Source of the DNA: a bacterium
Lineage (GTDB): Bacteria; Patescibacteriota; Minisyncoccia; Phycocordibacterales; UBA9973
Direction of reading: 5' to 3'
Assembly: GCA_021824345.1 (NCBI GenBank)
Contig: JAKAKW010000012.1
Span: 1,491 to 65,490 of the forward strand
Length of the DNA stretch: 64,000 nucleotides
The notes under the pieces: model-generated
Database searches by the model: none
The model's input: only the letters and a program-made list of their open reading frames with translations
Told to the model about the DNA's origin: nothing
Part shown: piece by piece, positions 1-64,000 of the stretch
Position numbering within the stretch: position 1 is the stretch's first letter
Layout: each line of letters begins with the position of its first letter
Program-made: the position numbers and the translations under genes

Positions 1-3000
1 GTCAATGACCGGAGCGGCTCCGCTGAAGGTGAGGTTTCCGCCGAAGGTCGGCGACGTGTCAAACACCAGGTTCCCCGTGCCGGTGGTGCCCGTCACTGAA
101 GATTGAAGATCTGCTGCCGCTATGGCGGACACCAGATTTTTGCTTGTGTCCGTGGCCACCAAGCGGGAAGCGGTGAGGCCGGAGAGGTTCACCGTGCCGG
201 TGAGAGTGATCGCTCCGGAAGAGGAGAGCCCAGTCAATCCCGAAAGCGCCCCGGCGGAAGAGAGAACCGCGGTCGGGGTGTTGATGAAATTAGTGAATCC
301 GGTCGCCGACGCGAAGTTTATCCCGTTAATCACATTGGAATTAGTGTTCGTGGCGGCATTGAAGTTCACTCCGTTCACCGTGTTCGTGTTGTTGGCGTTC
401 GCACCGTTTGAGAGAGTGAGGCTCTCGCCGTTCACCGTCACCGCTCCCGCTCCGGCGTTGTTGTTGGTCACGGACAAAGTCTGGGCGGAGCCGGCTACGG
501 TATTGGCGTAAGTCTGAGAGAAGACCCCGGTGCCGGAAGCGATGGAAAGATTGGAATTGTTCTGCACGGTCACCGCTCCGTTCGAAGTTAGGCCCGAAGT
601 GGCGGTGATCAATCCAGAAATTGTCGGAGTGGCCGTCCAAGCGGTGCCCGATACGGTGAGGTTTCCGCCCAAGGAAGTGAGGTTCGCGCCCGATACGGTG
701 AAGGTGTTGTCCAAAGTAGCGGCTCCGTGGAGAGTGAGCGCTCCGGGAGTGGTGGCGCTTCCAATGGTGTTTGCGCTGGAGGCGCCGCTTCCAAAGGTGT
801 TCACGGTGCTTGCTCCGGTGGCCAGGGTGGCGTTACCGCTCGAGGAGAGGGTGGTGAAGGCTCCGGTGCCGGCCGAGGTCGCGCCGATCGAGGTGAAGTT
901 TCCCGCCGCCGGAGTAGTCACTCCGATGGTCGTGCCGTTGATCGTTCCGCCGGCAACGGCCACGGAAGAAGAACCGAAATTATTGGCGGTTACTAATCCT
1001 GTTCCGAATGTCACCGGCCTATTCGTCGTCGTGTTTATCCCCAAGGCGGCGCTCGCGCCCGAAGCGTCAATGACCGGAGCGGCTCCGCTGAAGGTGAGGT
1101 TTCCGCCGAAGGTCGGCGACGTGTCAAACACCAGGTTCCCCGTGCCGGTGGTGCCCGTCACTGAAGATTGAAGATCTGCTGCCGCTATGGCGGACACCAG
1201 ATTTTTGCTTGTGTCCGTGGCCACCAAGCGGGAAGCGGTGAGGCCGGAGAGGTTGAAACTGGCGCCGGAGATAGATCCTCCTGTAATAGTACCCGTGCCG
1301 GCGTTGATGGAATTGTTATTGGTGACAATACCGCTGGTCCAAGTACCGGCGATTTCAATGGCAGTAGCGCCAGTGCCGGTGTTGTTTACATAAATGCCAT
1401 TCTCGGTCGTGCCAGTGCCGGTGTTAGTGAGGGATAGCAATTTTTGCGTGCCGGAAGCGGTGTTGTTGGTAAGAATGCCGGAGTATAGACTAACATCCGT
1501 ACTAATGGAGCTATTGTCCACAGTGTATGTGGAATTGAAGGGATAGTTCACGGAAAGGTAGCGCAGATCGCCTGTTCCGGAGTTCCAGGAAAGAACCGCA
1601 TTGCCCGAGCCGGAGTTGCGCTGAAAGATGACGGACTTTGCGGTATCGCCGGTCTCAGTGCTGCCAATGGTCCAGCTATTGGCCGAAGTGCTTCCGGTGA
1701 CTACCGTTCCAGCAATATTGTTGGCGGTCAAGGTATTGAAATATCCGTTCTGCCAATAGTATCCCGGACTGCCGATGGAATTCGTATTGGTAGCAGACGA
1801 AGAAGTGGGTCGGAAGGCGCCGTTTGAATCAAAAATTACCCGCTGGTTGGTTCCCGGATTCAAGTCCAGCACATATTTGGATCCGGTGCCGGTGCCCGCG
1901 CCGGAAATGTTGATAGCCAGACCGGTATATCCGCCGCCGCCGGTGGTGTTGTCCGTCACTGTGATTACCTGCCCGTTGCTTGTCTGCCCGTTGCCGGCGT
2001 TGGCGGTGAAAGTGTCGCCGATAAGGGTGCCATTGGTAATGGCATTGTCTGTCACCGAAAAGAGAGTGCCGGTCTGCACAGTGGAGGAGATGGAAGAGGT
2101 GCCGCTGTTCTGCTCGTAGTTGGTGACGTATAGGTTCGGAATGGTAACGTTGCCCCAGCCGAAAGTAACCGGCCGGCCGGTTATTGTGTTTATAGAAAGA
2201 GTGGAACTTATATCCGTCGTGTCAATCGAGGGATTTGTCGCGGTAAAGTTAGTGGCGGCGTTATTGAAAGTGACATTGCCCGTACCGGTGGAGAAAGTGT
2301 TCGCGCCGGTGACGGCGGTATTGCCGTTCAAAGAAACATTGCCAGTACCAGTAGAGAATGCGCCGGTGCCGGTTTGAGAGAAGCTGGCATTGTTCTGCAC
2401 CGTCACCGCGCCGTTCGCGGTGAGGCCGCTGGTGGCGGTGATCAGGCCCGAAATGGTGGGAGTGGCGGTCCAAGCGGCGCCGGAGACGGTGAGGTTGCCT
2501 CCCAAAGTTGTCAGATTGTTTCCGGAGACGGTGAAAGTGTTGTCCAACGTCGTCGCTCCATGCAGAGTCAAAGCTCCCGGAGTGGTGGCGGAACCGATGG
2601 CGTTCACCGAAGATGCGCCACTGCCGAAAGTGTTGGTAGCGCCCAGGCCGGTGGCCAAAGTGGCATTACCGGAAGAAGTTAAGGTGGTGAAAGCGCCGGC
2701 GCCCGGGGTGGTGGCGCCGATCGAGGTAAAGTTTCCGGCCGCGGGAGCAGTCACTCCGATGGCGGAGTTGTCTATCGTCATTCCCGTAATAGTTCCGCCG
2801 GTGATGGCCGAAGATGACGAAGCGAAGTTGTTGGCGGTGACTAATCCGGTTCCGAATGTCACCGGTCGGTTGGTCGTCGTGTTGATGGCCAGAGTGGAGG
2901 AAGCGTTGGCGGTATCAATCACCGGATTCACCGCCGAAAAGGTAGTGTAAACATTGTTGAAAGTGACATTGCCCGTACCGGTGGAGAAAGTGTTGGAACC

Positions 3001-3948
3001 GGTGACGGCAGTGTTTCCGTTGAGCGATACGTTTCCCGTTCCGGTGGAGAAAGTGCCGGCGCCGGACTGAGAAAAATTGTTGTACAGGGTCGTCTCTCCG
3101 TACATATCAAGCGAACCGGGAGTGGCCAGCGATCCGATGATTAATTTTTTTGTTGCGTCATTCCAGGAAAGATTCGCGTTGTCCTGGGAGACCGCGCCTC
3201 CGCTGCCGATATAGAGAACCGAACTCTGCGTGAAGCCGGGCAGGGTGACCGCTCCGGAAATGTCGCTCGCGATGAGTTTGGCTGTGTACACGTTCGCGAA
3301 TCTAGAGAGCGCTGAACCGAGGTCGTAAGTGTTATCGGCGGACGGTCCGATGTTTCCTCCTGATTCCAGCTGGAAAGTATTGCTGTCGGTCGCGCCGAGC
3401 ACCAGCCGTCCGTTGATCCAGGCATTTGCGTTTTGTCCGCCGGAGATTTGGTTTTGGACATAGCTTGGAGAACCGGAGGCGACAGAGGAATTGTCATGAT
3501 ACGGACTCGGTGTGTACAGAGCCGGACGATTTTGCAGGCTGTAATAGTTGCGGACAGCCAGATCTGCGAGCGAAGAAACTCTCTTGTCTATCTGCGCCCA
3601 GGTGATGGCCTGAGGATTCGGGTTGGTGACATAGATGACGGTCGGACTGGGCGCGCGATTGGCCGGAACACTGCCGAAAGAGGGCGGATTGTTCGTGCTG
3701 GAAGAGATGGAAGGCGAAGGATTTTGTCCGAAGGTGGAAAAAAATCCGGAAGTGACTTTGATGTAACATGTGGGGTCGGAAGGTCCGCATCCTCCGCCGG
3801 AAGTGGAGACGGCTCCGGGGTCCAAAACTCCGCTGGAGAGCTCCGGAACGTAGTTTGGAACGGCCGCAAAAGCGGCGCTCGCGATGAAAAAGATGAAGGC
3901 AAAAACCCCCCAGAATATAGCCTTATTTATCAAGCATTTTTCAGGCAT
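1..3948 (-). CDS. Very large repetitive secreted surface/adhesin-like protein (5' end at 3948; the gene runs off the window start, partial)
   Basis: Manual translation of the minus strand from the ATG at 3946-3948 is open to position 1. The N-terminus MPEKCLINKAIFWGVFAFIFFIASAAFA looks like a signal peptide. The body is T/S/G/N/A-rich with repeated blocks such as NTFSTGTGNV(S/T)(L/F)NGNTAVTG, ATTPGALTLHGATTLDNTFTVSGNNLT and TISGLITATSGLT. The plus-strand ORFs in the track here are antisense shadows. Confidence 0.6.
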   Translation of the reverse strand, partial: MPEKCLINKAIFWGVFAFIFFIASAAFAAVPNYVPELSSGVLDPGAVSTSGGGCGPSDPTCYIKVTSGFFSTFGQNPSPSISSSTNNPPSFGSVPANRAPSPTVIYVTNPNPQAITWAQIDKRVSSLADLAVRNYYSLQNRPALYTPSPYHDNSSVASGSPSYVQNQISGGQNANAWINGRLVLGATDSNTFQLESGGNIGPSADNTYDLGSALSRFANVYTAKLIASDISGAVTLPGFTQSSVLYIGSGGAVSQDNANLSWNDATKKLIIGSLATPGSLDMYGETTLYNNFSQSGAGTFSTGTGNVSLNGNTAVTGSNTFSTGTGNVTFNNVYTTFSAVNPVIDTANASSTLAINTTTNRPVTFGTGLVTANNFASSSSAITGGTITGMTIDNSAIGVTAPAAGNFTSIGATTPGAGAFTTLTSSGNATLATGLGATNTFGSGASSVNAIGSATTPGALTLHGATTLDNTFTVSGNNLTTLGGNLTVSGAAWTATPTISGLITATSGLTANGAVTVQNNASFSQTGTGAFSTGTGNVSLNGNTAVTGANTFSTGTGNVTFNNAATNFTATNPSIDTTDISSTLSINTITGRPVTFGWGNVTIPNLYVTNYEQNSGTSSISSTVQTGTLFSVTDNAITNGTLIGDTFTANAGNGQTSNGQVITVTDNTTGGGGYTGLAINISGAGTGTGSKYVLDLNPGTNQRVIFDSNGAFRPTSSSATNTNSIGSPGYYWQNGYFNTLTANNIAGTVVTGSTSANSWTIGSTETGDTAKSVIFQRNSGSGNAVLSWNSGTGDLRYLSVNYPFNSTYTVDNSSISTDVSLYSGILTNNTASGTQKLLSLTNTGTGTTENGIYVNNTGTGATAIEIAGTWTSGIVTNNNSINAGTGTITGGSISGASFNLSGLTASRLVATDTSKNLVSAIAAADLQSSVTGTTGTGNLVFDTSPTFGGNLTFSGAAPVIDASGASAALGINTTTNRPVTFGTGLVTANNFGSSSVAVAGGTINGTTIGVTTPAAGNFTSIGATSAGTGAFTTLSSSGNATLATGASTVNTFGSGASSANTIGSATTPGALTLHGAATLDNTFTVSGANLTSLGGNLTVSGTAWTATPTISGLITATSGLTSNGAVTVQNNSNLSIASGTGVFSQTYANTVAGSAQTLSVTNNNAGAGAVTVNGESLTLSNGANANNTNTVNGVNFNAATNTNSNVINGINFASATGFTNFINTPTAVLSSAGALSGLTGLSSSGAITLTGTVNLSGLTASRLVATDTSKNLVSAIAAADLQSSVTGTTGTGNLVFDTSPTFGGNLTFSGAAPVID

Positions 3949-4228
3949 ATAATTCTTTTTCTGTAAGTATAATTATATCAATTTTTAGGCATAAAAAAAA
4001 GGCAAAAATGCCTGTGGATAAAGGTTTTTCGGTTATTTGACCGATCATTGTATTTTTGTTCCGGTAATTTGATTTTTGAAGTTATTTCTTGCCGTTTTTA
4101 AATGGACATTTTCTTGAATTTTTTGAAAAATATTTTTTATTTTTTAAATTTTTCCAAGATATTGAAAAATACAGGAAAATGTAGTAACATTGGCCGATGC
4201 CGGAAGCGAAGCCGGCATTGGTTTAGAA

Positions 4229-4531
4229 GCCGTTGTAGCTCAGTTGGTAGAGCACGCCCATGGTTATCGCAAATAGCCCACTGTTTTGAAAACGAAACGG
4301 TGAATCCCGAATAACGGTTAAAGCCCTGAAAAGGGTAAGACCGTGGCGAATATTTTTTAATCGCCCGAACGACTGACAAGGGGCGCTAAGTTGGAAACGA
4401 TATGCGCAAGATACAGTCTAGTCCTCTTATAAGTTCAGGCATGTTTGCAAGTGATAGTGCGCAAGCTTGCTAGGACGAAAGAGAGGTGTAAGCGAAGGGC
4501 GAGGTCATCGGTTCGATCCCGATCAACGGCT
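4229..4531 (+). tRNA. tRNA-Thr(GGU) interrupted by a ~230-nt intron in the anticodon loop (exons 4229-4264 and 4495-4531)
   Basis: 5' half GCCGTTG-TA-GCTC-AGTTGGTA-GAGC-A-CGCCC-ATGGT. 3' half AA-GGGCG-AGGTC-ATCGG-TTCGATC-CCGAT-CAACGGC-T. The acceptor, D, anticodon and T stems all pair. The architecture is close to E. coli tRNA-Thr(GGU). The 5' exon ends in U and the intron ends in G. Confidence 0.6.
4265..4494 (+). ncRNA. Putative group I intron within tRNA-Thr
   Basis: 230 nt between the tRNA halves. 5' exon ends U, intron ends G. Contains AAGACCGU (4336-4343, P4-like) and AGUCCU (4420-4425, P7-like) strings recalled from cyanobacterial tRNA-Leu group I introns, plus a GCCCU-GAAA-AGGGU tetraloop hairpin. 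Subgroup not determined. Confidence 0.5.
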
Positions 4532-4567
4532 CCAGAAGAGAAATTTTTGCAAGAAAAATAAAAACAA

Positions 4568-4638
4568 GCCGATATAGTTCAGTGGCAGAACACTGCTTTC
4601 GTAAAGCAGGAACGTGGGTTCGATTCCCGCTCTCGGCT
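4568..4638 (+). tRNA. tRNA-Thr(CGU)
   Basis: Cloverleaf: acceptor GCCGATA/TCTCGGC (one mismatch), D-arm GTTC-AGTGGCA-GAAC, anticodon arm CTGCT-TTCGTAA-AGCAG (anticodon CGT), T-arm GTGGG-TTCGATT-CCCGC. Confidence 0.7.
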
Positions 4639-4655
4639 CAGAAGTTTGCGATATA

Positions 4656-4692
4656 GAAAAAGGGGGGGGGCAAATTTGCCCCCCCCCTTTCA
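4656..4692. terminator. Perfect palindrome AAAAAGGGGGGGGGCAAA|TTTGCCCCCCCCCCTTT downstream of the tRNAs (terminator-like hairpin)
   Basis: G9 and C10 runs flanking the self-complementary CAAATTTG core. Directly 3' of tRNA-Thr(CGU) and 5' of the DinD-like gene. Confidence 0.5.
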
Positions 4693-4763
4693 AATATGCT
4701 ACAATATCAGGGTCGAAGAAGACCTCCGCGAGTCTCATTATAAATTTAATGAGAATCAATGTC

Positions 4764-5612
4764 ATGAATGATCTGACGAAAATAGTGTTGTTTCAGAGCA
4801 AGCAGGTGCGAAAAACATTTCATAACGGAGAATGGTGGTTTTCTATCCTTGATGTGATAGAAGTGCTTACTGATTCCGTCCAGCCCGAAGGGTATTTGAA
4901 GGATTTAAGGAAAAGGAACGAGGCTCTCTCGGAAGAATGGGATCGCATTGCTGTTCCTCTAAAAATGCAAACTCCTGGCGGAATGCAGATAATCAATTGC
5001 GCAAACGTGGAAGGCGTTTTTCGCATTGTCCAATCCATTCCTTCTCCGAAAGCTGAGCCATTTAAGCGCTGGCTTGCCAAAGTGGGGTATGAGCGGGTGC
5101 GGGAAATAGAGGATCCGGAGCTTGCCACCAAGCGCACTCGGATGCTTTATAAGCTGAAAGGTTATCCGGATAATTGGATAGAAAAGCGCATGCGCGGAAT
5201 TGCCATCCGAGAAGAGCTCACTGATGAATGGAAAAATCGGGGAGCGAAAGGCAAGGACGATTATGAGATACTTACCGCGGAAATTTCAAAAGCGACGTTC
5301 GGGGTTACTCCTGACCAATACAAAAAAGTGAAAGGGCTGAAACGCCAGAATCTGCGGGACCACATGGACGATTTGGAGCTGATTTTTACCATGCTCGGAG
5401 AGCGGGCCACGACGGAGATCCATCGGGATGAAGACTCGCGCGGTTTGCCCAAACTGAAAGATGACGCCAAAAGCGGGGGAGATATCGCCGGCACGGCGCG
5501 GAAAAAATTGGAGAAGCGGCTGGGCCGGTCGGTGGTTTCCAAAAAGAATTTTCTGCCTGGAAACGCAGAAATCGCGAAGAAACTGACAAATAATGGTAAA
5601 AAAGGAAAATAA
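4764..5612 (+). CDS. dinD: DNA-damage-inducible protein D (DinD)-like protein with N-terminal Bro-N domain
   Basis: Bro-N-like N-terminus (FHNGEWWFSILDVIEVLT...GGMQIINCANVEGVFRIVQS...FKRWLAKVGYERVR). The C-terminal half resembles E. coli DinD. The track ORF starts at 4614 and overlaps the tRNA; the start was trimmed to the ATG at 4764 (alternative 4749). Confidence 0.7.
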   Translation: MNDLTKIVLFQSKQVRKTFHNGEWWFSILDVIEVLTDSVQPEGYLKDLRKRNEALSEEWDRIAVPLKMQTPGGMQIINCANVEGVFRIVQSIPSPKAEPFKRWLAKVGYERVREIEDPELATKRTRMLYKLKGYPDNWIEKRMRGIAIREELTDEWKNRGAKGKDDYEILTAEISKATFGVTPDQYKKVKGLKRQNLRDHMDDLELIFTMLGERATTEIHRDEDSRGLPKLKDDAKSGGDIAGTARKKLEKRLGRSVVSKKNFLPGNAEIAKKLTNNGKKGK

Positions 5613-5629
5613 AATTTGATAATGAGCGT

Positions 5630-6634
5630 TCAAATATAAAACTGCGCCAGTTCTTTTGCAATTCGCTCATGCAACAGCTCTTTTTCGATCATCCAATTGT
5701 CATTGAACGCGTGTGATAGGTAGCTTTCCCCGCTATCTCCGATTATTAGTATGATTTTTTTGATATTTTTAGAGATTTTTTTTTCTTTGACAAATTTCAT
5801 TGCGTAGTAAAGTACCATTCCGCTAGAGTCTCCCGCCAATATTCCTTTGTTCTGTGCGAAAAAGCGCATAGTGTTGAAAGCTTCCTTGTCCGAAACATAA
5901 TCATGGCTGTCAAAAATGGAAGTGTCTATGTTTTTTGGAAGGATCGCTCCGGCCGGGTACCCCGGCCCGGAAATGAAATAACCGTGGCCATGTGGAGAAA
6001 AATGGCTCGATCCCTTCGGCTCCAGAGCGATTATTTTTATTCCCGGATTGCGCTCTTTCAGATAACGGCCGGAACCGCACAGGGAACTGCCGGTCCCGAT
6101 CGTTCCGATCAAGCAGTCCGCGTCCGGAACTTCTTCGAGGATTTCTTTTCCCAAGGTATTGTAAAACCCTTTTGGATTTTCCGGGTTGTCATACTGATCC
6201 AGATTCACTCCGCCCGCATCTTCCGCCAGTTTCTTTGCGGTTGCCCGGCGAATATCCACCAGGTGTCCGCGCTTTTTGTCTTCTTCATCCGTGCAGAAAT
6301 GTAATTTCCCTCCATAGGCCAGGATGGAGTTGAGCTTATCCGCCGGAGCATGCTTGTCTACGACCGCGGTGAACTTGTATCCGCGGGCGGCCGAGAGCAT
6401 TGCCAGGGCTTTGGCGGTATTGCCGGATGAAGATTCAAAAATTTCCATGCCTTTTCGGAGTTTGCCGGATTTTTCCGCTGTATTTATCAAGGCGAGGGCG
6501 GTTCTGTCCTTGAAGCTTCCGGCCGGGTTAAAGAACTCAAGTTTTAAAAATATTTTGTAGTCGGGTCTGGCTGTCGCCATTTCCATCATCGGGGTCTTGC
6601 CGATAAGGTTGTCGATGCTTTTCTTTATGTTCAT
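5630..6634 (-). CDS. cysK: Cysteine synthase / O-acetylserine sulfhydrylase (PLP-dependent)
   Basis: FFNPAGSFKDR PLP-lysine motif and GTGGT-like glycine loop (GTIGTGSS). 334 aa. Confidence 0.85.
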   Translation of the reverse strand: MNIKKSIDNLIGKTPMMEMATARPDYKIFLKLEFFNPAGSFKDRTALALINTAEKSGKLRKGMEIFESSSGNTAKALAMLSAARGYKFTAVVDKHAPADKLNSILAYGGKLHFCTDEEDKKRGHLVDIRRATAKKLAEDAGGVNLDQYDNPENPKGFYNTLGKEILEEVPDADCLIGTIGTGSSLCGSGRYLKERNPGIKIIALEPKGSSHFSPHGHGYFISGPGYPAGAILPKNIDTSIFDSHDYVSDKEAFNTMRFFAQNKGILAGDSSGMVLYYAMKFVKEKKISKNIKKIILIIGDSGESYLSHAFNDNWMIEKELLHERIAKELAQFYI

Positions 6635-6713
6635 GGTTGTAATTATGATAACGTTTTAATTTTTTCCGGAAAAAAATTAAAACCCCTCGGCGATGTTGCT
6701 AAGGGGTAAAAAG

Positions 6714-6911
6714 CTATTCGTGTCGTTGTGAATGCGACGCTCTTTCCTTCCGCTCCATTTGCAGCAAATGCTGCAGTTTTTCGGAGGCGCGGAGAGTTTT
6801 TTCCACCGCCGTCGATTCCGCGGTGGAGTTTTCAAAAAGATCCTTTATTTCTTTGATCTTTTTGAAAACATAGTCCTGTTCCTCAGGACTAAAATTTAAT
6901 TTTCCGTCCAT
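6714..6911 (-). CDS. Small hypothetical protein (65 aa)
   Basis: ORF only; charged, helical-looking. No recognisable motif. Confidence 0.3.
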   Translation of the reverse strand: MDGKLNFSPEEQDYVFKKIKEIKDLFENSTAESTAVEKTLRASEKLQHLLQMERKERASHSQRHE

Positions 6912-7061
6912 TTTTCCTCCAATTTAAATTTTAAAAATTTATTAAATCTACTTTTTCTAATTGTAGGGAAGGGATGGGCACAAGTTAAATTTTTAAACAT
7001 TCAGCCAATGTTTTGCACTTTTTGTTAAATTTGTTAAAATAGTACTAATAGCTAAAAAAGC

Positions 7062-7733
7062 TTGCAAAATATGATTAAAATCCAGCCAATCGTGCGCGAA
7101 ATAGTGCTTTCAGAGCTTGAGGCATACTCGGCCCTTTCCGAAGGCTATATGAACATGTCGAGCTACGCCTATCGTATTAGGCCGAAAGTGGAAGCCCGGG
7201 CGAAGAAGAAAGTTACCGTAACCAGCTTGGTGGTCTCGCTTTCCCGCTTGAGAAAAGAGTTCAGAAAAACAAAACCGCTTTTGCACGACGTCCCGATAAA
7301 AAATATCACCACCAAACTACCCATCACCGAGATGGTGTACAAGAACAGCGAAAAGGCGGCGGAAAAACTGGAATCTCTGCACAAAAATATTTCCGTATCG
7401 CCTGAGGATTTTTTCACCGTAACCATGGGGCCGGGGGAGATCGACATCATCTGCTCTTCCAGCTTGGAAGCGAAAATCTTGAAGCATTTCAAAGAAAAGC
7501 CGAAGATCATAAACCGGCACTTGGCGGCCATCGGCATTTCCTACGGACCGGAAGTGTTTGATACTCCGAATGTTTTTTTCTCTCTCCTCTCCGTCACTGC
7601 CCGGGCGCAGGTAAATATTGAAGAGCTTGTTTCCACACCCACGGAGCTCACTTTCATCGTGGCGGAAAAAGATTTCGGCCGGACAGTTGCGCTGTTTTCA
7701 GAAATGCGAAAGGAAGATTTATCAGAAAAGTGA
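7062..7733 (+). CDS. Hypothetical protein
   Basis: 223-aa ORF upstream of prfB. No motif recognised. Possible promoter TTGCAC-16-TAAAAT at about 7013-7045. Confidence 0.5.
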   Translation: MQNMIKIQPIVREIVLSELEAYSALSEGYMNMSSYAYRIRPKVEARAKKKVTVTSLVVSLSRLRKEFRKTKPLLHDVPIKNITTKLPITEMVYKNSEKAAEKLESLHKNISVSPEDFFTVTMGPGEIDIICSSSLEAKILKHFKEKPKIINRHLAAIGISYGPEVFDTPNVFFSLLSVTARAQVNIEELVSTPTELTFIVAEKDFGRTVALFSEMRKEDLSEK

Positions 7734-7875
7734 CGGATCGCGCATGCCGAAGAATATTTCCTGAAAAAAGCCTTGGCAGGCGCGACGGCGCCGGACAGAG
7801 AAAATTTTCAGCGGAAAATTATGCGTGCTTTTCGAGAAGACCGACTTGTCCTCCGGCATGCTATACTCTCAGCAT

Positions 7876-8760
7876 ATGGACGACAAAAACGCCATTGAAC
7901 AAAAAATCAAGGACCTGGAAGCGCGGATGAACGCGCCCGATTTTTGGAGCGACAAGCAGAGGGCGCAGGAGGCGATCAGGGAGCTCTCCGAGCTCAAGGC
8001 CAAGAAAGAAGGCGCGGGCAAATACGACAAAGGAAGCGCCATCGTTACCATAATCTCCGGCGCGGGAGGCGACGACGCGGAAGATTTTTCCCGCATGCTT
8101 CTTGAAATGTACATGAAATACGCGGACAAGCGCGGATGGGGAATTTCTTTCATTCATCAGAACGAAAACGACTACGGCGGATATCGGAACGTGTCTTTTG
8201 AAATATCCGGCAAGGGCGCTTACGGCGACTTGAAGCATGAAAACGGAGTGCACCGGCTGGTGCGCATTTCTCCCTTCAACGCAAAAAAGCTCCGGCACAC
8301 CTCTTTTTCCCTGGTGGAAGTACTGCCTAAGTTTTCCAAGCTGGAAGAGCGCGATATTGTCATTCCCGAAAGCGACCTGAAAATTGAATATTCCCGCGCG
8401 GGAGGGCCGGGAGGGCAAAATGTGAACAAGCGGGAAACGGCGGTGCGCATAGTGCATATTCCCACCAATATTTCAGTGCACTCGGCGGAGGAGAGGAGCC
8501 AGGAGGCCAATCGGGAAAAGGCCATGAACATTCTGCGGGCCAAAATATTCAAAAAAGCGGAAGAGGAGAAAAAAAGCGTGGAAGAATCCATGCGTACGGC
8601 CAGAAACGCCGATATAGAATGGGGAAACCAGATCCGCTCGTATGTTTTACATCCTTATAAAATGGTCAAAGACCATCGCACCGGAGCGGAAACGGCGGAA
8701 GCGGAAGGGGTGCTTGCGGGGAATCTGGATCTCTTCATTGAAGCGGAAAAAAGTCTTTAG
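7876..8760 (+). CDS. prfB: Peptide chain release factor 2
   Basis: GGQ motif (AGGPGGQNVNK). SPF tripeptide (RISPFN) specific to RF2. N-terminus MDDKNAIEQKIKDLEARMNAPDFW. Single continuous frame with no programmed +1 frameshift site. The track's GTG start at 7825 is a possible alternative. Confidence 0.85.
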   Translation: MDDKNAIEQKIKDLEARMNAPDFWSDKQRAQEAIRELSELKAKKEGAGKYDKGSAIVTIISGAGGDDAEDFSRMLLEMYMKYADKRGWGISFIHQNENDYGGYRNVSFEISGKGAYGDLKHENGVHRLVRISPFNAKKLRHTSFSLVEVLPKFSKLEERDIVIPESDLKIEYSRAGGPGGQNVNKRETAVRIVHIPTNISVHSAEERSQEANREKAMNILRAKIFKKAEEEKKSVEESMRTARNADIEWGNQIRSYVLHPYKMVKDHRTGAETAEAEGVLAGNLDLFIEAEKSL

Positions 8761-8806
8761 GCCGCCGGTGGCAGGAGCGGGAAAAGCAGAAAAAGCGGGC
8801 GGGCAA

Positions 8807-8827
8807 GTGGGTGGCAAGGCCTCCCGC
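8807..8827. repeat. Family-B palindromic element (variant GTGGGTGGCAAGGCCTCCCGC) + T-run; terminator of prfB
   Basis: Near-palindrome followed by TTTTTCTGCTG. Related to the copies at 12284-12304 and 60331-60376. Confidence 0.5.
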
Positions 8828-8885
8828 TTTTTCTGCTGACATTGTTGCGAAAAACCAACTGTGATAAAATGGGAGGGTGATTTAC

Positions 8886-9560
8886 TTGAACAACGTTTCC
8901 AAAGTATATGACAGCGATTCGGTGGCTCTGGACAACATCAGCCTCTCCGTTACCGCCGGCGAATTCGTGTCCATCGTGGGGCATTCCGGAGCGGGCAAAA
9001 CCACTTTGGTAAAGATGATTCTGGCGGAAGAAGCCCCCACCTCCGGGGAAGTTTTTTTTGAATCAGTGAACGTGCACAAGCTCCGCGGAGGGGAATTGTC
9101 CCGTCTCCGGCGCAGAATTGGCACGGTTTTTCAGGATTTCAAGCTTTTGCCGAACAAGACCGCGTATGAAAACATCGCTTTCGCCATGGAGGCGGCCGGC
9201 AAATCCAACGAAGAAATTGCGAGCGATGTTCCGCACGTACTGGAGCTGGTGGGCCTTTCTCAAAAAGCTTCCCGCTTTCCCAGGCAGTTGTCCGGAGGAG
9301 AACAGCAGCGCCTGGCCATCGCCCGGGCCATCATCAATCAGCCCGAGCTTATCATCGCCGACGAACCCACCGGCAATCTTGACCCCGTGAATACATATGA
9401 GGTGGTTGAAATATTAAAGAAGATAAACGATCTCGGCACCACTGTCATATTGGCCACTCACAACAAGGGAGTGGTGGACGCGATAGGCAAGAGGATTATT
9501 ACTTTGGACAAAGGCAAATTGGCGCGCGACGAAAGCAAGGAGGGAAAACGTATGCTTTGA
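8886..9560 (+). CDS. ftsE: Cell division ATP-binding protein FtsE
   Basis: Walker A GHSGAGKTT, ABC signature LSGGEQQRL, Walker B ELIIADEPTG. RBS GGGAGGG at 8871-8877. Likely TTG start at 8886 (the track uses GTG at 8877). Confidence 0.85.
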   Translation: MNNVSKVYDSDSVALDNISLSVTAGEFVSIVGHSGAGKTTLVKMILAEEAPTSGEVFFESVNVHKLRGGELSRLRRRIGTVFQDFKLLPNKTAYENIAFAMEAAGKSNEEIASDVPHVLELVGLSQKASRFPRQLSGGEQQRLAIARAIINQPELIIADEPTGNLDPVNTYEVVEILKKINDLGTTVILATHNKGVVDAIGKRIITLDKGKLARDESKEGKRML

Positions 9561-9568
9561 ATAGTCAA

Positions 9569-9591
9569 GGGCGGAGGGTTACCCTCCGCCC
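9569..9591. repeat. Family-A palindromic element GGGCGGAGGGTTACCCTCCGCCC
   Basis: Hairpin-forming palindrome directly after the ftsE stop. The same core recurs at 17748, 22270, 28302, 32766 and 36309. Confidence 0.6.
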
Positions 9592-9646
9592 TTGGCGGTG
9601 AAAAAGTTTAATTTGCTATAATGGGAGGTATTGATTTGGAAAAAAG

Positions 9647-10564
9647 ATGATCAAATTCATAAGAATCACAAAGGCGGGATTTTTGAACTTCAAGCGGAGC
9701 GGCACTCTTTCCACGGCCGGGGTGCTGATGATGATAATCACTCTTTCCGTGATCGCCTCCATAATACTTCTTCAAGCTGCCCTGAACTTTTCCTTGAATC
9801 AGATCAAGGACAAAGTGGACGTGACCATATACTTTAACGCGGGCTCTCCGGAAGACAAGATTCTTTCCATCAAGGATTCTCTCCTGGCTCTTCCGGAAGT
9901 GCAGTCGGTGGCATACACCAGTGCCGACGAGGCTCTGGCTGAATTCCGGGCCAGGCACGTGGGAGACTACGCCACCATCGCCGCCTTGAACGAAGTTAAT
10001 TTGAATCCTTTGGGCGCTTACCTGGACGTAAAAGCCAAAGACCTTCCGCAATATGAAAGCATTGCCAAGCTTCTTTCCTCTGGCAATTTTCTTTCTTCGG
10101 ATTCCAGTTCTATCATTGATAAGATAAACTACAACGACAATAAATCCATTATTGACAAGCTGAATTCCATCATCGGCGGCGCGGAGCGCCTGGGCCTGCT
10201 TATCACCCTGATTCTCATAATCATTTCCATAATCATAACTTTCAATACTATCCGGCTTGCCATTTTCACCTCTCGCGAAGAGATAGGAGTGATGCGCCTA
10301 GTGGGAGCGAACAACCTTACCATTCGCGGACCCTTTATGGTGGAAGGGATCATCTACGGGCTTCTTTCCACCATTCTTACTCTTGCCATTTTCTTTCCGA
10401 TCACCGGCTGGCTGGGCGCAAACATGACCGGCTTCCTCGGGCTGAATCTGAACGACTATTACACCGCAAACTTCTTCCAGATCCTGGTTATCCTGCTTCT
10501 TTCCGGCGCGGCCCTGGGAATCATTTCCAGTTTTTTGGCGACCAGAAAATATTTGAAAAAGTGA
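9647..10564 (+). CDS. ftsX: Cell division permease FtsX
   Basis: 305 aa. N-terminal TM segment, periplasmic domain, then C-terminal TM bundle with the FtsX-type motif (GVMRLVGANNLTIRGPF). Adjacent to ftsE. Confidence 0.8.
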   Translation: MIKFIRITKAGFLNFKRSGTLSTAGVLMMIITLSVIASIILLQAALNFSLNQIKDKVDVTIYFNAGSPEDKILSIKDSLLALPEVQSVAYTSADEALAEFRARHVGDYATIAALNEVNLNPLGAYLDVKAKDLPQYESIAKLLSSGNFLSSDSSSIIDKINYNDNKSIIDKLNSIIGGAERLGLLITLILIIISIIITFNTIRLAIFTSREEIGVMRLVGANNLTIRGPFMVEGIIYGLLSTILTLAIFFPITGWLGANMTGFLGLNLNDYYTANFFQILVILLLSGAALGIISSFLATRKYLKK

Positions 10565-10614
10565 TCTTTGGTTTTAATTATCAGCCGGGCGCAAGTAGTT
10601 TTAAAAAATAAATC

Positions 10615-12267
10615 ATGTCCAAGAAAGCAACAAAATACATATTTGTGGTGGGGGGAGTCATGTCGGGGGTCGGAAAAGGAGTGGCTGCGGCTTCCATCGG
10701 GAAGATATTGCAGTCGAGAGGAATGAAAGTAACGGCTTTGAAGATCGATCCTTATGTGAACGTGGATGCCGGCACCATGAATCCCACCGAACACGGAGAA
10801 GTGTTCGTCCTGGACGACGGCACCGAATGCGATCAGGACATGGGCAACTACGAGCGCTTTCTTGACCGAGACTTGTCCCGTACCAATTACATGACTACGG
10901 GCAGCATTTATCTTTCACTCATTCAAAAAGAACGTAATCTGGAATTCAAAGGAAGGTGCGTAGAAGTGGTTCCGGATGTCCCGCTGGAGGTTTTACATCG
11001 GGTAGACAAAGCGGTGGAAAAAAGCAACGCGGATATAGCCATTATAGAGATAGGAGGCACGGCAGGAGAATATCAGAACATTCTTTTCTTGGAGGCGGCG
11101 CGGATTTTAAAGGTTAAAAATCCTAAAGATGTGCTTCTGGTACTGGTAAGTCATATTCTCACTTTGGGGGCTGGAGGAAATGAACTTAAAACGAAACCCA
11201 CTCAGTATGCCGCTCATACTTTAAACTCTGCCGGTCTGCAAGCGGACATGATCCTTTCTCGCGCTTCGGTTCCCATTGATGAAAAAAGGAAGGAAAAACT
11301 GGCTTTTGTCTGTGGCTTGGCCTCCAAAGAAGATGTTATATCGGCTCCAAATGTGAAAAATATATACCAAGTGCCTGTAAATTTTGAAAATGACGGAATA
11401 GCGGATCGAATTTTTAAAAAATTGGAAATTACTCCAAGGAAGCGCGACATGAAAGAATGGCGGGCAATGGTAAATAAGATGAACAACGCTGTGAAGCCTG
11501 TGCGGATAGGAGTAGTTGGAAAGTATTTTAATACTGGAGAATTCGTGCTTGAGGACTCATATATATCCGTGCTTGAATCCATCAAGCACGCCGCCGGATA
11601 CTTAAACCTCTCGCCTAAGATTGAGTGGTTAGATTCCAGTGTCTATGAAAAAAATCCTGCTTCCTTGAAAGAGCTCAAAAAATACGACGGCATTATTGTT
11701 CCCGGAGGCTTCGGCAGCCGGGGGATAGAGGGAAAGATAAAAACGGCGGAGTACTGCCGGAAGAACAAGATTCCGTACTTCGGGCTTTGCTACGGCATGC
11801 AGATTGCGGTCATTGAATATGCCCGGAACGTTCTCGGATTGAAGGACGCCCATACGGCGGAAATAGACGGAAAAACAAAACACCCCGTGATAGACATCAT
11901 GCCGGAACAGAAAAAGAATTTGAAAGAAAAAAACTACGGCGCCACCATGCGGCTCGGCGCGTATCCCGCGAATCTTAAAGCGGGAAGCATCGCCGGAAAA
12001 GCATACGGGGTTTCAAGCATTTCCGAAAGGCACCGCCATCGCTATGAAGTGAACCCGGAATACGTTGAACGGATAGAGAAAGGAGGATTGAATTTTTCCG
12101 GAAGGTCCCCGAACGGCAGACTGATGGAAATCGCCGAATTGCCGAAGAGCGCGCATCCTTTCTATCTGGGCACCCAGTTTCATCCCGAGTTGAAATCTCG
12201 CCCGCTTCATCCTCATCCGCTTTTCAAAGAGTTTTTGAAGGCGGCCTCGGCAAGGAAGCATAAATAA
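10615..12267 (+). CDS. pyrG: CTP synthase
   Basis: N-terminal synthetase domain (YIFVVGGVMSGVGKGV). C-terminal class I glutamine amidotransferase (GLCYGMQ, HPE). 550 aa. Confidence 0.9.
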   Translation: MSKKATKYIFVVGGVMSGVGKGVAAASIGKILQSRGMKVTALKIDPYVNVDAGTMNPTEHGEVFVLDDGTECDQDMGNYERFLDRDLSRTNYMTTGSIYLSLIQKERNLEFKGRCVEVVPDVPLEVLHRVDKAVEKSNADIAIIEIGGTAGEYQNILFLEAARILKVKNPKDVLLVLVSHILTLGAGGNELKTKPTQYAAHTLNSAGLQADMILSRASVPIDEKRKEKLAFVCGLASKEDVISAPNVKNIYQVPVNFENDGIADRIFKKLEITPRKRDMKEWRAMVNKMNNAVKPVRIGVVGKYFNTGEFVLEDSYISVLESIKHAAGYLNLSPKIEWLDSSVYEKNPASLKELKKYDGIIVPGGFGSRGIEGKIKTAEYCRKNKIPYFGLCYGMQIAVIEYARNVLGLKDAHTAEIDGKTKHPVIDIMPEQKKNLKEKNYGATMRLGAYPANLKAGSIAGKAYGVSSISERHRHRYEVNPEYVERIEKGGLNFSGRSPNGRLMEIAELPKSAHPFYLGTQFHPELKSRPLHPHPLFKEFLKAASARKHK

Positions 12268-12283
12268 GAAGAAAGTGGGAGAA

Positions 12284-12304
12284 GTGGGAGGCAAGGCCTC
12301 CCAC
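12284..12304. repeat. Family-B palindromic element GTGGGAGGCAAGGCCTCCCAC (terminator-like) after pyrG
   Basis: Perfect 9-bp stem with a 3-nt loop. Preceded by the partial copy AGTGGGAG. Confidence 0.55.
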
Positions 12305-12420
12305 TTTGCCCCTCCGGCTGGTTGCGCGGATTTTTGTTTGCTGATATTATGGGCGCAAGATCCTCCTGAAGGACAAAAGGTCGAAGCCAGTTTTGCGGAA
12401 ACATTTCCGCTTAAATTCCA

Positions 12421-12537
12421 TGAATAAACTGATGGAGGAGATTCTCAAGAATAAAAACATCCGCAACAGGGAGAAGCTGGAGCTTCTCGCCGGAAGCGAG
12501 ATGAGCGCCGGCTCTCCTTGGGCCGGGGAAGAGTAGG
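12421..12537 (+). CDS. Possible small protein (38 aa)
   Basis: ATG-initiated ORF (MNKLMEEILKNKNIRNREKLELLAGSEMSAGSPWAGEE) directly followed by a strong terminator. Below the track's length cutoff. Confidence 0.2.
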
Positions 12538-12541
12538 GAGG

Positions 12542-12580
12542 GCGGGCCGTCCCGGCGTCAATCGGGACGGCCCGCTTTTT
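12542..12580 (+). terminator. Rho-independent terminator (12-bp GC stem + T5)
   Basis: GCGGGCCGTCCC-ggcgtcaatc-GGGACGGCCCGC followed by TTTTT. Confidence 0.6.
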
Positions 12581-12600
12581 CGGTTTTGCCTGCAAAAAAG

Positions 12601-14025
12601 ATGAAACTGCTGGTCTCGCTAAAAAATGCCGTAAAAAAATTCATTGCGCCGGTCTCAGACGACGAGGACAAGCGCAGGGGAGAGTTCATATTGCACGTAT
12701 TGCTCCTTTCTTCCATGGCCTTGTTTGTGGCGGCGATCGCCATAAGCATTTTCGCCGCCGTTTCCCGCCCGATTGCTTCCAGGGAAAATTCCATTTCCGT
12801 TTTCATCCTGATCGGAGCTCTCGGCTTGCTTTGCCTCTTGTATTTCTTGTCCCGCCGGGGGCATTTTCTTCTTTCCGCGCGCATTTTCATCTCCATTTTC
12901 TTTTTGCTTTCATTGTATATGAGCGTGAAATGGGGCGTGGACGTGAACGCTTCCATCCTGCTTTACGCTCTTTCCGTGGTTATGGCGGGGGTGCTTCTGG
13001 GGGAGCGATCCGCCTTTGTCCTTACCGGCCTTATCGCTCTTTCCATGGTCGGAGTGGGGTATCTGGAAAAAGCCGGGAGCATCGCCGTAAACTCATATTG
13101 GCGCACTGAACCGTGGCAAGACAGCGATACAATAATGACCGCTATAGTATTTTTTACAGTGGCGGGAGTGTCCTGGCTTTTTGGCAGGGAAATAGAAAAA
13201 TCCTTGGCTCGGGCGCGCCAATCGGAAAAATTGCTCAAGGAAGAGAGAGACGCGCTGGAAATCACGGTAGAGAAGCGCACCAAAGAACTGCGCGAAACAC
13301 AGGCGGAGAAAGTATCCCAGCTTTACCGGTTTGCGGAATTCGGCCGGCTGTCTTCCGGGTTTTTCCATGATCTGATGAATCCCCTTCAGGCGGTGTCTTT
13401 ATACGTGGAGAAAGCCAAAGGAGAAAATGGGGAAAAAGAAAATATGCGTAAAACCAGACAAAATCTTGAACAGGCGTTTCAGGCGGCCAAGAAAATGGAA
13501 AATTTCATAAAAGCGGTGCGCAAGCAGATGGCCGACAAAGCGGAGGAAAAAGTTTTTTCTCTCCGGGATGAAACGAAGCAAGCGATCGATTTTCTGTCAT
13601 ACAAAGCGAGAGCGGCGGGAACGGAAATTGAATTCTTTTCCGCCGGCGGTTTCCCGGTCTTCGGCGAAGAGATGAAATGGAGCCAAGTGGCTCTGAACCT
13701 GATTTCAAACGCTATTGAATCCGGCGAAGAAGCGGCCAAGGCCGGACGTTCTCCGGGCAAAATACGCGTCGCCATAAAACAGAAAGGGGAAGATATTGTA
13801 TTTTCGGTGGAAGATCAGGGAATCGGCATTCCTCCCGAAAATATAAAAAAGATTTTTGATCCTTTTTGGAGCACAAAGACAGATCGGGAGATGAAAGGAA
13901 TCGGCCTGGGCTTGTCTTTGACCAAAAACATAGTGGAGAAAAATTTTAAGGGAGAAATTTCGGTCGTTTCGGGCGGAGGGAAAACGGTTTTTTCCGTCAG
14001 CCTGCGCGCCGGCAAGAATCAATAA
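12601..14025 (+). CDS. Two-component sensor histidine kinase (membrane-bound)
   Basis: N-terminal TM helices. H-box FHDLMNPLQAV. HATPase_c motifs (DQGIGI, GIGLGLSL). The track's TTG start at 12586 is possible; the ATG at 12601 is preferred. Confidence 0.8.
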   Translation: MKLLVSLKNAVKKFIAPVSDDEDKRRGEFILHVLLLSSMALFVAAIAISIFAAVSRPIASRENSISVFILIGALGLLCLLYFLSRRGHFLLSARIFISIFFLLSLYMSVKWGVDVNASILLYALSVVMAGVLLGERSAFVLTGLIALSMVGVGYLEKAGSIAVNSYWRTEPWQDSDTIMTAIVFFTVAGVSWLFGREIEKSLARARQSEKLLKEERDALEITVEKRTKELRETQAEKVSQLYRFAEFGRLSSGFFHDLMNPLQAVSLYVEKAKGENGEKENMRKTRQNLEQAFQAAKKMENFIKAVRKQMADKAEEKVFSLRDETKQAIDFLSYKARAAGTEIEFFSAGGFPVFGEEMKWSQVALNLISNAIESGEEAAKAGRSPGKIRVAIKQKGEDIVFSVEDQGIGIPPENIKKIFDPFWSTKTDREMKGIGLGLSLTKNIVEKNFKGEISVVSGGGKTVFSVSLRAGKNQ

Positions 14026-14081
14026 AAATATTTTTCGGGCGCGAGGCTGGATTTTCCGCCTGAAGCGTCCGCTCTATTATT

Positions 14082-15497
14082 ATGAAAAAAGAAATAAAGG
14101 AATTATTGAATAAGCATGACGCCGAGTGGCGTTTTCCGGGAAGCGTGCTGGAAAATTTTCGCGCGCTTTCCGCTATAGCGAAATACGACAAGAGCCTGCT
14201 TTCCGGCGGGGCTCTCGGAAAAATAATCGCCGGATTAGTCGAAATAGAAAAGGAACCCGGAGGCCCGTACTATTCCCAATTTTCCCAAATAGGCTTGAAA
14301 ACAAAGGGTAGAATTGATGCAGAGACCAACAGGGCAATCGCTGAGTTTCTCGCCTTGTATGATGTTTTTTTGCCGAACTTGGCCGAGTACGTGAAGGAAA
14401 AAAAATTCAGCTCGCTGCCTTCGGAAATAAATACGGCAAAGAAAGGCCGGCCGCCCCGGTCCGGCGCCGGAATCCGGACGGGGCGGCCGGAAATCTCCGC
14501 GGAAGAAAAGAAAACAATGTCCGGCATCCGCTTCCTTCTTGAAAAGAGGCTTTCTTCCGTTCCGGCTTCATTGCGCGCTCCCGCCAGGCGCGCCTTTTGG
14601 AAAACCGTTCGCGGAAATCCGGACAAGCAGATGCCGCTCATAGGATATTTTATGAAAGAATCGCTTGGAAAGAGCGGAAAGAAAGCGCCGGCAAGGCTGG
14701 CGGAAGAAATCGGCCTCCTGAATTCTTTTTTCTGGAGCGCCTTCATAATATACGACGATTTTTGGGACAAGGACGAAGCGGCGGATCCGGTGCTTCTGCC
14801 GGTAGCGAATATGTTTTCCCGCGCACATGCGGAATTTTTTCGCCATCCGCCGTGTCTTTCGGGCGCTAAGGAAAAATCGGAATATGGAAAATTCTTTTCA
14901 AGGGTAATGAACGAATTGGACGCCGCGAACTGCTGGGAGCTAGAGCGGTGCAGGGCGCGAGTTTCCGCCGGCGTATTCCATATTCCCGAGCATCTTCCGC
15001 CGTATGGAGACTATTCCAAAAAATACGAGCCCGCTTCCGGGCATATTCTCGGACCGATTCTTCTGTTGGCCCTTTCGGGCCGAAAAGTTTTCGGCGAGGA
15101 GGCGCGCAATCTTGAACTGTGCTTCAAGCATTTGCTCATTGCCATGCAATTGTTGGACGATATGCACGACCTGGAAGAGGATATGAAAAGGGGGCACATA
15201 AGCACGGCCGCCGCCGCGCTTCTTCAAGAACTTCCGCCCGAGAAAAAAGAAATCAATCTTAAAAAAGAGATGCCGGAACTGAAAAGAATTTTTTGGTTCT
15301 CGGTTGTGCCAAAACTTTCCAAGGAGGCCGTTGCCCGCTGCCGGAGGGCTCGCCGAGCCCTTATGGCAATCCGGGCGATAGAAAACCCGGTTTTCCTGGA
15401 AAAGCTAATATTTGCAAGGGAAAAAGCGGCCCGGGAGGCTCTTGTCCTCTGCGCGGATTCTGCCGCATTTATAAAATCCTGCCGAAGCCAGTCCTGA
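14082..15497 (+). CDS. Squalene/phytoene synthase-like (class I isoprenoid synthase fold) protein with ~200-aa N-terminal extension
   Basis: First Asp-rich motif IIYDDFWDKDE (DDxxD). Second motif AMQLLDDMHDLEEDMKRGHIS resembles the SQS/PSY box Q..N.LRD..ED...GR.Y. The ~140-residue spacing between them is typical of isoprenoid synthases. Confidence 0.5.
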   Translation: MKKEIKELLNKHDAEWRFPGSVLENFRALSAIAKYDKSLLSGGALGKIIAGLVEIEKEPGGPYYSQFSQIGLKTKGRIDAETNRAIAEFLALYDVFLPNLAEYVKEKKFSSLPSEINTAKKGRPPRSGAGIRTGRPEISAEEKKTMSGIRFLLEKRLSSVPASLRAPARRAFWKTVRGNPDKQMPLIGYFMKESLGKSGKKAPARLAEEIGLLNSFFWSAFIIYDDFWDKDEAADPVLLPVANMFSRAHAEFFRHPPCLSGAKEKSEYGKFFSRVMNELDAANCWELERCRARVSAGVFHIPEHLPPYGDYSKKYEPASGHILGPILLLALSGRKVFGEEARNLELCFKHLLIAMQLLDDMHDLEEDMKRGHISTAAAALLQELPPEKKEINLKKEMPELKRIFWFSVVPKLSKEAVARCRRARRALMAIRAIENPVFLEKLIFAREKAAREALVLCADSAAFIKSCRSQS

Positions 15498-15559
15498 TTT
15501 TATATTTTCTTTATCCAGTCTTTATAAAAATTTTATGTCGGAAGAATATAGTAGCCGGC

Positions 15560-15730
15560 ATGAACAGGGAATTGAAAGAGTATCGCTGTGCCTGTGGAAA
15601 GCTCTTGTTCAAGGGCGCCTTGTTCTCGGGCACGGTTGAAATAAAGTGCCGGCATTGCCGGGAAATCGCTTCCTTTTTGGGCAAATTCGAGCATTCGGGC
15701 AACAAAATCCTGCCCGCCATGGCAAACTAG
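15560..15730 (+). CDS. Small zinc-ribbon protein, phage Mu Com-like
   Basis: 56 aa. YRCACGKLLFKG...GTVEIKCRHCREI matches the Com-family pattern RC..C.KLL.K...G..EIKC.RC. Confidence 0.45.
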   Translation: MNRELKEYRCACGKLLFKGALFSGTVEIKCRHCREIASFLGKFEHSGNKILPAMAN

Positions 15731-15778
15731 CCGTACGCAACCCTTCGCGCTTTCTAAGACGCATTTATGCCTGCGCGG

Positions 15779-16444
15779 TCAGGAAATTTTATATCCGGCG
15801 CGAGCCACCGTGGATATAATGTTTCCCGCTCCGCGCGATTTCAGCTTTTTGCGCAAATTTGATACGTGCATTTCCACCGTGTTGGTGAAAGGATCTGCGT
15901 TCATGTCCCAGACATGTTCCAATATTTCCATTCTGGAAACCGTCTTCCCGCGATTTTCCAAGAGGTATCTTAGCAATTCAAATTCTTTGGGCGAACATGA
16001 AATTTCTTTCTTTCGAAAAAATACCGTTCGGTTTCTGGCATTTAAGGAAAGCCCTTCCGTTTCCATGATTTCTTCCCGGAGCGGTTCCGGCCGGCGCAGA
16101 AGAGCGCGCAGGCGGGCCAGGAATTCCGCGAAAGAAAAAGGCTTTTCCATATAGTCATCCGCTCCGGCTTCCATTCCGCGAATTTTTGTGTCCGCGTCTC
16201 CGTTGACCGAGAGCAGCATTATCCGGAACTTTTTTCCGCGCTTTCTCGTTTCGGCGCATATTTCCAAACCGGTTTTCCCGGGCATGACGTTGTCCAAAAC
16301 CAGGGCGTCATAAGTTCCCGCCAAAGCCTTTTTCATTCCTTCCGTTCCGTCGGAGGCGATATCAACCGAAAAACCCTCCTCCTTCAAAGCATCTTCGAGG
16401 AAAAAGCGGGTTTCTTCATTGTCTTCAACTAGCAGTATTTTCAT
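15779..16444 (-). CDS. OmpR/PhoB-family response regulator
   Basis: Receiver domain (MKILLVEDNEE..., DALVLDNVMPG). C-terminal winged-helix trans_reg_C (LSPKEFELLRYLLENRGKTVSR). Confidence 0.85.
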   Translation of the reverse strand: MKILLVEDNEETRFFLEDALKEEGFSVDIASDGTEGMKKALAGTYDALVLDNVMPGKTGLEICAETRKRGKKFRIMLLSVNGDADTKIRGMEAGADDYMEKPFSFAEFLARLRALLRRPEPLREEIMETEGLSLNARNRTVFFRKKEISCSPKEFELLRYLLENRGKTVSRMEILEHVWDMNADPFTNTVEMHVSNLRKKLKSRGAGNIISTVARAGYKIS

Positions 16445-17702
16445 CCGATTTTCCGCCGCTTGAAAGCAGGTCTTCTATTTCCAAAAGCCGGTTGTATTTG
16501 GCTACCCTTTCCGCTCGGGCAAGGGAGCCGGATTTCAAGTATTCCGCGGAAACTCCCACCGCCAGATCCGCAATGAAAGAATCCGGAGTGTCTCCCGACC
16601 TGTGCGACACTATCACCGTCCAGCCCGCGTCCTTGGCTGTGCGTACGGCCTCTAGCGCCTCGGAAAGGGTTCCGATCTGGTTCGGCTTGATAATTACGGC
16701 GTTGATTGTCTCTTTTTTCTCAGCTTCCATAATTCTGGACGGGTTGGTAACGGTAAGATCGTCCCCGACCACTTTTATTCTGCTTCCCAGGCGCCTGGTC
16801 ATTTCCGCAAAACCGTCCCAATCGTCTTCATCCATTCCGTCTTCTATGGACAGCAGGGGATGCTCTCCGCACAATTTTTCATACCAGCTTATCAGTCCGG
16901 CGCTGTCCGTCTCCGTTTCCCGGCCGGAAATTTTCAGCCGGTACTTTCCATCTTTGTAGAAGGTGGAAGCGGCAGCGTCCAGACTGATTTTGATTTTCTC
17001 TTTGTAGCCCGATTCCGCGATGGATTTTTCCAAAAGATCGATCGCTTCCTCGTTGCCCGGCAATTTCGGCGCGAAGCCGCCTTCGTCTCCGAGCGATACC
17101 GCATACCCCGATTGCTCCAAGAAGCCCTTCAGTATTTTTATGGTTTCTTCTCCCGCCCGGATTTTTTCACGCACAGAGCTGAAATTTTCCGGTACCAGCA
17201 TAAATTCTTGTATATCCAATCCGCTGTCCGCGTGTTTCCCTCCGTTAATTACATTGAGCATGGGGGTGGGCAGGGAGAAGCGGTCGTTGCCGTATAGTTT
17301 TCCGATGTATCGGAAAAGCTCCGTTCCCGCCGCCAAAGCGGAAGCGCGGGCGAAGGAAAGAGAAACGCCCAGCAAGGCATTGGCTCCCAGGCGGGATTTG
17401 TTTTTCGTGCCGTCCAGCTCGTTGAGCGCTCGGTCCAGCGCGTTCTGTTCGAATTCTTTTCCCGCCAGGAGATTGCGAATTTCTTCGTTTACGTTTGCCG
17501 CCGCCTCCAGCACTCCTTTCCCGCCGTATCTTTTCGGATCTTTGTCGCGCAGTTCCAAAGCCTCATATTTGCCGGTGCTGGCTCCGGACGGAACCTCCGC
17601 CGCGGCGGAAGTTCCGTCATATAGCTCGCAATACACCCGCAAGGTGGGATTTCCCCGCGAGTCCAGTATTTCCATCGCTCTTAAATCCTTCACTTTCGGC
17701 AT
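16425..17702 (-). CDS. eno: Enolase (phosphopyruvate hydratase)
   Basis: Full-length match to the enolase architecture (ILDSRGNPT, SGASTG, catalytic region IKPNQIGTLSE, SHRSGDT). 425 aa. Confidence 0.9.
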   Translation of the reverse strand: MPKVKDLRAMEILDSRGNPTLRVYCELYDGTSAAAEVPSGASTGKYEALELRDKDPKRYGGKGVLEAAANVNEEIRNLLAGKEFEQNALDRALNELDGTKNKSRLGANALLGVSLSFARASALAAGTELFRYIGKLYGNDRFSLPTPMLNVINGGKHADSGLDIQEFMLVPENFSSVREKIRAGEETIKILKGFLEQSGYAVSLGDEGGFAPKLPGNEEAIDLLEKSIAESGYKEKIKISLDAAASTFYKDGKYRLKISGRETETDSAGLISWYEKLCGEHPLLSIEDGMDEDDWDGFAEMTRRLGSRIKVVGDDLTVTNPSRIMEAEKKETINAVIIKPNQIGTLSEALEAVRTAKDAGWTVIVSHRSGDTPDSFIADLAVGVSAEYLKSGSLARAERVAKYNRLLEIEDLLSSGGKSDENTAS

Positions 17703-17747
17703 AACGGGATATTATATCATGAAAACATAAGGCATGGCGGAGGGGGA

Positions 17748-17770
17748 GGACGGAGGGTAACCCTCCGTCC
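17748..17770. repeat. Family-A palindromic element (variant GGACGGAGGGTAACCCTCCGTCC)
   Basis: Perfect palindrome between eno and gpmA. Preceded by the partial copy GGCGGAGGGGGA. Confidence 0.55.
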
Positions 17771-17786
17771 CGGATCACGAGCATCC

Positions 17787-18419
17787 TCAAGCCGGAACGC
17801 TTGATTCCACTTTCATTGTTTCTTTCTTGATCATGCGCCCGGCATCGTCCAAGTCGTAGATGACGATCGCTCCGAAAGGAAATTCCACGTTTGCGATGTT
17901 TTCATCCGAAATGTTTTCAATATATTTCAGCAAGACGCGCAGTGAATTGCCGTGAGCCACCAAAAGAACGCTTTCTCCCTCGGCCACGCGGGGGAGTATC
18001 GTATCAAGAAAATACGGAACGGATCGTTCGTATACCTGCTTCAAGGTTTCTCCTCCGGGTATGGGGCAATTCCAGCCTCGGCGCACTTCCTTGAATTTTT
18101 TTTCACCGAGCAATTCTTCCATTTCCCATTTGTTTTTGCCGGTGTATTCTCCGTAATCCCGCTCGTTCAAGGCAAGGGCTTGCGCGACAGGCACATTGCG
18201 CGATTCTCGTACGGAGAGCATGGCGGACAAACTTTCTATCGCCCGCTTCTGGCCGGAAGAAAAAGCGCGGTCGATTTTTGCGCCGTCCAAAAGTTTGCCC
18301 ATCTCTTTTGATTTTTGCAGTCCGTATTCGGTGAGTGAAACGTCGCGGATTCCGGTCCAGCGGCCAAGCTGGTTCCATTGAGATTCGTGATGTCTGGCCA
18401 ATATTAACTTTCCGTCCAT
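17787..18419 (-). CDS. gpmA: 2,3-bisphosphoglycerate-dependent phosphoglycerate mutase (histidine phosphatase family)
   Basis: RHHESQWN phosphohistidine motif. 210 aa. Second catalytic His region (LLVAHGNSLR). Confidence 0.8.
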   Translation of the reverse strand: MDGKLILARHHESQWNQLGRWTGIRDVSLTEYGLQKSKEMGKLLDGAKIDRAFSSGQKRAIESLSAMLSVRESRNVPVAQALALNERDYGEYTGKNKWEMEELLGEKKFKEVRRGWNCPIPGGETLKQVYERSVPYFLDTILPRVAEGESVLLVAHGNSLRVLLKYIENISDENIANVEFPFGAIVIYDLDDAGRMIKKETMKVESSVPA

Positions 18420-18450
18420 GTTATATTTGCCGGTTGCCCGCTTGGGCGCG

Positions 18451-19425
18451 CTAAGAATTCACGGCGTATTTCGGCGTTCTGCCTTCAAAAAAGTCTATGA
18501 TGTTCTGGGCCGCAATCTCCGCCATCTGGTTGCGTACAAGAGTGTCGGCGGAGGCGATGTGGGGAGTAAGCACGGTGCTCTCCATTTTCTTCAAGGCCGG
18601 GTTGATTTTCGGCTCGAATTCGTACACGTCCAGCCCCGCTCCGGCGATGACTTTCTGCTCCAAGGCCAGGGCCAGGGCCCCTTCGTCTATCACCGGCCCG
18701 CGGGAAGTATTGATTATAAATGCGGTCGGCTTCATGAGGCGCAAGTTTTTTTCATTAATCAGATGCTTGGTGGAGGGAAGGAGGGGAACATGCAGGCTCA
18801 CGAAATCCGCGTTCGGCAGAAGCTCGTCCACCGTTTTGAAATATTCCGCCTCGCATTTTTGCTCCAGTTCTTCGTTTCTTTTCACGTCAGTGTAAATTAC
18901 TTTCATTCCCATGGCATGAGCCATTTCCGCCACTCTCCCCCCGATGCGTCCGGTGCCTACCACGCCGAAGGTCTGGCCCAGAACGTCCGAACCCAAAAAG
19001 AGAAGAGGCACCCAGCCTTTGTATTTTCCCGCCCGAGTGAAACGGTCCCCTTCGGGAATTCTCTTGGCCAGGGCGAACATCAGTCCGATGGCATGCTCGG
19101 CCACGGATTCAGGAGTCTTCGGAGCGGGAGAATTGGCAATGGCGATTCCGCGGGCTTTCGCTTCAGCCAGATCTATGTTGTCAAAGCCGGTGGCGTAATT
19201 TGAAAAAATTTTTACGCTCGGAGCCGCTTCGTAAACTTCCTTGTCTATCTTGTTGGTGAGCAGAGACAGCACGGCGTCGTATTGTTTCTTTTTTAATATG
19301 GAAATCAGCTTGCCTTTGGACAAGTCCTTCGGCTTCGGATTCACATCCACTTCATAGCCTTTTTCCCGGAGCATTTTTTCCGCCACCTCCGGTATTTTTC
19401 TTGTGATATAAACGTTTTTTTGCAT
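18451..19425 (-). CDS. D-isomer-specific 2-hydroxyacid dehydrogenase (glycerate/hydroxypyruvate reductase-like)
   Basis: NAD Rossmann motif GVVGTGRIGGRVA. Catalytic region conserved. 324 aa. Confidence 0.8.
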   Translation of the reverse strand: MQKNVYITRKIPEVAEKMLREKGYEVDVNPKPKDLSKGKLISILKKKQYDAVLSLLTNKIDKEVYEAAPSVKIFSNYATGFDNIDLAEAKARGIAIANSPAPKTPESVAEHAIGLMFALAKRIPEGDRFTRAGKYKGWVPLLFLGSDVLGQTFGVVGTGRIGGRVAEMAHAMGMKVIYTDVKRNEELEQKCEAEYFKTVDELLPNADFVSLHVPLLPSTKHLINEKNLRLMKPTAFIINTSRGPVIDEGALALALEQKVIAGAGLDVYEFEPKINPALKKMESTVLTPHIASADTLVRNQMAEIAAQNIIDFFEGRTPKYAVNS

Positions 19426-19440
19426 CAGTATGTAAACATG

Positions 19441-20565
19441 TTAATTGCTAATACTATTATCAACTCCGACAGCTTCGCTTATATTCTTGAAACCGTCTTT
19501 TTTCAGGAGTTCGGCAAGCTCCTGATTTATTTCACTGATCAATTGCGGGCCCTCGAAAATCATCCCGGTAATCATTTCCACCAGGGAAGCGCCCAGGCGG
19601 ATTTTTTTATAAGCGTCCTGCGCGTTCCAAATTCCCCCCGAACCGATGAGGATGAATCTTTTTCCCGCCTTGCGGTAAACATACGAAAGCATTTGATTGG
19701 AGAGGCCTTCTACGGCTTTTCCGGATAAGCCGCCGCGCATGCCTCTATGGCCGGCAGAGATTGGCATTCTGCGCTTTGTGAGGTTTGTGCATATTATGCC
19801 GTCCACTTTGTGCGCTTCCGCGCACGCCAGAATGCCGTCCGTTTGTTCTTCGGAAATATCCGGAGAAAGCTTTAAGAATACCGGGCAGTGCCGCTTTTCT
19901 TTGTCCAAAGCCGAAAGCAAAACGTCCAAAAACTTAGGGTCGGAAAAAGGCTGTCCTCCTTCGGCGTTGGGGCAGGAAATATTTACGGCCAGGTAGCTTG
20001 CAAAAGGTTCCAGAGCGCGGAAAGCCAAGACGTAATCTTTTATCGCCTTTTCCGCGTCCAGATTTTCCGGACAGTTGGTCATGGCGATGCTCGCCCCTAT
20101 GGGAATTTCAAAATGTTTTCCCGCCAAGCGTTTTGCCACTTTTTCACAACCTTCGTTTTTCAGCCCGTAATGCACCACCAAGCTGCGCTCCTCCGGCAGC
20201 CTCCAAAGCCTGGGCTTGGGATTGCCCGCGCACTCCCGTCCGGTGACCGATCCGATTTCGGCAAAGCCGAAGCCTATTGCCGGAAGAATTCCGGTCAGTT
20301 TTCCGTCCTTGTCAAAGCCGGCGGAAAGCCCGACGGGATTCTTGAAATGAATTCCATGAAGATTTTGTTCCAAGGAAGGGTTTTGATAGTCAAAAAGCCC
20401 TTTCGCGATTTTTATTCCCAGCTTGTGGTTTCCAAGAAATATTCCCGTTTCCGTCATGCGGTCGTGCATACTCTCCGGATCCGCCCGAAAAAAAGCGGGT
20501 TTCAGAATTCCTTGATATATTCCGCGGGATATTTTGTTTCTGCTTCGCACAAGGCTATCCTTCAT
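19441..20565 (-). CDS. pyrD: Dihydroorotate dehydrogenase (quinone), class 2
   Basis: N-terminal membrane-association extension. Motifs LSAGFDKDGK, GFGFAEIGSVT, NISCPN. 374 aa. Confidence 0.8.
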   Translation of the reverse strand: MKDSLVRSRNKISRGIYQGILKPAFFRADPESMHDRMTETGIFLGNHKLGIKIAKGLFDYQNPSLEQNLHGIHFKNPVGLSAGFDKDGKLTGILPAIGFGFAEIGSVTGRECAGNPKPRLWRLPEERSLVVHYGLKNEGCEKVAKRLAGKHFEIPIGASIAMTNCPENLDAEKAIKDYVLAFRALEPFASYLAVNISCPNAEGGQPFSDPKFLDVLLSALDKEKRHCPVFLKLSPDISEEQTDGILACAEAHKVDGIICTNLTKRRMPISAGHRGMRGGLSGKAVEGLSNQMLSYVYRKAGKRFILIGSGGIWNAQDAYKKIRLGASLVEMITGMIFEGPQLISEINQELAELLKKDGFKNISEAVGVDNSISN

Positions 20566-20938
20566 AATGTTCGTCGTCCGCTTCCGCCTCCGCTTTCGTC
20601 CGGTGGATTACGCCTTTGCGGTGATTGGGCGGAGCGTAAACGGTGTAAAGCTTCATCTTTTCCGTTTCGGAGGCATTGATGATGTTGTGCTCGGTGCCGG
20701 CCGGCACGATTACCACCGATCCGTCGCCGATCGCGCTTTCTTCTCCGTCCAGGACGGATTTTCCTTCCCCCTTTTCTATGCGGATAAACTGATCCAGGTG
20801 ATGCACTTCCATGCCGATGTCTTCCTTGGGCAAAAGGCTCATTACCACCAGCTGCAGATTCGGGCCGGTATACAGCACTTGCCTGAAATTTTCATTGGCC
20901 AGAGTTTTTTCTTCAATGTTTTCTACGTATCCTTTCAT
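20555..20938 (-). CDS. Cupin-domain protein
   Basis: 127 aa. Two-His cupin motifs (GMEVHHLDQ...; VPAGTEHNI). Confidence 0.6.
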   Translation of the reverse strand: MKGYVENIEEKTLANENFRQVLYTGPNLQLVVMSLLPKEDIGMEVHHLDQFIRIEKGEGKSVLDGEESAIGDGSVVIVPAGTEHNIINASETEKMKLYTVYAPPNHRKGVIHRTKAEAEADDEHYEG

Positions 20939-21030
20939 AAGATTATATGTGTTATTTATTGCCCATATTATATCATATTTCCCGCATCAAAACCGCCCGG
21001 GAACTTCCCGGCGGGGGCGATCCCGTACGG

Positions 21031-21807
21031 CTAGAAAAAAGCTTCCGTGTATATGTTTTCTTCCGGCGCGCCGGCGTTTTGAAGGGAACGCCACAGGTCC
21101 CGGGTAAATTCTATGGAACCGCAGATCAAAAATTCTGCGTTATTTAAATTTTTTCCGTTCCCGCCCTTTTCGGCGCTTTCGCCTTTTTCTTCAAAGGAGA
21201 GCATGGACAATATTTTTTTTCCGTCCATTCGCCCGCGCTCGGCCAGCGGGTGGCCGGGATTTTCCCGGGTAATAAAATACCGCAGGCGGAAATTCGGGTG
21301 CTTTTTCGCCAAGGTCTCAAATTCTTTTCCAAAGACCGCGCCGGAGAGAGTGCAGCTTCCGTAAAAAAGGCGCATCGGCCTGCCGGGATTTTTTTTGAGC
21401 TGGTCGAGAATCATGCTCCGGAAAGGGGAGACGCCTATGCCGGAAGCTATCATTACAAGAGGAGAATCGTCCGAATCGCTGAAAAAGTATCCGTACGGCT
21501 CGGTGCCGGTCACTTTGTCGCCCGGCGAAAGGGAAGAAAGGCGTTTGGAAAAATCTCCTATGGTTCTGACGCACAAGGAAAAATTTTTCTCTCCGGGAGG
21601 AGAGGAAATGCTGTATGATTTTCCTTCCGGCTTTCCGGTTTCCGGAAAGTATACGTTTATGTACTGGCCGGCGGAAAAAGAGAGGGGATCTCCGCTGGGC
21701 GTCTTCAATACGACGGTAAAAATGTTTTCCGTCTCGTTCCTGGTTTCCAGAACCTCATATTTTATTTTCCTTTCCTCGTTCATGGATTTTTTCGCGATTC
21801 TTTTCAT
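21031..21807 (-). CDS. FAD/NAD(P)-binding oxidoreductase (ferredoxin-NADP reductase-like)
   Basis: FAD-binding region (GQYINVYF...KSYSISS) followed by an NAD-binding GxGxxP-like motif (MIASGIGVSPF). The track ORF extends to 21891 and overlaps iscU; the start was trimmed to an internal Met. Confidence 0.6.
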   Translation of the reverse strand: MKRIAKKSMNEERKIKYEVLETRNETENIFTVVLKTPSGDPLSFSAGQYINVYFPETGKPEGKSYSISSPPGEKNFSLCVRTIGDFSKRLSSLSPGDKVTGTEPYGYFFSDSDDSPLVMIASGIGVSPFRSMILDQLKKNPGRPMRLFYGSCTLSGAVFGKEFETLAKKHPNFRLRYFITRENPGHPLAERGRMDGKKILSMLSFEEKGESAEKGGNGKNLNNAEFLICGSIEFTRDLWRSLQNAGAPEENIYTEAFF

Positions 21808-22249
21808 AGTCCAACACCGCTTCCCGCAGGGCTTCGTGGCCGAGCACCGAGCAATGGTATTTGCGCTCGGGAAGACCTCCCAGGCGGTCAATAATGGCTT
21901 CCGGAGTCATGCGCTTTGCGCGCCGGAGATCCATTCCTCCGTTTTCGGTGGCCATCACCGACATCATGGAAGTGGAGGCGATGGCCGAAGCGCAGCCGAA
22001 AGTGCGCCACTTGCATTCGCTTACGCGATTGGTTTTAGGGTCGATCTTCACCCACACCGCCATCACGTCTCCGCAGGCCGGACTGCCCACAACGCCTATG
22101 CCGTCGGCTTCATATCCCGCTTCGTCAATAAGCAGATTACGCGGATGGAAGAAGTGGTCTTTGACCGTATCGCTGTAAAGCCAGTCTTCCACGTCTCCGC
22201 AGGTCAGCTTGCCGGAATCTTTTTTTGCTTTTGCCGCTTTTTTTGCCAT
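21755..22249 (-). CDS. iscU: Fe-S cluster assembly scaffold IscU/NifU-like
   Basis: Scaffold cysteines in GSPACGDVM, WRTFGCASAIASTS and KYHCSVL. 164 aa. Confidence 0.8.
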   Translation of the reverse strand: MAKKAAKAKKDSGKLTCGDVEDWLYSDTVKDHFFHPRNLLIDEAGYEADGIGVVGSPACGDVMAVWVKIDPKTNRVSECKWRTFGCASAIASTSMMSVMATENGGMDLRRAKRMTPEAIIDRLGGLPERKYHCSVLGHEALREAVLDYEKNREKIHERGKENKI

Positions 22250-22269
22250 GTCTTTTTATTATAGTCCAA

Positions 22270-22290
22270 GGCGGAGGGTAACCCTCCGCC
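22270..22290. repeat. Family-A palindromic element GGCGGAGGGTAACCCTCCGCC
   Basis: Perfect 21-bp palindrome between iscS and iscU. Confidence 0.6.
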
Positions 22291-22297
22291 CTCTCCG

Positions 22298-23512
22298 CTA
22301 TTTTTGTTTTTGGCTTTTTAGAGTAAGGGCCGAGGTGCTCTCCAGCCTGCGCACGATCTCGGGGAATATAAGGATAACATAATCCAGGTCATCTTTGGAG
22401 GTATACTTGCCCAAAGTGAAGCGGATACTGCCGTGGGCCAATTCCGGACTTTGTCCTATGGCCAGAAGAACATGCGAAGGGGAAAGGCTCTTGGCGGAGC
22501 AGGCGCTGCCGGTGCTCGCTTCTATGCCGTAGTTGTCTAAAAGAAGAAGCATGGATTCTCCTTCAATATTCGGAATGGACACGTGCAGATTGTTGGGCAG
22601 GCGGCTTTTCGGGTCGCCGTTTATCAAAATATTCGGAATTTCTTCCTTCAATCTTTTTTCAAAATAATCGCGCAAAGTTGAAATTCTTTTTGATTCTTCT
22701 TCCCGCGATTCCTGCGCTTTCCGGAGCGCTTCGGCAAAGCCGACGATCAAGGGAACCGATTCGGTTCCGGCCCGCAATCCGGACTCCTGTTCTCCGCCCA
22801 AAATGATCGGCGCAAGCTTCGTTCTCTTTTTTACATACAGCGCGCCTATTCCTTTCGGCCCGTAGATTTTGGAACCGTTCAATGTCATGAGGTCCGCGCC
22901 GAGCTTCTTTACGTCAAGCGGAAGATATCCGGCGGCCTGGCACGCGTCAGTGTGAAAAATAGGAAACGCTCCGCCGGACTTTCTTTTTTTATTGATCGCC
23001 TCGGCGATTTCCTTTATCGGCTCCACTGTGCCGATCTCATTGTTCGCGTACATTACCGACACCAATATCGTTTCGGGCCGGATGGCCCGGGCAAGTTCTT
23101 TTGGATCCGCCCGGCCGGATTTGTCTACCGGCAGATAGGCGACCTTGAATCCTTCCTGCTCCAGTTCTTTGGCCGATTCCAGCACCGCTTTGTGTTCAAT
23201 GGCGGATACGATCACATGATTTCCCGCGGAACGGTTCGCCCGCGCCGCGCCCAAGATCGCCAGATTGTCAGACTCGGTTCCGCTGCCGGTAAAAATTATT
23301 TCTCCCGGAGAAGCGTTTATAATTTTCGCGGCATCTTCCCGGCAGAGTTCTATGATCCGGTTGGCGCGCCTTCCGCTTTGGTAAAGGGAAGAAGGGTTCC
23401 CGTATTGAGGGGAAAAATACGGCCGCATCTTTTCCAGCACTTCCGGGTCCGTAGGGGAGGTGGCCGCATAATCCAGATATATGGTTTTACCGTATGCCGC
23501 AGAATTTGACAT
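22298..23512 (-). CDS. iscS: Cysteine desulfurase (class V aminotransferase, IscS/NifS)
   Basis: YLDYAATSP N-terminus. PLP-lysine region (SGSKIYGPKG) and active-site Cys region (SACSAKS). The track start at 23539 is possible; the Met at 23512 is preferred. Confidence 0.85.
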   Translation of the reverse strand: MSNSAAYGKTIYLDYAATSPTDPEVLEKMRPYFSPQYGNPSSLYQSGRRANRIIELCREDAAKIINASPGEIIFTGSGTESDNLAILGAARANRSAGNHVIVSAIEHKAVLESAKELEQEGFKVAYLPVDKSGRADPKELARAIRPETILVSVMYANNEIGTVEPIKEIAEAINKKRKSGGAFPIFHTDACQAAGYLPLDVKKLGADLMTLNGSKIYGPKGIGALYVKKRTKLAPIILGGEQESGLRAGTESVPLIVGFAEALRKAQESREEESKRISTLRDYFEKRLKEEIPNILINGDPKSRLPNNLHVSIPNIEGESMLLLLDNYGIEASTGSACSAKSLSPSHVLLAIGQSPELAHGSIRFTLGKYTSKDDLDYVILIFPEIVRRLESTSALTLKSQKQK

Positions 23513-24176
23513 ATTTTGACATTTTAGCCTGCAAATCATCCAATTCCTCGTCCGTATAAGTGGTTTTCCGGCGGAATTGGGGGTTCAGAATCTTGGTGGA
23601 AACGAATTTCTGCAGATAGTACGCTTCCGCCCCTTTTATTTGTTTTCCTATTTCCAATATGTCCTCCGGAGGAGTGAGCGTCTTTACCAGAGTGGTTCTG
23701 AATTCGTACGGAACGCCGGAGGACATGAGGAGGGAAATGCTTTTCTTTATCGCTTCCGTATCCACTGGCATGGCCACTGTCTTGGAATAGTTGCGGAAAG
23801 GAGCCTTGATGTCCATGGCGATGTAATCCACAACTTTCCGCTTGATCGCTTTTTCCAGAATGTCCGGATTAGTGCCGTTTGAATCCAGTTTTACCAGAAG
23901 CCCGATGCCTTTCGCTTTTTTCATGAAAGAGAGCAGGTCTTCGCCATGAATGGTCGGCTCTCCGCCGGTGATTACCAAGGCGTCCACCATTCCTTTTCTG
24001 CCCTTCAGGAAGGCCAGCACATCTTCCTCCGGTATTCTGGTTTCCACCGTTTCGTCCACCAACTCCGGATTATGGCAGAAAGGGCAACGGAAGTTGCAGC
24101 CGATGGTATACACCATACTGGCTATCTTTCCCGGATAGTCTATTAAGGTAGTTTTTTCCAATCCTCCGAAAATCAT
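23487..24176 (-). CDS. nrdG: Anaerobic ribonucleoside-triphosphate reductase activating protein (radical SAM)
   Basis: CNFRCPFCHNPEL radical-SAM CxxxCxxC motif. Immediately downstream of nrdD. Confidence 0.8.
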   Translation of the reverse strand: MIFGGLEKTTLIDYPGKIASMVYTIGCNFRCPFCHNPELVDETVETRIPEEDVLAFLKGRKGMVDALVITGGEPTIHGEDLLSFMKKAKGIGLLVKLDSNGTNPDILEKAIKRKVVDYIAMDIKAPFRNYSKTVAMPVDTEAIKKSISLLMSSGVPYEFRTTLVKTLTPPEDILEIGKQIKGAEAYYLQKFVSTKILNPQFRRKTTYTDEELDDLQAKMSKYVKFCGIR

Positions 24177-26350
24177 TTGCCCGAAGGGATGTTCATTTCC
24201 ACCGCTTCGTGGATGCCGGCCTTTTCCAAAGCGGGGATGTAAGTTTCTCGCAACTTATATTCAGCTTGCTTCCCGGAGTTCCACTGGCTCACCGGGCGCA
24301 GATATCCCACAATGCGGGAATACACTTCGCATTCGTGATGGCAAGTGGGGCAGGCATGATGTTCTCCTGCCAAGTACCCGTGAGAAGAACAGACGCTGAA
24401 AGTAGGAGTAAGGGTAAAGTACGGAAGCTTGTAGTTCTGGCAGATTTTTTTCACCAATTCCGGCACCGAGCTCGGGTCCGCGATTCTTTCGCCCAAGAAA
24501 AGATGCACCACCGTGCCTCCGGTATATTTGGTTTGAAGAGGATCTTGAATATCCAAGGCCTCCACGATATCGTCGGTATAATGCACCGGCAAATGGGAAG
24601 AGTTGGTATAGAAAGGATCCGCTCCGTCTCGAAACTCCGCTTCATTGGCCACAATAATTTCCGGATAGCGCTTCTTGTCTTTCAGGGCCAGGCGATAAGA
24701 CGTGCCTTCGGCCGGAGTTGCTTCCAAATTGTACAAGTTTCCGGTTTCCTGCTGGTATTGGATCAGGCGCGAACGCATAAAGTCCAAAGTTTCCTTTGCA
24801 AACGCGTGTCCTTTCTCAGAACCGATATCCGTGCCCAAAAGGTTTATGGCGGCTTCATTCATGCCCACCAGTCCGATGGTGGAGAAATGGTTGTGCCAAT
24901 ATTCTCCGAAGGATGATTTTATGGTGCGGAGATAAAACCTGGTGTATGGATAAAGATTTGCGTCGGTCAGCCTCTCCAGCATTTTACGCTTTATTTCCAG
25001 GCTTTCCTTGGCCAAATCCATCTTTTCAGCCAGCATGGCGAAGAATTGCTTCTTTGCTTGCGCGTCCGTTACGCCTTCCTTATGTATATCCTTGGCCACA
25101 AAAGCGAGGCGGGGCAGGTTTATGGTAACCACTCCGATTGAACCGGTCAGGGCGTTGGCCCCGAAGAGGCCTCCTCCCCGGCGATCAAGTTCTTCCAAGT
25201 CCAAGCGCAATCGGCAGCACATGGAGCGGCTGTCTTCCGGCTTCATATCTGAACTGACGAAATTGCTGAAGTACGGCACGCCGTATTTGGCGGTGATTTC
25301 CCACAAACCTTTCAGGTTGGGATTCTCCCAGTCAAAATCTTTGGTAATGTTTACCGTAGGAATAGGGAAGGAGAAAACTCTGCCGGAGGCATCGCCTTCC
25401 TTCATCACTTCAAAGAGAGCGCGATTCAAAGTGTCCATTTCTTCCTGGAACTCTCCGTAAGTTTCTTTCTGTTCAACTCCGCCGATGATCACATTATGGC
25501 TTGTGAAGTTCGAAGAGGGAAGCAGATCCAGGGTGATGTTGGAGAAAGGAGTCTGAAATCCCACTCGAGTCGGCACGTTCATATTGAATATGAATTCCTG
25601 CAAGCACTGCTTCACCTCTTTATATGAAAGTTTGTCGTAGCGGATGAACGGAGCGAGCAGAGTGTCGAAATTTGAAAAGGCAATGGCGCCGGCCGCCTCT
25701 CCCTGCAGAGTGTACATGAAGTTTACTATTTGCCCGAGAACGGTGCGGAGGTGTTTGGCCGGGGAAGACTGGATCTTGTCGGACACTCCGGTGAATCCTT
25801 CGCGCAGGAGATCTTCCAGGTCCCATCCAACGCAATAGACGGACAAAGTTCCGAGGTCGTGGATGTGCATGTCTCCTTTCTCATATGCGTCTCGGATTTC
25901 TTTCGGGTATACTTTGTTCAGCCAATAAGTCTTGCTCACCTCGGAAAAAATGTAGTTGTTCAATCCTTGCAGGGAATATCCCATGTTGCTGTTCTCTTTC
26001 ACCTGCCAGTCCAGCTTGTCCAGATAGTCGTCTATCATGTCTACGGACGCCGCCGTGGCAAAAGCGCGCATCTCTTCGTGCTGTTTGCGGTACAAAATAT
26101 ACCCTTTGGCGGTTTTTCCGTAGCGCGAAGCAAGCAAGGTTTCCTCCACAATGTCCTGGATCTCTTCAACCGAAGGCACTTTGGCCGAAACCTTCTTCTG
26201 GGTGGAAGCGATAGCTTTTTCAGAGAGTTCTTTGGCTTTTTTTTCGTCGAATTCCCCGGTTGCCTTGCCGGCTTTCATGATTGCCTCGGTAATTTTTTTC
26301 TTATCAAACGGCACCAGGCGCCCGTCTCTCTTTTTAATATGCTTCCACAT
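24173..26350 (-). CDS. nrdD: Anaerobic ribonucleoside-triphosphate reductase (class III RNR)
   Basis: N-terminal ATP-cone. C-terminal Zn-ribbon CPTCHHEC plus glycyl-radical motif RIVGYLRPV. 725 aa. Confidence 0.9.
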   Translation of the reverse strand: MWKHIKKRDGRLVPFDKKKITEAIMKAGKATGEFDEKKAKELSEKAIASTQKKVSAKVPSVEEIQDIVEETLLASRYGKTAKGYILYRKQHEEMRAFATAASVDMIDDYLDKLDWQVKENSNMGYSLQGLNNYIFSEVSKTYWLNKVYPKEIRDAYEKGDMHIHDLGTLSVYCVGWDLEDLLREGFTGVSDKIQSSPAKHLRTVLGQIVNFMYTLQGEAAGAIAFSNFDTLLAPFIRYDKLSYKEVKQCLQEFIFNMNVPTRVGFQTPFSNITLDLLPSSNFTSHNVIIGGVEQKETYGEFQEEMDTLNRALFEVMKEGDASGRVFSFPIPTVNITKDFDWENPNLKGLWEITAKYGVPYFSNFVSSDMKPEDSRSMCCRLRLDLEELDRRGGGLFGANALTGSIGVVTINLPRLAFVAKDIHKEGVTDAQAKKQFFAMLAEKMDLAKESLEIKRKMLERLTDANLYPYTRFYLRTIKSSFGEYWHNHFSTIGLVGMNEAAINLLGTDIGSEKGHAFAKETLDFMRSRLIQYQQETGNLYNLEATPAEGTSYRLALKDKKRYPEIIVANEAEFRDGADPFYTNSSHLPVHYTDDIVEALDIQDPLQTKYTGGTVVHLFLGERIADPSSVPELVKKICQNYKLPYFTLTPTFSVCSSHGYLAGEHHACPTCHHECEVYSRIVGYLRPVSQWNSGKQAEYKLRETYIPALEKAGIHEAVEMNIPSGK

Positions 26351-26401
26351 TTTTTGAATTATTGTTAGAGTTAAAATTTTTTAAATTCGACGATTTTTTT
26401 A

Positions 26402-26452
26402 CCGGCCGATTGGCCGGGTGTTCATTATAGTTCCCGCTTCCGGCTGTGGCAA
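26402..26452 (-). promoter_or_regulatory. Sigma-70-like promoter (TTGCCA-16-TATAAT, minus strand) with palindrome CCGGCCGATTGGCCGG at the predicted transcript start of nrdDG
   Basis: On the minus strand, the -35 TTGCCA is at 26447-26452 and the -10 TATAAT at 26425-26430. The perfect 16-bp palindrome at 26402-26417 sits just downstream of the -10, a candidate operator. Confidence 0.4.
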
Positions 26453-26499
26453 TGTTCATAACGAGCCAGGAAACAATCCCCGGCAAAAATCAAGGAATA

Positions 26500-26537
26500 A
26501 CGAAAAATACCCCCGAAATTCGGGGGTATTTTTCGTT
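26500..26537. terminator. Bidirectional terminator-like hairpin AAAAATACCCCCGAA|TTCGGGGGTATTTTT
   Basis: Perfect inverted repeat with flanking A/T runs. Confidence 0.55.
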
Positions 26538-26579
26538 CATTTCCGTAGCTCTTCAGAAATCTTTTTCTTACTAAGCGGC

Positions 26580-26696
26580 AGGATTCTGCTCGGGCTGTAC
26601 AGGAGCGGCAGTGTTTCCCTGAGGAGCGGCAGTGTCTCCCTGAGGAGCGGCAGGATTCTGCTGACCGTCGTTGTTTGTATTCTGATCCATAAAAGT
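26580..26696 (-). CDS. Possible small repeat peptide (38 aa)
   Basis: MDQNTNNDGQQNPAAPQGDTAAPQGNTAAPVQPEQNPAA with a tandem TAAPQG repeat. Ends just before the terminator. Below the track cutoff. Confidence 0.2.
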
Positions 26697-26879
26697 ATGT
26701 ATTTGCATGTTAAGCTGACAAAATGGTTTCTACGGCAAGCCGCGAAAACATATTTCGCTTTCGCTCACACGCAGTGAAAATAAATATTCACGCGCTCTCG
26801 CTTGACGAAATAACGACCTATCAGCGACCACAGCATGATATCCAGCATATGGCAAGCATTTTTTAAAAAAGTTTTTGAA

Positions 26880-27173
26880 CTAGAGAACAAAAAGCAAAAC
26901 CACGAAGATTGCGGTAAAGATCGCAAAAATAGAAACAGTTTTACCGAAATCCCTCAATGCTTCCTGCTTTCTGTCCATCACATACAGTTCCAGCGGTTCA
27001 TAAAGGAAAAGATATCCCATAACCGCCGCCGACAGGACAAAGAGAGCCAGCATAGTCATGGGAACCAGAATGTCCCCCTGAGGAGTGGCCTTTGTCATTA
27101 CGTTTATGACGTAGACTATCAGCGCTATGTATGCCGCCGCGCAAAGCGACCTGAAGAATGGTTTTCTAAGCAT
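26880..27173 (-). CDS. Small integral membrane protein (3 TM)
   Basis: 97 aa, three hydrophobic helices. The overlapping plus ORF 26835-27233 has no features. Confidence 0.4.
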   Translation of the reverse strand: MLRKPFFRSLCAAAYIALIVYVINVMTKATPQGDILVPMTMLALFVLSAAVMGYLFLYEPLELYVMDRKQEALRDFGKTVSIFAIFTAIFVVLLFVL

Positions 27174-27234
27174 GTGTCAAATTATACCATATTTCTTTTT
27201 TTCCCGCTCCAAGTTTTTTGCAGAATGTTATAAT

Positions 27235-28275
27235 ATGCGGATGGGGATAAAAATTTTTACAATTTTTTTTGCGCTGGCGATGGTTGCCGTTCCGGCGGTG
27301 GCCGGGGCGAACTCTTCGCCATATCAGCGGCTGTCCACTTCCTATCAGAAAATTTTTTATTACAAGGAAAATGGCACGTCCCGCGCTTCACTTTTTAAAA
27401 ATTGGAAATACATAGACGTGCTGGCTCCCCAGGCGTACGCCATAAACAGCGAAGGCAAGCTTGAGGGAAGCATTGGCTCCCTGACTCTTAATTTTGCCCG
27501 GACACATGGAATAAAAATGATGCCGCTGGTCACCAATAAAGCTTTCGGCAAGGAGGCCTTCCAGGCGGTGCTCGACGATTCAGTGAAACAATCTTCGGCG
27601 ATTGCCGCCCTGGCGTCCGAAGCGAAGGCGAAGGGGTATTGGGGATGGCAGATTGATTTCGAGGGAATGGATTCTTCCTATCGGGACAAGTTTTCCGCTT
27701 TCGTAAAAAATTTTTCCGATGCCATGAGGGAAAATGGATTAAAATCCAGCGTGGCGACAGTGGCGGAAGTGTCGGAAAACCCGAATGATTATCCGCGCAA
27801 CCTGTGGCAGAGGCTTATAGGAGTCTACGACTATAAATCACTGGGGCAGAGCGCTGATTTTGTGAGCATTATGTCGTATGACGATCCGAACTCAAGCGGG
27901 CCGATCTCGGGATATCCCTGGCTTTCAAAAGTGCTTGATTACAGCCGAAGCGTAATTCCGGCCGAGAAGATTTCCCTCGGTATTCCGCTTTATTATTGGC
28001 GCTGGAATACGGCTTCCGATAAGCTCATGGCCGCAGGCGGGTTCTCCCAGCTGAAGAATTTCATCAAAAAATACAAGGTTTACTTCGGGTACAGTTCTTC
28101 TGAACAGGAATCGTACATAAGCTATTGGAGCGGGGGAACCAAATATATGATTTGGTACGAAGATACGGAAGGAATGGCCGCCAAGATCGCCCTGATCAAG
28201 AAGTTTAAGCTGGCCGGATTCTCCGCGTGGGTTTTGGGGTTGGAAGTGCCGGGAGTTTACAAAGCGATCAAGTAG
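27235..28275 (+). CDS. Secreted glycoside hydrolase family 18-like protein
   Basis: Signal peptide MRMGIKIFTIFFALAMVAVPAVAGA. GH18-type motif GWQIDFEGMD (DxxDxDxE-like). The track start at 27127 was trimmed to the ATG at 27235, which is preceded by TATAAT. Confidence 0.6.
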   Translation: MRMGIKIFTIFFALAMVAVPAVAGANSSPYQRLSTSYQKIFYYKENGTSRASLFKNWKYIDVLAPQAYAINSEGKLEGSIGSLTLNFARTHGIKMMPLVTNKAFGKEAFQAVLDDSVKQSSAIAALASEAKAKGYWGWQIDFEGMDSSYRDKFSAFVKNFSDAMRENGLKSSVATVAEVSENPNDYPRNLWQRLIGVYDYKSLGQSADFVSIMSYDDPNSSGPISGYPWLSKVLDYSRSVIPAEKISLGIPLYYWRWNTASDKLMAAGGFSQLKNFIKKYKVYFGYSSSEQESYISYWSGGTKYMIWYEDTEGMAAKIALIKKFKLAGFSAWVLGLEVPGVYKAIK

Positions 28276-28301
28276 CTCCGGCCGGCGATTTTTATTTTTA
28301 G

Positions 28302-28322
28302 GGCGGAGGGTAACCCTCCGCC
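28302..28322. repeat. Family-A palindromic element GGCGGAGGGTAACCCTCCGCC
   Basis: Perfect palindrome between the convergent GH18 gene and the membrane oxidoreductase. Confidence 0.6.
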
Positions 28323-28333
28323 ATGCTTTTGAG

Positions 28334-29863
28334 TTAGGCGAAGCCGGGGAAGAAATCTTTTTTCACGCGGGAATCGGATACCCCGATGTTTTTTAGCGCG
28401 TTTTCAAAGCCGGATACCATTGAATGGGATCCTGATACATAAAAAGTCCGTTCATCCAGGTCTGGAATTTCTTCCAATACCATTTCCGGATTTATTCTTC
28501 CTCTTCTGCCTTTCCAGCTTGCGGGAATGTTTTGAAGATCGGTCAAAACGTATACCGTGCGTATGCCGAGTTCGTCCCTGGCGCGATCCAGAACGTCCGC
28601 GTAGGCCACATCATCCGCCGTATTGTTGGCGTACATTATTACGATGTCCCGCTTCTCTTTCTTGTCCAGAAGATATTGGATCATGCTGCGGAAGGGAGTG
28701 ACCCCGATGCCGCCGGCCACGAAAACAAGTTTTTTCTTTTTGTTCTTGGGCAGGGTGAAATCTCCCGCGCGCTGGGAAGCGATTATTTCTTCTCCGGGGC
28801 GCAGAGCTATCAATCTTTTTTTGAAGCTGCTGGGTTTCGGATAGAATTTCACTCCTATGATTATGTCTTTCTCGGTAGGAGAAGAGGCGATGGTAAAATA
28901 TCGGCGATTGCCGCGGCTGTCCGCTCCGTCATCCGGCACGGTCCATTCTAAGTATTGCCCGGGGCGGAAATTTATCTTCCTGTTCGAGGCGAATTCAAAA
29001 TTGTACGTGTTGTTCGCCACCTTCCGCACTTTTTTCAGTTTTAAAATCAGTTTTTCTTTCGGGCTTACCAGGTACGAGAAAATGTTTCCAACAACCAAGG
29101 CAAGCTCCGGAGTGGAATATATCGATCCGATGTGCATCATCGGCGAAAACAAAAATCCCGTCAATATTCCGTAAATGATGCGCAGGCTCCTGGTGGGAGG
29201 AGTGGTCAGCGGTTCAGTCAGCATTACGGTGGCGAAGAAGAAAAGGGGAGTGGCCGACATTATGCGCCACACATTGGAGAACACGTCCGAACCGTTCATC
29301 ACGGCCGATCCCGCGATAACCAGGATCATGGTTGCGATGAAGCTAAGCACCAGATCGGAGCGCTGGATTTTTCGAGTAATAAGAAAACCGCCCAGAAGGG
29401 CGAAGGGAAGCATGTAAAGGGTGCCCACCCACCAGCTGGCGGATCCGCCGAAAGCAAAGGCCGTTATCGCCACAGATATGGCGGCCGGATTAAAAATATG
29501 CTTCTTGCCTATGGCAAAAATGTATTTTGAGGCCATGGAGAGCACGGAAGCCCAGAAGGCCAAAGGAAGGAAAACGGCGCTGTTGGCGGATGAAAAAGGA
29601 GTAATAATCAAGGCCAAAATCAGCGCGGTAATGTACGCTGATTCCACATTTGCCGGAACTTTGAACACTTTGGCAAAAACAATGTTTGTGATCAGGCAGA
29701 CGGCGGAAATAAAAAAGACGGAAAAAAGCACCGCCACGGGATTGTAAGGAAGAAGCCCGAAGGAAGAAAAAAGAACGGCCGTGAGCGCCAGTCCGAGCAG
29801 GACATACAGCACCAGGCGGTACATCGTTATTTTATTTAAAAAATTATCTACCAGCTCAAGCAT
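28334..29863 (-). CDS. Polytopic membrane protein with C-terminal ferredoxin-NADP-reductase-like FAD/NAD-binding domain
   Basis: About 260 aa of TM helices, then an FNR-like module (RPGQYLEW...RYFTIASSP; LVFVAGGIGVTPF). Confidence 0.6.
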   Translation of the reverse strand: MLELVDNFLNKITMYRLVLYVLLGLALTAVLFSSFGLLPYNPVAVLFSVFFISAVCLITNIVFAKVFKVPANVESAYITALILALIITPFSSANSAVFLPLAFWASVLSMASKYIFAIGKKHIFNPAAISVAITAFAFGGSASWWVGTLYMLPFALLGGFLITRKIQRSDLVLSFIATMILVIAGSAVMNGSDVFSNVWRIMSATPLFFFATVMLTEPLTTPPTRSLRIIYGILTGFLFSPMMHIGSIYSTPELALVVGNIFSYLVSPKEKLILKLKKVRKVANNTYNFEFASNRKINFRPGQYLEWTVPDDGADSRGNRRYFTIASSPTEKDIIIGVKFYPKPSSFKKRLIALRPGEEIIASQRAGDFTLPKNKKKKLVFVAGGIGVTPFRSMIQYLLDKKEKRDIVIMYANNTADDVAYADVLDRARDELGIRTVYVLTDLQNIPASWKGRRGRINPEMVLEEIPDLDERTFYVSGSHSMVSGFENALKNIGVSDSRVKKDFFPGFA

Positions 29864-29865
29864 GA

Positions 29866-30756
29866 TTAGTTGCGTCGGCGGCCGGTACTCGAGAACTTTC
29901 CTCTCGGGGCCTGCCCCTGGCCCGCTTCGCCCAGCGCCGCCTCTCGCGCCGCCGCGTTGCTAGAGGCGGCGCTGGAAAATGTTTCCGGACTCCGGTCGTT
30001 GTTTGAAAATTTTTCGAAATTGCTGGTGAACGTGGCTATGCCTCGGCGGTCTACCATGTATCCTTCAAACCCTTTCAATTTTTCCAGGAAATAAATTCCG
30101 AAAGGTCCCATGGCAAAAGCGGCGGTGGCAAAGCGATCCGCTTCATAAGCGTCCGGGCCGATTACCGTGACGCTCACTATTTCCGAAAGCGAATCATCTC
30201 TTTTTTGGGGATTATATATGTGCGATCCTCTGGCATAAGTGCCGGAAGTGGCCATTCCGTTTTTTCCGGTGTCTCCGCCCAAAGAGACCACTTTAATGAT
30301 TTCCTTTTCCGGGCTGAACGGATTGCGAATGCCGATTTTCCACGGTTCGCCTTTTTGATTCACTCCGCGGGCCTCAATGTCTCCGCCGGCATTTATGTAA
30401 AAATTATCGTATCCGTCTCCGGAAAGAATATCGGCTGCGGTTTTAATGGCCCATCCTTTGACTATGCCCGAAGGATCCAGCTTTCCATCCGAGGCGCGGA
30501 TGTCGAAATATCCGCTCGTCTCTTTCCTTGTTTTCTCGGCCAGGGAGAGCACCGCCAGCATGTCCGGACTGTATTCGGATTCTTTTATTTCCCCCCGGTT
30601 GATCCGGCTGATCTCGCTTTCCTTTTTGTATGTGCTGAATTTCCCGTCTACGTAAGCGAAATGCCCGAAGACCTTTGCAAGGGCGTCCTTATGCTTCCGC
30701 CGATCGGCGATTTCCACGGAAATGTTCATGCCCATTATTGTTCGCGTCAATTTCAT
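29866..30756 (-). CDS. apbE: FAD:protein FMN transferase (ApbE family)
   Basis: TIMGMNISVEI N-terminal motif. Conserved GGD and SGTYARG regions. Low-complexity C-terminal tail. Confidence 0.8.
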   Translation of the reverse strand: MKLTRTIMGMNISVEIADRRKHKDALAKVFGHFAYVDGKFSTYKKESEISRINRGEIKESEYSPDMLAVLSLAEKTRKETSGYFDIRASDGKLDPSGIVKGWAIKTAADILSGDGYDNFYINAGGDIEARGVNQKGEPWKIGIRNPFSPEKEIIKVVSLGGDTGKNGMATSGTYARGSHIYNPQKRDDSLSEIVSVTVIGPDAYEADRFATAAFAMGPFGIYFLEKLKGFEGYMVDRRGIATFTSNFEKFSNNDRSPETFSSAASSNAAAREAALGEAGQGQAPRGKFSSTGRRRN

Positions 30757-30768
30757 GGATTGTTTATG

Positions 30769-31377
30769 CTATCCGTTCAAGGCCTGAGTCAAAGCGGAAG
30801 AAAGAGACTGCCGGAATGCTCCGCTTGAATCAGTGGCCCCGGAAACGGTGTTTACATTCGCGCTCTGCGCGGCGACGGCTTCGGATTTAAGATACGGCAT
30901 GGCGTAACTGTTGATGAAGCGGGAAGTGCTGCGGTCGTTCGGGTATTGCAGAAATTGCACATCGACTAATTTTCCGCCTTGGATTACCGCTTCAACCTGT
31001 ATATTGCCGTAATAAGCGTCGGCTACCGGGCCTATGAAAGCGCCGTCCTTGTATTTTGACATCATTCCGGACATCCCGGATCGCCCCATGGAATTTCCGC
31101 CGGCCATGCCTTGCCCGACGGACGATGATCTTCCGGAGAACCCGTTGCCCGATCCGCTTCCGGAAGAGACGGAATTGGCGGTTTGCGCTTGAACTTGATA
31201 GGCGGACCTTCCTTTGGAAGACTGGCCTGCGGGAGCCGGAATGAAGGGCTGGGCGCTGGACGCGATCTGAGCCGAGGAGGAAGAAGGATTTCCGATATTC
31301 TGATACAGAATGTAAAATCCGAAAGTTCCGACAACCAGTATGGATAAAATGTATTTCTTTTTCATTATTTTGAACAC
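30769..31377 (-). CDS. Membrane-anchored FMN-binding domain protein (probable flavinylation target)
   Basis: N-terminal TM helix, Ser/Gly-rich linker, then an FMN_bind domain with the flavinylation motif TVSGATDSS (the threonine that ApbE enzymes typically modify). Confidence 0.7.
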   Translation of the reverse strand: MFKIMKKKYILSILVVGTFGFYILYQNIGNPSSSSAQIASSAQPFIPAPAGQSSKGRSAYQVQAQTANSVSSGSGSGNGFSGRSSSVGQGMAGGNSMGRSGMSGMMSKYKDGAFIGPVADAYYGNIQVEAVIQGGKLVDVQFLQYPNDRSTSRFINSYAMPYLKSEAVAAQSANVNTVSGATDSSGAFRQSLSSALTQALNG

Positions 31378-31452
31378 AAGGCGGGAAAAAGAGCTAAATT
31401 TCCCGCCTTGCGCTTATATATACGAGCGTATTCTATTTTTATTTCATCCAGC

Positions 31453-32157
31453 TTAGAATTTTCCTACGCCGTGCGCTTCTATGACGGAAGGATCGGACAT
31501 GGAACCGAAAACATACACCCGTTCACCGACTTCGAAAGCCGGAGATCCCGGAGGCAGAATCACAATGTGCGTGCCTTCGTCCTTGTCGCTGTCCTTATCA
31601 TCGTGTCGAATGGTTATGCGGTCGGGCTGTACCGCGGACACTATTCCGCGGAAGATTCCGGATTCCGAGTGGGAATTGTGAATGCTCTCGTATGTGTCGC
31701 CGATTATGGGCAGTTCGCCTCGGTCCGCCATGCGCAAGAGAGATCCGTGCAGGGGAGTGAAATTTGCCGCGAGGCCCAGCAAACTTGAAGCGATGAAAAT
31801 AGCGAGAAAGACCGAAAGCAGAGAAACGCGATAGCCTATCTTCCAGCCCTGCAGAAGCCATTCTAGAAGAGTCAATATCAGCACATCCAGAGCAAGCAGG
31901 GTCCAAGGGAAGAGAGACAAAAAGGTGAGAATGCCGCGGCTGCCGAAGCCCAGCAGAAATTGCTCTCCGCTTTCATGAATACTGAACAATATGAAGCTGA
32001 CGACAAATACTGAAACGGCCAGAGCGACAAGGGCGACAAGGATGGTGATGGCAAGCCGGAAAACAAAATACGACTGCGACCGCGCCCGCACCGCGCCCGA
32101 GCGCACCTTTTGGAGCACTTCATCCTTTATATTTTTTTCTAATTTTTCTTCATTCAT
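31453..32157 (-). CDS. Putative membrane anti-sigma factor
   Basis: Overlaps the stop of the ECF sigma gene by 8 nt. N-terminal cytoplasmic segment followed by TM helices. Confidence 0.45.
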   Translation of the reverse strand: MNEEKLEKNIKDEVLQKVRSGAVRARSQSYFVFRLAITILVALVALAVSVFVVSFILFSIHESGEQFLLGFGSRGILTFLSLFPWTLLALDVLILTLLEWLLQGWKIGYRVSLLSVFLAIFIASSLLGLAANFTPLHGSLLRMADRGELPIIGDTYESIHNSHSESGIFRGIVSAVQPDRITIRHDDKDSDKDEGTHIVILPPGSPAFEVGERVYVFGSMSDPSVIEAHGVGKF

Positions 32158-32731
32158 AATAATCTTTCGGGATTTTCTTTTTCAGCGCTTCCCTGGCGCG
32201 GGAAAGACGAATTCCCACCGTGCCGACCGGCAGGTGCAGAATGTCCGCAATTTCCTTATAACTGAAATTCTCAAAATAGTACAGGTCGATTATTTCCCGA
32301 TAGGCCGGCGGAAGATTTTTTATTTCCTTATTCAATAATACGCCCATTTCCTCTTTTTCTTTCCTGTCCACCGGTTCTTCCTCTTCGTGCAAAACATGCG
32401 GGATGATCCTGTTCCAGTCAAAAACCGGTATAGGTTCTTTGGTTTTTTTGCGCAGAACGTCCACGAAAGCGTTGTGGGCGATGCGGTATATCCACGGGGA
32501 GAACCTCCGGACCGCGTCGAAATCCCCGATGTTTCGGTACACGGTTATGAAAATGTCTTGCACCGCGTCTCCGATGTTGTCTTCGTAGGGCAGAAGCTTT
32601 TTGCCATACCTGATCATTTTTCCGGTATAGCGATCCATAAGTTCGGCGAAGGCTCCTTCGTCTCCTTTTTGCGCTCGCACTGCAAGCTCTTCATCTGTGG
32701 GGAATTCCGGCATAAAAGATACATTATACAC
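32150..32731 (-). CDS. ECF-subfamily RNA polymerase sigma-70 factor
   Basis: Region 2 (DAVQDIFITVY, RIAHNAFVD) and region 4 helix-turn-helix (SYKEIADILHLPVGTVGIRLSRAR). Confidence 0.8.
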   Translation of the reverse strand: MYNVSFMPEFPTDEELAVRAQKGDEGAFAELMDRYTGKMIRYGKKLLPYEDNIGDAVQDIFITVYRNIGDFDAVRRFSPWIYRIAHNAFVDVLRKKTKEPIPVFDWNRIIPHVLHEEEEPVDRKEKEEMGVLLNKEIKNLPPAYREIIDLYYFENFSYKEIADILHLPVGTVGIRLSRAREALKKKIPKDYYE

Positions 32732-32765
32732 TACATGAGGCCGACAGCATGGTCCGGGCTCTCGA

Positions 32766-32789
32766 GGGGCGGAGGGTTACCCCCGCCCC
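32766..32789. repeat. Family-A palindromic element variant GGGGCGGAGGGTTACCCCCGCCCC
   Basis: Between the ABC permease stop and the sigma factor start. Confidence 0.5.
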
Positions 32790-32816
32790 CTAGACGCCTT
32801 CAGCATATGTGGCGCG

Positions 32817-34049
32817 CTATTCGTAACGCAGGGCGTCTATGGGGTTTTTCTTTCCGGCCTTTCTGGCGGGATAAATACCGAAAGCGATTCCGGCTCCGGC
32901 CGATACGAACAGAGCCAAGCCCACCGCTCCGGGAGGAAAGGCGAAAACCCAGGCAATAGAGAAGAAGCGCGTAAGCGCGAAATATGCGAGTCCGACCACC
33001 GCCGCTCCGATGGCGATGCCGATGATTCCTCCGGTGAAAGTAAGCAAAACCGATTCGATTAAAAATTGCTTCAGAATGTCTCTGTCCGTGGCTCCCACCG
33101 CCTTGCGCAGGCCGATCTCTTTTGTGCGCTCGGTCACCGAAACGAGCATAATGTTCATTATTCCGATTCCTCCCACGATGAGGGATATGGCGGCGATGGC
33201 GGACAGGAAAAGCGTCAGAATGGAAGTGATGTTCCCCAGAGTCTTTAGAGCGTCTTCCATTGATTGCACGGTGAAGTCGTCTTTTGCGGGATCCGTGATG
33301 TGATGGTTTTGGCGAAGCACGGAAATTATGCGTTCTTTCACGAAACCGGTCGTATACGCCGGATCGGATTTCACGTCGACTTCCTGATAGTAATCCACTC
33401 CCAGTATTTGTTTTTGGCCTACGGTGAGGGGAATGACCGCATAATTGTCAAAACTGAAAATGCCCGCTCCCTTCGGATCAAGAACTCCCGTGACGAGGAA
33501 ATTGAAATCTTTCAGCCGGACATACTTTCCGAGAGGGCTTACGTTTCCGAAAAGATCCTTTGCCAGCTGGGAACCCAGAATAATGACTTTGTTGTACGAA
33601 TTCAAATCGGCGTCGGTGAATGGGTGCCCGCTTTGAAACGACAAGTTTATCATTTTAAACATGCTCGGATCGGTGGCGGACCAAAGCACTGATTTGCTTT
33701 TGTTTCCATAAATGATGGTGGCTTGCCCGGTAACGTTAGCCGACACAAGTTTGACTGAAGGCTCTTTTGAAATGCTGTTTACGTCCTGCTTTACCAGAGT
33801 TTTTATCACTACGCCGGCGGCTTGAGCCGGAGCGCCCCCGGCCACAGGCACGCCCGGGTTTATGCTGATCAGATCCGATCCGAATGATTGCACTTGTCCG
33901 ACAATGTAGTATTCGGCGGAAGCGCCCAAGGACATGACGATTATTACCGAAGCTATCCCTATAACGATGCCGAGCATGGTCAAGAGGGAGCGCATTTTGC
34001 CATGAGCCAGGGCGCGAGTTGAAGTTTTAAAGGCGTCTCGGAAAAGCAT
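32817..34049 (-). CDS. ABC transporter permease, MacB/FtsX-like
   Basis: TM1, large periplasmic domain, C-terminal three TM helices. Typical MacB-family layout. 410 aa. Confidence 0.8.
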   Translation of the reverse strand: MLFRDAFKTSTRALAHGKMRSLLTMLGIVIGIASVIIVMSLGASAEYYIVGQVQSFGSDLISINPGVPVAGGAPAQAAGVVIKTLVKQDVNSISKEPSVKLVSANVTGQATIIYGNKSKSVLWSATDPSMFKMINLSFQSGHPFTDADLNSYNKVIILGSQLAKDLFGNVSPLGKYVRLKDFNFLVTGVLDPKGAGIFSFDNYAVIPLTVGQKQILGVDYYQEVDVKSDPAYTTGFVKERIISVLRQNHHITDPAKDDFTVQSMEDALKTLGNITSILTLFLSAIAAISLIVGGIGIMNIMLVSVTERTKEIGLRKAVGATDRDILKQFLIESVLLTFTGGIIGIAIGAAVVGLAYFALTRFFSIAWVFAFPPGAVGLALFVSAGAGIAFGIYPARKAGKKNPIDALRYE

Positions 34050-34050
34050 G

Positions 34051-34758
34051 TTATTTCAAATCTCCGTTAATGCGCCGGCGGGAATCAATGGATTGGTCGC
34101 TTTCCACCGTCCCGTCCTTTATTCTGATAATTCTATCCGCAAACTCGGCAGTCTGCGTCTCGTGGGTCACCAATATTACGGTATGTCCTTTCTGATGCAA
34201 AGAGTCCAGAATTTCCATTACTTGCAATCCTGATTGGGAATCCAGGTTTCCCGTCGGCTCATCGGCAAAAATCACATCCGGTTCGGTTACCAGGGCTCGG
34301 GCAATGGCCACTCTTTGTTTTTGTCCTCCGGAGAGCTTGCCCGCTTCGGTATGGAGCTTTTCTTCCAAACCCACGGACTTTACCGCGCTCTCTACCAATT
34401 CCTTTCGTTTGGCCGGGGGCGTGTCCGAATAAAGAAGGGGAATCTCCACATTGTCATATACGGAAAGGCGGGCCAAAAGATTAAAGGATTGGAAGACAAA
34501 CCCCATTTCTTTGTTGCGGGCATAGGCAAGCTCTTTGTCGTTCATTTCATCGATGCCTTTACCTTGAAATTTGTACGACCCGCCGGTGGGGCGATCAAGG
34601 AAAGAGAGAATATGCAGGAGAGTTGATTTTCCGCTGCCTGACGGGCCCATAATGGATACGAATTCTCCTTTTCCAATGGAAAAAGTCACCCCGCGCAGGG
34701 CTTCAGTGGAGGTCCCGTCCTCAATGTATTCTTTCTTAAGATCGCGAACGTCAATCAT
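34051..34758 (-). CDS. ABC transporter ATP-binding protein (MacB/LolD-like)
   Basis: Walker [10 protein letters not shown], signature LSGGQKQRV, Walker [13 protein letters not shown]. Confidence 0.85.
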
Positions 34759-36212
34759 TATTGCTTCAGGCCTATGTTGATCACTTGCTCTCCTTCGGAC
34801 ACTCCGGAAATGATTTCCGTATTGCCGTCCTTGTCCTGGATGCCCAGAGTTACCGGCACGTCTTTCGTGGTTTTGCCGGACAGAATTTGCACGAAAGTGC
34901 CGTTGTCGTTTTGCAGGATGGCATATTGCGGAAGAATCAGCACTCCATCCAAATGCTTGGTGTGGATGTCCGTGTTGGCGGTCAGTCCGCTCTTCAGGCG
35001 CGGATCAAGATTATCAAAAGATATCTTTACCAGGTAAGTGATCACTCCGTTAGTGTTGGTTTCGGCCGGGGCCACGTAAAAAACTTTGCCGGAGAAAGTT
35101 TCGTTCGGAAAAGCGTCCAGAGTCATGGTGACCGCATCGCCCATTTTTACTTTTCCGATGTCCGTTTCGGTTACGCCGGCGTCCACCTCGTATCCGCCGT
35201 CGGATATTATGGAAATAAGGGGAGTGTTAGTGGAAGCGAATTGTCCAACCTTCACGTCGAACTTTGTTACGGTTCCGCTCAAGGGGGCGATGATTTTTGC
35301 GTTCTGTATATTTGCGATGATCGCATCGACGTTCGCTTGCGCCTGGACCAGTTTTGCCTGATTTACCGCGTCGGTGTTGTTTGTGCCCACGTTCGCCTCT
35401 GCATTGGCGATGGCGGTGGCCCGAGTGGCCAGGGCGGTGTCATAATTTTTTAATGCCGCGGCATATCCGTTCCATCGCTTGTTCGGGATCTCGACTGTCC
35501 AAGTGCTGTATGCGTAGTCCTTGGGGGAAGTTGTGGAAGGGAAAGTGATAAAAAGGCCGTGGGTGCCCAGGGGTACGGCTATATTGGTCGTTGCCACGGA
35601 CATTCCGCTTTCCAGACCCGAATATGCGAAAGCTATTCCAGAGGAGGAATCCGCTGGATATACTTTTATTACATAGGATCCCTCTTCCGTGCCGGTGTAC
35701 GATCCGGAGATGGTCGGAGGCGGATTCGTATCCGAAGAATTGCTTGATACCGGAGCCAAGCCCGCGTACATGGCTTGTTTGGCGGCGGCCACCAGAGCAT
35801 TCTGTTCGGCGGTTACATTGGAGAGATTGTCGGAAGCGGAAGAAGCATTCTGTTCGGCTATGGTAAGGGCTGCTTCCGCGTTCTCCAGCTGAGCCGCCAG
35901 ATCACTCGTATTAAGTTCCGCCAGAACTTGTCCCGCATATACTTTTTTCCCAAGATCGGAATACGTGCGGGCCACGATGCCGCTTGACCCGAAAGCCAAG
36001 GAAACATCTTTTTCCGGAGTCGTATTGCCGGTAACGGAAACAGTTTGATCAAGCGAGCCGCGGTTTACAGTAATGAATTGGTAGGTTTTAGGATGATTAA
36101 AGAACAAAAACTTTGCTCCAACCAAAACGGCAATCAGGACTATGGCGGAAATGGTCCACTTTGACTTAAAAAAACGGCGGATTTTGGACGGCTTTTGCTC
36201 TTCTGGCGACAT
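34758..36212 (-). CDS. Periplasmic adaptor (membrane fusion protein, HlyD/MacA-like) with long insert
   Basis: N-terminal TM anchor. Coiled-coil segments. Beta-barrel/lipoyl-like C-terminal region (GTVTKFDVKVGQ...). Forms an operon with the ABC ATPase and permease. Confidence 0.7.
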   Translation of the reverse strand: MSPEEQKPSKIRRFFKSKWTISAIVLIAVLVGAKFLFFNHPKTYQFITVNRGSLDQTVSVTGNTTPEKDVSLAFGSSGIVARTYSDLGKKVYAGQVLAELNTSDLAAQLENAEAALTIAEQNASSASDNLSNVTAEQNALVAAAKQAMYAGLAPVSSNSSDTNPPPTISGSYTGTEEGSYVIKVYPADSSSGIAFAYSGLESGMSVATTNIAVPLGTHGLFITFPSTTSPKDYAYSTWTVEIPNKRWNGYAAALKNYDTALATRATAIANAEANVGTNNTDAVNQAKLVQAQANVDAIIANIQNAKIIAPLSGTVTKFDVKVGQFASTNTPLISIISDGGYEVDAGVTETDIGKVKMGDAVTMTLDAFPNETFSGKVFYVAPAETNTNGVITYLVKISFDNLDPRLKSGLTANTDIHTKHLDGVLILPQYAILQNDNGTFVQILSGKTTKDVPVTLGIQDKDGNTEIISGVSEGEQVINIGLKQ

Positions 36213-36308
36213 AAGAATTTTCCGTATAATTACGGATTAATGATATGTTTTAATTTTAGCTTTTTAGCGAGGAAAAGTCTAATTAAATTTTGAGCAAAGA
36301 GGGGGGAA

Positions 36309-36363
36309 GGCGGAGGGTAAGGGCGGAGGGTAACCCCTGCCTGCCGGCAGGCAGGCTCCGCCC
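36309..36363. repeat. Composite/nested Family-A palindromic element
   Basis: GGCGGAGGGTAA + GGGCGGAGGGTAACCCCT + inner palindrome GCCTGCCGGCAGGC + CTCCGCCC. Confidence 0.5.
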
Positions 36364-36386
36364 TGGACGCGGAGAAAAATCTGTGT

Positions 36387-36641
36387 TTAATCTATGATTT
36401 CAAAAACTTTATTTTTGGATGTATGGCCGGCAAGCAGGCGCACATTGGAAGAAGGAGCGTGAAAATATTCCGCCAAAACTCGGGCAATGGCGGCATTCGC
36501 CTTACCGCGCTCCGGCGCATCCTTTACAGAAACTTTGTAAGAGGGAAGTTCCGCCGTTTGTCCGTCCAGGCTAAGCTGGCGGTCCAATCTTTCCACTTTT
36601 TCTTCTTTTGCCCGTGTTTTTGCCTTTACCTGGATTTTCAT
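36387..36641 (-). CDS. DUF167 (YggU-like) family protein
   Basis: 84 aa. GKANAAIARVLAEYF...SSNVRLLAGHTSKNK matches the DUF167 signature. Confidence 0.6.
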   Translation of the reverse strand: MKIQVKAKTRAKEEKVERLDRQLSLDGQTAELPSYKVSVKDAPERGKANAAIARVLAEYFHAPSSNVRLLAGHTSKNKVFEIID

Positions 36642-37039
36642 GCGTTTTTCTTTCCCGTCCTCCTTTTTTCTTCATGTCTTCGGATGCCGGCCTCATCAAA
36701 ACCAAGGTGGTGTCCCACTTCATGCCGAACCACGTCAAAAACCATTTCTTTGAGTTTTTGCGGATTCTCTCCGGCAAGCTCTTCTATCGGACGCTGGAAA
36801 ATGGTGATCCTGTCAGGCAGAACGCCGGAGTATCCGGCTCCGCGGTGCGCTTTGGAAACTCCCTCATAAAGGCCCAAGAGAAGTTCTCCGCGCTTGATGC
36901 GCATTTCTTCCGCTTTCGCCGGGCGTACTTCCGGCTCCACGATGAATGCCACATTCTCCATGGCGCGTCTTCCTTCAGGCGGCAGATTATCCACCGCCTC
37001 GGCCACCAGCTTTTCAAAATCTTCTTGAGGAATGCGCAT
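36638..37039 (-). CDS. Zincin-like metallopeptidase family protein (DUF1025-like)
   Basis: HEVGHHLG HExxH motif. N-terminus (FEKLVAEAVDNLPPE...GVLPDRITIFQRPI) resembles actinobacterial DUF1025 proteins. Confidence 0.6.
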   Translation of the reverse strand: MRIPQEDFEKLVAEAVDNLPPEGRRAMENVAFIVEPEVRPAKAEEMRIKRGELLLGLYEGVSKAHRGAGYSGVLPDRITIFQRPIEELAGENPQKLKEMVFDVVRHEVGHHLGFDEAGIRRHEEKRRTGKKNA

Positions 37040-37051
37040 GAAAGTAATTTC

Positions 37052-38860
37052 TCACCCCAAATATCCTCCCGCGTCTTGAAAGCCGCCGGCCTGAATGTTC
37101 CAGAGTTTTTTGTACAGGCCTCCTTCCTTCAGAAGTTCCGCGTGCGTTCCTTGGGCCACCACTTTTCCTCCTTCTATTACCACGATTCGGTCCATTTTCA
37201 TGATAGTGGAAAGCCGATGGGCGATAACAATGACAGTTTTCCCTTGCATAAGTATTTGCAAAGCTTCCTGAATGAGCGCTTCCGATTCGGAGTCCAAACT
37301 GGAAGTGGCTTCATCCAGCACAAGAATGGGCGCATTCTTCAGAATCGCCCGAGCGATGGCCACCCGCTGGCGCTCTCCGCCGGAAAGTTTTACCCCGCGC
37401 TCGCCAACGAAAGTTTCATATTTTTCCGGCAGCAGGGAAATAAACTCATGGCAATGAGCTTTCTTTGCCGCCTCTATCACTTCCGCATCTGTCGCGTCCC
37501 GCCGGCCATATCGGATATTTTCCATTAGAGTGCGATGGAACAAAATCGGCTCTTGGGGAACAAAGGCGATGGCGTCGCGCAGGGAATCCTGGGTTACTTC
37601 CGCGATATTCTGCCCGTCGATTTCAATACTTCCGCCGGTGATGTCGTACAAGCGCAGAAGCAGTTTTGTCACCGTCGTCTTGCCGGCGCCGGACGGGCCG
37701 ACCAAGGCCAGCTTTTCTCCGGCGCTTACTTTTAGATTGAAATTATCCAAGATCTGCTTATTTTCATGAAATTTGAAATCCACATTTTTAAATTCAATTT
37801 CGCAATTTTTCGCTTGCAAAGAAACGGCTCCGGGCATGTCCCGAACTTCATGCGGAGTTTCCAATATTGTTGCCATTTCCACCGCATCCGCGTATGCGTC
37901 ATAAAAGCGCCGCAGCTGCCGGTTTATGCCCATAAGCTGGGTGAAGAGGCCCAAAAGATAGCTTTGAATCAGTACGAAATCCCCCACGCTGATCAGGCCT
38001 TTTTGCCAATATATCACCGCTCCATACAGCAAGCCGATATTGATGGCAACCATCAGTATGCCCTGTATGGACCAAATGTATTCGTCCGCGTTCCATGAGC
38101 GCAGAGTTGCCTTGCGCCATAATTCCACTACGCCGGTAAAAAGCCCCTGCTCATAATTATTGCCGGAGAAAAGGGAGATAGTATTTTGGTTGGTAATAGC
38201 GTCAGCCAAAACGCCGGTGAGCTTGCTGTCCGCCTTGCTTCTCGCCACCCGAATAGGCTGGCGGAGTTTGGCAACATACATTTGGAAAACTATGAAACAG
38301 ATGACCCAAACCCCCAGGGCGATGCCGAGAACATGATTGCGAATAAACAGGATCGCCACCGCGCCGACCACGAATAATGCTGTTGGAAAAAAATTCAACA
38401 GCATTGCGTCCACTATCACCTCTAAAGAAGCGGAAAATTTGCTTACGCGCCTTGTCAGTGTTCCGCTGAACTGTGAAATGAAGAAATGGTAGGAGTGCCG
38501 GATGAGGTAATAGAATGAAGAGGCGTAAAGGTCGGCCATGGAGCGGGATTCAAGATACATGATGCTGTAAACTTGAACTCGGAAAGCCATCCATCCGATT
38601 GCCGATATGCCGGCGATAATCCAGACCAAGGTAAAGAGCTGGTGCATAAGATCCGGCGTCGGATTTCCGGCGGCAATCAGATTAAAAAGCTGTTTTAAAT
38701 AAACAGGGGAGGCAAGTCCCGCCCCTTGTACGAGAACCGCGCCGGCAATTACAAGCCCAAAAAGCCCCGGGTGTTTCCGGATTTCTTTGGCGTAAGCGCG
38801 GATGACATATCCTGTGCGGATTTTTGTTTGTTTTAATGAGTCGTCAGACATAAAAAACAC
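37052..38860 (-). CDS. ABC exporter, fused permease/ATPase (MsbA-like multidrug/lipid exporter)
   Basis: Six-TM N-terminal domain. Walker A GPSGAGKTT, signature LSGGERQRV, Walker B ILVLDEATS. Confidence 0.85.
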   Translation of the reverse strand: MFFMSDDSLKQTKIRTGYVIRAYAKEIRKHPGLFGLVIAGAVLVQGAGLASPVYLKQLFNLIAAGNPTPDLMHQLFTLVWIIAGISAIGWMAFRVQVYSIMYLESRSMADLYASSFYYLIRHSYHFFISQFSGTLTRRVSKFSASLEVIVDAMLLNFFPTALFVVGAVAILFIRNHVLGIALGVWVICFIVFQMYVAKLRQPIRVARSKADSKLTGVLADAITNQNTISLFSGNNYEQGLFTGVVELWRKATLRSWNADEYIWSIQGILMVAINIGLLYGAVIYWQKGLISVGDFVLIQSYLLGLFTQLMGINRQLRRFYDAYADAVEMATILETPHEVRDMPGAVSLQAKNCEIEFKNVDFKFHENKQILDNFNLKVSAGEKLALVGPSGAGKTTVTKLLLRLYDITGGSIEIDGQNIAEVTQDSLRDAIAFVPQEPILFHRTLMENIRYGRRDATDAEVIEAAKKAHCHEFISLLPEKYETFVGERGVKLSGGERQRVAIARAILKNAPILVLDEATSSLDSESEALIQEALQILMQGKTVIVIAHRLSTIMKMDRIVVIEGGKVVAQGTHAELLKEGGLYKKLWNIQAGGFQDAGGYLG

Positions 38861-38927
38861 AGGCCAAACCGCCAGGCTTAGCCGTATTCAATATACTATT
38901 GAGACGTTTCAAAGTCTATTTTCTTTC

Positions 38928-39590
38928 TTATTTTACCCACTTTGCCACCTCTTCCATGGGCCGGCGGATTTTTTCCGGCTGTTCATTTACCCGATATCCG
39001 AAGGCAGCCATGCAGGCAACGCCGAAATGGTCCGGATTCAAGATTTTTTCCTCTGTTAGAATGTCTTCCAATTGATCGCGGTTGAATCCCTCAATGGGAC
39101 AGGAATCTATTCCCAAAAAGGCGGCGGAAGTGAGCATATTGCCAAGCGCGATGTAGCTTTGTTTGCACGCCCAGTCAAAAACGGAACGGTCGGTGTCCAG
39201 ATTGAAATCATTCTTTTGCCACTCGTCCAGACGCGCCATCCTTTTCCCGATCTTTTCGGAATCGTTATGCTGCACCTCGGCCATGAAGTTTCTAAGATAT
39301 TCAGAATTAGGCCGCAAGTCTTTTGCCTTTCGGGCGAGAATTACAACAAAATGGCTGGCAGTGGGGAGCTGTTTCTGCGCGCCCCAGGCGACCTTGCGGA
39401 TTTTTTCCCTGATTTCAGGATTTTGCAGGACTACGAATTTCCACGGTTCAAAACCGAAAGAGCTCGGGGATAAACGTCCCGTCTCCAGAATAACCTTGAA
39501 ATCTTCTTCCGAAATCTTCTTTTCCGGGTCAAATTCCCTGCAAGCGTGCCGGAAATTAAAAGCGCCTAAAATTTGCTTCTTTGTGTCCAT
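38928..39590 (-). CDS. NAD(P)H nitroreductase family protein
   Basis: Nitroreductase fold motifs (RHACREF, PSSFGFEPWKFVV). 220 aa. Confidence 0.75.
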   Translation of the reverse strand: MDTKKQILGAFNFRHACREFDPEKKISEEDFKVILETGRLSPSSFGFEPWKFVVLQNPEIREKIRKVAWGAQKQLPTASHFVVILARKAKDLRPNSEYLRNFMAEVQHNDSEKIGKRMARLDEWQKNDFNLDTDRSVFDWACKQSYIALGNMLTSAAFLGIDSCPIEGFNRDQLEDILTEEKILNPDHFGVACMAAFGYRVNEQPEKIRRPMEEVAKWVK

Positions 39591-39700
39591 GCTTCTATTA
39601 TACTCTCCCTGTCAAGCGGGGGAGTAAGATTATTTGGCTATTGATGAACATATTTTCCGGTCAGATATTTTTTATGTATTTATAACCGATTTACCTAAGT

Positions 39701-40252
39701 TCATAGATTTTTTAACATGTCGTACCGACCTTTTTTCTTTCCATGTATTACTTCCTCATATTTACCTTTGTTCTCAAAGCCAAGCTTTTCATATAACTTT
39801 AGGGCGGGAATTTGTTCTGGATTATCCATAACATTCAAAGATGCTTGCTTGCCGCCACGTTCTTTTATTTTTTCTAAGATTTCTACCATAAGCTTTTCCC
39901 CCGCATGCTGGCCCCTAATTGCAGGAGAAATATAGACATGTCTAATTCTCCAAAGCCCTCTTTGTATTTCTGATTTATCAATTGCCATTGCCAGGCCTTT
40001 TGTGTCTTTATTATCTTTCAGTAAGAGAGTTATTGCATTAGGATCTTTCAAATGCGCTTTCCAGTGTTTATCTCTTCTGTATGTTTCTCTTCTGACATCT
40101 TCAGGATCTGCGTCAATGGAAAACGCTTCTGGATTTTTTTCTACCGCCTCAAGCCAGATTTCCTTATAATCCCGCCAGTCTTCCGGTCCTGCTGTTTTTA
40201 CAGTAATTACATGCTGTTCAAGATTTGGTTCTTTTAAAAATTCCTTTGGCAT
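39701..40252 (-). CDS. GNAT family N-acetyltransferase
   Basis: Acetyl-CoA binding motif (RGQHAGEKLM...LYEKLGFE). Confidence 0.7.
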   Translation of the reverse strand: MPKEFLKEPNLEQHVITVKTAGPEDWRDYKEIWLEAVEKNPEAFSIDADPEDVRRETYRRDKHWKAHLKDPNAITLLLKDNKDTKGLAMAIDKSEIQRGLWRIRHVYISPAIRGQHAGEKLMVEILEKIKERGGKQASLNVMDNPEQIPALKLYEKLGFENKGKYEEVIHGKKKGRYDMLKNL

Positions 40253-40253
40253 A

Positions 40254-40871
40254 CTATAGATTTTTTATCATCCTGATGATTTCTGGAAATCTTGAGATTA
40301 AGAAATGCCCGTTCTTGCTCTTGTAAATTACGATCTTTGCGTTTTTTAGTTTCTTGCGATATTTTTCCGCATGAGATATGGGAACCACAGGGTCATCAGC
40401 GGAAAACATGAGAATTAATTTCTTTGCATTCTTTTCTAAAAGAGAAAGATTTGGTTTTAACTTGAAACGGGCGGTAGCCAGGCTTTCCCCGGGTTCGCCG
40501 GTTACCGTGTCATCAAACGGGGGACAGACCAGAAAAACAGCTGAAATTTTTTTAGGGAATTTTTTTTCCGATAAATACTTTGCCAAAAACATCCCGCCAA
40601 GAGAACTGCCGATTAAAATTATGTTATTTCGCAAGTACGGGAAAAATCTTTCAAAATGGATTTTCCATTCCTCATATTTAGCATTGTCTGACAAGGGCAT
40701 GCGAGGGCGGATTATTTCAAATTTTCTGCCCAGTTTCTTGTCTAAATACGCATCCTGCCACCTATCTTTATGCAGAGATACTGTTCTCGTCTTCAAATAA
40801 CGGAGGTAGTCTTTATAGGTTTTAAACGTATCTCCTCCGTGCACCAGAAATATTTGTGGTTTGGATTTCAT
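40254..40871 (-). CDS. Alpha/beta hydrolase (YdeN/RBBP9-like serine hydrolase)
   Basis: Nucleophile elbow GSSLGG. 205 aa. Confidence 0.6.
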   Translation of the reverse strand: MKSKPQIFLVHGGDTFKTYKDYLRYLKTRTVSLHKDRWQDAYLDKKLGRKFEIIRPRMPLSDNAKYEEWKIHFERFFPYLRNNIILIGSSLGGMFLAKYLSEKKFPKKISAVFLVCPPFDDTVTGEPGESLATARFKLKPNLSLLEKNAKKLILMFSADDPVVPISHAEKYRKKLKNAKIVIYKSKNGHFLISRFPEIIRMIKNL

Positions 40872-40907
40872 AGCTTGTGATAATTATATATTGTAGGCCA
40901 GGAAAGT

Positions 40908-41531
40908 CTATACTTTCTTTCTTGCCCAGATTTCTATCCAGGAAATATTACGGCGCTTATGCATGTCCGGTAATATCTCGGAAGAAAAAACTTTAAATCC
41001 TTGTTTTTTAAGCATGAACTTTATCTCTTTTTGCGAAAAATATGTATAGAATCGTTCGTACTCGCCTGTAAGCTTTTCTTTTTCATACATTTCTCCTCTT
41101 CCTTTCCTTACTCCGATGTGTAATATCCCGCTAGGTTTCAGGACTTCGTAAAATTCCTTTATCGCCCTTGGGACATCTTTTCTCTTTAAATGAAGCAATA
41201 CGGCCTCTGCCCATATTCCGTCAAAAGTTTCTTTCGGGAAATTCATTTTTAGCAGATCCACGCATTTAAAGCTTGCCTTTTTTGCTTCTTTTTTTGCAAG
41301 ATTTATCAATACCGGTGATACGTCAATGCCGGTTGCTTTCAAACCATGTTGAGTAAAAAATTTTGCGTCTCTGCCTCCTCCGCATCCAACGTCCAGAATG
41401 TGATCATTGGCGGAAAATAATTTTACAAAAGGGAGCCGTTTAATCGGAATGGCTGTCTTACTTTTTTCCAGGTATTTTTTGCCCATTTTGTTGTATGTCT
41501 CTAGAGTTTTTCCGTACGCGGATTTTCTCAT
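40908..41531 (-). CDS. Class I SAM-dependent methyltransferase
   Basis: SAM motif I ILDVGCGGGRD. Confidence 0.7.
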   Translation of the reverse strand: MRKSAYGKTLETYNKMGKKYLEKSKTAIPIKRLPFVKLFSANDHILDVGCGGGRDAKFFTQHGLKATGIDVSPVLINLAKKEAKKASFKCVDLLKMNFPKETFDGIWAEAVLLHLKRKDVPRAIKEFYEVLKPSGILHIGVRKGRGEMYEKEKLTGEYERFYTYFSQKEIKFMLKKQGFKVFSSEILPDMHKRRNISWIEIWARKKV

Positions 41532-41539
41532 AATGAAAT

Positions 41540-41941
41540 TTATTTTCCCAAATATTCCAATACCCTCGGCAAAAAGATAATCAGTCCGACGGCGAATGCG
41601 GCGATGGCAGAAAGAAGCACCGCGCCGGCTGCCACGTCCTTGGTGTCTTTGGCGTAAGGATGATATTCAGGCGAAGTAAGGTCCATGTCTATTTCAATGG
41701 CGGTGTTGAATGCTTCGGCGGAAAGGACCAGTCCGAAGGTAAGCACAAGCGCGATCCACTCAAGAGGGGAGATGCCGAAGGCAAAGCCCAAAGCGATGGC
41801 ACAGGCCATGAGGAAGAAGTGTATCCAGGCGTTGTGGGTGCCTTTCAAGAAAATCCAAATCCCCCGGCCGGCATGAGTGAAGCTTTCGGCGCGCTTTACC
41901 AGGGAGAATTCCTTTTTTTCGGATAGTTTTGCTTCGGGCAT
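41540..41941 (-). CDS. dgkA: Diacylglycerol/undecaprenol kinase (DgkA family)
   Basis: 133 aa, three TM. Motifs HAGRG, NTAIE. Confidence 0.7.
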   Translation of the reverse strand: MPEAKLSEKKEFSLVKRAESFTHAGRGIWIFLKGTHNAWIHFFLMACAIALGFAFGISPLEWIALVLTFGLVLSAEAFNTAIEIDMDLTSPEYHPYAKDTKDVAAGAVLLSAIAAFAVGLIIFLPRVLEYLGK

Positions 41942-41942
41942 A

Positions 41943-42053
41943 TTGTTTAGCTGAATAGGGCTGACGCCCCGCGAGCATGACCAAAGTACAGAGTGCTTTT
42001 GTCATGCTTGCCTTCGGCTTGTTTAGCTGAATAGGGCTGACGCCCCACAAGCA
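41943..42053. repeat. Two 35-bp direct repeats (TTGTTTAGCTGAATAGGGCTGACGCCCC[G/A]C[G/A]AGCA) at 41943-41977 and 42019-42053, flanking a hairpin
   Basis: Seen directly: 33/35 identity, 76-bp period. Intervening AGCATGAC-n17-GTCATGCT inverted repeat. Confidence 0.6.
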
Positions 42054-42165
42054 CTCGTAGAGTATAGCAAGCTTAATGGAAAAATCAATATTGCGTGAAG
42101 AATAGTCTATTGATGGGTCGTCAGCTCGGAGATGGTCACGAATGAGAGTTTTTTGACGTCTTTTG

Positions 42166-42345
42166 CTATCCTTTTGCATATGTCCACACAGGAGGTTCAA
42201 AATCAAAACTTAAGCCGGAGGAACTATCATGGAGCCACATACTATTGTCGTATTTTTCTAACTCAACGAAAGCACAATCTCCAATTTCTTTAAGTTCTCC
42301 CCATTTCAATATATCCCTAAATAAAACCCTCATCGGTCCTGGCAC
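42166..42345 (-). pseudogene. Remnant of a histidine-phosphatase gene (C-terminal ~57 codons), paralogous to the intact gene at 52901-53506
   Basis: Minus-strand translation GPMRVLFRDILKWGELKEIGDCAFVELEKYDNSMW aligns with GGPMRVLFRDILKWGELVEIGDCSYVELEKKDN of the full-length protein. No N-terminal part is present. Confidence 0.5.
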
Positions 42346-42349
42346 AATT

Positions 42350-42889
42350 TTAGACAGTAATTTCTAAAGCAGCTTTTGCAAGGACCTCTTTAATAAAATC
42401 GTTCTTTCCGGCCCCGTATGCTCGCCGATCATTCGGGTATTGGCGGGCCAGCCTCTCTTTCAGTTGCGCATATTCTTGTGCAACTTTAGGATGTTTTAGA
42501 TAGTAATTCTTTATTAGGAGGTGGTTTTTCCATTCCGTACTATTTTTTTCTACAAGATGCAGGTTAACTGTTCTATTTTCTGCAGGACCTTTAGCATACA
42601 AGATTCTCTCCTGTATGCCTTCCTCTCCTCTATAATAATAATTAAAAGATGCGAGCCGATCTTTCAATCCTCGAGCAATATCAAGAGAGGGGACAACGGC
42701 AAAGATGTCGAGTATGGGTTTTGCGGGGATGTTCGGTATGGAAGTACTGCCTCCATGAGACACTTCTAAAATCTCACCCGGGAAATTATCCAACAAGAAT
42801 TTTTTCTCTTCCTCAAAGAGTTTACCCCATTTATTATTATGCGGTTTCAATATAACTTTTGTTCTGTCTAGGCCTAAATCTTGAGGCAT
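42350..42889 (-). CDS. GrpB family protein (UPF0157, nucleotidyltransferase-like)
   Basis: GrpB signature (HGGSTSIP...KPILDI; NLHL motif). 179 aa. Confidence 0.7.
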   Translation of the reverse strand: MPQDLGLDRTKVILKPHNNKWGKLFEEEKKFLLDNFPGEILEVSHGGSTSIPNIPAKPILDIFAVVPSLDIARGLKDRLASFNYYYRGEEGIQERILYAKGPAENRTVNLHLVEKNSTEWKNHLLIKNYYLKHPKVAQEYAQLKERLARQYPNDRRAYGAGKNDFIKEVLAKAALEITV

Positions 42890-42950
42890 ACTTTGATTGT
42901 ATCAAAAAAATGGGTCGCGCGAACAGCGGCCCTATCTGCCTTGTTTAATA

Positions 42951-44258
42951 TTAATCAGTGAGAACTTTTCGTTCTATTTCATCAAAACTGTAACCTGTCG
43001 TGAAATGATCTTCAAAATTCTGCATTGCCGGTTCGCCGACATATTCTTTTCGGCGGGACGCATAATGCATGGCTAATGCCATTTCTTCAGGAACGCCTAC
43101 GCAGTCAAGCGGTTTGAATCCTTCAATGCCGAGAATCCGCCGAAAAAGCGGCAAGAGTTTCGTATGGGTGTATAGATCAGCGCCGAATATATCTACCACT
43201 TCCTCTCTTGGAAGAAAGGCCGAAAAACAGGCAAAGAGGAACACGCATTTCGGGCACCGCTTGCACCAATATCCTTTCTTTAAAAGAAGTTGCGTGGGAC
43301 GCGGAAGCCAGAAATATGTATTACAGCTTGTAACATAGCGCAGATATTTTGGATACTTCACAAAACGTCGCACTATTTCCAGCTCGCTGTACTTTCGCAA
43401 GGGCGATATCGTCTTGATGTCGGGCGTTATAAAAGTTTGAATGTAATCGTTCGTCATCTGTTCTGCCTCGGATGATTTACACCACTGATGGTTCACCGGA
43501 AGTCCCAGGTAGGTAAGATTTCCGAAATCGGCGCTGCGCTCATTGGAAAATACGATTGAATCATATCCCAAGAGTTCTGCGAGCAACACCGCGATAAAAG
43601 TAAAAGTGGAGACCGATGGGTATGCGCTGGATATTCCAAAAAGAGACATGGCCATCTCAAGATACGGATCGCGGCGGCGGCTGACCCGGATATTTTTTGC
43701 TCCCACCAATTTGGCGATGCGCTTGTGGGCCGGCGTCGGAGCGAAGGCAAAGTAATCAAATGGCGTGCTTGATGCCTTTAATATTTCGGCGGACAGAATG
43801 GAATCTTTGCCTGCGCCGTTTAAAAGAAGCGATCGCGCGGGTAACTTTAATCGTGCCGGCTCGGGGATCGTAGCAGAGGCATTATACGGAAACTCAATAA
43901 GGTTATGGAAATCCATCTTCATGTCGTAGAAGAACTCTCCAAGCCCGTTCAGGTAGAGCGAATTCCAGAATTGCGCCTGTTCGCGCGAAAGGGTAAATCC
44001 TTCAATGTGAATGTTCTTAGTCGGGAAGACGCACCAATAGTTGATGCCAAGCATTAGTAGAAGCGCTTGAAGTGTTGGTTTTAGCGCTTCTTCCGGCACA
44101 TTTTTCCAGGACTCGCGCGGCACGTCTTCCAGAAATATGCGGTCGGTGAAAGTTTTAGTTATTCCAATCTTAAATTTCACGCGATAGGTAAAAGCGATGC
44201 TTGAATGAGCAGTGTCTATTTTATATGAGCCGAAAGTAAAAGATGAAACGCGCGGCAT
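42951..44258 (-). CDS. QueC-like PP-loop ATPase with ~150-aa N-terminal extension
   Basis: PP-loop-like LLLNGAGKDS. C-terminal zinc cluster TSCNTY...WCKRCPKC resembles the QueC motif T.TCYNG...GCGHCAAC. 435 aa. Confidence 0.5.
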   Translation of the reverse strand: MPRVSSFTFGSYKIDTAHSSIAFTYRVKFKIGITKTFTDRIFLEDVPRESWKNVPEEALKPTLQALLLMLGINYWCVFPTKNIHIEGFTLSREQAQFWNSLYLNGLGEFFYDMKMDFHNLIEFPYNASATIPEPARLKLPARSLLLNGAGKDSILSAEILKASSTPFDYFAFAPTPAHKRIAKLVGAKNIRVSRRRDPYLEMAMSLFGISSAYPSVSTFTFIAVLLAELLGYDSIVFSNERSADFGNLTYLGLPVNHQWCKSSEAEQMTNDYIQTFITPDIKTISPLRKYSELEIVRRFVKYPKYLRYVTSCNTYFWLPRPTQLLLKKGYWCKRCPKCVFLFACFSAFLPREEVVDIFGADLYTHTKLLPLFRRILGIEGFKPLDCVGVPEEMALAMHYASRRKEYVGEPAMQNFEDHFTTGYSFDEIERKVLTD

Positions 44259-44314
44259 TTCTATATGGTATCACAATTACGAACCTTAACGTTCTTCTGA
44301 GTGGCGTTATAAAT

Positions 44315-44902
44315 TTATTGGTTGTTAATACGGCTATGATAACCAAGTTCTAAATCTTTTAGTAGTCGAGAAAAAGATGCTTCATTATCTCCCTCCCATG
44401 CATACCAAGTTATAAAGTTACCTCCATGTGATTTACTTATTATATTTAACACTTTTTGAACAACCGAGAAAATTTTTTCTATTTCTAAAGTATATATTTT
44501 CTCTTGTTGTGGGTTTTTGGGTTCATGCGCTGTAATGTTGTGTCGAAGAGTTTTAATTCTTTTTATCTCTTCTTGGATAGTGCTCAAGTGATAATTTGCC
44601 TCTCTTATATCATTAGAAGGTAGATTTTGTATTAAGGTTTGCAATTTGAGACTATCTTTTGGTTTATCGAAGAATTTATAAAGATCAGTAATGAAAGCAT
44701 TTTCAGTTGCATATAAAACACCACTAAAAATTCCACCATACCGGTTAAGGATACTGGCACGTCTATTTACTTCCTCTTTACCAACTTCCGGTATTGAAAG
44801 TGATTTACGGATATACTTCCAGATTTGAAAGCAACCATATGCACGATTCATTCTATGTACCAGCTTCCCAAAATCAGTTGTGGTGTCTATGTTAATCTCC
44901 AT
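44315..44902 (-). CDS. Hypothetical protein with HEPN-like R-x5-H motif (possible abortive-infection/RNase)
   Basis: LRHNITAHEP. AT-rich gene. 195 aa. Confidence 0.4.
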   Translation of the reverse strand: MEINIDTTTDFGKLVHRMNRAYGCFQIWKYIRKSLSIPEVGKEEVNRRASILNRYGGIFSGVLYATENAFITDLYKFFDKPKDSLKLQTLIQNLPSNDIREANYHLSTIQEEIKRIKTLRHNITAHEPKNPQQEKIYTLEIEKIFSVVQKVLNIISKSHGGNFITWYAWEGDNEASFSRLLKDLELGYHSRINNQ

Positions 44903-44928
44903 GTTTTAATTAATGAGCCCTTGGATAC

Positions 44929-45396
44929 CTACATTTTAAGATGAGCCCATCTAATCCAGTTACCCAGGAACCTACCTGATAAGTCGACAAGAGTTAAATC
45001 TTTTCCATTTACGGGACTCTTTTGTCCATGAAAAAGATTACATCTTATTTGGTATATAAAATCAACTACCTGACTAAAATCGGAAGTATCTTTTAGTTCT
45101 TTATATTCTCCGCGGTGATTAGGGCGCATGTCCTCAATGCGCGGATACTGCATCAGTCCTTGTAAGTCTGATGTGTCGAATTCTTTATCTATAAATAATT
45201 GTTTAAGTGAATTATCTGAATTTTTCAGCCAATCAATTTTTTGAGTATCACTATCTGCTTCAGATTCTGAAACCATATACGCATCTAGGCACATGTAATA
45301 GATGAAAAATCGAACGAACGGATCCAAATTATCTTTGGAAAGTTTCTTTTCTCTTAGAATCCACCAGTCGACTATATTTTTGAGGTTTTCATTCAT
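44929..45396 (-). CDS. HEPN-domain protein (R-x4-HG motif)
   Basis: IRCNLFHGQKS near the C-terminus of a 155-aa, helix-rich protein. Confidence 0.5.
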   Translation of the reverse strand: MNENLKNIVDWWILREKKLSKDNLDPFVRFFIYYMCLDAYMVSESEADSDTQKIDWLKNSDNSLKQLFIDKEFDTSDLQGLMQYPRIEDMRPNHRGEYKELKDTSDFSQVVDFIYQIRCNLFHGQKSPVNGKDLTLVDLSGRFLGNWIRWAHLKM

Positions 45397-45410
45397 AGCT
45401 GATATTGACG

Positions 45411-45478
45411 CTCCTCGGACTCCGAAAGCGTCTCAAACTGGCTGGCATTATGGCACGAAGTTAGAACTCGGAAGCCTT
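45411..45478. repeat. ~70-nt island repeat element, full copy 1
   Basis: TTGACGCTCCTCGGACTCCGAAAGCGTCTCAAACTGGCTGGCATTATGGCACGAAGTTAGAACTCGG. About 82% identical to the copy at 50917-50983. Confidence 0.6.
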
Positions 45479-45480
45479 AA

Positions 45481-46062
45481 TTAATCAAAAGAATTAACCA
45501 CATCGGGCAGTTCAAGACAAGCATCTTCACTATCAAAAGCCCCTGAAAAATGTTTAGCATTATGTTTTATTATTAATTCCGCGCTTAACTTTTCTTTCAG
45601 TATATTCCCATGTTCTAACGGAACGTAAGGGTCGTTATCGGAATGGATTAAAACGAATTTATTTGCCTTATTTCTTATCTTTTCAAATTCAAAGTCTTTG
45701 ACAAAGAAATTTTTCAATTCATCAAAGCCTAAATTATTCACAAACCCGGCGACAAGAACGACGGTTCCCACCTTTTCATTTTCATCAAGAGACTCCAGAT
45801 ACCTAAGTATCGTCACACTGCCGGCGCTGTGTCCAATGAGGTTGATGTCCTCGTTTGGTTCGCCGACCGCTTCTTTTAAAACCGGCAACCACTTTTCTAA
45901 ATTAGGATTTTCTGTATCGGGAAAGCTAAGAACATCTACTTCATATCCCTTTTTCTCCAATTCTCTTTTCGCATAAGGGTACCAGCAATATTCCGGATAA
46001 CCTCCCCAGCAGTGAGCGATGATAGCCTTTTTCATATTTTTATTATACAAAACATGGGTCAA
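45481..46062 (-). CDS. Alpha/beta hydrolase, YdeN/RBBP9-like serine hydrolase
   Basis: Nucleophile elbow IGHSAGS. 193 aa. Confidence 0.6.
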   Translation of the reverse strand: MTHVLYNKNMKKAIIAHCWGGYPEYCWYPYAKRELEKKGYEVDVLSFPDTENPNLEKWLPVLKEAVGEPNEDINLIGHSAGSVTILRYLESLDENEKVGTVVLVAGFVNNLGFDELKNFFVKDFEFEKIRNKANKFVLIHSDNDPYVPLEHGNILKEKLSAELIIKHNAKHFSGAFDSEDACLELPDVVNSFD

Positions 46063-46083
46063 AATTACGAGATGATCTTATGG

Positions 46084-46103
46084 CGCGAAGTTGGAACTTT
46101 TTT
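46084..46103. repeat. Island repeat element, 3'-portion copy (TATGGCGCGAAGTTGGAACT)
   Basis: Matches the 3' third of the full copies. Confidence 0.45.
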
Positions 46104-46357
46104 AGCTAATAATTCTTTAAGTTTTTTTAAATCCATCTCTGTTCGGAAATGAAGAATATTCCCTGAAAATGAGATATATCAGCGATCCATCGTTACAATC
46201 ACAAGTGAATTCATTCCGTCCTCAAAATGTCCGCCCAATTTGCTCTTTTGGTGATGTAGGAATACAATTCAGTTAACAATGATCGCATGTAATGAAAGAA
46301 ACCCTGTATAAGATGGAAAATATAGTCGAGAAAGGAATGCCAACTTAGGTCGAAACT

Positions 46358-49300
46358 ATGCACGAGACATCCGACAGGAAAATAATTCTGGCGACCGAGA
46401 GAAATGACACGTCTCATGAACTGAGAGGACACTTCAATCGGGACACATATCTAAAAACCGTAGAGCGCGCACTTGAGCGTGCCGAGACAAAAGAGAAAAT
46501 CATTGCGGTCATACGCGACGCAATCCGCGGACAGGCGGGACGAAAGGATCTTGAGGAACTCTTCGCATCAATCCGGTTCACATCGGATAAGAGCGACGAG
46601 GAGCGCTTTATCACCACCGACCGCTACATCACGATGGAGCTCGACGAGATTGAAGAATCACTTGCCGATCCAGACACGCGCGCCGAGTTCGACCGGATGT
46701 CCTTTGACGAATTCAAGAATGAGACACGGGAAGAGGTTGGCAGTCTTGTCGCACCAGAACTCAAGGACGCAGGCGCACCAGAACTTACACGGGTACTTAA
46801 GTATGTCGGCGAACGGCTGATCGTGCCCGACTACAATGTATCGGAGCTTATTGGGTTCATAAACGACTACTGCACCATCGCGCCGGGAAGAGAAGTGATT
46901 GTAGATCGGTGCGTATTCGGCGCAGATCCGAAAGAAAAGAATAATTTGTTCAGCGCGCGTAGCGATCTTAAGGAAATCCTCGAAGATCCCGAAACGTGCG
47001 AGAAGATAGACATTATCATATCCAGCAATCTCATCGAGCGATTCACATTCTCCGCCGGTCTGTCGCATTCGACGGATAAATCGGATTCAGATATGCGACT
47101 GTTCTTGAATGCGGTGTTGATTGAGAGCCTTAAACTTGCCGCGCACAACGAATATCTGACGATCACGTCCAAAGATCGGATCTACGCGCACGCTGTCAAT
47201 AGGATCACTGAAAAACGGCTCGCGGATATCCATGCGTTTGACTCCACCCTTACCACGATCGACCTGGACAATCTCCGCGATTTCCAAATACTGGAAGGTC
47301 TGCCTGAAGCAGGCCGTGCGTTCTGCAAGAAGATCTATGAAGCAACCGGGCTCGCGGGCACCGGCGCTTTCAACCGGATCGGTATCAGCTATTTCTCCGA
47401 CGCACTTGCCGACCCGGAAAAGTTTCGCAAGCTCGAACTCGCGTATGACCTTGGTGCGATCAGCGGTTTTACCTCTTCCTACGAAGGTGATCTGACGAAA
47501 AGAATTTTCACCTGGAGCGATGAACAGATTAAGAGCGTCGCCATGGGCTTCAAGACCGGCCTCGTGAAGGGGCCTTCGGATGGACGCGCCATCGCGCGGA
47601 TTCTCACCCTAAATACCGATGACCTCCTCTCTCTCAACGAAGCCGGGGAGACACTCTTGGTCGGCAATGAACTGCTCAATGCGCTCCGCGCATCGAGCCC
47701 CGAAGACCGCGCAGAGTATAAAAGCATCCTCGCTTCGATCGAGGGAAACCAATGGGTTAAGGAGGAGAAAAAAATGGAACTCCTACGGTATGCTGAAGAA
47801 CTCCGCACACTCACCCCGGACGCCCGTGCATTCCTCGATGCATGGCACGCGCACCAAGGACAATTCTACAGTAGCCAGGTTGAAGCGTACACCGAACCAC
47901 TCAAGAAAGCGAGCCTCTATCCCGATGTCCTCGCCCGCATGGCCGATCGGTACCGCGACCTGGACAACCAGAAGCTTATGTTCAATCTGCTCTCGGACGG
48001 ATATATGGACCTCATAGACATCGACCGCGAGCTCTCCGCGTTCGCGCGGGATCCCAACGCCTACCTCCTCAAATTTCCTCGCCCGTCCGATGTCTTCGAT
48101 CATTTTCGCGAGTTCGAAGACATTATGAATCGCCGCAATCAACCCATGCGCGACGATGTTCACAAAACAATTTTTTTCAGCACGTTCGTCGCGCAGGCCA
48201 CGACCCGCATATCGAATAATGTGGATTTCCCTTACACTACCGACGAGCGCCACGTTTCAGAACTCGCGGGGCGCCTCGCTTCTTGGTACGCCAGCGCGTA
48301 TGATGCGCAGGAAATTCTTTCCACGATCGTCCACATGCACGACGATCTTGCAGACGTCACGTCGGTGCTCGAGCGCATCACGGATGACCCGGATTCCTTT
48401 TTTAAACAGCGCCCGCAGGACGTGATGAAGAATTACGACGCAATCGCGGCGGAACTTGCGAGCCGCGGCAAACGTCTCCACCAGACTACGCTCGACGTGG
48501 CATTCGAGAACACCTTGCGCATGAACCCCGCTCTCCTCATGCGGGAAACCGAGTTTCCATTCACGTCGGAACAGCAAACGATCGCGGACCTCTTCCAGCG
48601 TATTCACAAGTCCCCGTCCCACGAGATAAAGAACATGGACGTCGAGATCGCTGAACAGATCGCTCGGAACGGCGATCTCTCCACCTATGAGGACCGCTAC
48701 CGCGTGATCGAAGAGATCTTCGTCAAGAATAATCTTCCATTTGTCGGCAAGCAAGAGAAGGTCTGCGAGGTGCTGCACCCTGAGATCGAGACGCGGGAAA
48801 ATTCCAGCCCGGTTCTCCAATCCCTCCACGGCACAAACGCGCGGAGGCTACTCGTCTTCAAGGATCTGATGCGCGCAAGCGTACAGAGCCTCAATATGAA
48901 CCTAGAGCAGTATCTCCTAGTCCTTAAGAATGGCGCTACAGTCCTTGACCGATTCGAATCCGGAGCAACGCTCGACGACGACGAAACAGAACAGTTGAAA
49001 TATTTCTTCCGAAAGATAAACGCTCTTACCGAGAACACGCGATTGAACGCGAATGCCACGACCTTTGATCCCGATCGGACGAGTCTCGCCGAGAACCTCG
49101 CCGCACTTCGAAAGAATTTCGGTGTACGCAAGGGGGAAACGATTACCGACAAGTTCACTCGGACGTTCCTGCGGCGGATCGACATCAACTCCATTGATGA
49201 CGCGCTTAGGCAGTTCATCAATCTGCGGAGCGTCGCAGACACGCGCAACCGTGAATTCGCATCATCCGGAAAAATTATTCTCAGTCCGACGGATCTCGCG

Positions 49301-50725
49301 AAAGGCGTCGACTCCGCCTTCTTCGACACCTTCCTCGACCGCGGCGTCTATTCCCCAGAGTTCATCGGCGCAGAAACGGAAGTCGCGAAAGCAAAGGCGA
49401 AGCGAACCGACATGACCCCATGGGACACCGACGTGATCACTGTCGGAGACCGCGATGCGCGCGTGATCGTAGAAGACTCAACGGCTAGCGCATACGGCGA
49501 CGTTATCATAATCGTCCGCGATCGCGGCCAATTCGACCATACCAAGGTCGGCCAACCGCTCCCTGCCGACTCGGGCAAAATGGAACTCTTCAGAACGGGC
49601 GGGACGAACAGCGACCACTTTGGAATCCGCACAGGGTTCGGCTCCACGGAGATCAGCGCGCTTCTCGTGAAGGATAAGATTGCAACGGATGATCGTGCAC
49701 TCTCCGAAATAAAATTCTCAATCGCGAAGAAGGGTTTCTACATCCCCGTCTGCGATAAATCGGGGCGCGTGCTCTTTTCGAGTAATGAATTTGAAACATA
49801 CCGCGCTATCTTCCGTGGCATCGACCGCTACCACGGGGACCCGATCGCTGTGGATGAAACATGGCGCGAATCCCTCTTCCGTGAGGACATCGAATCCGTC
49901 GCACAGACAGAAGGGAATTTGGAAAAGCTCCAAGTGCTCCGCGCCGGGCTCTACGCCGATCTGGCGCACGACCTTAAGGGCAACGGGATCACTCTGCACC
50001 AGGAACGCTATGACGACAGCGTCGTCGGCGCACGGATCGTTGACACCGGCTCGACGGGCCGCGGTGCCGCGCTTGACGAGGGATACGACTTCGACTTTGT
50101 CGTGAAGCTCGACGACGTCGACTTCAACAAGGTTCCCGCCATTACCAATACACTCGAATCCAAATATCCCCTCAACACGAGTTACGAACGCAACGGCATG
50201 CACACGTTCCGCTTTAAGAATTTCGAGCGCGACGGCGAGACGATCAGCCTCGATATCAGCTTCATAAAGAAATCCGACAGCGAAGAACTAGACGCAAATG
50301 AGGCTGTCACGCAGAAATATAATTCGATCCGAAACAAGAGCGGCGAAAAGGCGTGGCTCGACACGCTGACGAACGTGCGCTTCGCAAAACGCGAACTGAA
50401 ACGCGCGGAATGTTATAAGAAAGGAATGGCGGGAGTAGGAGAACAGCAAGGGGGGCTTGGCGGTATCGGCGTGGAGAACTGGATACTCAAGTACGGTGGC
50501 AATGCGATAAAAGCGTTCCGCGACTTCCACGACCACGCATACCGCGAGGGCACGCTCGTGCCGTTCGCAGAATTCAAACAGACTTATCACGTGTTCAGTG
50601 CGGGAGAGAATGTCCGGGGTGGCGTGCGGGCCGAGGATTTCGTCGCACATATGGACGAAACAGGATACCGCAAAATGGCGGAGCTTTCCCGAAAGTTCGT
50701 TCTATCGGAAGCTGACTTGCTCTGA
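46358..50725 (+). CDS. Giant (1455 aa) protein with C-terminal Pol-beta-superfamily nucleotidyltransferase motif; visibly GC-rich relative to neighbours
   Basis: An uninterrupted 4.37-kb ORF with an in-frame stop 4 codons upstream of the ATG. Near-C-terminal GSTGRGAALDEGYDFDFVV (hG[GS]-x9-13-DhD nucleotidyltransferase signature, as in GlnE/GlnD, cGAS/DncV-like and MNT enzymes) followed by GGLGGIGVENWIL. The remaining ~1150 aa have no motif I recognise. The flanks are AT-rich. Confidence 0.6.
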   Translation: MHETSDRKIILATERNDTSHELRGHFNRDTYLKTVERALERAETKEKIIAVIRDAIRGQAGRKDLEELFASIRFTSDKSDEERFITTDRYITMELDEIEESLADPDTRAEFDRMSFDEFKNETREEVGSLVAPELKDAGAPELTRVLKYVGERLIVPDYNVSELIGFINDYCTIAPGREVIVDRCVFGADPKEKNNLFSARSDLKEILEDPETCEKIDIIISSNLIERFTFSAGLSHSTDKSDSDMRLFLNAVLIESLKLAAHNEYLTITSKDRIYAHAVNRITEKRLADIHAFDSTLTTIDLDNLRDFQILEGLPEAGRAFCKKIYEATGLAGTGAFNRIGISYFSDALADPEKFRKLELAYDLGAISGFTSSYEGDLTKRIFTWSDEQIKSVAMGFKTGLVKGPSDGRAIARILTLNTDDLLSLNEAGETLLVGNELLNALRASSPEDRAEYKSILASIEGNQWVKEEKKMELLRYAEELRTLTPDARAFLDAWHAHQGQFYSSQVEAYTEPLKKASLYPDVLARMADRYRDLDNQKLMFNLLSDGYMDLIDIDRELSAFARDPNAYLLKFPRPSDVFDHFREFEDIMNRRNQPMRDDVHKTIFFSTFVAQATTRISNNVDFPYTTDERHVSELAGRLASWYASAYDAQEILSTIVHMHDDLADVTSVLERITDDPDSFFKQRPQDVMKNYDAIAAELASRGKRLHQTTLDVAFENTLRMNPALLMRETEFPFTSEQQTIADLFQRIHKSPSHEIKNMDVEIAEQIARNGDLSTYEDRYRVIEEIFVKNNLPFVGKQEKVCEVLHPEIETRENSSPVLQSLHGTNARRLLVFKDLMRASVQSLNMNLEQYLLVLKNGATVLDRFESGATLDDDETEQLKYFFRKINALTENTRLNANATTFDPDRTSLAENLAALRKNFGVRKGETITDKFTRTFLRRIDINSIDDALRQFINLRSVADTRNREFASSGKIILSPTDLAKGVDSAFFDTFLDRGVYSPEFIGAETEVAKAKAKRTDMTPWDTDVITVGDRDARVIVEDSTASAYGDVIIIVRDRGQFDHTKVGQPLPADSGKMELFRTGGTNSDHFGIRTGFGSTEISALLVKDKIATDDRALSEIKFSIAKKGFYIPVCDKSGRVLFSSNEFETYRAIFRGIDRYHGDPIAVDETWRESLFREDIESVAQTEGNLEKLQVLRAGLYADLAHDLKGNGITLHQERYDDSVVGARIVDTGSTGRGAALDEGYDFDFVVKLDDVDFNKVPAITNTLESKYPLNTSYERNGMHTFRFKNFERDGETISLDISFIKKSDSEELDANEAVTQKYNSIRNKSGEKAWLDTLTNVRFAKRELKRAECYKKGMAGVGEQQGGLGGIGVENWILKYGGNAIKAFRDFHDHAYREGTLVPFAEFKQTYHVFSAGENVRGGVRAEDFVAHMDETGYRKMAELSRKFVLSEADLL

Positions 50726-50854
50726 CCCACATCGGCATATGCTAACACTGTATAAGAAGTGATCGTAGGAAGATCCGACAGGCAAACTATGCCAATCATC
50801 AAATTCGAACCAATTTTGCGTTGAAAATTATACTCGTTTTTCTTCCGTCATTTT

Positions 50855-50872
50855 GACGCTCCTCGGAACGAT
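50855..50872. repeat. Island repeat element, internally deleted mini-copy (TTGACGCTCCTCGGAACG...)
   Basis: 5' 15 nt of the element joined to a tail (GGAACGATTTTAGCT) resembling the 46084 copy's tail (GGAACTTTTTTAGCT). Confidence 0.4.
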
Positions 50873-50916
50873 TTTAGCTGTTTCAAATATCCTTGCAGGG
50901 CTTGATGCTCCTCGGA

Positions 50917-50983
50917 GTCCGAACGCGCCTCAAGCTGGCTGGCCGTATGGTATGAAGTTGGAACTGTGGTTGCTTAAAATCTT
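50917..50983. repeat. ~70-nt island repeat element, full copy 2
   Basis: TTGATGCTCCTCGGAGTCCGAACGCGCCTCAAGCTGGCTGGCCGTATGGTATGAAGTTGGAACTGTGG. Confidence 0.6.
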
Positions 50984-50989
50984 AAACGA

Positions 50990-52141
50990 TCAACTGTTTG
51001 TAGAAATTTTATTGATAAACCTCCTTGCTCTTTCATCAGGAGACGTTTTATCTACTTTCGGTTCCCAAGCTTTATATACTTCCAAAATTCCTGTATAAAT
51101 AGCATTGCCTGTTGTTATAAAGCGGTGTTGAAGTAACAACACTGCATTGCTTTCAACTAAAAAAATAAAACCAGGTTTTACACAATTTAACGATAAATGG
51201 TCAATAGTTCCTGAGTTTATAATTCTACGAGAGAATTCTTCAAGAGTGTCCAATAAGGGAATGAGGTTTTCTGAATGTGCTCTAGAAAAAGAATAAAGTC
51301 TGTGTTGTCCGTCAATGATCCAACAAGCGCTGTAGCTATTTTTAATAGTCAAAGTGCCGACTTCTGAGTGATTTTTCGACTCTAATCCTGAAATTTTCAC
51401 GAAATTCTTATCTCCTTCCTTTAGCGAAATAATCACATTTGTCGGAAAAATCCCTCCATTATCAAGGAATTGTTGGATTTTTCTTATACGATTTTTATCC
51501 AACATTCTTTGGTAAAAATCTTCTTTTTGTGATCTTCTTCGTGCAACATAAGAAAATTTTAGTAATTCTTTTGGATTTGCGTAAAAACTATATGTTACGT
51601 ATTTTCCTATCTTTGTTTTTAAAGCGGCAACATTTAATTGTTCGTTTTCTGGCGGCCGAATTCCATAATCAGCAAGGAAATTAAAAACTGCGTATTCTCC
51701 TATTTTTTCGTAAAGCTCACTGTAATATTCTAGAAGATTTTCATCAGCATACCAGAAATGAGTTTCTTTGAATAATTCTTTTTCTGATTCAGGAATCTCA
51801 ATTTTTTTTGTTATGAAAATAAATTTGACAAATTTACATTGGGAATATTCTGGAATAGTTTTGTATCCTTCTAGAACCATTCTGGCTCTTTCTTTGGTAG
51901 CTAATATATCTTGGCGAAGATTTTTTTTGACTTTTCTGCCTGCTGCTTTACATTCAAAAACGAATAATATATCCTTGTATCTTCCACAAGCGTCAATCTG
52001 ATTCTTTTCTCCATTAGGCGCTATATGAAAATCTTGTCCCCCTTTTACATCAGAAAACTTTAGTTTTTCTTCTAAAAAAATTTTTACCTCGTTTTCAAAA
52101 TCTTTTCCGTAATCTTTTTTTTCTAATTCAATTTCTTCCAT
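50990..52141 (-). CDS. DGQHR-domain protein (DndB/DpdB-like, ParB/Srx-fold)
   Basis: Exact DGQHR motif in ACWIIDGQHRLYSF. 383 aa, AT-rich. Confidence 0.7.
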   Translation of the reverse strand: MEEIELEKKDYGKDFENEVKIFLEEKLKFSDVKGGQDFHIAPNGEKNQIDACGRYKDILFVFECKAAGRKVKKNLRQDILATKERARMVLEGYKTIPEYSQCKFVKFIFITKKIEIPESEKELFKETHFWYADENLLEYYSELYEKIGEYAVFNFLADYGIRPPENEQLNVAALKTKIGKYVTYSFYANPKELLKFSYVARRRSQKEDFYQRMLDKNRIRKIQQFLDNGGIFPTNVIISLKEGDKNFVKISGLESKNHSEVGTLTIKNSYSACWIIDGQHRLYSFSRAHSENLIPLLDTLEEFSRRIINSGTIDHLSLNCVKPGFIFLVESNAVLLLQHRFITTGNAIYTGILEVYKAWEPKVDKTSPDERARRFINKISTNS

Positions 52142-52425
52142 AAAATAGTTTTTATAAATGATAAAGAATATTTTTCTTTAATCCTTAAGCCTAAATATTC
52201 TACAACATTGTCGTTTTTTATTCAACCTTGATTTTTTTGAAAAAGTGCTATACTTATTCCCTGTATAGGCATGATCTTTGACTGATAAACACTGTATTTC
52301 TACTGTGATCAGTTCGGGATACGTGCCCACTTTGCCTCCTCTAGAAATAAAGAACAAACAAGCCTTTTATTAAATGGCTATTGCTTGTTGTTTATTTCAA
52401 AGTGCATACCTGTACCGAAAGGTAT

Positions 52426-52896
52426 ATGGAGACAAATGGATTCTCACAAAAATTAATAAGGGAAACGATTAAATGCTTCAAAGAAGAAGACGGTATTTCG
52501 CTATCTGAAAATGAAGCAATAGCGATATTGGAATCCTTTGCCGGTTTGTTCCTAGCCTTTGCGGGTCAAAAGCCTCGCGAGCCCATGTTGGGCCGCGAGG
52601 CTTTTCCCTCTGGTCGTAAGGCTCCTGACTTGATATCGGAACTCATTGAACTCTTGGACAAAGTGGACTTGGATGAGCTTGGAATCAAGTCGCGGATTGA
52701 AGACGAGATCAGCAGATTCAATAAATTCAGAACAGGAGTATTGGGTCACAAGCAGGAAAAAGTATCGCTGGATGTGGACGTGCGAAACTACGCAAAATAC
52801 CTTCTCAAAAACGGAACGCTAATGGAGAAAAGAGAACTGCTGTCATGTTTAAAAAGCGAACTAGTTCTCAAAGAAAAAAAGATATTACTGGAATAG
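52426..52896 (+). CDS. Hypothetical protein
   Basis: The track ORF starts at 52381; the internal ATG METNGFSQK at 52426 is more plausible. No motifs. Confidence 0.4.
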   Translation: METNGFSQKLIRETIKCFKEEDGISLSENEAIAILESFAGLFLAFAGQKPREPMLGREAFPSGRKAPDLISELIELLDKVDLDELGIKSRIEDEISRFNKFRTGVLGHKQEKVSLDVDVRNYAKYLLKNGTLMEKRELLSCLKSELVLKEKKILLE

Positions 52897-52900
52897 TGTA

Positions 52901-53506
52901 TTAAGAATCAAAGGGCATTTCAAAGTCCGGTTTTAATCTTTCGTAGTGTATGGGTATAAAGATATTATCTTTTTTCTCCAATTCAACATAAGAGCAATCG
53001 CCGATTTCCACCAGCTCACCCCATTTCAGTATATCTCTGAAAAGAACTCTCATAGGTCCACCGTGGGTTACAATGGCAACAGTTTTATATTCAGGATTGT
53101 TCTTAATTTTCTCAAACGTGCCCGTGATTCTTTTGCTAAAATCCGTATAAGCTTCTGCTCCTTCAACTGTGTTAAATCTATTCTTCAGCAATTCGACTTG
53201 CTCGGGAAATTTATTTTTCGCCTCATCTTTATTTATTCCCGTTAATATTCCGTACTGGTTCCTTTCTCTCAAATCATTCTCAACTATAACCTTACAACCT
53301 GCCATGGAAGCAAGAATTTCCGAGACTTCCTTTGCACGCGATAAGGGGCTGGAGAATATTATTTCAATGTCCTTATCCTTCAGTAATTGAGCAAGATCTC
53401 TTGCTTGTTCTCTGCCTTTTTCTGAAAGATGATCATCATAATCCCCCCCATAAAGGTTTTCTATATCGCCGGTGGACTCACCATGTCTAATGAAGAAAAT
53501 TTTCAT
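52901..53506 (-). CDS. Histidine phosphatase family protein (phosphoglycerate mutase-like)
   Basis: RHGES catalytic motif at the N-terminus. 201 aa. Paralogous fragment at 42166-42345. Confidence 0.7.
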   Translation of the reverse strand: MKIFFIRHGESTGDIENLYGGDYDDHLSEKGREQARDLAQLLKDKDIEIIFSSPLSRAKEVSEILASMAGCKVIVENDLRERNQYGILTGINKDEAKNKFPEQVELLKNRFNTVEGAEAYTDFSKRITGTFEKIKNNPEYKTVAIVTHGGPMRVLFRDILKWGELVEIGDCSYVELEKKDNIFIPIHYERLKPDFEMPFDS

Positions 53507-53524
53507 AGTTCTTTATATGTCATG

Positions 53525-54451
53525 CTACTTTTCTAATTCTTCTTTCAATAAGGGAACTATCTGCTTTCTCATTATCAAATTTTCTCTTTCAGCCGCGGAA
53601 CCATTGAATTTAACACCAAGGACTTTCTCAAGTAGATTTTTGATTTCTTCGTCGTTTGCTACGAAGAAATTTTTGTTTTGCTCAAGATCAATAGTATTTT
53701 GGAATATGAGGTTAAACTTCATTTCTTTTTTTATTTCTTCCAATATATCAATGATTTTCCCCAGCCTTTCTTTTATGAGTTTTTCCGCTCCAATCATTTC
53801 TATTTGGGCAATACCTATTATTTTTCCTCCCATATTAAACCAGGAAAGGTCTCCTTCAATTCTTTCTTTCAACTTGTTTCCGGATAAATCCGACTTTGCT
53901 TCAAAAAGCTCTCTCCAGAAATCAGCAGGGAGTTGGGCAGTTTTATTCAAAAATTGAAAAGCCGACCTGTCTCTTTCGGTTGTGACATTACCCTTAAAAT
54001 TCAGCGTATTAGATATTATTGCTCCACATAATAAGATTGCCGATTTCTTAGATATATCTATCTTGTTTTGAATTAACTTTTCGGCTACCAGAGTGGAAGC
54101 GGAACCGACAAGCTCTATTTGAACTTTTGCATTAGGAAACTTGTCCGCTTCGTGGACTTTCCTGTGGTCAATTATTTCAATGACTTTTTCCGGAGAAATT
54201 TTGCCCTCAATTCCCGTAAGATCGCTAGAATCTACAAGAATTACTTCATTAAAATCATTTGCATTTGGTATTTTTTCCGGATATTCAATTTTGAATCTAT
54301 CCAAGACGTATTTGGCTTCATCATGCAGTTCTCCCAGAATTCCAGGCATAGTTTCCTTACCGCTCTTATTTAAGAATTCAGAATAAGCAATCATGCCAGC
54401 GACCGCATCAAGATCTGGGTTCACATATCCGGTAATCAGTATCTTATTCAT
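53525..54451 (-). CDS. ppaC: DHH/DHHA2 phosphoesterase, probable manganese-dependent inorganic pyrophosphatase (family II)
   Basis: N-terminal NPDLDAV and DHR(K)VH DHH motifs. Length (308 aa) and C-terminal DHHA2-like region fit family II PPase. Confidence 0.6.
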   Translation of the reverse strand: MNKILITGYVNPDLDAVAGMIAYSEFLNKSGKETMPGILGELHDEAKYVLDRFKIEYPEKIPNANDFNEVILVDSSDLTGIEGKISPEKVIEIIDHRKVHEADKFPNAKVQIELVGSASTLVAEKLIQNKIDISKKSAILLCGAIISNTLNFKGNVTTERDRSAFQFLNKTAQLPADFWRELFEAKSDLSGNKLKERIEGDLSWFNMGGKIIGIAQIEMIGAEKLIKERLGKIIDILEEIKKEMKFNLIFQNTIDLEQNKNFFVANDEEIKNLLEKVLGVKFNGSAAERENLIMRKQIVPLLKEELEK

Positions 54452-54498
54452 ATAATAAAATATAAAGCCTCTCGGTCACCTGACTTGTCATAAGACTG

Positions 54499-54569
54499 CT
54501 GCCGGACTTGGATTCGAACCAAGATTGCGTGATTCAGAGTCACGATGCCTACCATTAGCAGATCCGGCA
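54499..54569 (-). tRNA. tRNA-Gln(CUG)
   Basis: Minus-strand cloverleaf: U1-A72 first pair (a Gln hallmark), anticodon arm CGTGA-CTCTGAA-TCACG (anticodon CTG), T-arm CTTGG-TTCGAAT-CCAAG. Confidence 0.7.
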
Positions 54570-54654
54570 ATATAATGCGATACCCTTATGTTGCAAGCAT
54601 ACAATAATACAAAAATGGATTTTTTTCAACGTTTGATTCTGCTACAATACCAGA

Positions 54655-54720
54655 ATGCTTAAAGCTGCAATTTTTGACATGGACGGGACGATGCTTGAGA
54701 CGGAAAATATACTAGAGTAG
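54655..54720 (+). pseudogene. N-terminal remnant of a HAD-superfamily hydrolase (21 codons)
   Basis: MLKAAIFDMDGTMLETENILE* carries HAD motif I (DxDGT) and then stops. Confidence 0.4.
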
Positions 54721-54753
54721 TAAAAAAACTAGTGATATAATTTAAATAATAAA

Positions 54754-55236
54754 ATGTTTGCGCAGGGGAAAACAAACAAAAAGATTTCGCGCGAAGAAGC
54801 GGCAAAAAATCTGCGTGATTTGATTTTTGTTTATTTTCTGGTTTTTGTAAGTATTGTGCCATATGTGGCGGCAAGTTTTTCACTATCCGCTATCAATCCC
54901 AGACTGGGATTTGAGGTTTCGGGGTTTTTAATAAGTTTCCTGGTATTTCCTGTTGGTACGATGTTTTTTTTCTTTTGGCGCAGAAAAATTCAACGGCCTG
55001 ATCCGTTAAAGAAATTCATATCGGAACACGCTCAGAAAATTTTTTTTATCGGAGTGGCCATTTTTATAATCATAGTTGTGGTATCTATAATCTGGAATTC
55101 AAACAATTTATTCTTGAGTGCTTTTTCTGTCGTTCCGTCCATGATCTTCATCTTGTTTGATTTTTTGATTATGCAAGTAGCATTGAAGGCGGTTAGGCGC
55201 ATAAAGCAAGATGAGAAGGCGCTTTCATCCGAATAG
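54754..55236 (+). CDS. Hypothetical membrane protein (4 TM)
   Basis: Hydrophobic helices; no motif. Confidence 0.4.
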   Translation: MFAQGKTNKKISREEAAKNLRDLIFVYFLVFVSIVPYVAASFSLSAINPRLGFEVSGFLISFLVFPVGTMFFFFWRRKIQRPDPLKKFISEHAQKIFFIGVAIFIIIVVVSIIWNSNNLFLSAFSVVPSMIFILFDFLIMQVALKAVRRIKQDEKALSSE

Positions 55237-55431
55237 CCGGAGACAAGATATCCTCGAGAAATCCGGATCAGGAAATTTTCCTTGACACAAGCGTTCGCCA
55301 TTCCGCACCAGCATTCCTCATATCATGATTTTTCCAAAGCGACGGAAGTGTTTTCTTCCATGAAGGATATTAATGAAGATGTGCTGAAGGCCATATAAAA
55401 AAATTAGCGACTCTCGTGGAGTCGCGTAATT

Positions 55432-55671
55432 TCAGAAAACCTTGTATTTCTTAGGAGGGTTTACGTTTAATAAATCCTTCATAAGTTCGCTTATTATTTT
55501 ATCTAAGCTTATTTCCTTGGCAAAAATTATTACTATCGCCAAGAATATACAGTTAACACAAAACAGGGCCGAGGAATTTGTTCTTGGTATTATCCCAAAT
55601 ATATATAATAAAAATGGGAATACCATGATGAATATCACTATTTTGATCCAAGCGGGTATTTTGTCACCCAT
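55432..55671 (-). CDS. Small membrane protein (79 aa)
   Basis: Two hydrophobic helices. Hairpin GCGACTC-tcgtg-GAGTCGC at 55408-55428 downstream. Confidence 0.3.
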   Translation of the reverse strand: MGDKIPAWIKIVIFIMVFPFLLYIFGIIPRTNSSALFCVNCIFLAIVIIFAKEISLDKIISELMKDLLNVNPPKKYKVF

Positions 55672-55742
55672 AAAAGCCTCCCAGAAAATTAATGAACAAA
55701 ATTAGTTAACTTAACTTTATATTTAACACCCTAAAATGGCGT

Positions 55743-57083
55743 TTGTCAACCGGCGTGCCGGGAGTACAATATATATGTATGCCGAACTTTCAGCCCAAAA
55801 GCAGTCGGAAGGGTAATAACAGCAGGAAAGAGGCAGGCGCCTCTCCTGTCCATACCTCGACTGCCGGCGGAAGAAGCGAGAAAAGTTTGTTTCTGCACGC
55901 CGACGGAGACTCTTTCTTTGTGGCCTGCGAGCTCACAAAAAAACCGGAATTGAAAGGCAAACCGGTGATTGTGGGCGAGGATCGGGGGATCGCGGTGGCT
56001 ATGAGTCCGGAAGCGAAAAAGCTCGGCGTTACCCGGGGCATGCCTACCTTCCGCATCAAGCGGCTTTTCCCGGAGGTGGTGATACTTCCTCACCATTTTG
56101 ATTTGTACAATGAGATCTCCGAAAAGATGCGGCAGATACTTTCTTCGTACGCATGGGAGGTGGAAGGATACAGCATAGACGAGTGCTTCGCGCGGGTGAA
56201 GCCGTCGGAGATAAAATATTTCGGAGGGGAGAAAAAGTTTTTGTCCGAATTGAAAAATGAAATAGAGAAAACGCTAGGGGTTACATATTCCTTGGGTTTG
56301 GCTCGCACCAAGGCGCTCGCCAAACAGGCGTCCAAATTGGAAAAGCCGGGCGGAGCAGTGGTTCTTTTGACAAAAAAAGAGGAGACGGACGCGCTCAAAA
56401 GAACTCCCATTGAGGAAGTGTGGGGGATAGGACGGAGGACTGTTCCGAAGCTCGCTTCCTTGGGCATTGCCACCGCGTATGATCTGGTAAATTTTTCCGA
56501 ATCGGAAATATCCAGGCGGTTTTCCCGGCCCATGCTTGAACTGAAGAAAGAGCTTTCCGGGGAAAATATTTTTGAAGTGGAAAGCGACGTGGATCCGCGA
56601 GGGCAGAAATCGATCCAGGCCACGGCCACTTTCCGGCCGGCTTCGGCCGATCCGAAAGTCATCTGGCGGGAACTCTGCAAGAATGCCGAAGACGCCTGCG
56701 AGCATGCGCGAGAAATCCGGCTGGTCAGCAACAAGATTTCTTTCTTCGTAAAATCCAGCGAATTCAAATACCGCGAGGGCGGTGTGAAGCTCCCGCTTTT
56801 TTCTTCCGATCCCGGAATTGTTTTGAACGCCATTGAGCCGGAATTTCCGAAATTGCTCAAGAAAAAGGAGCGGATACGCTCCACCGGAGTGATTTTGGAA
56901 AATCTGACCCGGGAGGAAAAAGTCCCCCTGGATCTTTTCGGCCGGCAGAAAGAGGCGCTTAAGCGTTCCTCGGTGGAAGAAACGGCGGACAAAATCCGCC
57001 AGAAGTTCGGCAAGGATTCCATCAAGCGGGCGTCCTCGCTCGGGAAAAAGAGCGCCATAGCTATTCGAAAACATTTATTGTAA
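55743..57083 (+). CDS. dinB: Y-family DNA polymerase (DinB/UmuC-like)
   Basis: LHADGDSFFVACE catalytic Asp motif. SIDECF. Little-finger domain. The true start may be an internal Met (for example 55779). Confidence 0.8.
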   Translation: MSTGVPGVQYICMPNFQPKSSRKGNNSRKEAGASPVHTSTAGGRSEKSLFLHADGDSFFVACELTKKPELKGKPVIVGEDRGIAVAMSPEAKKLGVTRGMPTFRIKRLFPEVVILPHHFDLYNEISEKMRQILSSYAWEVEGYSIDECFARVKPSEIKYFGGEKKFLSELKNEIEKTLGVTYSLGLARTKALAKQASKLEKPGGAVVLLTKKEETDALKRTPIEEVWGIGRRTVPKLASLGIATAYDLVNFSESEISRRFSRPMLELKKELSGENIFEVESDVDPRGQKSIQATATFRPASADPKVIWRELCKNAEDACEHAREIRLVSNKISFFVKSSEFKYREGGVKLPLFSSDPGIVLNAIEPEFPKLLKKKERIRSTGVILENLTREEKVPLDLFGRQKEALKRSSVEETADKIRQKFGKDSIKRASSLGKKSAIAIRKHLL

Positions 57084-57094
57084 TATTTTAGAAT

Positions 57095-58243
57095 ATGATC
57101 ACTAAAGAGCTGGAAGATTTTATTAAGAAAGAAAAAAGTTTAGGTAAAGGCAGTGAACAAATACAAAATGAATTGCTTTCGCAGGGATGGACTGCCAGTG
57201 ACTTGAAAGAAGCTTTTGAGCATTTGAATTTAAATAACCAAGGTCAAATCCAGGTTTCACCTGTCGTTAAGTCAAAAAAGCCTCTTCATCCTGTTTTTAT
57301 GATTATATTGTTGTTAGTAATTACCGGCGGGGTTTCCGCTCATTATTTTCAGGATGAACTGGCCAAGTTGCCAATTCTTGATAAATTTTTTCAAGTGCAA
57401 AGAACAAGTCCGCAAGCGACAATAGAGGCAAATCTCCCGGAAACCCAGACGCAGCCGGAAGAACAGACAAATAACAGCGTCGCTTCTTCTGTTCTAGAGA
57501 AAAAGAACGATACCCTGCCTCTGCCCAAGCTGGACGATTATGCCGTAAAAATTATTTCTCCTTCTCCGGACACAAAGGTATCCTTTGGACAAAGCATAAC
57601 GGTAAAAATTGCGGCCGGAAGCAAAGTAAATTATCTTGAGTCAGTGTCCTTAGGACTTGATATGCCGGCAAGCCTTTCTGATTTGCAAAAATTCAGCGAA
57701 TACAAGAAGTCTTCTGATGGAGTATTTACTGTCGATTATAAAATATCGGATCCTCAGGAAGAAATGTTCGGAGGAACTCAATACCTTTATGTAAAAACTT
57801 CTCCCTTCAAGCTTGGTTCTTCCGTCAGACCAAGCGATGTTTCCGCAGATATTCAAAACTGGAAACTTGGATCGGACTCTGTTCCTTTGATTCTAGACTA
57901 CCCAGCTAAGCCTGTTTCCTTGGACGTAAATCCCGACCCGCTTAAGGTAAAAGTAGGTGGAAAAAATATAAACGGTATGTATATGCCTACTGCTCCCGTA
58001 GTGGATGTGAACTATGAGGACAAAAAACAAATGATTATTTTTGGCCTTTCTCTTCTTACGTATAAAGTGGAAAATCCGGACATCATAAGTGTTGTGGAGA
58101 CCAGTGACATTAAGCTATATTCCGACCAAAACAGGGTTCCTTTGACATCAGTGTTGGATATAAAGGCATTAAAGGTGGGTACAACTAAAATATCCTTTTT
58201 CTATAAAGGACTAACGAAGACAATCAATGTTATAACGGAATAA
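57095..58243 (+). CDS. Membrane-anchored hypothetical protein with extracytoplasmic Ig-like domains
   Basis: Single TM (VFMIILLLVITGGV). Beta-rich, Big-like C-terminal region. Confidence 0.5.
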   Translation: MITKELEDFIKKEKSLGKGSEQIQNELLSQGWTASDLKEAFEHLNLNNQGQIQVSPVVKSKKPLHPVFMIILLLVITGGVSAHYFQDELAKLPILDKFFQVQRTSPQATIEANLPETQTQPEEQTNNSVASSVLEKKNDTLPLPKLDDYAVKIISPSPDTKVSFGQSITVKIAAGSKVNYLESVSLGLDMPASLSDLQKFSEYKKSSDGVFTVDYKISDPQEEMFGGTQYLYVKTSPFKLGSSVRPSDVSADIQNWKLGSDSVPLILDYPAKPVSLDVNPDPLKVKVGGKNINGMYMPTAPVVDVNYEDKKQMIIFGLSLLTYKVENPDIISVVETSDIKLYSDQNRVPLTSVLDIKALKVGTTKISFFYKGLTKTINVITE

Positions 58244-58297
58244 GAAACCTGTTCTTCTCATTTTCCTCGGTATTTTAAAAGTGATACAATATCCAGC

Positions 58298-59581
58298 GTG
58301 AAGATCAAAAACTATCAAGAGCTAGCGATGAGCGAGGAGAGGAAAAAAGCGCTCAAGATCGCGGAGGCGGGGTATCAAGCCATAGACAGCGAAAATGTGA
58401 TAAACGGAGCCGTTTCCGTTTCTGACGACGCGCTCAAAGTACAGGGAAAAGAATTTCCGCTGGGCAAGGGAAAAATTTTAGTGATAGGGATAGGAAAGTG
58501 CTCTCTCTCCGCGGCCGGAGCCCTGGAAAAAATTCTGGGCGATCGCATCTCGGGCGGGGCGGTTCTGGATGTGAAAGAAGGAAAACTTGAGCGCTTGGAA
58601 ACATACAAGGGCACCCATCCGCTTCCGAGTCCCCAGAACAAAAAAGCGACCGAAAGAATCGTGAGCCTTTTGTCCGGCCTTTCCGAAGACGATCTTGTTA
58701 TTTTCATAATTTCCGGAGGCGGTTCTACTCTTCTGTATCTTCCGGAAGAGGGCAGAGAAAGCGAAGAGCTTCCGGTAATCCATGCTCTAATGGACGCGGG
58801 CGCTTCCATTCAGGAAATGAATACCGTGCGAAAGCATATGTCCAAGGCAAGGGGAGGATATTTGGCCAAATACATTTACCCCGCCAGGGGCATTGCCATG
58901 ATTTTTTCGGATGTGCCTGCAAACGATATCGGGTTCATATCTTCCGGCCCTACTGTGAAAGACGTCACCACAATAGAAGAAGCGGAGAAGGTGCTTTCCA
59001 AATACGGCATTCTGGAAAAATGCGGATTGAAAAACTGCGGGCTGATCCAGACTCCTAAAGAAGACAAATATTTTGAAAAAATGACGAATCTTCTGGTAGT
59101 TTCAAACCAGACCGCTCTTGATGCGATGAAAAATGAAGCGGAGAAGCTCGGACTTAAGGTGAAAATGTGCAGCAGTTGCCTGGCGGGAGAGGCGCGAGAA
59201 GTGGGAAAGGGGCTGGTGGACGAATTGAATAAAGATGCGGAGCCCGGCACGGTGATGCTCTACGGCGGAGAAACCACAGTGACAGTGAAGCATGACAATC
59301 CCGGCGGGCGGAATCAGGAGCTGGCGCTTTCGGCTCTGCGATACATCGGCGAGGGGCAGATAGTTATGCCTCTTGCTTCAGACGGCATAGACAATACCGA
59401 TCATGCCGGCGCCATATGTGATACAATATCAGCCAAGAAGGCCAAGGATCTTAATTTGGATCTTGAAGATTACCTCTCCAGGAACGACTCGTATGATTTT
59501 TGGCAAAAAGTCGGGGATTTTATCCTGACCGGCGACACCGGTTCGAACGTGTCTGATTTAATAGTAACCATAAAGTTTTAA
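58298..59581 (+). CDS. Glycerate kinase (MOFRL family)
   Basis: MOFRL N- and C-terminal domain signatures (ILVIGIGKCS; IISGGGSTLL; LYGGETTVTV; DGIDNTDHAG). Confidence 0.8.
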   Translation: MKIKNYQELAMSEERKKALKIAEAGYQAIDSENVINGAVSVSDDALKVQGKEFPLGKGKILVIGIGKCSLSAAGALEKILGDRISGGAVLDVKEGKLERLETYKGTHPLPSPQNKKATERIVSLLSGLSEDDLVIFIISGGGSTLLYLPEEGRESEELPVIHALMDAGASIQEMNTVRKHMSKARGGYLAKYIYPARGIAMIFSDVPANDIGFISSGPTVKDVTTIEEAEKVLSKYGILEKCGLKNCGLIQTPKEDKYFEKMTNLLVVSNQTALDAMKNEAEKLGLKVKMCSSCLAGEAREVGKGLVDELNKDAEPGTVMLYGGETTVTVKHDNPGGRNQELALSALRYIGEGQIVMPLASDGIDNTDHAGAICDTISAKKAKDLNLDLEDYLSRNDSYDFWQKVGDFILTGDTGSNVSDLIVTIKF

Positions 59582-62064
59582 TGAATAAGAAAAAAAGCCT
59601 GACCCTTCTGTTTAAAGAAGTCGGAATTGAGGACGTCGGTTTGGTGGGCGGAAAGAACGCGTCGCTCGGGGAAATGATCCGCAATTTGAAATCCAAAGGG
59701 GTGCCGGTTCCGGACGGATTCGTGGTTACGGCCGAAGCCTACAGATATTTTTTGAAAAAGACCGGATTGAAAAAGGTGATCAGAGACATTTTGACCGGAC
59801 TTGATACCAAGAACCTGCCGGATTTGGCCAAACGCTGCCGGCAAGTGCGGGAGGCAATCAAAGCTACGGAATTTCCGGAAGACCTGAAAAAAGAAATCAT
59901 AGAGAACTATCGGAAGATGGAAAAAACTTACGGCAAGAATGCGGACGTGGCGGTACGTTCTTCAGCCACAGCCGAAGATCTTCCGGGCGCGTCATTTGCG
60001 GGCGAGCATGATACATATCTCAATATTCGCGGAGCGGAAGCGGTGGTGCGGGCGGCCCGGAGCGCCATGGCCTCGCTTTTCACTGAGCGCGCCACGTCCT
60101 ATCGGGTAGACAAGGGTTTTGACCACTTCAAGGTGGCGCTTTCGGTCGGCGTGCAGAAAATGGTGCGATCCGACCTGGCCTGCTCGGGAGTGATGTTCTC
60201 CGTAGATACCGAGTCTGGTTTCAAAGACGTGGTTTTGATAAACGGTTCTTGGGGCTTGGGAGAAATGATCGTTCAGGGCGAGGTTACTCCGGACGAATTT
60301 CTGGTGTGGAAGCCCGGGCTGGCGGGAGCGGTGGGAGGCCTTGCCTCCCACCGCAGTGGGAGGCAAGGCCTCCCACGCGTTCCGATCATTGACAAAAAGC
60401 TCGGCACCAAGAATCGCAAGATGATATATTCCTCCTCCGGCAGGACTTCCACCAAGGAGACAAAAGTAGTGAACACCTCTCTCGTTGAAAAAAACAGCTG
60501 GGTGCTTAGCGAACCAGAGATTCTCCAATTGGCGAAGTGGGGAGCGGAAATTGAAGCGCATTACACCAAAAAACACAAAGGGAAATGGACCCCGATGGAT
60601 ATGGAATGGGCCAAGGACGGCCGAACGGGGAAGCTTTTCATCGTGCAAGCCCGGCCGGAGACCGTGCAGGCGGGCCGTGATTTTTCCAAAATTACCGAGT
60701 ATGAATTGAAAGGAAAGGGAAGAGTAGTGACCAAAGGCACTTCCGTGGGCAGTAAGATTGCCAGCGGAAAGGCCCGGGTGATACTGAATCCGAAGAACAT
60801 TAAAGATTTTAAGAAAGGAGAAGTGCTGGTGACCGGCATGACTGATCCGGATTGGGAGCCAATCATGAAAATAGCCGCGGCCATTGTTACGGACAAGGGC
60901 GGAAGAACTTCCCATGCCGCCATCGTTTCCCGGGAGCTCGGCATTCCGTGCGTTGTCGGCACCGAGAATGCCACAAAGAAAATTAAAACCGGACAGATCG
61001 TTACGGTAGACACGGCCGGCACGGAGGGGGTGGTATACGCGGGGGCCGTTCCGTTTAAAACCGTCAGCCACGATATCAAGAACTTGAAAAATCCGAAGAC
61101 GAAAATCATGATGAATATTGCCACGCCGGATACCGCTTTTGAAAAATCTTTCCTGCCCAACAACGGAGTCGGCCTTGCCCGGGAAGAGTTCATCATCGCT
61201 TCAAACATCGGCATCCATCCCAACGCGCTTTTGAACTACGGAAAGATTTCTTCCGCCAAGAATGATCCGGCAAAAAGAAAACTGGCGAGGGAGATAGAAA
61301 AAAGAACTGCCGGATACGGCAGCAAGACGAAGTTTTACGTGGACAAGCTCGCCTACGGCATTGCCAAAATCGGCGCCGCTTTTTATCCGAACCCGGTTAT
61401 CGTGCGCTTTTCCGATTTCAAGACCAATGAATATCGCACGCTCTTGGGCGGAGAAATGTACGAACCGGAAGAGGAAAATCCGATGATCGGCTGGCGGGGA
61501 GCTTCGCGGTATTACGATCCGGACTTCGCGTCCGCGTTTGCCCTGGAAGTGAAAGCGATCAAAAAAGTGCGCGAGGAAATCGGACTCGCAAATGTGCAAG
61601 TCATGGTTCCTTTTTGCCGTACGGCGGAAGAAGGGAAGAAAGTAGTCGGCCTTATCGAAAAGAACGGCTTGAAACGAAAATCGGGATTGAAAATTTATGT
61701 GATGTGCGAGATTCCGGCAAACGTGATTCTTGCCGACAAATTTCTGGACGTGTTTGACGGAATGAGCATAGGAAGCAACGACCTCACCCAGCTCACGGTG
61801 GGAATTGACCGCGACGGAAATGAAAAAGTGAAAAAAATCACGAACGAAAACGACCAGTCGGTGAAAACGCTGGTCAGCCAGGTTATCAAGACATGCAAGC
61901 GCCGGCGCAAATATATAGGCATCTGCGGGCAGGCGCCTTCGGACTATCCTGAATTCGCCGAGTTCCTGGTGCGAGAGGGGATTGAAAGCATGTCTCTAAA
62001 TCCGGATACGGTAATCAAGACTATAGTAAATACTCTTGCCGTAGAAAAGAAAGTGCGCAGGTAA
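59581..62064 (+). CDS. ppsA: Phosphoenolpyruvate synthase (pyruvate, water dikinase)
   Basis: N-terminal ATP-grasp region, central phosphohistidine domain (GGRTSHAAIVSRELGIPCVVG), C-terminal PEP-utilising TIM barrel. 827 aa. Confidence 0.9.
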   Translation: MNKKKSLTLLFKEVGIEDVGLVGGKNASLGEMIRNLKSKGVPVPDGFVVTAEAYRYFLKKTGLKKVIRDILTGLDTKNLPDLAKRCRQVREAIKATEFPEDLKKEIIENYRKMEKTYGKNADVAVRSSATAEDLPGASFAGEHDTYLNIRGAEAVVRAARSAMASLFTERATSYRVDKGFDHFKVALSVGVQKMVRSDLACSGVMFSVDTESGFKDVVLINGSWGLGEMIVQGEVTPDEFLVWKPGLAGAVGGLASHRSGRQGLPRVPIIDKKLGTKNRKMIYSSSGRTSTKETKVVNTSLVEKNSWVLSEPEILQLAKWGAEIEAHYTKKHKGKWTPMDMEWAKDGRTGKLFIVQARPETVQAGRDFSKITEYELKGKGRVVTKGTSVGSKIASGKARVILNPKNIKDFKKGEVLVTGMTDPDWEPIMKIAAAIVTDKGGRTSHAAIVSRELGIPCVVGTENATKKIKTGQIVTVDTAGTEGVVYAGAVPFKTVSHDIKNLKNPKTKIMMNIATPDTAFEKSFLPNNGVGLAREEFIIASNIGIHPNALLNYGKISSAKNDPAKRKLAREIEKRTAGYGSKTKFYVDKLAYGIAKIGAAFYPNPVIVRFSDFKTNEYRTLLGGEMYEPEEENPMIGWRGASRYYDPDFASAFALEVKAIKKVREEIGLANVQVMVPFCRTAEEGKKVVGLIEKNGLKRKSGLKIYVMCEIPANVILADKFLDVFDGMSIGSNDLTQLTVGIDRDGNEKVKKITNENDQSVKTLVSQVIKTCKRRRKYIGICGQAPSDYPEFAEFLVREGIESMSLNPDTVIKTIVNTLAVEKKVRR
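60331..60376. repeat. Two inverted copies of the Family-B palindromic element inside the ppsA reading frame
   Basis: GTGGGAGGCCTTGCCTCCCAC-cgca-GTGGGAGGCAAGGCCTCCCAC. Encodes ...AVGGLASHRSGRQGLPR... in frame. Confidence 0.6.
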
Positions 62065-62130
62065 AATCAGCCGAAGCGCGAATACTGTTTTTCGGCTTTT
62101 CTTTGCGCGATTTAGTGGTAAAATATTGGC

Positions 62131-63252
62131 ATGACAAAAATAACCAAAAGAAACTTGGTGATCCTGGTGGTGCTGGTAATTGCGGCAGTGGTAGTTACTG
62201 TTTTTACCGGAAACAAAAAACCGCTTCTGCCGCCGGAGGCGATGAACGCCGGCGCCAAGGCCGCGTCGCAGGTTTCCATAATCAAGCAAGACATTAAAGA
62301 AAGTAATTTTTCCGGTTCCGTGTCCGTGATTTCCGGCTCGTCTGCCGCGGCGGCTGAAGCTGAAAAATTTATGGAAAAGGAAGTGGCGGATTTTCGCGAC
62401 AGGGCGAACAAGGAAGTTCCGGCCATGCGGGCCGAGTTCGGAGCGGACGCTCCTCCCGCCAAATATTCCATAAATCTTGACGCCAAGTACGTGACAAGTC
62501 CGGCCACAGAATCTGTAATAGTCAGCGAATACGTATACACCGGCGGCGCCAACGGCATGAGCACCTACAAAGTTTTTACCGGCTCTCTTTCCACCGGAAA
62601 GATCCTGTCTCTGGGTGAAATGGTCAAGCCTTCCGAGCAAAGCGCTTTTTCCATGCTCGTAAAGCAAAAACTCCTTGCCTGGGTTCCCGAGGGTCTGGAT
62701 CAGCAGTTGGTTTTTCCGGAAGAAGTGAACAAACTGTCATTTGCGGATTTTTCGGATTGGTCCATGGACAACGAGGGCCTTACCATATACTTTGACAAAT
62801 ACGCCATTGGCCCGGGAGTAATGGGAGCTTTGGCTTTTACTCTGCCGTATTTTGAACTGCAAAACTACCTTTCCGTTCCGGTTTCTATTTCTTCGGATTC
62901 CATATTCGGGTGCTATGTGAATCGCATCGGTAAAGATGTGTATTCGCTTCGCTTGGACAGCGAGGAAAACGGGCAGCTTGCCGGATCGCTTTCCTACCAA
63001 AATTACCAGAAAGACAGCTCTTCGGGCACTTTTGCCGGAGAGTACGACAACGGCATTCTCCTGGGCGATTACGTGTTTAGCTCCGAAGGCATGCAGTCGA
63101 TTCGACAGGTGGTATTTAAAAAAGAAGGCAGTTCTTTCGTGGAAGGATTCGGCCCGACTGAAACAAAGGACGGAAAAGAGATGCTCAAAGATCCGAAAAG
63201 CGCAACTTTTGATTCAAAATCCGCGTTTGTCAAAGAAGCCTGCGGAAACTAG
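62131..63252 (+). CDS. Membrane-anchored DUF3298/DUF4163-like (RsiV-like) protein
   Basis: N-terminal TM, then a domain with YVYTGGANGMSTYKVF and YFDKYAIGPG motifs typical of DUF3298 proteins. Confidence 0.5.
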   Translation: MTKITKRNLVILVVLVIAAVVVTVFTGNKKPLLPPEAMNAGAKAASQVSIIKQDIKESNFSGSVSVISGSSAAAAEAEKFMEKEVADFRDRANKEVPAMRAEFGADAPPAKYSINLDAKYVTSPATESVIVSEYVYTGGANGMSTYKVFTGSLSTGKILSLGEMVKPSEQSAFSMLVKQKLLAWVPEGLDQQLVFPEEVNKLSFADFSDWSMDNEGLTIYFDKYAIGPGVMGALAFTLPYFELQNYLSVPVSISSDSIFGCYVNRIGKDVYSLRLDSEENGQLAGSLSYQNYQKDSSSGTFAGEYDNGILLGDYVFSSEGMQSIRQVVFKKEGSSFVEGFGPTETKDGKEMLKDPKSATFDSKSAFVKEACGN

Positions 63253-63287
63253 GAAAGGAAAAGCAGTTTTGGTATACTTCTTCCATA

Positions 63288-64000
63288 ATGCCTGAAGAAG
63301 AGAATCCGGTTCCGGAAAATGAACGCCCGTTTTTGGGCGCCCGTTTTTGGTTTTGGATGTTTTTTTTGTTTTTGGCTTTCGCTTTTGCTTTCTGGTTTCC
63401 CAAGTATCTGAATGTGGAGGAACAGCGGTATATATCGGGAGGGATGCCAAAAAGCATGGCGGAAAAATCTTCCGCCGAAGCGTTTCCGGCTTTTCCTCCG
63501 CTTGATAAAACGGCTTATGATCTCAAAATGGAAGAGCTGGCGAACAATCTGCCGATCGAAGTAAAATATAAAGTCATTAAAAGAGAAGAAACGGGTCCCA
63601 ACGGACAGCCTGTTTTAAAGGACGGCAAGCCGGTATTTGCCGAAGAGAAAGCGGCTCAGGAACCGATTCCGGCCGTTACCCGCCTTTGGCCTCCGATTGC
63701 CGCATATCCTGAAGGCGGAGCTATTCTTCCTTTCAATAGAATAGTGGCCTTTTACGGAAATTTGTATTCAAGGGACATGGGAGTGCTCGGAGAATACCCG
63801 GAAGATCAGATGCTTTCAATGCTGGAGGAAAAAGTAAAGGAGTGGCAGACGGCCGATCCGAATACTCCGGTGATACCCGCCTTGCATTACATCGCCGTGA
63901 CGGCGCAAGGAGCGCCCGGGGCGGACGGCAAGTATATTGCCCGCATGCCGGAGAGCCAGATAAAAAAAGTGCTGGCCATGGCGGATAAAATCCACGGGTT
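63288..64000 (+). CDS. Hypothetical membrane protein (partial, runs off the window end)
   Basis: Manual translation from the ATG at 63288 (MPEEENPVPENERPFLGARFWFWMFFLFLAFAFAFWF...) is open to the window end. Not in the track because it lacks a stop. Confidence 0.5.
   Translation, partial: MPEEENPVPENERPFLGARFWFWMFFLFLAFAFAFWFPKYLNVEEQRYISGGMPKSMAEKSSAEAFPAFPPLDKTAYDLKMEELANNLPIEVKYKVIKREETGPNGQPVLKDGKPVFAEEKAAQEPIPAVTRLWPPIAAYPEGGAILPFNRIVAFYGNLYSRDMGVLGEYPEDQMLSMLEEKVKEWQTADPNTPVIPALHYIAVTAQGAPGADGKYIARMPESQIKKVLAMADKIHG

Follow-up and report, generated by a model that had tools for sequence, protein, structure and literature searches.

A large protein family of reduced-genome bacteria predicted to join an ADP-ribosyltransferase fold to a Pol-beta nucleotidyltransferase domain

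Active sites in the ADP-ribosyltransferase (ART) superfamily are built on the triads H-H-h, H-Y-[EDQ] or R-S-E, and the H-H-h clade, which includes KptA, is concerned mainly with RNA repair, small molecules and soluble ADP-ribose derivatives (PMC9503650). The closest solved relatives of the ART-fold domain described here both act on nucleic acids: Tpt1/KptA, the RNA 2'-phosphotransferase, and DarT, the single-stranded DNA thymidine ADP-ribosyltransferase of the DarTG toxin-antitoxin system. In the SidE-family effectors of Legionella, an mART of the R-S-E clade and a phosphodiesterase are located in one polypeptide. SidE is like the protein studied here by analogy only: it is large and multidomain, and its ART is joined to a second phospho- or nucleotide-processing domain working on the ADP-ribosylated product; the ART clade, the organisms and the domain order differ, and no sequence or fold match was seen. 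By this analogy, SidE may serve as a conceptual precedent for the pairing of an ART with an HD-like or a nucleotidyltransferase (NTase) domain.

The window, a 64,000-nucleotide stretch of Patescibacteriota DNA, contains an open reading frame (ORF) for a soluble protein of 1455 aa, which belongs to a large family without annotation. No transmembrane segment or signal-peptide-like N-terminus was found in the protein, and either feature occurs in only 2 of 182 relatives. The identical protein is predicted on 13 contigs of independent ENA, NCBI (GCA_027428375.1) and Logan assemblies, so the ORF is not an assembly artefact. A word-indexed search of 5.8 billion proteins returned the query alone, and the protein therefore seemed an orphan. 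By contrast, exhaustive HMMER searches gave hundreds of relatives, a methodological warning in itself. Exhaustive phmmer recovered 884 homologous clusters (50% identity) with strongly conserved residues, all aligning over query residues ~735-1448, and the common module was always C-terminal. The preliminary description of this DNA had called the ORF, with exactly the same limits, a real gene, which these homologues confirm; it had also called the size unusual, yet family members span 252-3069 aa (median ~1420). No family match was obtained in Pfam, NCBIfam, PADLOC or PHROGs, the name in every source was "hypothetical protein", and the family was not found in the searchable literature. The gene and its parts are as follows.

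46358-50725, + strand: ORF, ATG start, 1455 aa plus stop codon
46358-48559, + strand: N-terminal region, residues 1-734, recognisably conserved only in the closest subfamily (~10 proteins)
48560-49267, + strand: all-helical domain, residues ~735-970, conserved family-wide, model pLDDT mostly 77-95
49280-49822, + strand: predicted ART-fold domain, residues ~975-1155
49910-50722, + strand: predicted Pol-beta NTase domain with helical second lobe, residues ~1185-1455
50048-50098, + strand: NTase catalytic motif, G1231-S1232-T-G-R1235 then D1244-F-D1246
50243-50263, + strand: strand ISLDISF (model strand 1294-1304) with the third catalytic carboxylate, D1299, 97% conserved
50378-50476, + strand: second-lobe motif RFAKxxLKxxxxYKK...GGLGGIGVE (K1344, Y1353, K1354, G1365-E1373), family-wide

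Based on AlphaFold models with pLDDT values of 85.5 (pTM 0.84) and 84.9, the constant part of the family is very probably a ~710-aa C-terminal cassette of helical, ART-fold and Pol-beta NTase domains. The helical domain carries the motif NNxPxVGK (791-798) together with D836, L837 and S844. Profile searches gave no domain match for residues 1-734, and elsewhere in the family unrelated sequence of 0-2300 aa stands in their place. The ~1150-aa N-terminal region that had been described as unassigned thus includes two of the three conserved domains. The last domain also varies across the family, being the NTase or, in rare relatives, an HD-like or another domain. Both catalytic folds are well known; no description of their pairing, with a Tpt1/DarT-like ART fold joined to a CCA/PAP/OAS-like NTase at the end of giant proteins, was found in the searchable literature.

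The split beta-sheet of the ART fold is present in the predicted structure. Near-invariant residues of this domain are D979, K982, G996, E1001, G1004, D1018, T1020, P1021, D1023, D1025, G1047, E1076, H1087, G1089, R1091, T1092, G1093, G1126, Y1128 and P1130. None of the canonical triads (H-H-h, H-Y-[EDQ], R-S-E) was recognisable by sequence, and a non-significant hhalign alignment with Escherichia coli KptA (2.5% probability) placed K982 at the beta-1 His position. Since no canonical triad is evident and Lys appears in place of this His, use of NAD+ is only predicted. The domain superposes on Tpt1/KptA over only 78-105 residues with 11-14% identity, and it differs in a possible Lys for the first His, in that the N-terminal RNA-binding lobe of Tpt1 is not present as such, and in forming part of a 1455-aa polypeptide where it is joined to an NTase. 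No PTS_2-RNA match was obtained in Pfam, NCBIfam or PDB sequences. DarT differs in its conserved residues; no DarT profile matched in Pfam or PADLOC, and the locus contains no macrodomain antitoxin gene. Protein-directed ARTs scored below nucleic-acid-directed ones in the fold comparison. Fold neighbours included secreted effectors and Rhs toxins (SopF 7.1, OspC3 6.9, TreX 6.9, and CteC 6.8), and the ART-fold NADases RES and SPN were among the weaker matches.

With no recognisable H-H-h, H-Y-E or R-S-E residues and a possible Lys for the beta-1 His, the domain could be a non-catalytic binding or scaffolding module and the protein a large NTase only. This is improbable: many of the ~20 residues are charged (D979, K982, E1001, D1018, D1023, D1025, E1076, H1087, and R1091), they are 95-99% conserved, as strictly as the NTase catalytic residues, and the ART-fold domain is kept even where the NTase is replaced. 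Across 183 sequences, down to ~25% identity, conservation is at least 95% for the ~20 ART-domain residues and for the G-S/D-x-D/D residues of the NTase, which argues that both domains are active.

The C-terminal Pol-beta motif GSTGRGAALDEGYDFDFVV...ISLDISF (residues 1231-1249 and 1296-1302), including its third acidic residue, had been proposed in the preliminary description and is supported by fold matches to solved members of the Pol-beta NTase superfamily. In the model, the motif lies between strand 1225-1229, a short helix and strand 1243-1251. The pattern hG[GS]-x9-13-Dh[DE]h occurs in 177 of 182 members, and its residues are 97% conserved. The domain is of the two-lobed type found in CCA-adding enzymes, poly(A) polymerases, TUTases, CD-NTases and OAS, with an intact catalytic triad. 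RNA 3'-end polymerases were the best fold neighbours, above CD-NTases. The archaeal class I CCA-adding enzyme, poly(A) polymerases and TUTs (Cid1, TUT7, and GLD-2) share 7-16% identity with the query and gave no profile match; unlike them, the query has no tRNA-binding body and tail, RRM or zinc-knuckle and carries the ART-fold fusion. Alignment with the class I CCA-adding enzyme covers 215 of the 436 residues of 4x4n, corresponding to head and neck, and the query ends after the second lobe.

Among other NTases, the preliminary description had suggested cGAS/DncV-like, GlnE/GlnD or minimal enzymes. The CD-NTase/OAS part of this proposal stands at the level of fold (CdnG 13.8, ClCdnE 13.3, and OAS1 12.7), with a faint profile match on the OAS2 active-site motif (E = 0.15), but no SMODS/CD-NTase profile matched in PADLOC, Pfam or NCBIfam, even at E = 1-10. 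The query is about four times larger than the CD-NTases of CBASS and OAS/cGAS, and the ORF is not part of any operon, nor does the locus contain a Cap effector gene. GlnE/GlnD gave neither a profile match nor a GlnE-like fold neighbour, and the query differs from the small single-lobe MNT of HEPN-MNT pairs in its ~130-aa helical second lobe, in its place within a 1455-aa protein and in its distance from the HEPN_AbiU2 gene of the locus, which is two genes away on the other strand. The fold matches, the ART-fold NADases among the weaker neighbours and the defence-island-like setting of the gene would suit a fused system with CBASS/Thoeris-like logic in one polypeptide, in which a triggered NTase makes a second messenger while the ART-fold domain consumes NAD+ or makes soluble ADP-ribose derivatives. 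This arrangement is very unlikely given the missing CD-NTase/SMODS matches, the higher scores of RNA-end polymerases and the lack of a recognisable nucleotide-sensor domain. It comes closest to the "signalling nucleotidyltransferase" considered in the preliminary description.

We also compared the composition of the ORF with that of the window. The GC content of the ORF is 0.543 (GC3, 0.66), against 0.409 in the left flank (39001-46357) and 0.362 in the right flank (50726-55700), and neighbouring genes have values of 0.33-0.38 (44315-46062) and 0.32-0.42 (50990-54451). However, the backbone of the window is ~0.50 (0.502 at 1-39000; 0.495 at 58001-64000), and by GC the ORF is only slightly above it, the AT-rich flanks being equally anomalous. 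The sharp GC contrast reported earlier therefore holds against the flanks, but GC alone exaggerates it. The correlation of tetranucleotide usage with the backbone was 0.49 for the ORF, compared with 0.73-0.92 for 14 other genes of at least 400 aa and 0.85 for the AT-rich flanks. TCGA (9.4/kb versus 0-2.3/kb) and GATC (10.3/kb versus 4.0/kb) are enriched in the ORF, as are the codons Leu-CTC (0.51 versus 0.15) and Val-GTC (0.45 versus 0.12). The ORF is the GC-richest of 89 family genes, which elsewhere match their own flanks in GC. Direct repeats bracket the ORF.

45405-45468, + strand: direct repeat R1, 64 nt, 84% identical to R3, its last 20 nt being the core TATGGNNNGAAGTTRGAACT
46079-46098, + strand: direct repeat R2, 20-nt core only, 260 nt upstream of the ORF start
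50902-50965, + strand: direct repeat R3, 64 nt, 177 nt downstream of the ORF stop

Close to R3, at 50853-50867, there is a further, partial copy. Oligonucleotide usage, codon usage and the flanking repeats, not GC, are the decisive evidence for the foreign origin claimed earlier, and the gene looks like a recent horizontal arrival in this genome. Neither a GC content like the genome average nor a GS/DxD region outside an NTase fold, which the preliminary description had named as grounds for rejection, was found.

The region around the ORF is variable and AT-rich, and the neighbouring genes are of defence type, encoding HEPN_AbiU2 (44315-44902, two genes from the ORF), a DzbB-like protein and a NERD-domain protein resembling DndB/DpdB. 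All of them are on the strand opposite to the ORF, and none is related to Cap genes. One homologue interrupts a purine-biosynthesis operon with a serine recombinase close by, and another adjoins a recombinase fragment and an HTH gene. No conserved partner or neighbour gene was found among 88 family loci. The compositional anomaly, repeats, defence-type neighbours and patchy distribution, together with the lack of a conserved partner, the variable N-termini and the swapping of the last domain, point to an accessory, mobile and conflict-like character. Tpt1 and DarT as best ART neighbours and RNA 3'-end polymerases as best NTase neighbours point towards nucleic acids. We therefore lean tentatively towards a stand-alone conflict protein, most likely an autoinhibited sensor plus effector, whose targets for modification with NAD+ and NTPs are nucleic acids. 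Recognition of a trigger or target, and restraint of the cassette, would fall to the variable N-terminal region, which is purely inferred. With NAD+ as substrate, the ART-fold domain would ADP-ribosylate a terminal phosphate or base of a nucleic acid, and the adjacent NTase would then draw on NTPs to extend either that RNA or DNA end or the ADP-ribose handle. In rare relatives, the position of the NTase is occupied by an HD-like phosphohydrolase or some other domain. On the other side, no PADLOC defence model matched, and no relatives were found in the phage, plasmid or viral-contig collections searched.

Many homologues are located among housekeeping genes (translation factors, ribosomal proteins, and pseudouridine synthases), so a cellular RNA-processing role would fit too. 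The main rival, which we consider unlikely, is an RNA-end healing enzyme that counters ribotoxins rather than acting as a weapon: the Tpt1-like domain would remove a 2'-phosphate or cap a terminal phosphate with NAD+, and the NTase would restore 3' ends that had been damaged, in tRNA or another RNA. Where the last domain is HD-like, it would open 2',3'-cyclic phosphates, and such a swap fits end-processing chemistry. Several homologues are also located beside translation and RNA-modification genes. A repair logic of KptA, 2H and RNA ligase has been described (PMC9503650). However, no Tpt1 profile match, RNA lobe or catalytic Arg/His residues were detected, the body and tail of the CCA enzyme are absent, and no RNA ligase, 2H or Pnkp/Hen1 neighbours were found. 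Furthermore, a repair enzyme would not usually have a hypervariable N-terminus of 700-2300 aa, be patchily distributed or show such clear horizontal transfer.

The family occurs in uncultured small-genome bacteria, namely CPR/Patescibacteria and gut MAGs labelled Bacilli or Tenericutes, and appears confined to CPR/Patescibacteria and reduced-genome gut Bacilli. The ART toxins SopF, OspC3 and CteC and AMPylating effectors provide models for a host-directed effector of an episymbiont or parasite, with the N-terminus for delivery or targeting and the ART and NTase domains modifying host proteins or nucleic acids. Such a role would suit the probably host-dependent lineages and the secreted effectors and Rhs toxins among the ART-fold neighbours, and a target absent from the producer would need no immunity gene, which fits the lack of a conserved neighbour. 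It is nevertheless quite unlikely in view of the near absence of signal peptides and transmembrane segments, the lower scores of protein-directed ARTs and four giant members without detected secretion-system or Rhs/PAAR-type trafficking domains; a conserved C-terminus behind a variable N-terminus is also the reverse of classical polymorphic toxins. The protein does not match a polymorphic toxin system, given the missing trafficking signal, the conserved C-terminus and the absence of a conserved downstream gene.

Returning to the conflict protein, a more specific form, to which we give a low probability, is a two-step composite modification of a kind not yet described. The ART-fold domain would install ADP-ribose on a nucleic-acid end or other target selected by the N-terminus, and the covalently linked last domain would work on this handle: the PAP/OAS-like NTase would extend it, the HD-like domain would trim it, and the third variant domain would do something else. 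If true, ultra-small symbiotic bacteria would have a new macromolecular modification system of their own. Provided that both domains are active, the family is a tractable place to look for new nucleic-acid chemistry dependent on NAD+ and NTPs, be it in a defence effector or in an enzyme that processes RNA ends. A major blind spot is formed by the large unannotated proteins of organisms such as CPR/Patescibacteria and reduced-genome gut Bacilli; by pattern scan, this family is present in only 244 of 185,579 species genomes, some of which have two copies.

The ORF lies exactly where the preliminary description had placed it, at 46358-50725 on the plus strand, with an ATG start and 1,455 codons. 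Thirteen contigs from independent assemblies were predicted to encode an identical protein, among them contig DAICBP010000001.1 of the NCBI MAG GCA_027428375.1. The GC content of the ORF was 0.543 (GC3, 0.66), while those of the flanks were 0.41 (39.0-46.4 kb) and 0.36 (50.7-55.7 kb), and that of the remaining window was ~0.50. The earlier impression of a GC-rich gene embedded in AT-rich surroundings was thus correct with regard to the flanks but not with regard to the rest of the window. It is only half of the picture, as what surrounds the ORF is a ~16-kb AT-rich mosaic within a genome of 50% GC. Tetranucleotide analysis, which the preliminary description had proposed as a check, clearly set the gene apart. 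The correlation between the ORF and the backbone was 0.49, compared with 0.73-0.92 for the 14 other genes encoding 400 aa or more; the AT-rich flanks themselves still correlated with the backbone at ~0.85. The ORF contained 41 copies of TCGA (9.4 per kb) versus 0-2.3 per kb in each other long gene, and the usage of GATC, Leu-CTC, and Val-GTC was also sharply unlike that of the host. In whole-window counts, TCGA was strongly avoided in host DNA (1.4 per kb; observed/expected, 0.39), which was rich in CCGG and AAAA/TTTT. In 78 other genomes, the homologous gene matched the GC content of its surroundings (median difference, -0.006; maximum, +0.037), and since none of these homologues exceeded 0.516, the copy in the window is the GC-richest seen. 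Oligonucleotide usage settles the origin of the ORF. We conclude that this is a real gene acquired by horizontal transfer, probably recently. As separate observations, the avoidance of TCGA may be the mark of a TaqI-type restriction-modification system in this lineage, and the only other stretch of the window matching the high GC content of the ORF was 1-4000 (0.53-0.60).

The genes and repeats surrounding the ORF are as follows.

Features around the ORF, in window coordinates
44315-44902, minus strand, HEPN_AbiU2 protein (Pfam, E = 3e-9), directly downstream of the DzbB-like gene
44929-45396, minus strand, DzbB-like protein of 155 aa, partial match to PADLOC DzbB (Dazbog, E = 1e-5)
45405-45468, 64-nt direct repeat, first copy
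45481-46062, minus strand, Ser_hydrolase gene, divergent from the ORF
46079-46098, repeat copy consisting of the 20-nt core only
50853-50867, additional repeat stretch
50902-50965, 64-nt direct repeat, second copy
50990-52141, minus strand, DndB/DpdB-like (DGQHR) protein of 383 aa, convergent with the ORF (PADLOC DpdB, E = 3e-14)
54498-54569, minus strand, tRNA-Gln gene

The AT-rich mosaic extended over ~39600-55700 (GC content, 0.32-0.42), ended near the tRNA-Gln gene, and was interrupted by the backbone-like genes dagK (41540-41941; 0.52) and a MurL-like gene (42951-44258; 0.47). Its gene content (GNAT, two Ser_hydrolase, methyltransferase, GrpB, HEPN_AbiU2, DzbB-like, DndB/DpdB-like, His_Phos_1, and DHH/DHHA2) looks like that of a variable or defence island. 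The DndB/DpdB-like gene had the lowest GC content of the region (0.319); the N-terminus of its product was weakly NERD-like (E = 0.0055), and no other dnd or dpd genes were found nearby. The Ser_hydrolase gene was followed by the DzbB-like gene and then by the HEPN_AbiU2 gene, and the latter two may form a two-gene defence pair. The two copies of the 64-nt repeat were 84% identical, and the 20-nt core TATGGNNNGAAGTTRGAACT occurred exactly three times in the window (from 45449, 46079, and 50946; chance expectation, 0.23). The copies bracketed the Ser_hydrolase gene and the ORF, each lying just 3' of a minus-strand gene or of where one would be, an arrangement like cassette boundaries or an insertion scar. 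The predicted folding of the 64-nt repeat as a structured RNA was not exceptional, and a promoter and terminator scan gave no signal above chance.

No usable match to the whole protein or to 300-400-aa pieces was obtained in Pfam, NCBIfam, PADLOC, or PHROGs. In a word-indexed full-length search of 5.8 billion proteins, the query itself stood alone among the matches listed, suggesting an orphan gene, but this was overturned by exhaustive phmmer and C-terminal-module searches. With residues 256-1455 against 1.84 billion representatives, phmmer detected 884 clusters at E <= 1e-3 and 575 at E <= 1e-30. Nearly all of the 884 clusters aligned over query residues ~735-1448. This shared module was always C-terminal and was preceded by 0 to ~2300 residues, and the N-terminal 734 residues of the query were common to only ~10 close relatives. 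The C-terminal-module searches retrieved 23 and then 45 proteins, all without a Pfam domain; the named matches were all "hypothetical protein" from Candidatus Uhrbacteria, Moraniibacteriota, the Parcubacteria group, and Candidatus Nanoperiomorbus. The word-indexed search missed hundreds of relatives at 30-60% identity, seemingly because spurious matches to the charged N-terminal region took up all of its 8000 candidate places.

Scanning genome contigs with a single sequence gave no match, while an alignment-based pattern scan, in which each GTDB species was represented by one genome, yielded 244 loci. Record titles included Magasanik-, Nomura-, Uhr-, and Saccharibacteria and Parcubacteria, and a large set of loci at 28-31% identity belonged to MAGs of gut origin that carried the labels Bacilli, Tenericutes, Erysipelotrichaceae, or Clostridia. 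In a few cases, close relatives bore "Gammaproteobacteria" titles, which were probably assigned wrongly by automatic labelling. Some genomes carried two copies of the gene. No near-identical DNA was found in E. coli genomes, plasmids, or phages. Origin from a phage "polyvalent protein" was also considered and is unsupported, since INPHARED phages, PLSDB plasmids, IMG/VR, and BFVD contained no protein-level relatives.

Residues 721-1455 were modelled with AlphaFold2 from an alignment of 17 family members. The model was confident (mean pLDDT, 85.5; pTM, 0.84) and resolved three domains.

Domains of the C-terminal part in the AlphaFold2 model
~735-970, helical domain
~975-1155, alpha/beta domain with an ADP-ribosyltransferase (ART) fold
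~1185-1455, C-terminal alpha/beta-plus-helical domain, a Pol-beta nucleotidyltransferase (NTase)

The N-terminal 734 residues had no transmembrane segment, signal peptide, or profile match. Self-BLAST detected no internal repeats in the protein, merely a loose DP[EDN]-type motif occurring six times, and four giant relatives contained no credible Pfam domains. Profile-against-PDB sequence searches gave no significant match.

The best fold match of the NTase domain was the class I CCA-adding enzyme of A. fulgidus (15.6), along with poly(A) polymerases (14.5 and 13.8), Cid1 (14.4), TUT7 (14.1), GLD-2 and other uridylyltransferases (13-14), CD-NTases (CdnG, 13.8), OAS1 (12.7), and cGAS (about 10). 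Each match aligned 210-230 residues covering the NTase core and the helical second lobe. The catalytic motif recognized in the preliminary description mapped onto the model as expected: the first strand is followed by G1231-S1232, the next one carries D1244-x-D1246, and D1299 lies on a strand further along. GlnE, GlnD, and minimal NTases, whose motifs the preliminary description had named for comparison, did not appear among the fold matches. G1231, S1232, D1244, D1246, and D1299 were each conserved in ~97% of 183 relatives, R1235, K1344, Y1353, K1354, and a GGxGGxGxE motif were also conserved, and 177 of 182 members kept the NTase pattern. A fused second-messenger-plus-NADase module would be in keeping with the CD-NTase and OAS1 matches, which lie below that of the CCA-adding enzyme, and we give this reading a slim chance.

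The ART-fold domain matched Tpt1/KptA RNA 2'-phosphotransferases (9.8, 9.6, and 8.7), CC0527 (8.7), DarT (8.3, 7.8, 7.5, and 7.1), SopF (7.1), OspC3 and TreX (6.9 each), CteC (6.8), and diphtheria toxin (6.7), with PARPs and RES toxins lower. A host-directed effector is a further reading of the protein, quite an unlikely one given this order of matches. Approximately 20 residues of the domain were 95-99% conserved family-wide (D979, K982, G996, E1001, G1004, D1018, T1020, P1021, D1023, D1025, G1047, E1076, H1087, G1089, R1091, T1092, G1093, G1126, Y1128, and P1130). This conservation is as strict as that of the NTase catalytic residues, which argues that the domain is a putative second active site. 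The classical ART triads are H-H-h, H-Y-[EDQ], and R-S-E (PMC9503650), and none was recognizable in the domain by sequence. The only hhalign alignment with E. coli KptA placed DLAKGV...LDRG on YHGT...KQGL, with K982 at the first His, at a probability of 2.5%, which is no more than a hint. With no recognizable triad on one side and the strict conservation on the other, a pseudo-ART scaffold appears improbable. A faint PDB sequence match of residues 932-1066 to a PEP-synthase-like ATP-grasp domain (E = 1.1) was rejected, since these residues fall in a part that was confidently modelled as an ART fold.

The last domain was replaced in some relatives. Three proteins (P0015, P0086, and P0136) kept the helical and ART domains and carried a candidate HD-like ending in place of the NTase, assigned from an H...HD...D pattern and from a match to Pfam HD that fell below the threshold (E = 0.047); P0015 also had the N-terminal region of the query. 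In the distant relative P0182, the terminal NTase was replaced by a different ~240-aa domain, whose glycine-loop, VxK, DxxxxN, and DSG-like motifs are reminiscent of a kinase-like fold. PDB sequence searches with the variant C-terminal tails gave no match.

Two conserved enzyme-like domains of known folds thus follow a variable N-terminus in constant order. Their gene is a stand-alone one with a patchy distribution, and it reached this genome by horizontal transfer. In the simplest reading, a polynucleotide would be the substrate of both domains, with NAD+ used by one and NTPs by the other, since the nearest ART relatives have nucleic-acid targets (RNA 2'-phosphate and ssDNA thymine) and the nearest NTase relatives extend RNA 3' ends. 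The absence of an immunity or antitoxin gene suggests that the N-terminal region would autoinhibit the C-terminal cassette, by analogy with fused sensor-effector defence proteins. We tentatively favour an autoinhibited conflict (defence or toxin) protein, a possible rather than a probable assignment. The hypervariable N-terminus, last-domain swapping, mobility and patchiness, and defence-island-like setting fit a conflict role better than a housekeeping one. An RNA-end healing enzyme, in which Tpt1-like phosphate removal would be combined with CCA/PAP-like rebuilding and HD variants would open cyclic phosphates, agrees with the KptA-centred repair logic (PMC9503650) but is hard to square with the giant variable N-terminus and lacks ligase or 2H partners; we consider it unlikely, though it is the strongest of the alternatives.

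By fold, the protein is a member of both the Pol-beta NTase and the ART superfamily; it does not qualify as a member of CD-NTase/CBASS, GlnE/GlnD, MNT, class I CCA-adding enzymes, Tpt1/KptA, DarTG, or polymorphic toxins. Literature searches on ART and NTase fusions and on ARTs in Patescibacteria or Saccharibacteria yielded no account of the family. We regard both the family and its domain architecture as undescribed; the catalytic folds that make up the protein are known, and its ART active site is atypical. The family is large, taxonomically intriguing, and experimentally tractable, and its function is one that we infer.

The genomic settings of the homologues were unrelated to one another. 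In a CPR contig (BUCK21-1 scaffold_1060, 4825-17513; locus L004), the family gene was flanked by purN and purD in the same orientation, with tight spacing, in an otherwise canonical purine-biosynthesis operon with a GIY-YIG gene upstream, a serine recombinase downstream, and an HTH gene nearby. Another homologue followed an HTH gene, preceded a NUDIX gene, and adjoined a recombinase fragment, and a third was located between prfA/prmC and rpmE/rpsB/tsf. Clustering of the ten nearest genes at 88 loci identified no conserved operon partner; the most frequent neighbour family, in at most 9 of the 88 loci, was generic ABC ATPases. A small ORF of 48-60 aa was missing both in the window and at the gut "Bacilli" loci, and no remnants of it or of the longer N-terminus that relatives have were found upstream of the gene in the window. 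It was present immediately upstream of the family gene (gap of at most 7 nt, same strand) at ~9 distinct CPR loci (L004, 7838-7993; L006, 7832-7999; L010, 4722-4901; also L016-L020 and L025). Its product was lysine-rich and apparently a single helix, with a conserved K/R-rich C-terminal motif resembling ...KKI(E/N)(E/Q)IRNKL, and may be a partner or regulator of the family protein.

Follow-up and report, generated by a model that had tools for sequence, protein, structure and literature searches.

A DGQHR-domain open reading frame of a Patescibacteriota contig is probably the truncated remnant of a defence-island nuclease gene

The occurrence of the pentapeptide DGQHR in a protein encoded by a Patescibacteriota contig (JAKAKW010000012.1, of which a stretch of 64,000 nucleotides, hereafter the window, was analysed) raises the question of whether the gene belongs to a DNA-modification system of the Dnd or Dpd type, or is something else carrying the same motif. 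The open reading frame (ORF) lies on the minus strand at 50990..52141 and was confirmed to run from ATG to stop over 383 amino acids, with the pentapeptide at residues 277-281 (nt 51313..51299) within the string IIDGQHRLY. A preliminary description of the locus had read this string as diagnostic of DndB or DpdB, and had pointed to a giant ‘NTase’ neighbour and a QueC-like protein further along as hints of a link to DNA modification.

Profile searches with the 383-aa protein, which the preliminary description had suggested as a check, recovered the expected domain family. The protein scored 80.5 bits against TIGR03187 (cut-off 58.85; E=1.7e-22) and 37.4 bits against PF14072 (cut-off 29.1), so that the cut-offs of both generic DGQHR models were exceeded and the search failure envisaged as speaking against the family was not encountered. 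These matches were nevertheless confined to the first part of each model, with residues 173-292 aligned to profile positions 1-118 only of the 276 in TIGR03187, and a span of positions 3-115 of 338 in PF14072; a full-length relative, P0012, reached 119 bits on TIGR03187 over positions 1-246. The window protein thus does not span most of the 276-position profile as a complete domain does, and its description as a DGQHR protein was right as to the domain family and wrong as to completeness. The motifs that define the DGQHR domain are a QR pair, the DGQHR pentapeptide itself and FxxxN (PMC4619093), and two of these three signature motifs are present in the window protein, namely the QR pair (Q211 R212) and the pentapeptide, FxxxN being absent. 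On the basis of TIGR03187 and of an alignment with relatives, the retained part of the domain extends over residues ~169-297 (51251..51637, minus strand) and represents the first ~43% of it.

Models specific to the named proteins were not matched at their own thresholds. The DpdB equivalog NF041060 gave 52.6 bits against a cut-off of 300, and just 67.7 bits with the full-length relative P0012, whilst TIGR04172, which describes the DndB-type, dnd-associated DGQHR proteins, gave 37.9 bits against a cut-off of 450. PADLOC returned only domain-level matches to DpdB and DndB, the best of them to DpdB at 50.7 bits. Likewise, the protein scored 15 bits against GmrSD_N (cut-off 33.2), and Pfam searches detected no HNH/DUF1524 domain in the window protein or its relatives. 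The pentapeptide is therefore not diagnostic of DndB or DpdB here, both equivalog scores falling far below their cut-offs. The same scores weigh heavily on the reading of the ORF as an orphan DndB/DpdB-like regulator or ATPase that cooperates with a QueC-like protein and the giant NTase in making or sensing 7-deazaguanine or phosphorothioate DNA; a DGQHR domain is indeed common to DndB and DpdB, but this reading is very improbable, and the absence of half of the domain and the identity of the neighbouring genes count further against it.

The giant neighbour (46358..50725, plus strand, 1455 aa) is convergent with the DGQHR gene and differs from it in composition, with a GC content of 0.54 versus 0.32. 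It had no match in Pfam, NCBIfam, PADLOC or the sequences of the PDB, retrieved only itself from a search of 5.8 billion proteins, and was never found in the loci of the DGQHR family elsewhere; the sole basis of the ‘NTase’ label was a GS...DxD-like string recognized by eye. The giant ORF was rejected as a partner of the DGQHR gene on the grounds of its orientation, its composition and its absence from family loci.

The proposed QueC-like protein could not be located either. Regular expressions for the QueC / PP-loop SGGxDS-type motif, applied to all six frames of the window, hit no real ORF, and Pfam and NCBIfam searches of ~50 ORFs of the 64-kb window identified no QueC, QueD, QueE, Tgt/DpdA or DndACDE. 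The dpdC and helicase partners of the DpdB type were absent from the window and from the family loci alike. A radical-SAM gene, the only one in the window, was considered as a candidate QueE and rejected at 32.7 bits against a cut-off of 260; it encodes NrdG2 and is located beside NrdD. A lone class-V aminotransferase gene (Aminotran_5; 22298..23539) is situated 28 kb from the DGQHR gene, adjoining nrdG/nrdD. Besides these three, the window genes include those for DHODH, enolase, PyrG, FtsEX, RF, PPDK, glycerate kinase, DinB, MurL, DAGK, GrpB and others. The earlier remark that no Dnd or Dpd partners are visible accordingly stands for the whole window, and the window copy is very probably unrelated to phosphorothioation or 7-deazaguanine.

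What the ORF derives from became apparent when its relatives were collected. The search of 5.8 billion proteins yielded 48 relatives besides the query itself, the complete ones being 655-671 amino acids in length, and every one of them aligned with only the first ~75-78% of the query. In the alignment, similarity spans residue 1 to residue ~297 (nt 51251), where it ends with ‘...DGQHRLYSFSRAHSENLIP’ and nothing follows, whereas the relatives go on with ‘CIAF....ER.FFLEINREQKPIQPDLIWDLEG’ and ~350 more residues. Over the shared part, identity to the relatives is 55-74%, the maximum of 74% being reached over residues 1-297, and similarity to the closest relatives at the DNA level (72-73% identity) stops at ~51279. 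The stretch FFLEINxEQKPI..DLIWDLEG of the relatives, which holds FxxxN, is not found in the window copy.

Several searches were conducted for the missing 3' half. Three relatives used as tblastn queries against the whole window (E<=10) matched 52141..51251 only; a family HMM, run with filters off against the six-frame translation of 50700-51270, detected nothing, and tblastx against all loci detected nothing in any frame of the same interval. The C-terminal helical region of the family and its invariant Rx4H (‘IRNPxxHGK’) were absent in all six frames, and the protein is not full length. In total, the 3' ~1.1 kb, equivalent to ~370 residues, is absent from the window; with it have gone the HEPN-like end and that half of the DGQHR domain which carries FxxxN. 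As judged from these alignments, the window gene is the front ~45% of a ~670-residue family gene.

Other members of the family have decayed as well. The two closest relatives, L057 and L058 (74% and 71% identical, respectively), are full-length genes with one frameshift each, another locus (L041) is without an intact ORF, and two more (L011 and L024) are partial, so that decay is frequent in this family. By comparison of the sequences, the window copy differs in kind from these decayed relatives, in that it has lost its 3' ~1.1 kb rather than having been frameshifted.

Since the source is a metagenome-assembled genome, and since base composition shifts between 50.7 and 51.0 kb, an assembly or binning error that produced a chimeric join at ~51250 was considered as the origin of the truncation. 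The GC content of the DGQHR gene (0.32) and of the His_Phos_1 (0.38) and DHH (0.36) genes forms a low block relative to that of the window (0.48); the shift at 50.7-51.0 kb and the point where homology ends (~51250) are, however, ~300 nt apart. Furthermore, 12 contigs (20 kb to 334 kb) from independent assemblies in ENA, NCBI and Logan (including NCBI GCA_027428375.1) carry the identical 383-aa ORF between the same flanking genes. Recovery of the same ORF and flanks from independent assemblies indicates that the truncation is not an assembly artefact, and we regard an artefactual join as scarcely credible. The 12 contigs look like a single population.

Downstream of the breakpoint, the truncated gene is fused in frame to an 86-codon tail (50993..51250, minus strand, GC 0.33) that is unrelated to the family, no similarity having been detected in any frame by tblastn (E<=10), hmmsearch --max or tblastx. 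Neither the tail nor the same end point was found in any other protein of the 5.8-billion set. For its composition, an open frame of this length has a chance probability of P~0.0008. In codon usage the tail scores 0.075, which is higher than every out-of-frame window (maximum -0.054) and every intergenic control (maximum -0.005), and just under the lowest score of an in-frame window of the neighbouring genes (0.086). Given its long open frame and coding-like codon usage, the tail was probably once coding in its present frame, and the ORF is best called a truncated, chimeric derivative.

The N-terminal portion of the protein has been retained in good order. Residues ~1-160 (51662..52141, minus strand) correspond to a PD-(D/E)xK nuclease domain of NERD/Hjc/Card1-like type, in which E16, D50 and the E63-x-K65 motif are intact, in keeping with membership of the ~670-aa family. 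F15, E16, Q48, D50 and C64 are near-invariant across the family (alignment A2), and the Pfam match of the window protein to NERD is weak (E=0.005). In an AlphaFold2 model of the 383-aa protein, residues 1-300 were predicted with a pLDDT of ~90 (above 90 in the nuclease domain) and residues 302-383 with a pLDDT of ~30.

Taken as a whole, the window ORF is probably a truncated, horizontally acquired defence-island nuclease gene that persists as a non-functional remnant. Its regulatory, NTP-binding domain is incomplete, hence the window copy would be unable to carry out the mechanism proposed for its parent family; in addition, none of the partner genes seen beside intact family members surround it, and no trace of decayed partners from the family loci (methyltransferase, HTH, restriction enzyme, helicase or DUF2779) was detected in the window. 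Two sets of observations sit uneasily with a dead remnant. The retained 297 codons are free of stops, keep the nuclease catalytic residues and are identical in sequence on the 12 contigs, and the tail is open beyond chance and coding-like, which may mean that a chimeric protein is still made from the ORF.

These observations would suit a functional short form, in which the 383-aa protein unites the PD-(D/E)xK nuclease, an incomplete ParB-like module and a newly gained helical tail, and is kept in the island as a small nuclease or toxin. The intact catalytic residues, the confident model of residues 1-300 and the codon usage of the open tail all favour such a product, as does a promoter-like site ~55 nt upstream of the ORF, sites of this kind being no commoner than in shuffled sequences. 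On the other hand, its tail is modelled at low confidence and, like its end point, is peculiar to this protein; the DGQHR fold is cut ahead of the FxxxN helix, which makes folding as in the relatives unlikely; and identity amongst contigs of what appears to be one population says little on selection. A functional short form is a real but less likely alternative, and a decayed remnant is the reading retained here.

Members of the intact parent family begin with a PD-(D/E)xK nuclease, continue with a DGQHR/ParB-like domain and end in a helical region that bears a HEPN-like Rx4H motif. All 23 full-length members examined matched the DndB Pfam model, whilst weak Pfam matches to NERD, Hjc or Card1 (Card1_endonuc) were obtained in six of the 23. 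The last ~350 residues are helical, and R624 and H629 (P0010 numbering) are invariant in ‘IRNPxxHGK’; an Rx4-6H spacing is known for HEPN domains. Matches to HEPN_Swt1 or HEPN_RiboL-PSP were recorded in nine of the 23 members, all sub-threshold (best E 9e-5), along with one to Abi_2. In view of these sub-threshold matches and of the motif, the C-terminus is designated as putatively HEPN-like.

An AlphaFold2 model of the full-length member P0010 (pLDDT 86.7, pTM 0.67) was compared with the PDB using Foldseek, and produced local matches to the PD-(D/E)xK nucleases Cdn1, Card1, Can2, VC1899, AF1548, MspJI, McrC, AspBHI and Hjc, and further ones to ParB-CDP and PadC. These matches were statistically weak (E 0.06-2.6), though their probability was ~0.7-1.0, and no match to the family was found by sequence in the PDB. 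The family is large: at E<=1e-30, 809 clusters formed at 50% identity are represented, and of the top 150 representatives nearly all approach full length. Searches of the literature, of PADLOC and of the PDB by sequence found no paper, PADLOC model, structure or characterised member for the ~670-aa family, and the ~670-aa layout is without a dedicated Pfam, NCBIfam or PADLOC model. The type of architecture has already been described in general terms, HNH, PD-(D/E)xK and HEPN nucleases being frequent fusion partners of a ParB-like DGQHR/COG1479 core that is tied to restriction-modification (Makarova et al. 2013, PMC3632139); the window feature is a degraded ParB-like nuclease fusion.

A total of 42 loci were identified in species-representative genomes of eclectic lineages. 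Amongst the Bacteria these included Paceibacteria, Parcubacteria, Microgenomates, Kaiserbacteria, Saccharibacteria, Dehalococcoidia, Planctomycetota, Omnitrophica and Bacteroidetes, and amongst the Archaea they included Aenigmatarchaeota, Micrarchaeota, Woesearchaeota and Thermoplasmata. The family loci shared synteny neither with the window nor with one another, and this absence, together with the patchy spread across lineages, is indicative of horizontal transfer.

The gene neighbourhoods of 37 loci were surveyed, with 113 ORFs within two genes of the family gene. The commonest neighbouring Pfam families were N6_N4_Mtase (7 hits) and C5 DNA_methylase (3 hits), followed by RE_HaeIII, Vsr, DUF2779, an IS200 transposase, RE_NgoPII and DpnI. 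A DNA methyltransferase, either N6/N4 or C5, was present within two genes at 10 of the 37 loci (~27%; local iterative search). At three loci (L029, L031 and L032) the two genes are co-oriented, with 13-40 nt separating the end of the methyltransferase gene from the DGQHR gene downstream. Three more examples came from Pfam-annotated contexts, in which the family gene directly follows a Mod/Res-like pair (L005), a C5 methylase and an HATPase_c_3 protein are encoded near it (L007), or it forms part of a cassette with the order N6_N4 methyltransferase, HTH_3, family gene and HTH, with no other restriction enzyme (L061). By contrast with these ordinary DNA methyltransferases, dnd, dpd, ssp, queC and tgt genes were beside the family gene at none of ~40 loci. 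The link to DNA modification drawn in the preliminary description therefore survives, as a loose one through methyltransferases, at the level of the family, and does not extend to 7-deazaguanine or phosphorothioate genes in the window.

From the architecture and contexts of the intact family, a mode of action can be proposed by analogy. The intact protein would be an effector of restriction or defence islands, akin to the ParB-like nuclease fusions GmrSD, SspE and BrxU. Its DGQHR domain, as a binding site for NTP and/or DNA, would gate the PD-(D/E)xK DNase, and the HEPN-like end could possibly act as an RNase. At around a quarter of loci the protein may serve as the restriction partner of the adjoining DNA methyltransferase, and elsewhere it may be a solitary effector. 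Against this scheme stand the weak E-values of the Foldseek matches, the sub-threshold status of the HEPN call and the fact that a methyltransferase adjoins the gene at only about a quarter of loci. We would tentatively entertain, as a possibility that may well prove wrong, that the intact family (at least 800 cluster representatives) constitutes an uncharacterised single-chain restriction or abortive-infection effector. In some lineages it would supply the restriction subunit of cassettes of two or three genes, alongside a DNA methyltransferase of orphan appearance and an HTH protein resembling a C-protein, and the window copy would be its fossil. Less likely is the survival of that fossil as a small chimeric nuclease.

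Comparison with named systems places the family within a broad assemblage. Amongst the DGQHR proteins (TIGR03187/PF14072 ‘DndB’, within the ParB/Srx-like COG1479/DUF262 assemblage), the window copy shares the QR pair and the pentapeptide, and its intact relatives share FxxxN also. The nuclease fusions and restriction-modification link ascribed to the DGQHR core (PMC3632139) are just what the parent family shows in its domain layout and its surroundings. DndB, the regulator of DndACDE phosphorothioation, itself comprises a ParB-like domain and a C-terminal HEPN domain (PMC3632139), and thus resembles the parent family in its ParB-like DGQHR domain and in the HEPN-like C-terminus; the parent family, however, adds an N-terminal PD-(D/E)xK nuclease, is about twice as long, and has no dndA, C, D or E nearby. 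DpdB, the ParB-like ATPase of Dpd 7-deazaguanine DNA modification, is the best named match at the level of the domain, though far under the equivalog cut-off. GmrSD, SspE and BrxU, type IV restriction enzymes that join a DUF262 ParB-like NTPase to a DUF1524 HNH nuclease, are similar to the parent family in combining a ParB-like NTP-binding module and nucleases in one defence protein encoded in restriction-modification or defence islands. They differ from it in carrying DGQQR in place of DGQHR, and an HNH nuclease in place of the PD-(D/E)xK and HEPN-like domains.

A protein cannot be assigned to DndB or DpdB from the DGQHR pentapeptide by itself, which in this instance lies inside a broken gene. 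The consequences for the genome are small: nothing at the locus points to concealed DNA modification by 7-deazaguanine or phosphorothioate, and there is no case for analysing the DNA by mass spectrometry. The parent family is large, structurally well modelled and experimentally untouched. As a ParB-like nuclease fusion with a recurrent methyltransferase neighbour in CPR bacteria, DPANN archaea and Dehalococcoidia, it would be a reasonable candidate for defence-system screening.

Two further features were noted at the junction, between the stop codons of the remnant and of the giant ORF. The first, a 19-nt fragment (50802..50821, minus strand), resembles a segment of the tRNA-Gln gene (54498-54569), with which it has 17 of 19 nucleotides in common. 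Its local alignment score of 15 was reached by none of 1000 shuffles (8.0 +/- 1.2), compared with at most 13 in 238 other window pieces and 7 for a tRNA-Thr control. The fragment might, as a weak suggestion, be a degraded att repeat bounding the remnant of a 3.7-kb low-GC island (50.8-54.5 kb), in which no integrase is present.

The second is a conserved intergenic element of ~60 nt, the core of which is GCCAGCCAGyTTGAG-N5-6-TTCGGA-N-TCCGAr, a pattern matched twice in the window against an expectation of zero. Copy 2 (50902..50965, minus strand) lies 25 nt downstream of the stop codon of the remnant and is 84% identical to the copy at 45405-45468. The element was tried as a structured RNA and rejected, as it corresponded to no Rfam family, folded no better than shuffles and displayed no covariation beyond a 5-bp hairpin; it was neither attC-like nor a tRNA. 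Elsewhere the element is located 10-60 nt upstream of start codons, and copy 2 is followed by a 7-codon ORF alone, so that it looks orphaned; it appears to mark rearranged DNA separating the remnant from the giant gene. Together with the tRNA-Gln fragment, the element fits a rearranged, decaying island, neither indication being strong. In a Paceibacteria metagenome-assembled genome (L008) it is found 22-60 nt upstream of an intact homologue of the DGQHR gene, and it also precedes unrelated genes on seven contigs from metagenomes; the FtsE-FtsX-PyrG gene order of the window recurs on two of these seven.

In several other genomes, full-length genes of the PD-(D/E)xK/DGQHR/HEPN-like family, to which the truncated DGQHR gene of the window belongs, were either directly abutted by a same-strand DNA methyltransferase gene or embedded in a cassette of methyltransferase, HTH_3 protein, family gene and HTH protein, the latter without any other restriction enzyme. 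These loci comprised L061 (377-4093), L029 (8825-11965), L031 (9107-11977), L032 (2795-5679) and L025 (401-3780), each in its own coordinates. Such a layout is that which would be expected if the family protein were the restriction subunit. The genes most closely related to that of the window were themselves interrupted, those of L057 (3429-5443) and L058 (1197-3234) by one frameshift each, whilst that of L041 (10001-12002) retained no intact ORF. This suggests either that members of the family are often inactivated or that homopolymers in AT-rich DNA were misread during sequencing.

Within the window, the DGQHR remnant (50990-52141, reverse strand) lies in a low-GC block bracketed by a tRNA-Gln gene (54498-54569, reverse strand) and, 3.7 kb away, a 19-nt direct repeat of an internal part of that tRNA (50802-50821; 17 of 19 positions identical). 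The repeat may derive from an att site that has since degraded. There is no integrase. The block also encodes a His_Phos_1 protein, a DHH/DHHA2 protein and a 171-aa ORF (52381-52896, forward strand; GC 0.42) divergent from the remnant. This last ORF, a putative gene, had only a modest coding score (0.12) and no family match in Pfam, NCBIfam or PADLOC.

The 1455-aa ORF convergent with the remnant (46358-50725, forward strand) has a GC content of 0.54 and low-GC flanks. A word-indexed search of 5.8 billion proteins returned only the ORF itself, and sequence searches of Pfam, NCBIfam, PADLOC and PDB returned no matches; the hint of a nucleotidyltransferase was limited to the string 'GSTGRGAALDEGYDFDF' close to the C-terminus. 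This is a large orphan gene. On its opposite side from the remnant are two small low-GC ORFs (44315-45396, reverse strand). One encodes a HEPN_AbiU2 protein, which scored 36.9 bits where the cut-off is 26.8; the other encodes a 155-aa protein with a weak PADLOC match to DzbB (E = 1.2e-5). The pair may form a second small islet of defence or toxin genes.

Directly before the 155-aa ORF lies one copy (45405-45468) of a conserved non-coding element of ~60 nt, with the core GCCAGCCAGyTTGAG-N5-6-TTCGGA-N-TCCGAr, found again at 50902-50965, in L008 (9909-9964) and in L050-L056. Start codons of unrelated genes lie 10-60 nt downstream of the element in this genome, a Paceibacteria MAG and seven metagenome contigs. 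It matched no Rfam family, and neither RNA structure nor covariation was seen; it could be a promoter/operator, with TTGAGA as the -35 and a spacer that contains a palindrome, or could mark where a mobile element ends.

A further locus at 4568-5612 may be the remnant of a prophage or island at a tRNA, in that an ORF with a phage-type Bro-N domain (4614-5612) comes straight after tRNA-Thr (4568-4639), which overlaps the ORF's listed GTG start.

Follow-up and report, generated by a model that had tools for sequence, protein, structure and literature searches.

An in-frame inverted palindrome dimer, probably a REP/REPIN-like insertion, in the ppsA gene of a Paceibacterota (CPR) bacterium

CPR bacteria have genomes that are among the smallest and most streamlined known, and dispersed repeats are unexpected there. 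How does a gene for a central-metabolism enzyme in such a bacterium come to contain two copies of a palindrome that also occurs between genes? The locus lies in a 64,000-nucleotide stretch of contig JAKAKW010000012.1 (hereafter the window), from a host whose genome size is probably ~1 Mb.

A palindrome dimer within an intact ppsA gene

An earlier note on this DNA had described two opposite 21-nt palindromes, separated by CGCA and lying in frame within ppsA. The sequence bears this out: positions 60331-60376 read GTGGGAGGCCTTGCCTCCCAC-CGCA-GTGGGAGGCAAGGCCTCCCAC, i.e., two exact 21-nt hairpin units in opposite orientation with 4 nt between them, inside an open 827-aa ORF (Table 1). Each unit of this palindrome, referred to here as family 1, has a perfect stem of 9 bp capped by a 3-nt loop (GTGGGAGGC-CTT/AAG-GCCTCCCAC), and because the stem is perfect, the orientation of a unit is set by its loop (CTT or AAG) alone. 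The two ppsA units are 100% complementary across 21 nt (21/21), and the dimer folds into one hairpin with a 27-bp stem and a 4-nt loop, at -34.2 kcal/mol as DNA (z=-10.9) and -60.3 kcal/mol as RNA (z=-10.6). Across all six frames, the dimer contains no stop codon. The 9 nt ahead of it form a prefix similar to the unit's left arm, and the pattern GYGGGAGNNGTGGGAGGC has exactly two matches in the window, at the ppsA and pyrG loci. Because G[CT]GGGAG-NN also precedes the pyrG copy, the prefix probably belongs to the inserted material.

Table 1. Positions of ppsA and of the palindrome copies in the window
Feature	Position	Strand	Basis or remark
ppsA (PEP synthase / pyruvate, water dikinase)	59581..62064	+	827 aa, intact ORF, host of insert
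Prefix GCGGGAG-CG, like the unit's left arm; codes A248-G249-A250	60322..60330	+	pattern search
Family-1 unit 1, GTGGGAGGC-CTT-GCCTCCCAC, inverted orientation	60331..60351	-	sequence and repeat search
4-nt spacer CGCA, loop of the long hairpin	60352..60355	.	sequence and folding
Family-1 unit 2, GTGGGAGGC-AAG-GCCTCCCAC	60356..60376	+	sequence and repeat search
Family-1 copy, exact 21-mer at 12284-12304 plus prefix GTGGGAG-AA, 17 nt past pyrG stop	12275..12304	+	repeat search
Family-1 copy, 19/21 bases, in 116-nt prfB-ftsE spacer, nested within larger palindrome AGCAGAAAAAGCGGG...CCCGCTTTTTCTGCT	8807..8827	+	repeat search
Family-2 palindrome CAAGGGCGGAGGGTTACCCTCCGCCCTTG, 6 nt 3' of ftsE stop	9566..9594	.	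palindrome search
Family-2 palindrome, intergenic, partial left-arm duplicate ahead (17731)	17748..17770	.	palindrome search
Family-2 palindrome GGCGGAGGGTAACCCTCCGCC, between convergent genes	22270..22290	.	palindrome search
Family-2 palindrome identical to the 22270 copy, between convergent genes	28302..28322	.	palindrome search
Decayed family-2 copy, 3 mismatches, intergenic	32769..32787	.	palindrome search
Family-2 half-copy (left arm and loop, duplicated; 36304), adjoining another palindrome at 36336-36355	36309..36336	.	palindrome search

The ppsA product matches PRK06464 (NCBIfam) at 1126 bits (cut-off 598) and PDB 2ols at E=4e-239; three Pfam domains were detected in it, and the catalytic residues His445 and Cys782 are located in invariant alignment columns. 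The insert segment is read as A250-VGGLASHRSGRQGLP-R266 without a stop in the ORF, and its GC content is 72% vs 52% for the gene. A gene for the identical PpsA protein occurs on 10 contigs, among them one from ENA assembled with MEGAHIT and one from an NCBI MAG. In the AlphaFold model, the element-encoded residues 251-264 are coil with pLDDT<50, flanked by a helix (244-249) and a strand (269-273). The insertion site is a loop on the surface of the ATP-grasp domain and would tolerate any length.

The orthologue alignment and loop mapping that the earlier note had proposed both favored its interpretation, placing a lineage-specific element in a predicted disordered, length-variable loop. All of the five closest PpsA orthologues listed (80-82% identity; elsewhere in the comparison, the nearest orthologue is only 82-83% identical) lack the segment in the protein alignment, and nothing resembling it was found at the loop in any of 119 CPR PpsA orthologues. 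The counter-evidence named in the note, an equally long, conserved segment in unrelated taxa, did not appear, and Neisseria PpsA (2ols) is ~15 residues shorter at the insert position. The extra segment claimed earlier is indeed present, but its size is 14 codons net relative to the nearest orthologues rather than 16: in the codon-level comparison, two of the closest orthologues span this stretch with 6 codons, the window with 20. With the element (VGGLASHRSGRQGLP), PpsA is about 14-16 residues longer. The 46-nt dimer and flanks of 9 and 5 nt stand in place of 18 orthologue nt. There is no clean target-site duplication at the insert: GCG occurs on both sides, but taking it as a duplication yields no length that fits the frame. 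The insertion boundaries are ambiguous.

Across the 119 CPR orthologues, the loop is hypervariable in length, ranging from none to ~34 extra aa. Growth of this loop without palindromes thus occurs in other lineages, which counts against a REP-like reading of the segment. We also considered the loop as a general hotspot for hairpin inserts and rejected the idea, since four other long inserts at this position show no comparable palindromy (z -2.1 to +0.65). No kept structure was found at the insert position in the relatives compared.

Dispersed copies in the window and beyond

We searched the window for family-1 units with <=3 mismatches, using 100 dinucleotide-preserving shuffles as the control. 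Three units are identical (21/21) and the fourth matches at 19/21, while the 100 shuffles yielded 0 matches; chance predicts no such repeat copies. In total, four units were found at three loci in ~72 kb scanned, and two of these three loci lie 17-47 nt 3' of stop codons, which is the mostly extragenic, gene-end placement expected of REPs. This agrees with the earlier statement that the element is also intergenic after prfB (here with 2 mismatches) and pyrG (exact), and the names of the flanking genes held as well, with prfB and pyrG as the best NCBIfam models for 7825-8760 and 10615-12267, respectively. The ppsA dimer is the lone doublet in ~72 kb, a small sample, and the other two loci are singlets. 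Extension in the upstream direction added nothing, as the window begins 156 nt from the end of contig DAICBP010000001.1.

A second palindrome, family 2 (GGCGGAGGGTWACCCTCCGCC), is present in the window as four copies whose core is exact and two that have decayed; a further copy is located just outside. Every family-2 site is intergenic, and the intact copies are directly 3' of gene ends. The two families occur at approximately one site per 8-20 kb of the window. Both families are absent from the relatives L114 and L116. In L116, prfB and ftsE overlap and the ftsE/ftsX junction is 10 nt, whereas the corresponding spacers in the window are 116 and 86 nt, each with a palindrome.

The description of the intergenic copies as terminator-like was upheld only in part. 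By eye, a T-run follows the prfB copy (TTTTTCTG) and no other, the family-2 copies being without one, while a hairpin-plus-T-run consensus scan of 8600-12500 and 59500-62200 flagged no copy of either family. The sequence 3' of the ppsA dimer is GCGTTCCGAT, which is not that of an intrinsic terminator. Rfam identified two tRNAs as its only matches in the window.

No Y1/RAYT transposase (PF01797-type) was matched among ~40 window ORFs. Viral contigs gave 0 matches for both palindrome families, and thus nothing points to a phage origin. When the six-frame peptides of the dimer were compared with a protein database, 30 candidates shared words with them, none at E<=10, and further in-frame copies thus gained no support, although peptides of this size are too short to inform. 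Beyond the window, a 9-bp stem identical to that of family 1 occurs between genes at least 15 times in JBAYJV01, a Paceibacterota MAG described as unrelated, whose sampled regions share few and weak protein matches with the window (29-48% identity). Among 81 ORFs near these same-stem repeats, there was no strong transposase match (best 25 of 40 families). In a scan of genome contigs with GTGGGAGGCNNNGCCTCCCAC, most of the matches listed were single ones to chance or orthologous terminators (Serratia, Yersinia, Streptomyces). The sole exact 21-mer match in metagenome contigs (L117) was rejected as unrelated, its flanks being those of a Serratia single-copy terminator locus. Composite hairpins of Clostridia and Desulfovibrio matched no Rfam family.

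Comparison with known hairpin elements

At 21 nt, the unit falls within the short stem-loop size of ~14-40 nt by which REPs are defined (PMC12306157, PMC3733652). As with REP dimers, we are dealing with short GC-rich stem-loops (20-40 bp) that are mostly at gene ends and sometimes wholly within ORFs of known proteins, and with close-set partners able to fold as one long stem-loop. Of the intragenic REPs of the GTAG and CGTC superfamilies (Opitutus terrae, Rickettsia conorii), more than half occur as dimers or groups, and the two members of a dimer can be separated by as little as 1-5 bp (Di Nocera et al. 2013, PMC3733652). However, published intragenic REP dimers typically add 20-30 aa (PMC3733652), whereas the ppsA insert is shorter at ~15 aa. 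Most O. terrae GTAG-20 units carry GTGG as their GTAG tag (PMC3733652), while in the ppsA element GTGG/CCAC is base-paired within the stem, at both ends, and does not form a one-sided tail; CGTC is lacking. The host also differs, as it is a CPR bacterium.

The ppsA dimer shares with REPINs the defining inverted pair of same-family units that folds into one hairpin. REPINs are mobilised by RAYT transposases (PMC3116915, PMC3337134) and, unlike the intragenic dimer here, are described as extragenic. Its spacer is 4 nt vs 34-110 nt in P. fluorescens SBW25 (Bertels & Rainey 2011, PMC3116915, PMC3337134), and the window has one doublet plus singlets, with no RAYT found among its ~40 ORFs. A doublet replicating as a unit with characteristic spacing was not seen in the ~72 kb, a small sample for such a pattern.

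The earlier note had drawn its parallel with the Rickettsia palindromic elements (RPEs), which stands as an analogy of behavior: in both cases, a palindromic repeat occurs between genes and also in frame in genes of known proteins, where it adds a peptide without destroying the protein, and the ppsA element does so at a structurally tolerant site. The RPE-1 of Ogata et al. 2000 is reportedly ~100-150 bp, encoding ~45-50 aa. By contrast, the ppsA element is 46-55 nt, has no CGTC tag, and comes from another phylum; neither its tag nor its size relates it to the RPEs as these are described, and it is likened to them by behavior. RPE-4 and RPE-6 have been equated with CGTC REPs (PMC3733652), and the intragenic REP dimers of that study offer the closer precedent.

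Like intrinsic terminators, the intergenic copies are GC-rich perfect stems 6-50 nt 3' of stop codons, but near-identical stems between unrelated genes are a property of a repeat family and not of terminators. A MITE, with terminal inverted repeats, a target-site duplication and an insertion-sequence origin, does not describe the element because there is no clean flanking direct repeat, the whole element is palindromic, and no insertion sequence was seen.

Origin of the insertion

We consider it probable that the segment arose when a dispersed REP/REPIN-like palindrome entered a tolerant PpsA loop as an inverted dimer in this member of the Paceibacterota (CPR). The downstream-of-gene copies of both families would then probably act as 3'-end hairpins, and one dimer, probably together with its left-arm-like 9-nt prefix, would have entered ppsA in the lineage of this organism. 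Both the mobility of the palindrome and its route into ppsA we infer from the repeat pattern; candidate routes are a hairpin-guided single-strand transposition in trans, similar to that of REPIN/RAYT systems, or a microhomology-primed template switch onto another copy. The enzyme would stay intact because the element is stop-free in all frames, the length after insertion is divisible by three, and the loop is disordered. The insertion probably also leaves the mRNA with a 27-bp duplex, which could slow ribosomes or attract RNase III.

That the second route would account for the families as a whole, with spread by templated copying and no dedicated enzyme, seems to us unlikely, although it is the strongest of the alternatives. 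A nascent strand at a G[CT]GGGAG-like microhomology would switch to a hairpin copy elsewhere, copy it, and snap back to yield an inverted duplicate. Such events would fit the perfect inverted copy that constitutes the dimer, the left-arm-like motif that precedes the element by 2 nt at both pyrG and ppsA, the partial left-arm duplications beside the family-2 copies at 17731 and 36304, the lack of a target-site duplication at ppsA, and the lack of a transposase among the window ORFs. However, the prefix might just be part of a longer element, and families of many near-identical gene-end copies are not the normal product of template switching. The present data fit both template switching and transposition in trans.

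A second alternative, which we regard as distinctly improbable, is that the hairpin has been retained for a function of its own, either to adjust ppsA expression through RNase III cleavage or translational pausing or as a binding site for a protein of gene-end hairpins. Neither arm shows a mismatch or any difference from the pyrG copy, the RNA folds into a 27-bp duplex (-60 kcal/mol), and the 9-bp stem recurs in the intergenic copies of another Paceibacterota genome. A recent insertion equally predicts perfect arms, however, relatives keep no structure at this spot, and a terminator or cleavage site one third into an essential domain would have no evident benefit. Finally, ordinary in-situ expansion of the loop or an assembly artefact, with a coincidental likeness to the hairpins, is scarcely credible despite the hypervariable loop length among CPR PpsAs, given the 21/21 identity vs 0 in 100 shuffles, the fold z of -11 vs -2.1 or weaker in the other long inserts, and the recovery of the same protein on 10 contigs from different assemblers.

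Returning to insertion of a REP/REPIN-like dimer, events of this kind are known from other bacteria and apparently have not yet been described in CPR; within the library searched, no paper tied CPR to REP, REPIN or MITE elements. In-frame REP dimers are already documented in other phyla, and the advance is incremental. The window would extend the host range of REP-like elements, and ppsA offers a clean example of a non-coding hairpin becoming peptide, here as a loop in a central-metabolism enzyme. More tentatively, ultra-small CPR (Paceibacterota) genomes may have REP/REPIN-like families of their own, built on a shared GGGAGGC/GCCTCCC (Shine-Dalgarno/anti-Shine-Dalgarno-like) stem, which propagate with no recognisable RAYT and now and then turn into coding sequence in core enzymes. 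If true, streamlined genomes would harbor, in these stem families, an active class of miniature mobile DNA that has so far gone undescribed. In practice, perfect palindromes of this kind can interrupt assemblies, and in MAGs they can lead to wrong terminator or gene calls.

An inverted palindrome dimer within the ppsA reading frame

Direct reading of the sequence gave the dimer as GTGGGAGGCCTTGCCTCCCAC-CGCA-GTGGGAGGCAAGGCCTCCCAC, two mutually complementary (100%) 21-nt units of family 1. Since each unit is a palindrome with a 9-bp stem around a 3-nt loop, its orientation is set by the loop alone (CTT or AAG). The dimer forms one hairpin that extends into its flanks (27 bp in total), with a fold energy of -34.2 kcal/mol as DNA (z=-10.9) and -60.3 kcal/mol as RNA (z=-10.6), and its GC content is 72% vs 52% for the gene. 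No stop codon occurs in any of its six frames, and it is translated without a break as A250-VGGLASHRSGRQGLP-R266 in an intact ORF, which bears out the earlier note's description of two opposed palindromes lying inside ppsA with the frame kept.

The ORF matches PDB 2ols at E=4e-239, has the Pfam domains PPDK_N, PEP-utilizers, and PEP-utilizers_C, and scores 1126 bits against NCBIfam PRK06464 (cut-off 598). The gene looks functional, because the alignment columns of the catalytic His445 and Cys782 are invariant. Ten contigs encode the identical protein, among them an ENA MEGAHIT contig and contig DAICBP010000001.1 of the Patescibacteria/Paceibacterota source MAG (NCBI GCA_027428375.1), the final 64 kb of which make up the window; thus, the insert is not an assembly accident. 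In an AlphaFold2 model (65-sequence input alignment, mean pLDDT 82.8), the palindrome-encoded residues are the stretch 251-264 (VGGLASHRSGRQGL) with pLDDT <50, a coil between a helix (244-249) and a strand (269-273) in the N-terminal ATP-grasp domain.

Comparison with PpsA orthologues

Alignment with orthologues, the check suggested in the earlier note, showed the segment to be lineage-specific. The five closest among the matches listed (80-82% identity) are without it, and nothing resembling it is present among 119 CPR orthologues, whose extra loop residues number 0 to ~34. Neisseria PpsA (2ols) is ~15 residues shorter at this site. At the codon level, two of the five read K-P-N-L-[6 codons]-P-I-I-D and the window K-P-G-L-[20 codons]-P-I-I-D. 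The window is thus 42 nt longer: 18 nt have given way to the 46-nt dimer together with 9 nt to its left (GCGGGAGCG) and 5 nt to its right (GCGTT). A left-arm-like G[CT]GGGAG plus 2 nt immediately precedes the element at both the pyrG and ppsA loci, and the pattern GYGGGAGNNGTGGGAGGC occurs twice in the window, solely at these loci, so 60322-60330 probably belongs to the inserted material.

The PpsA loop is generally permissive, and the insert in the window stands apart: none of four other long inserts there is palindromic to a similar degree (DNA fold z of -2.1 to +0.65 vs -8.5 for the window loop). A different lineage-specific insert of 21 aa occupies the same loop of orthologue P0091 (stretch L119, ~3740-3830); it is flanked on each side by the 10-nt direct repeat TATTCGGATG, folds moderately (z=-2.1), and may be an independent insertion with target duplication.

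Palindrome copies in the window and beyond

A window scan found two further family 1 copies, both with AA...TTT flanks, and none of 100 dinucleotide-preserving shuffles of the window contained the unit. The same element thus does recur between genes after prfB and pyrG, as had been claimed. The description as terminator-like holds in part: a consensus terminator scan (8600-12500, 59500-62200) flagged none of the family 1 or family 2 copies there, and a T-run is seen by eye at the prfB copy alone.

Coordinates of the palindromes, genes, and other features (L handles are retrieved DNA stretches)
Feature	Position	Remark
ppsA dimer	60331-60376	inverted family 1 units
ppsA	59581-62064 (+)	827 aa
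Family 1	12284-12304	exact; starts 17 nt past pyrG stop codon
Family 1	8807-8827	2 mismatches; in 116-nt prfB-ftsE spacer
Family 2	9566-9594	exact core
Family 2	17748-17770	exact core
Family 2	22270-22290	exact core
Family 2	28302-28322	exact core
Family 2	~32769	decayed
Family 2	36309-36336	decayed
Family 2	L112 19036-19056	just past window
RF2-like ORF	7825-8760	top NCBIfam model prfB
pyrG	10615-12267	ftsE, ftsX between prfB and pyrG
Repeat-rich contig end	1-4700	56% GC
tRNA	4568-4638	
G9/C9 palindrome	4659-4690	
39-nt palindrome, tandem repeats	26499-26663	
HEPN AbiU2-like protein	44315-44902	
1455-aa ORF	46358-50725	no Pfam match
DndB/NERD-like protein	50990-52141	
JBAYJV01 stem copies	L005, L011, L026, L033, L043, L063, L074, L079, L087, L099	
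Clostridia/Desulfovibrio stem copies	L015, L017, L021, L023, L028, L037, L040, L041, L048, L055, L057, L071, L072, L095, L109-L111	

Family 2, with the consensus (G)GCGGAGGGT[A/T]ACCCTCCGC(C), lies in intergenic gaps at all of its sites, most intact copies starting 6-50 nt beyond a gene 3' end, and no T-run follows those copies whose + strand downstream was checked. Some of its copies are also flanked by partial left-arm duplications. Unlike family 1, which is free of stop codons, it has a TAA stop in one reading frame. Neither family was found in the relatives L114 and L116. In L116, prfB and ftsE overlap and the ftsE-ftsX gap is 10 nt, whereas the window has a 116-nt and an 86-nt spacer there, each with a palindrome. 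The compact junctions and the absence of both families from these relatives argue that the palindromes, intergenic and within ppsA alike, are lineage-specific additions.

The RF2-like ORF aligns with just part of the prfB model (111-350 of 353 positions), and its score lies slightly below the curated cut-off (346 vs 370 bits), with no CTTTGAC frameshift site seen nearby; release factors of relatives are likewise short (241-321 aa).

A genome-collection scan for the family 1 stem with any loop found at least 15 exact 9-bp-stem copies in JBAYJV01 (Candidatus Paceibacterota SO_2016_GW1_64; ~0.89 Mb, three contigs, AT-rich), of the form GTGGGAGGC-TCA/TGA-GCCTCCCAC with arms (G)A(C/A)ATAT...ATAT(G/T)TC that bring the length to ~35 nt. 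Among the matches listed, 14 are intergenic and the 15th (L099, 5270) overlaps the end of a 227-aa ORF, whose last codons it provides. Window proteins have few matches in the retrieved JBAYJV01 chunks, at just 29-48% identity. Gut Clostridia and Desulfovibrio MAGs have the same stem within a larger conserved element, multi-copy per genome and spanning genera: hairpin 1 (e.g. CAAAGGG-loop-CCCTTTG), linker GGCGGTGGGT, then GTGGGAGGC-loop-GCCTCCCAC with loops AGC/GCT, TCC, TCT, or AGA. Rfam has no match for this composite, which resembles a mobile-element end or an unannotated structured RNA. Enterobacterial stem matches are single orthologous terminators, and in the JGI metagenome and viral collections the exact 21-mer was confined to one enterobacterial-type locus.

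Known repeat systems, route of insertion, and other window features

The earlier note's observation is confirmed and its interpretation supported: the results fit a REP-like dispersed palindrome, an inverted dimer of which would have inserted into ppsA at a tolerant loop. GTAG/CGTC REPs can sit entirely within ORFs that encode known proteins; over half of these insertions are dimers or groups, in which dimer partners are at times 1-5 bp apart and foldable into one stem-loop (Di Nocera et al. 2013, PMC3733652). The ppsA dimer fits this pattern. The same paper gives GTGG as a variant of the tag in Opitutus terrae; in the ppsA units, however, GTGG pairs with CCAC within the stem. The dimer is also built like a REPIN, in which two inverted REPs pair up as a single hairpin (PMC3337134), but its spacer is just 4 nt and a single doublet was seen. 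The parallel drawn with RPEs stands as to behavior, which is the same, but membership lacks support, since the ppsA element is without a CGTC tag and much shorter. Intragenic REP-like dimers are already known; the CPR host is the new part, and no earlier description from CPR bacteria was found in the literature searched.

No Y1 transposase was found among ~40 window ORFs, and 81 ORFs near the JBAYJV01 copies gave no strong match to one (best 25 of 40 families). Microhomology-primed template switching is a less likely but serious alternative to transposition in trans, and in its favor are the lack of a clean target-site duplication in the two-orthologue codon comparison, the left-arm-like prefix directly before the element, and the partial arm duplications beside other copies. 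Selection on the intragenic hairpin for a candidate RNA or DNA function is more doubtful still.

Apart from the REP-like palindromes, positions 26499-26663 hold a perfect palindrome of 39 nt (18-bp stem, AACGAAAAATACCCCCGAA/TTCGGGGGTATTTTTCGTT) and then three tandem 21-nt repeats (AGGAGCGGCAGTGTTTCCCTG), both within a questionable 119-aa ORF that matches nothing in Pfam. At the contig end, 1-189 is identical to 1066-1254, blocks of 130-250 nt recur at 73-78% identity with ~1.83-kb spacing, and the small ORFs have no Pfam matches; the tRNA, the G9/C9 palindrome, and a Bro-N domain gene follow 3'. This region probably represents an element integrated at a tRNA gene and may account for the assembly break there. 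The genes at 44315-52141 form a possible defense island.
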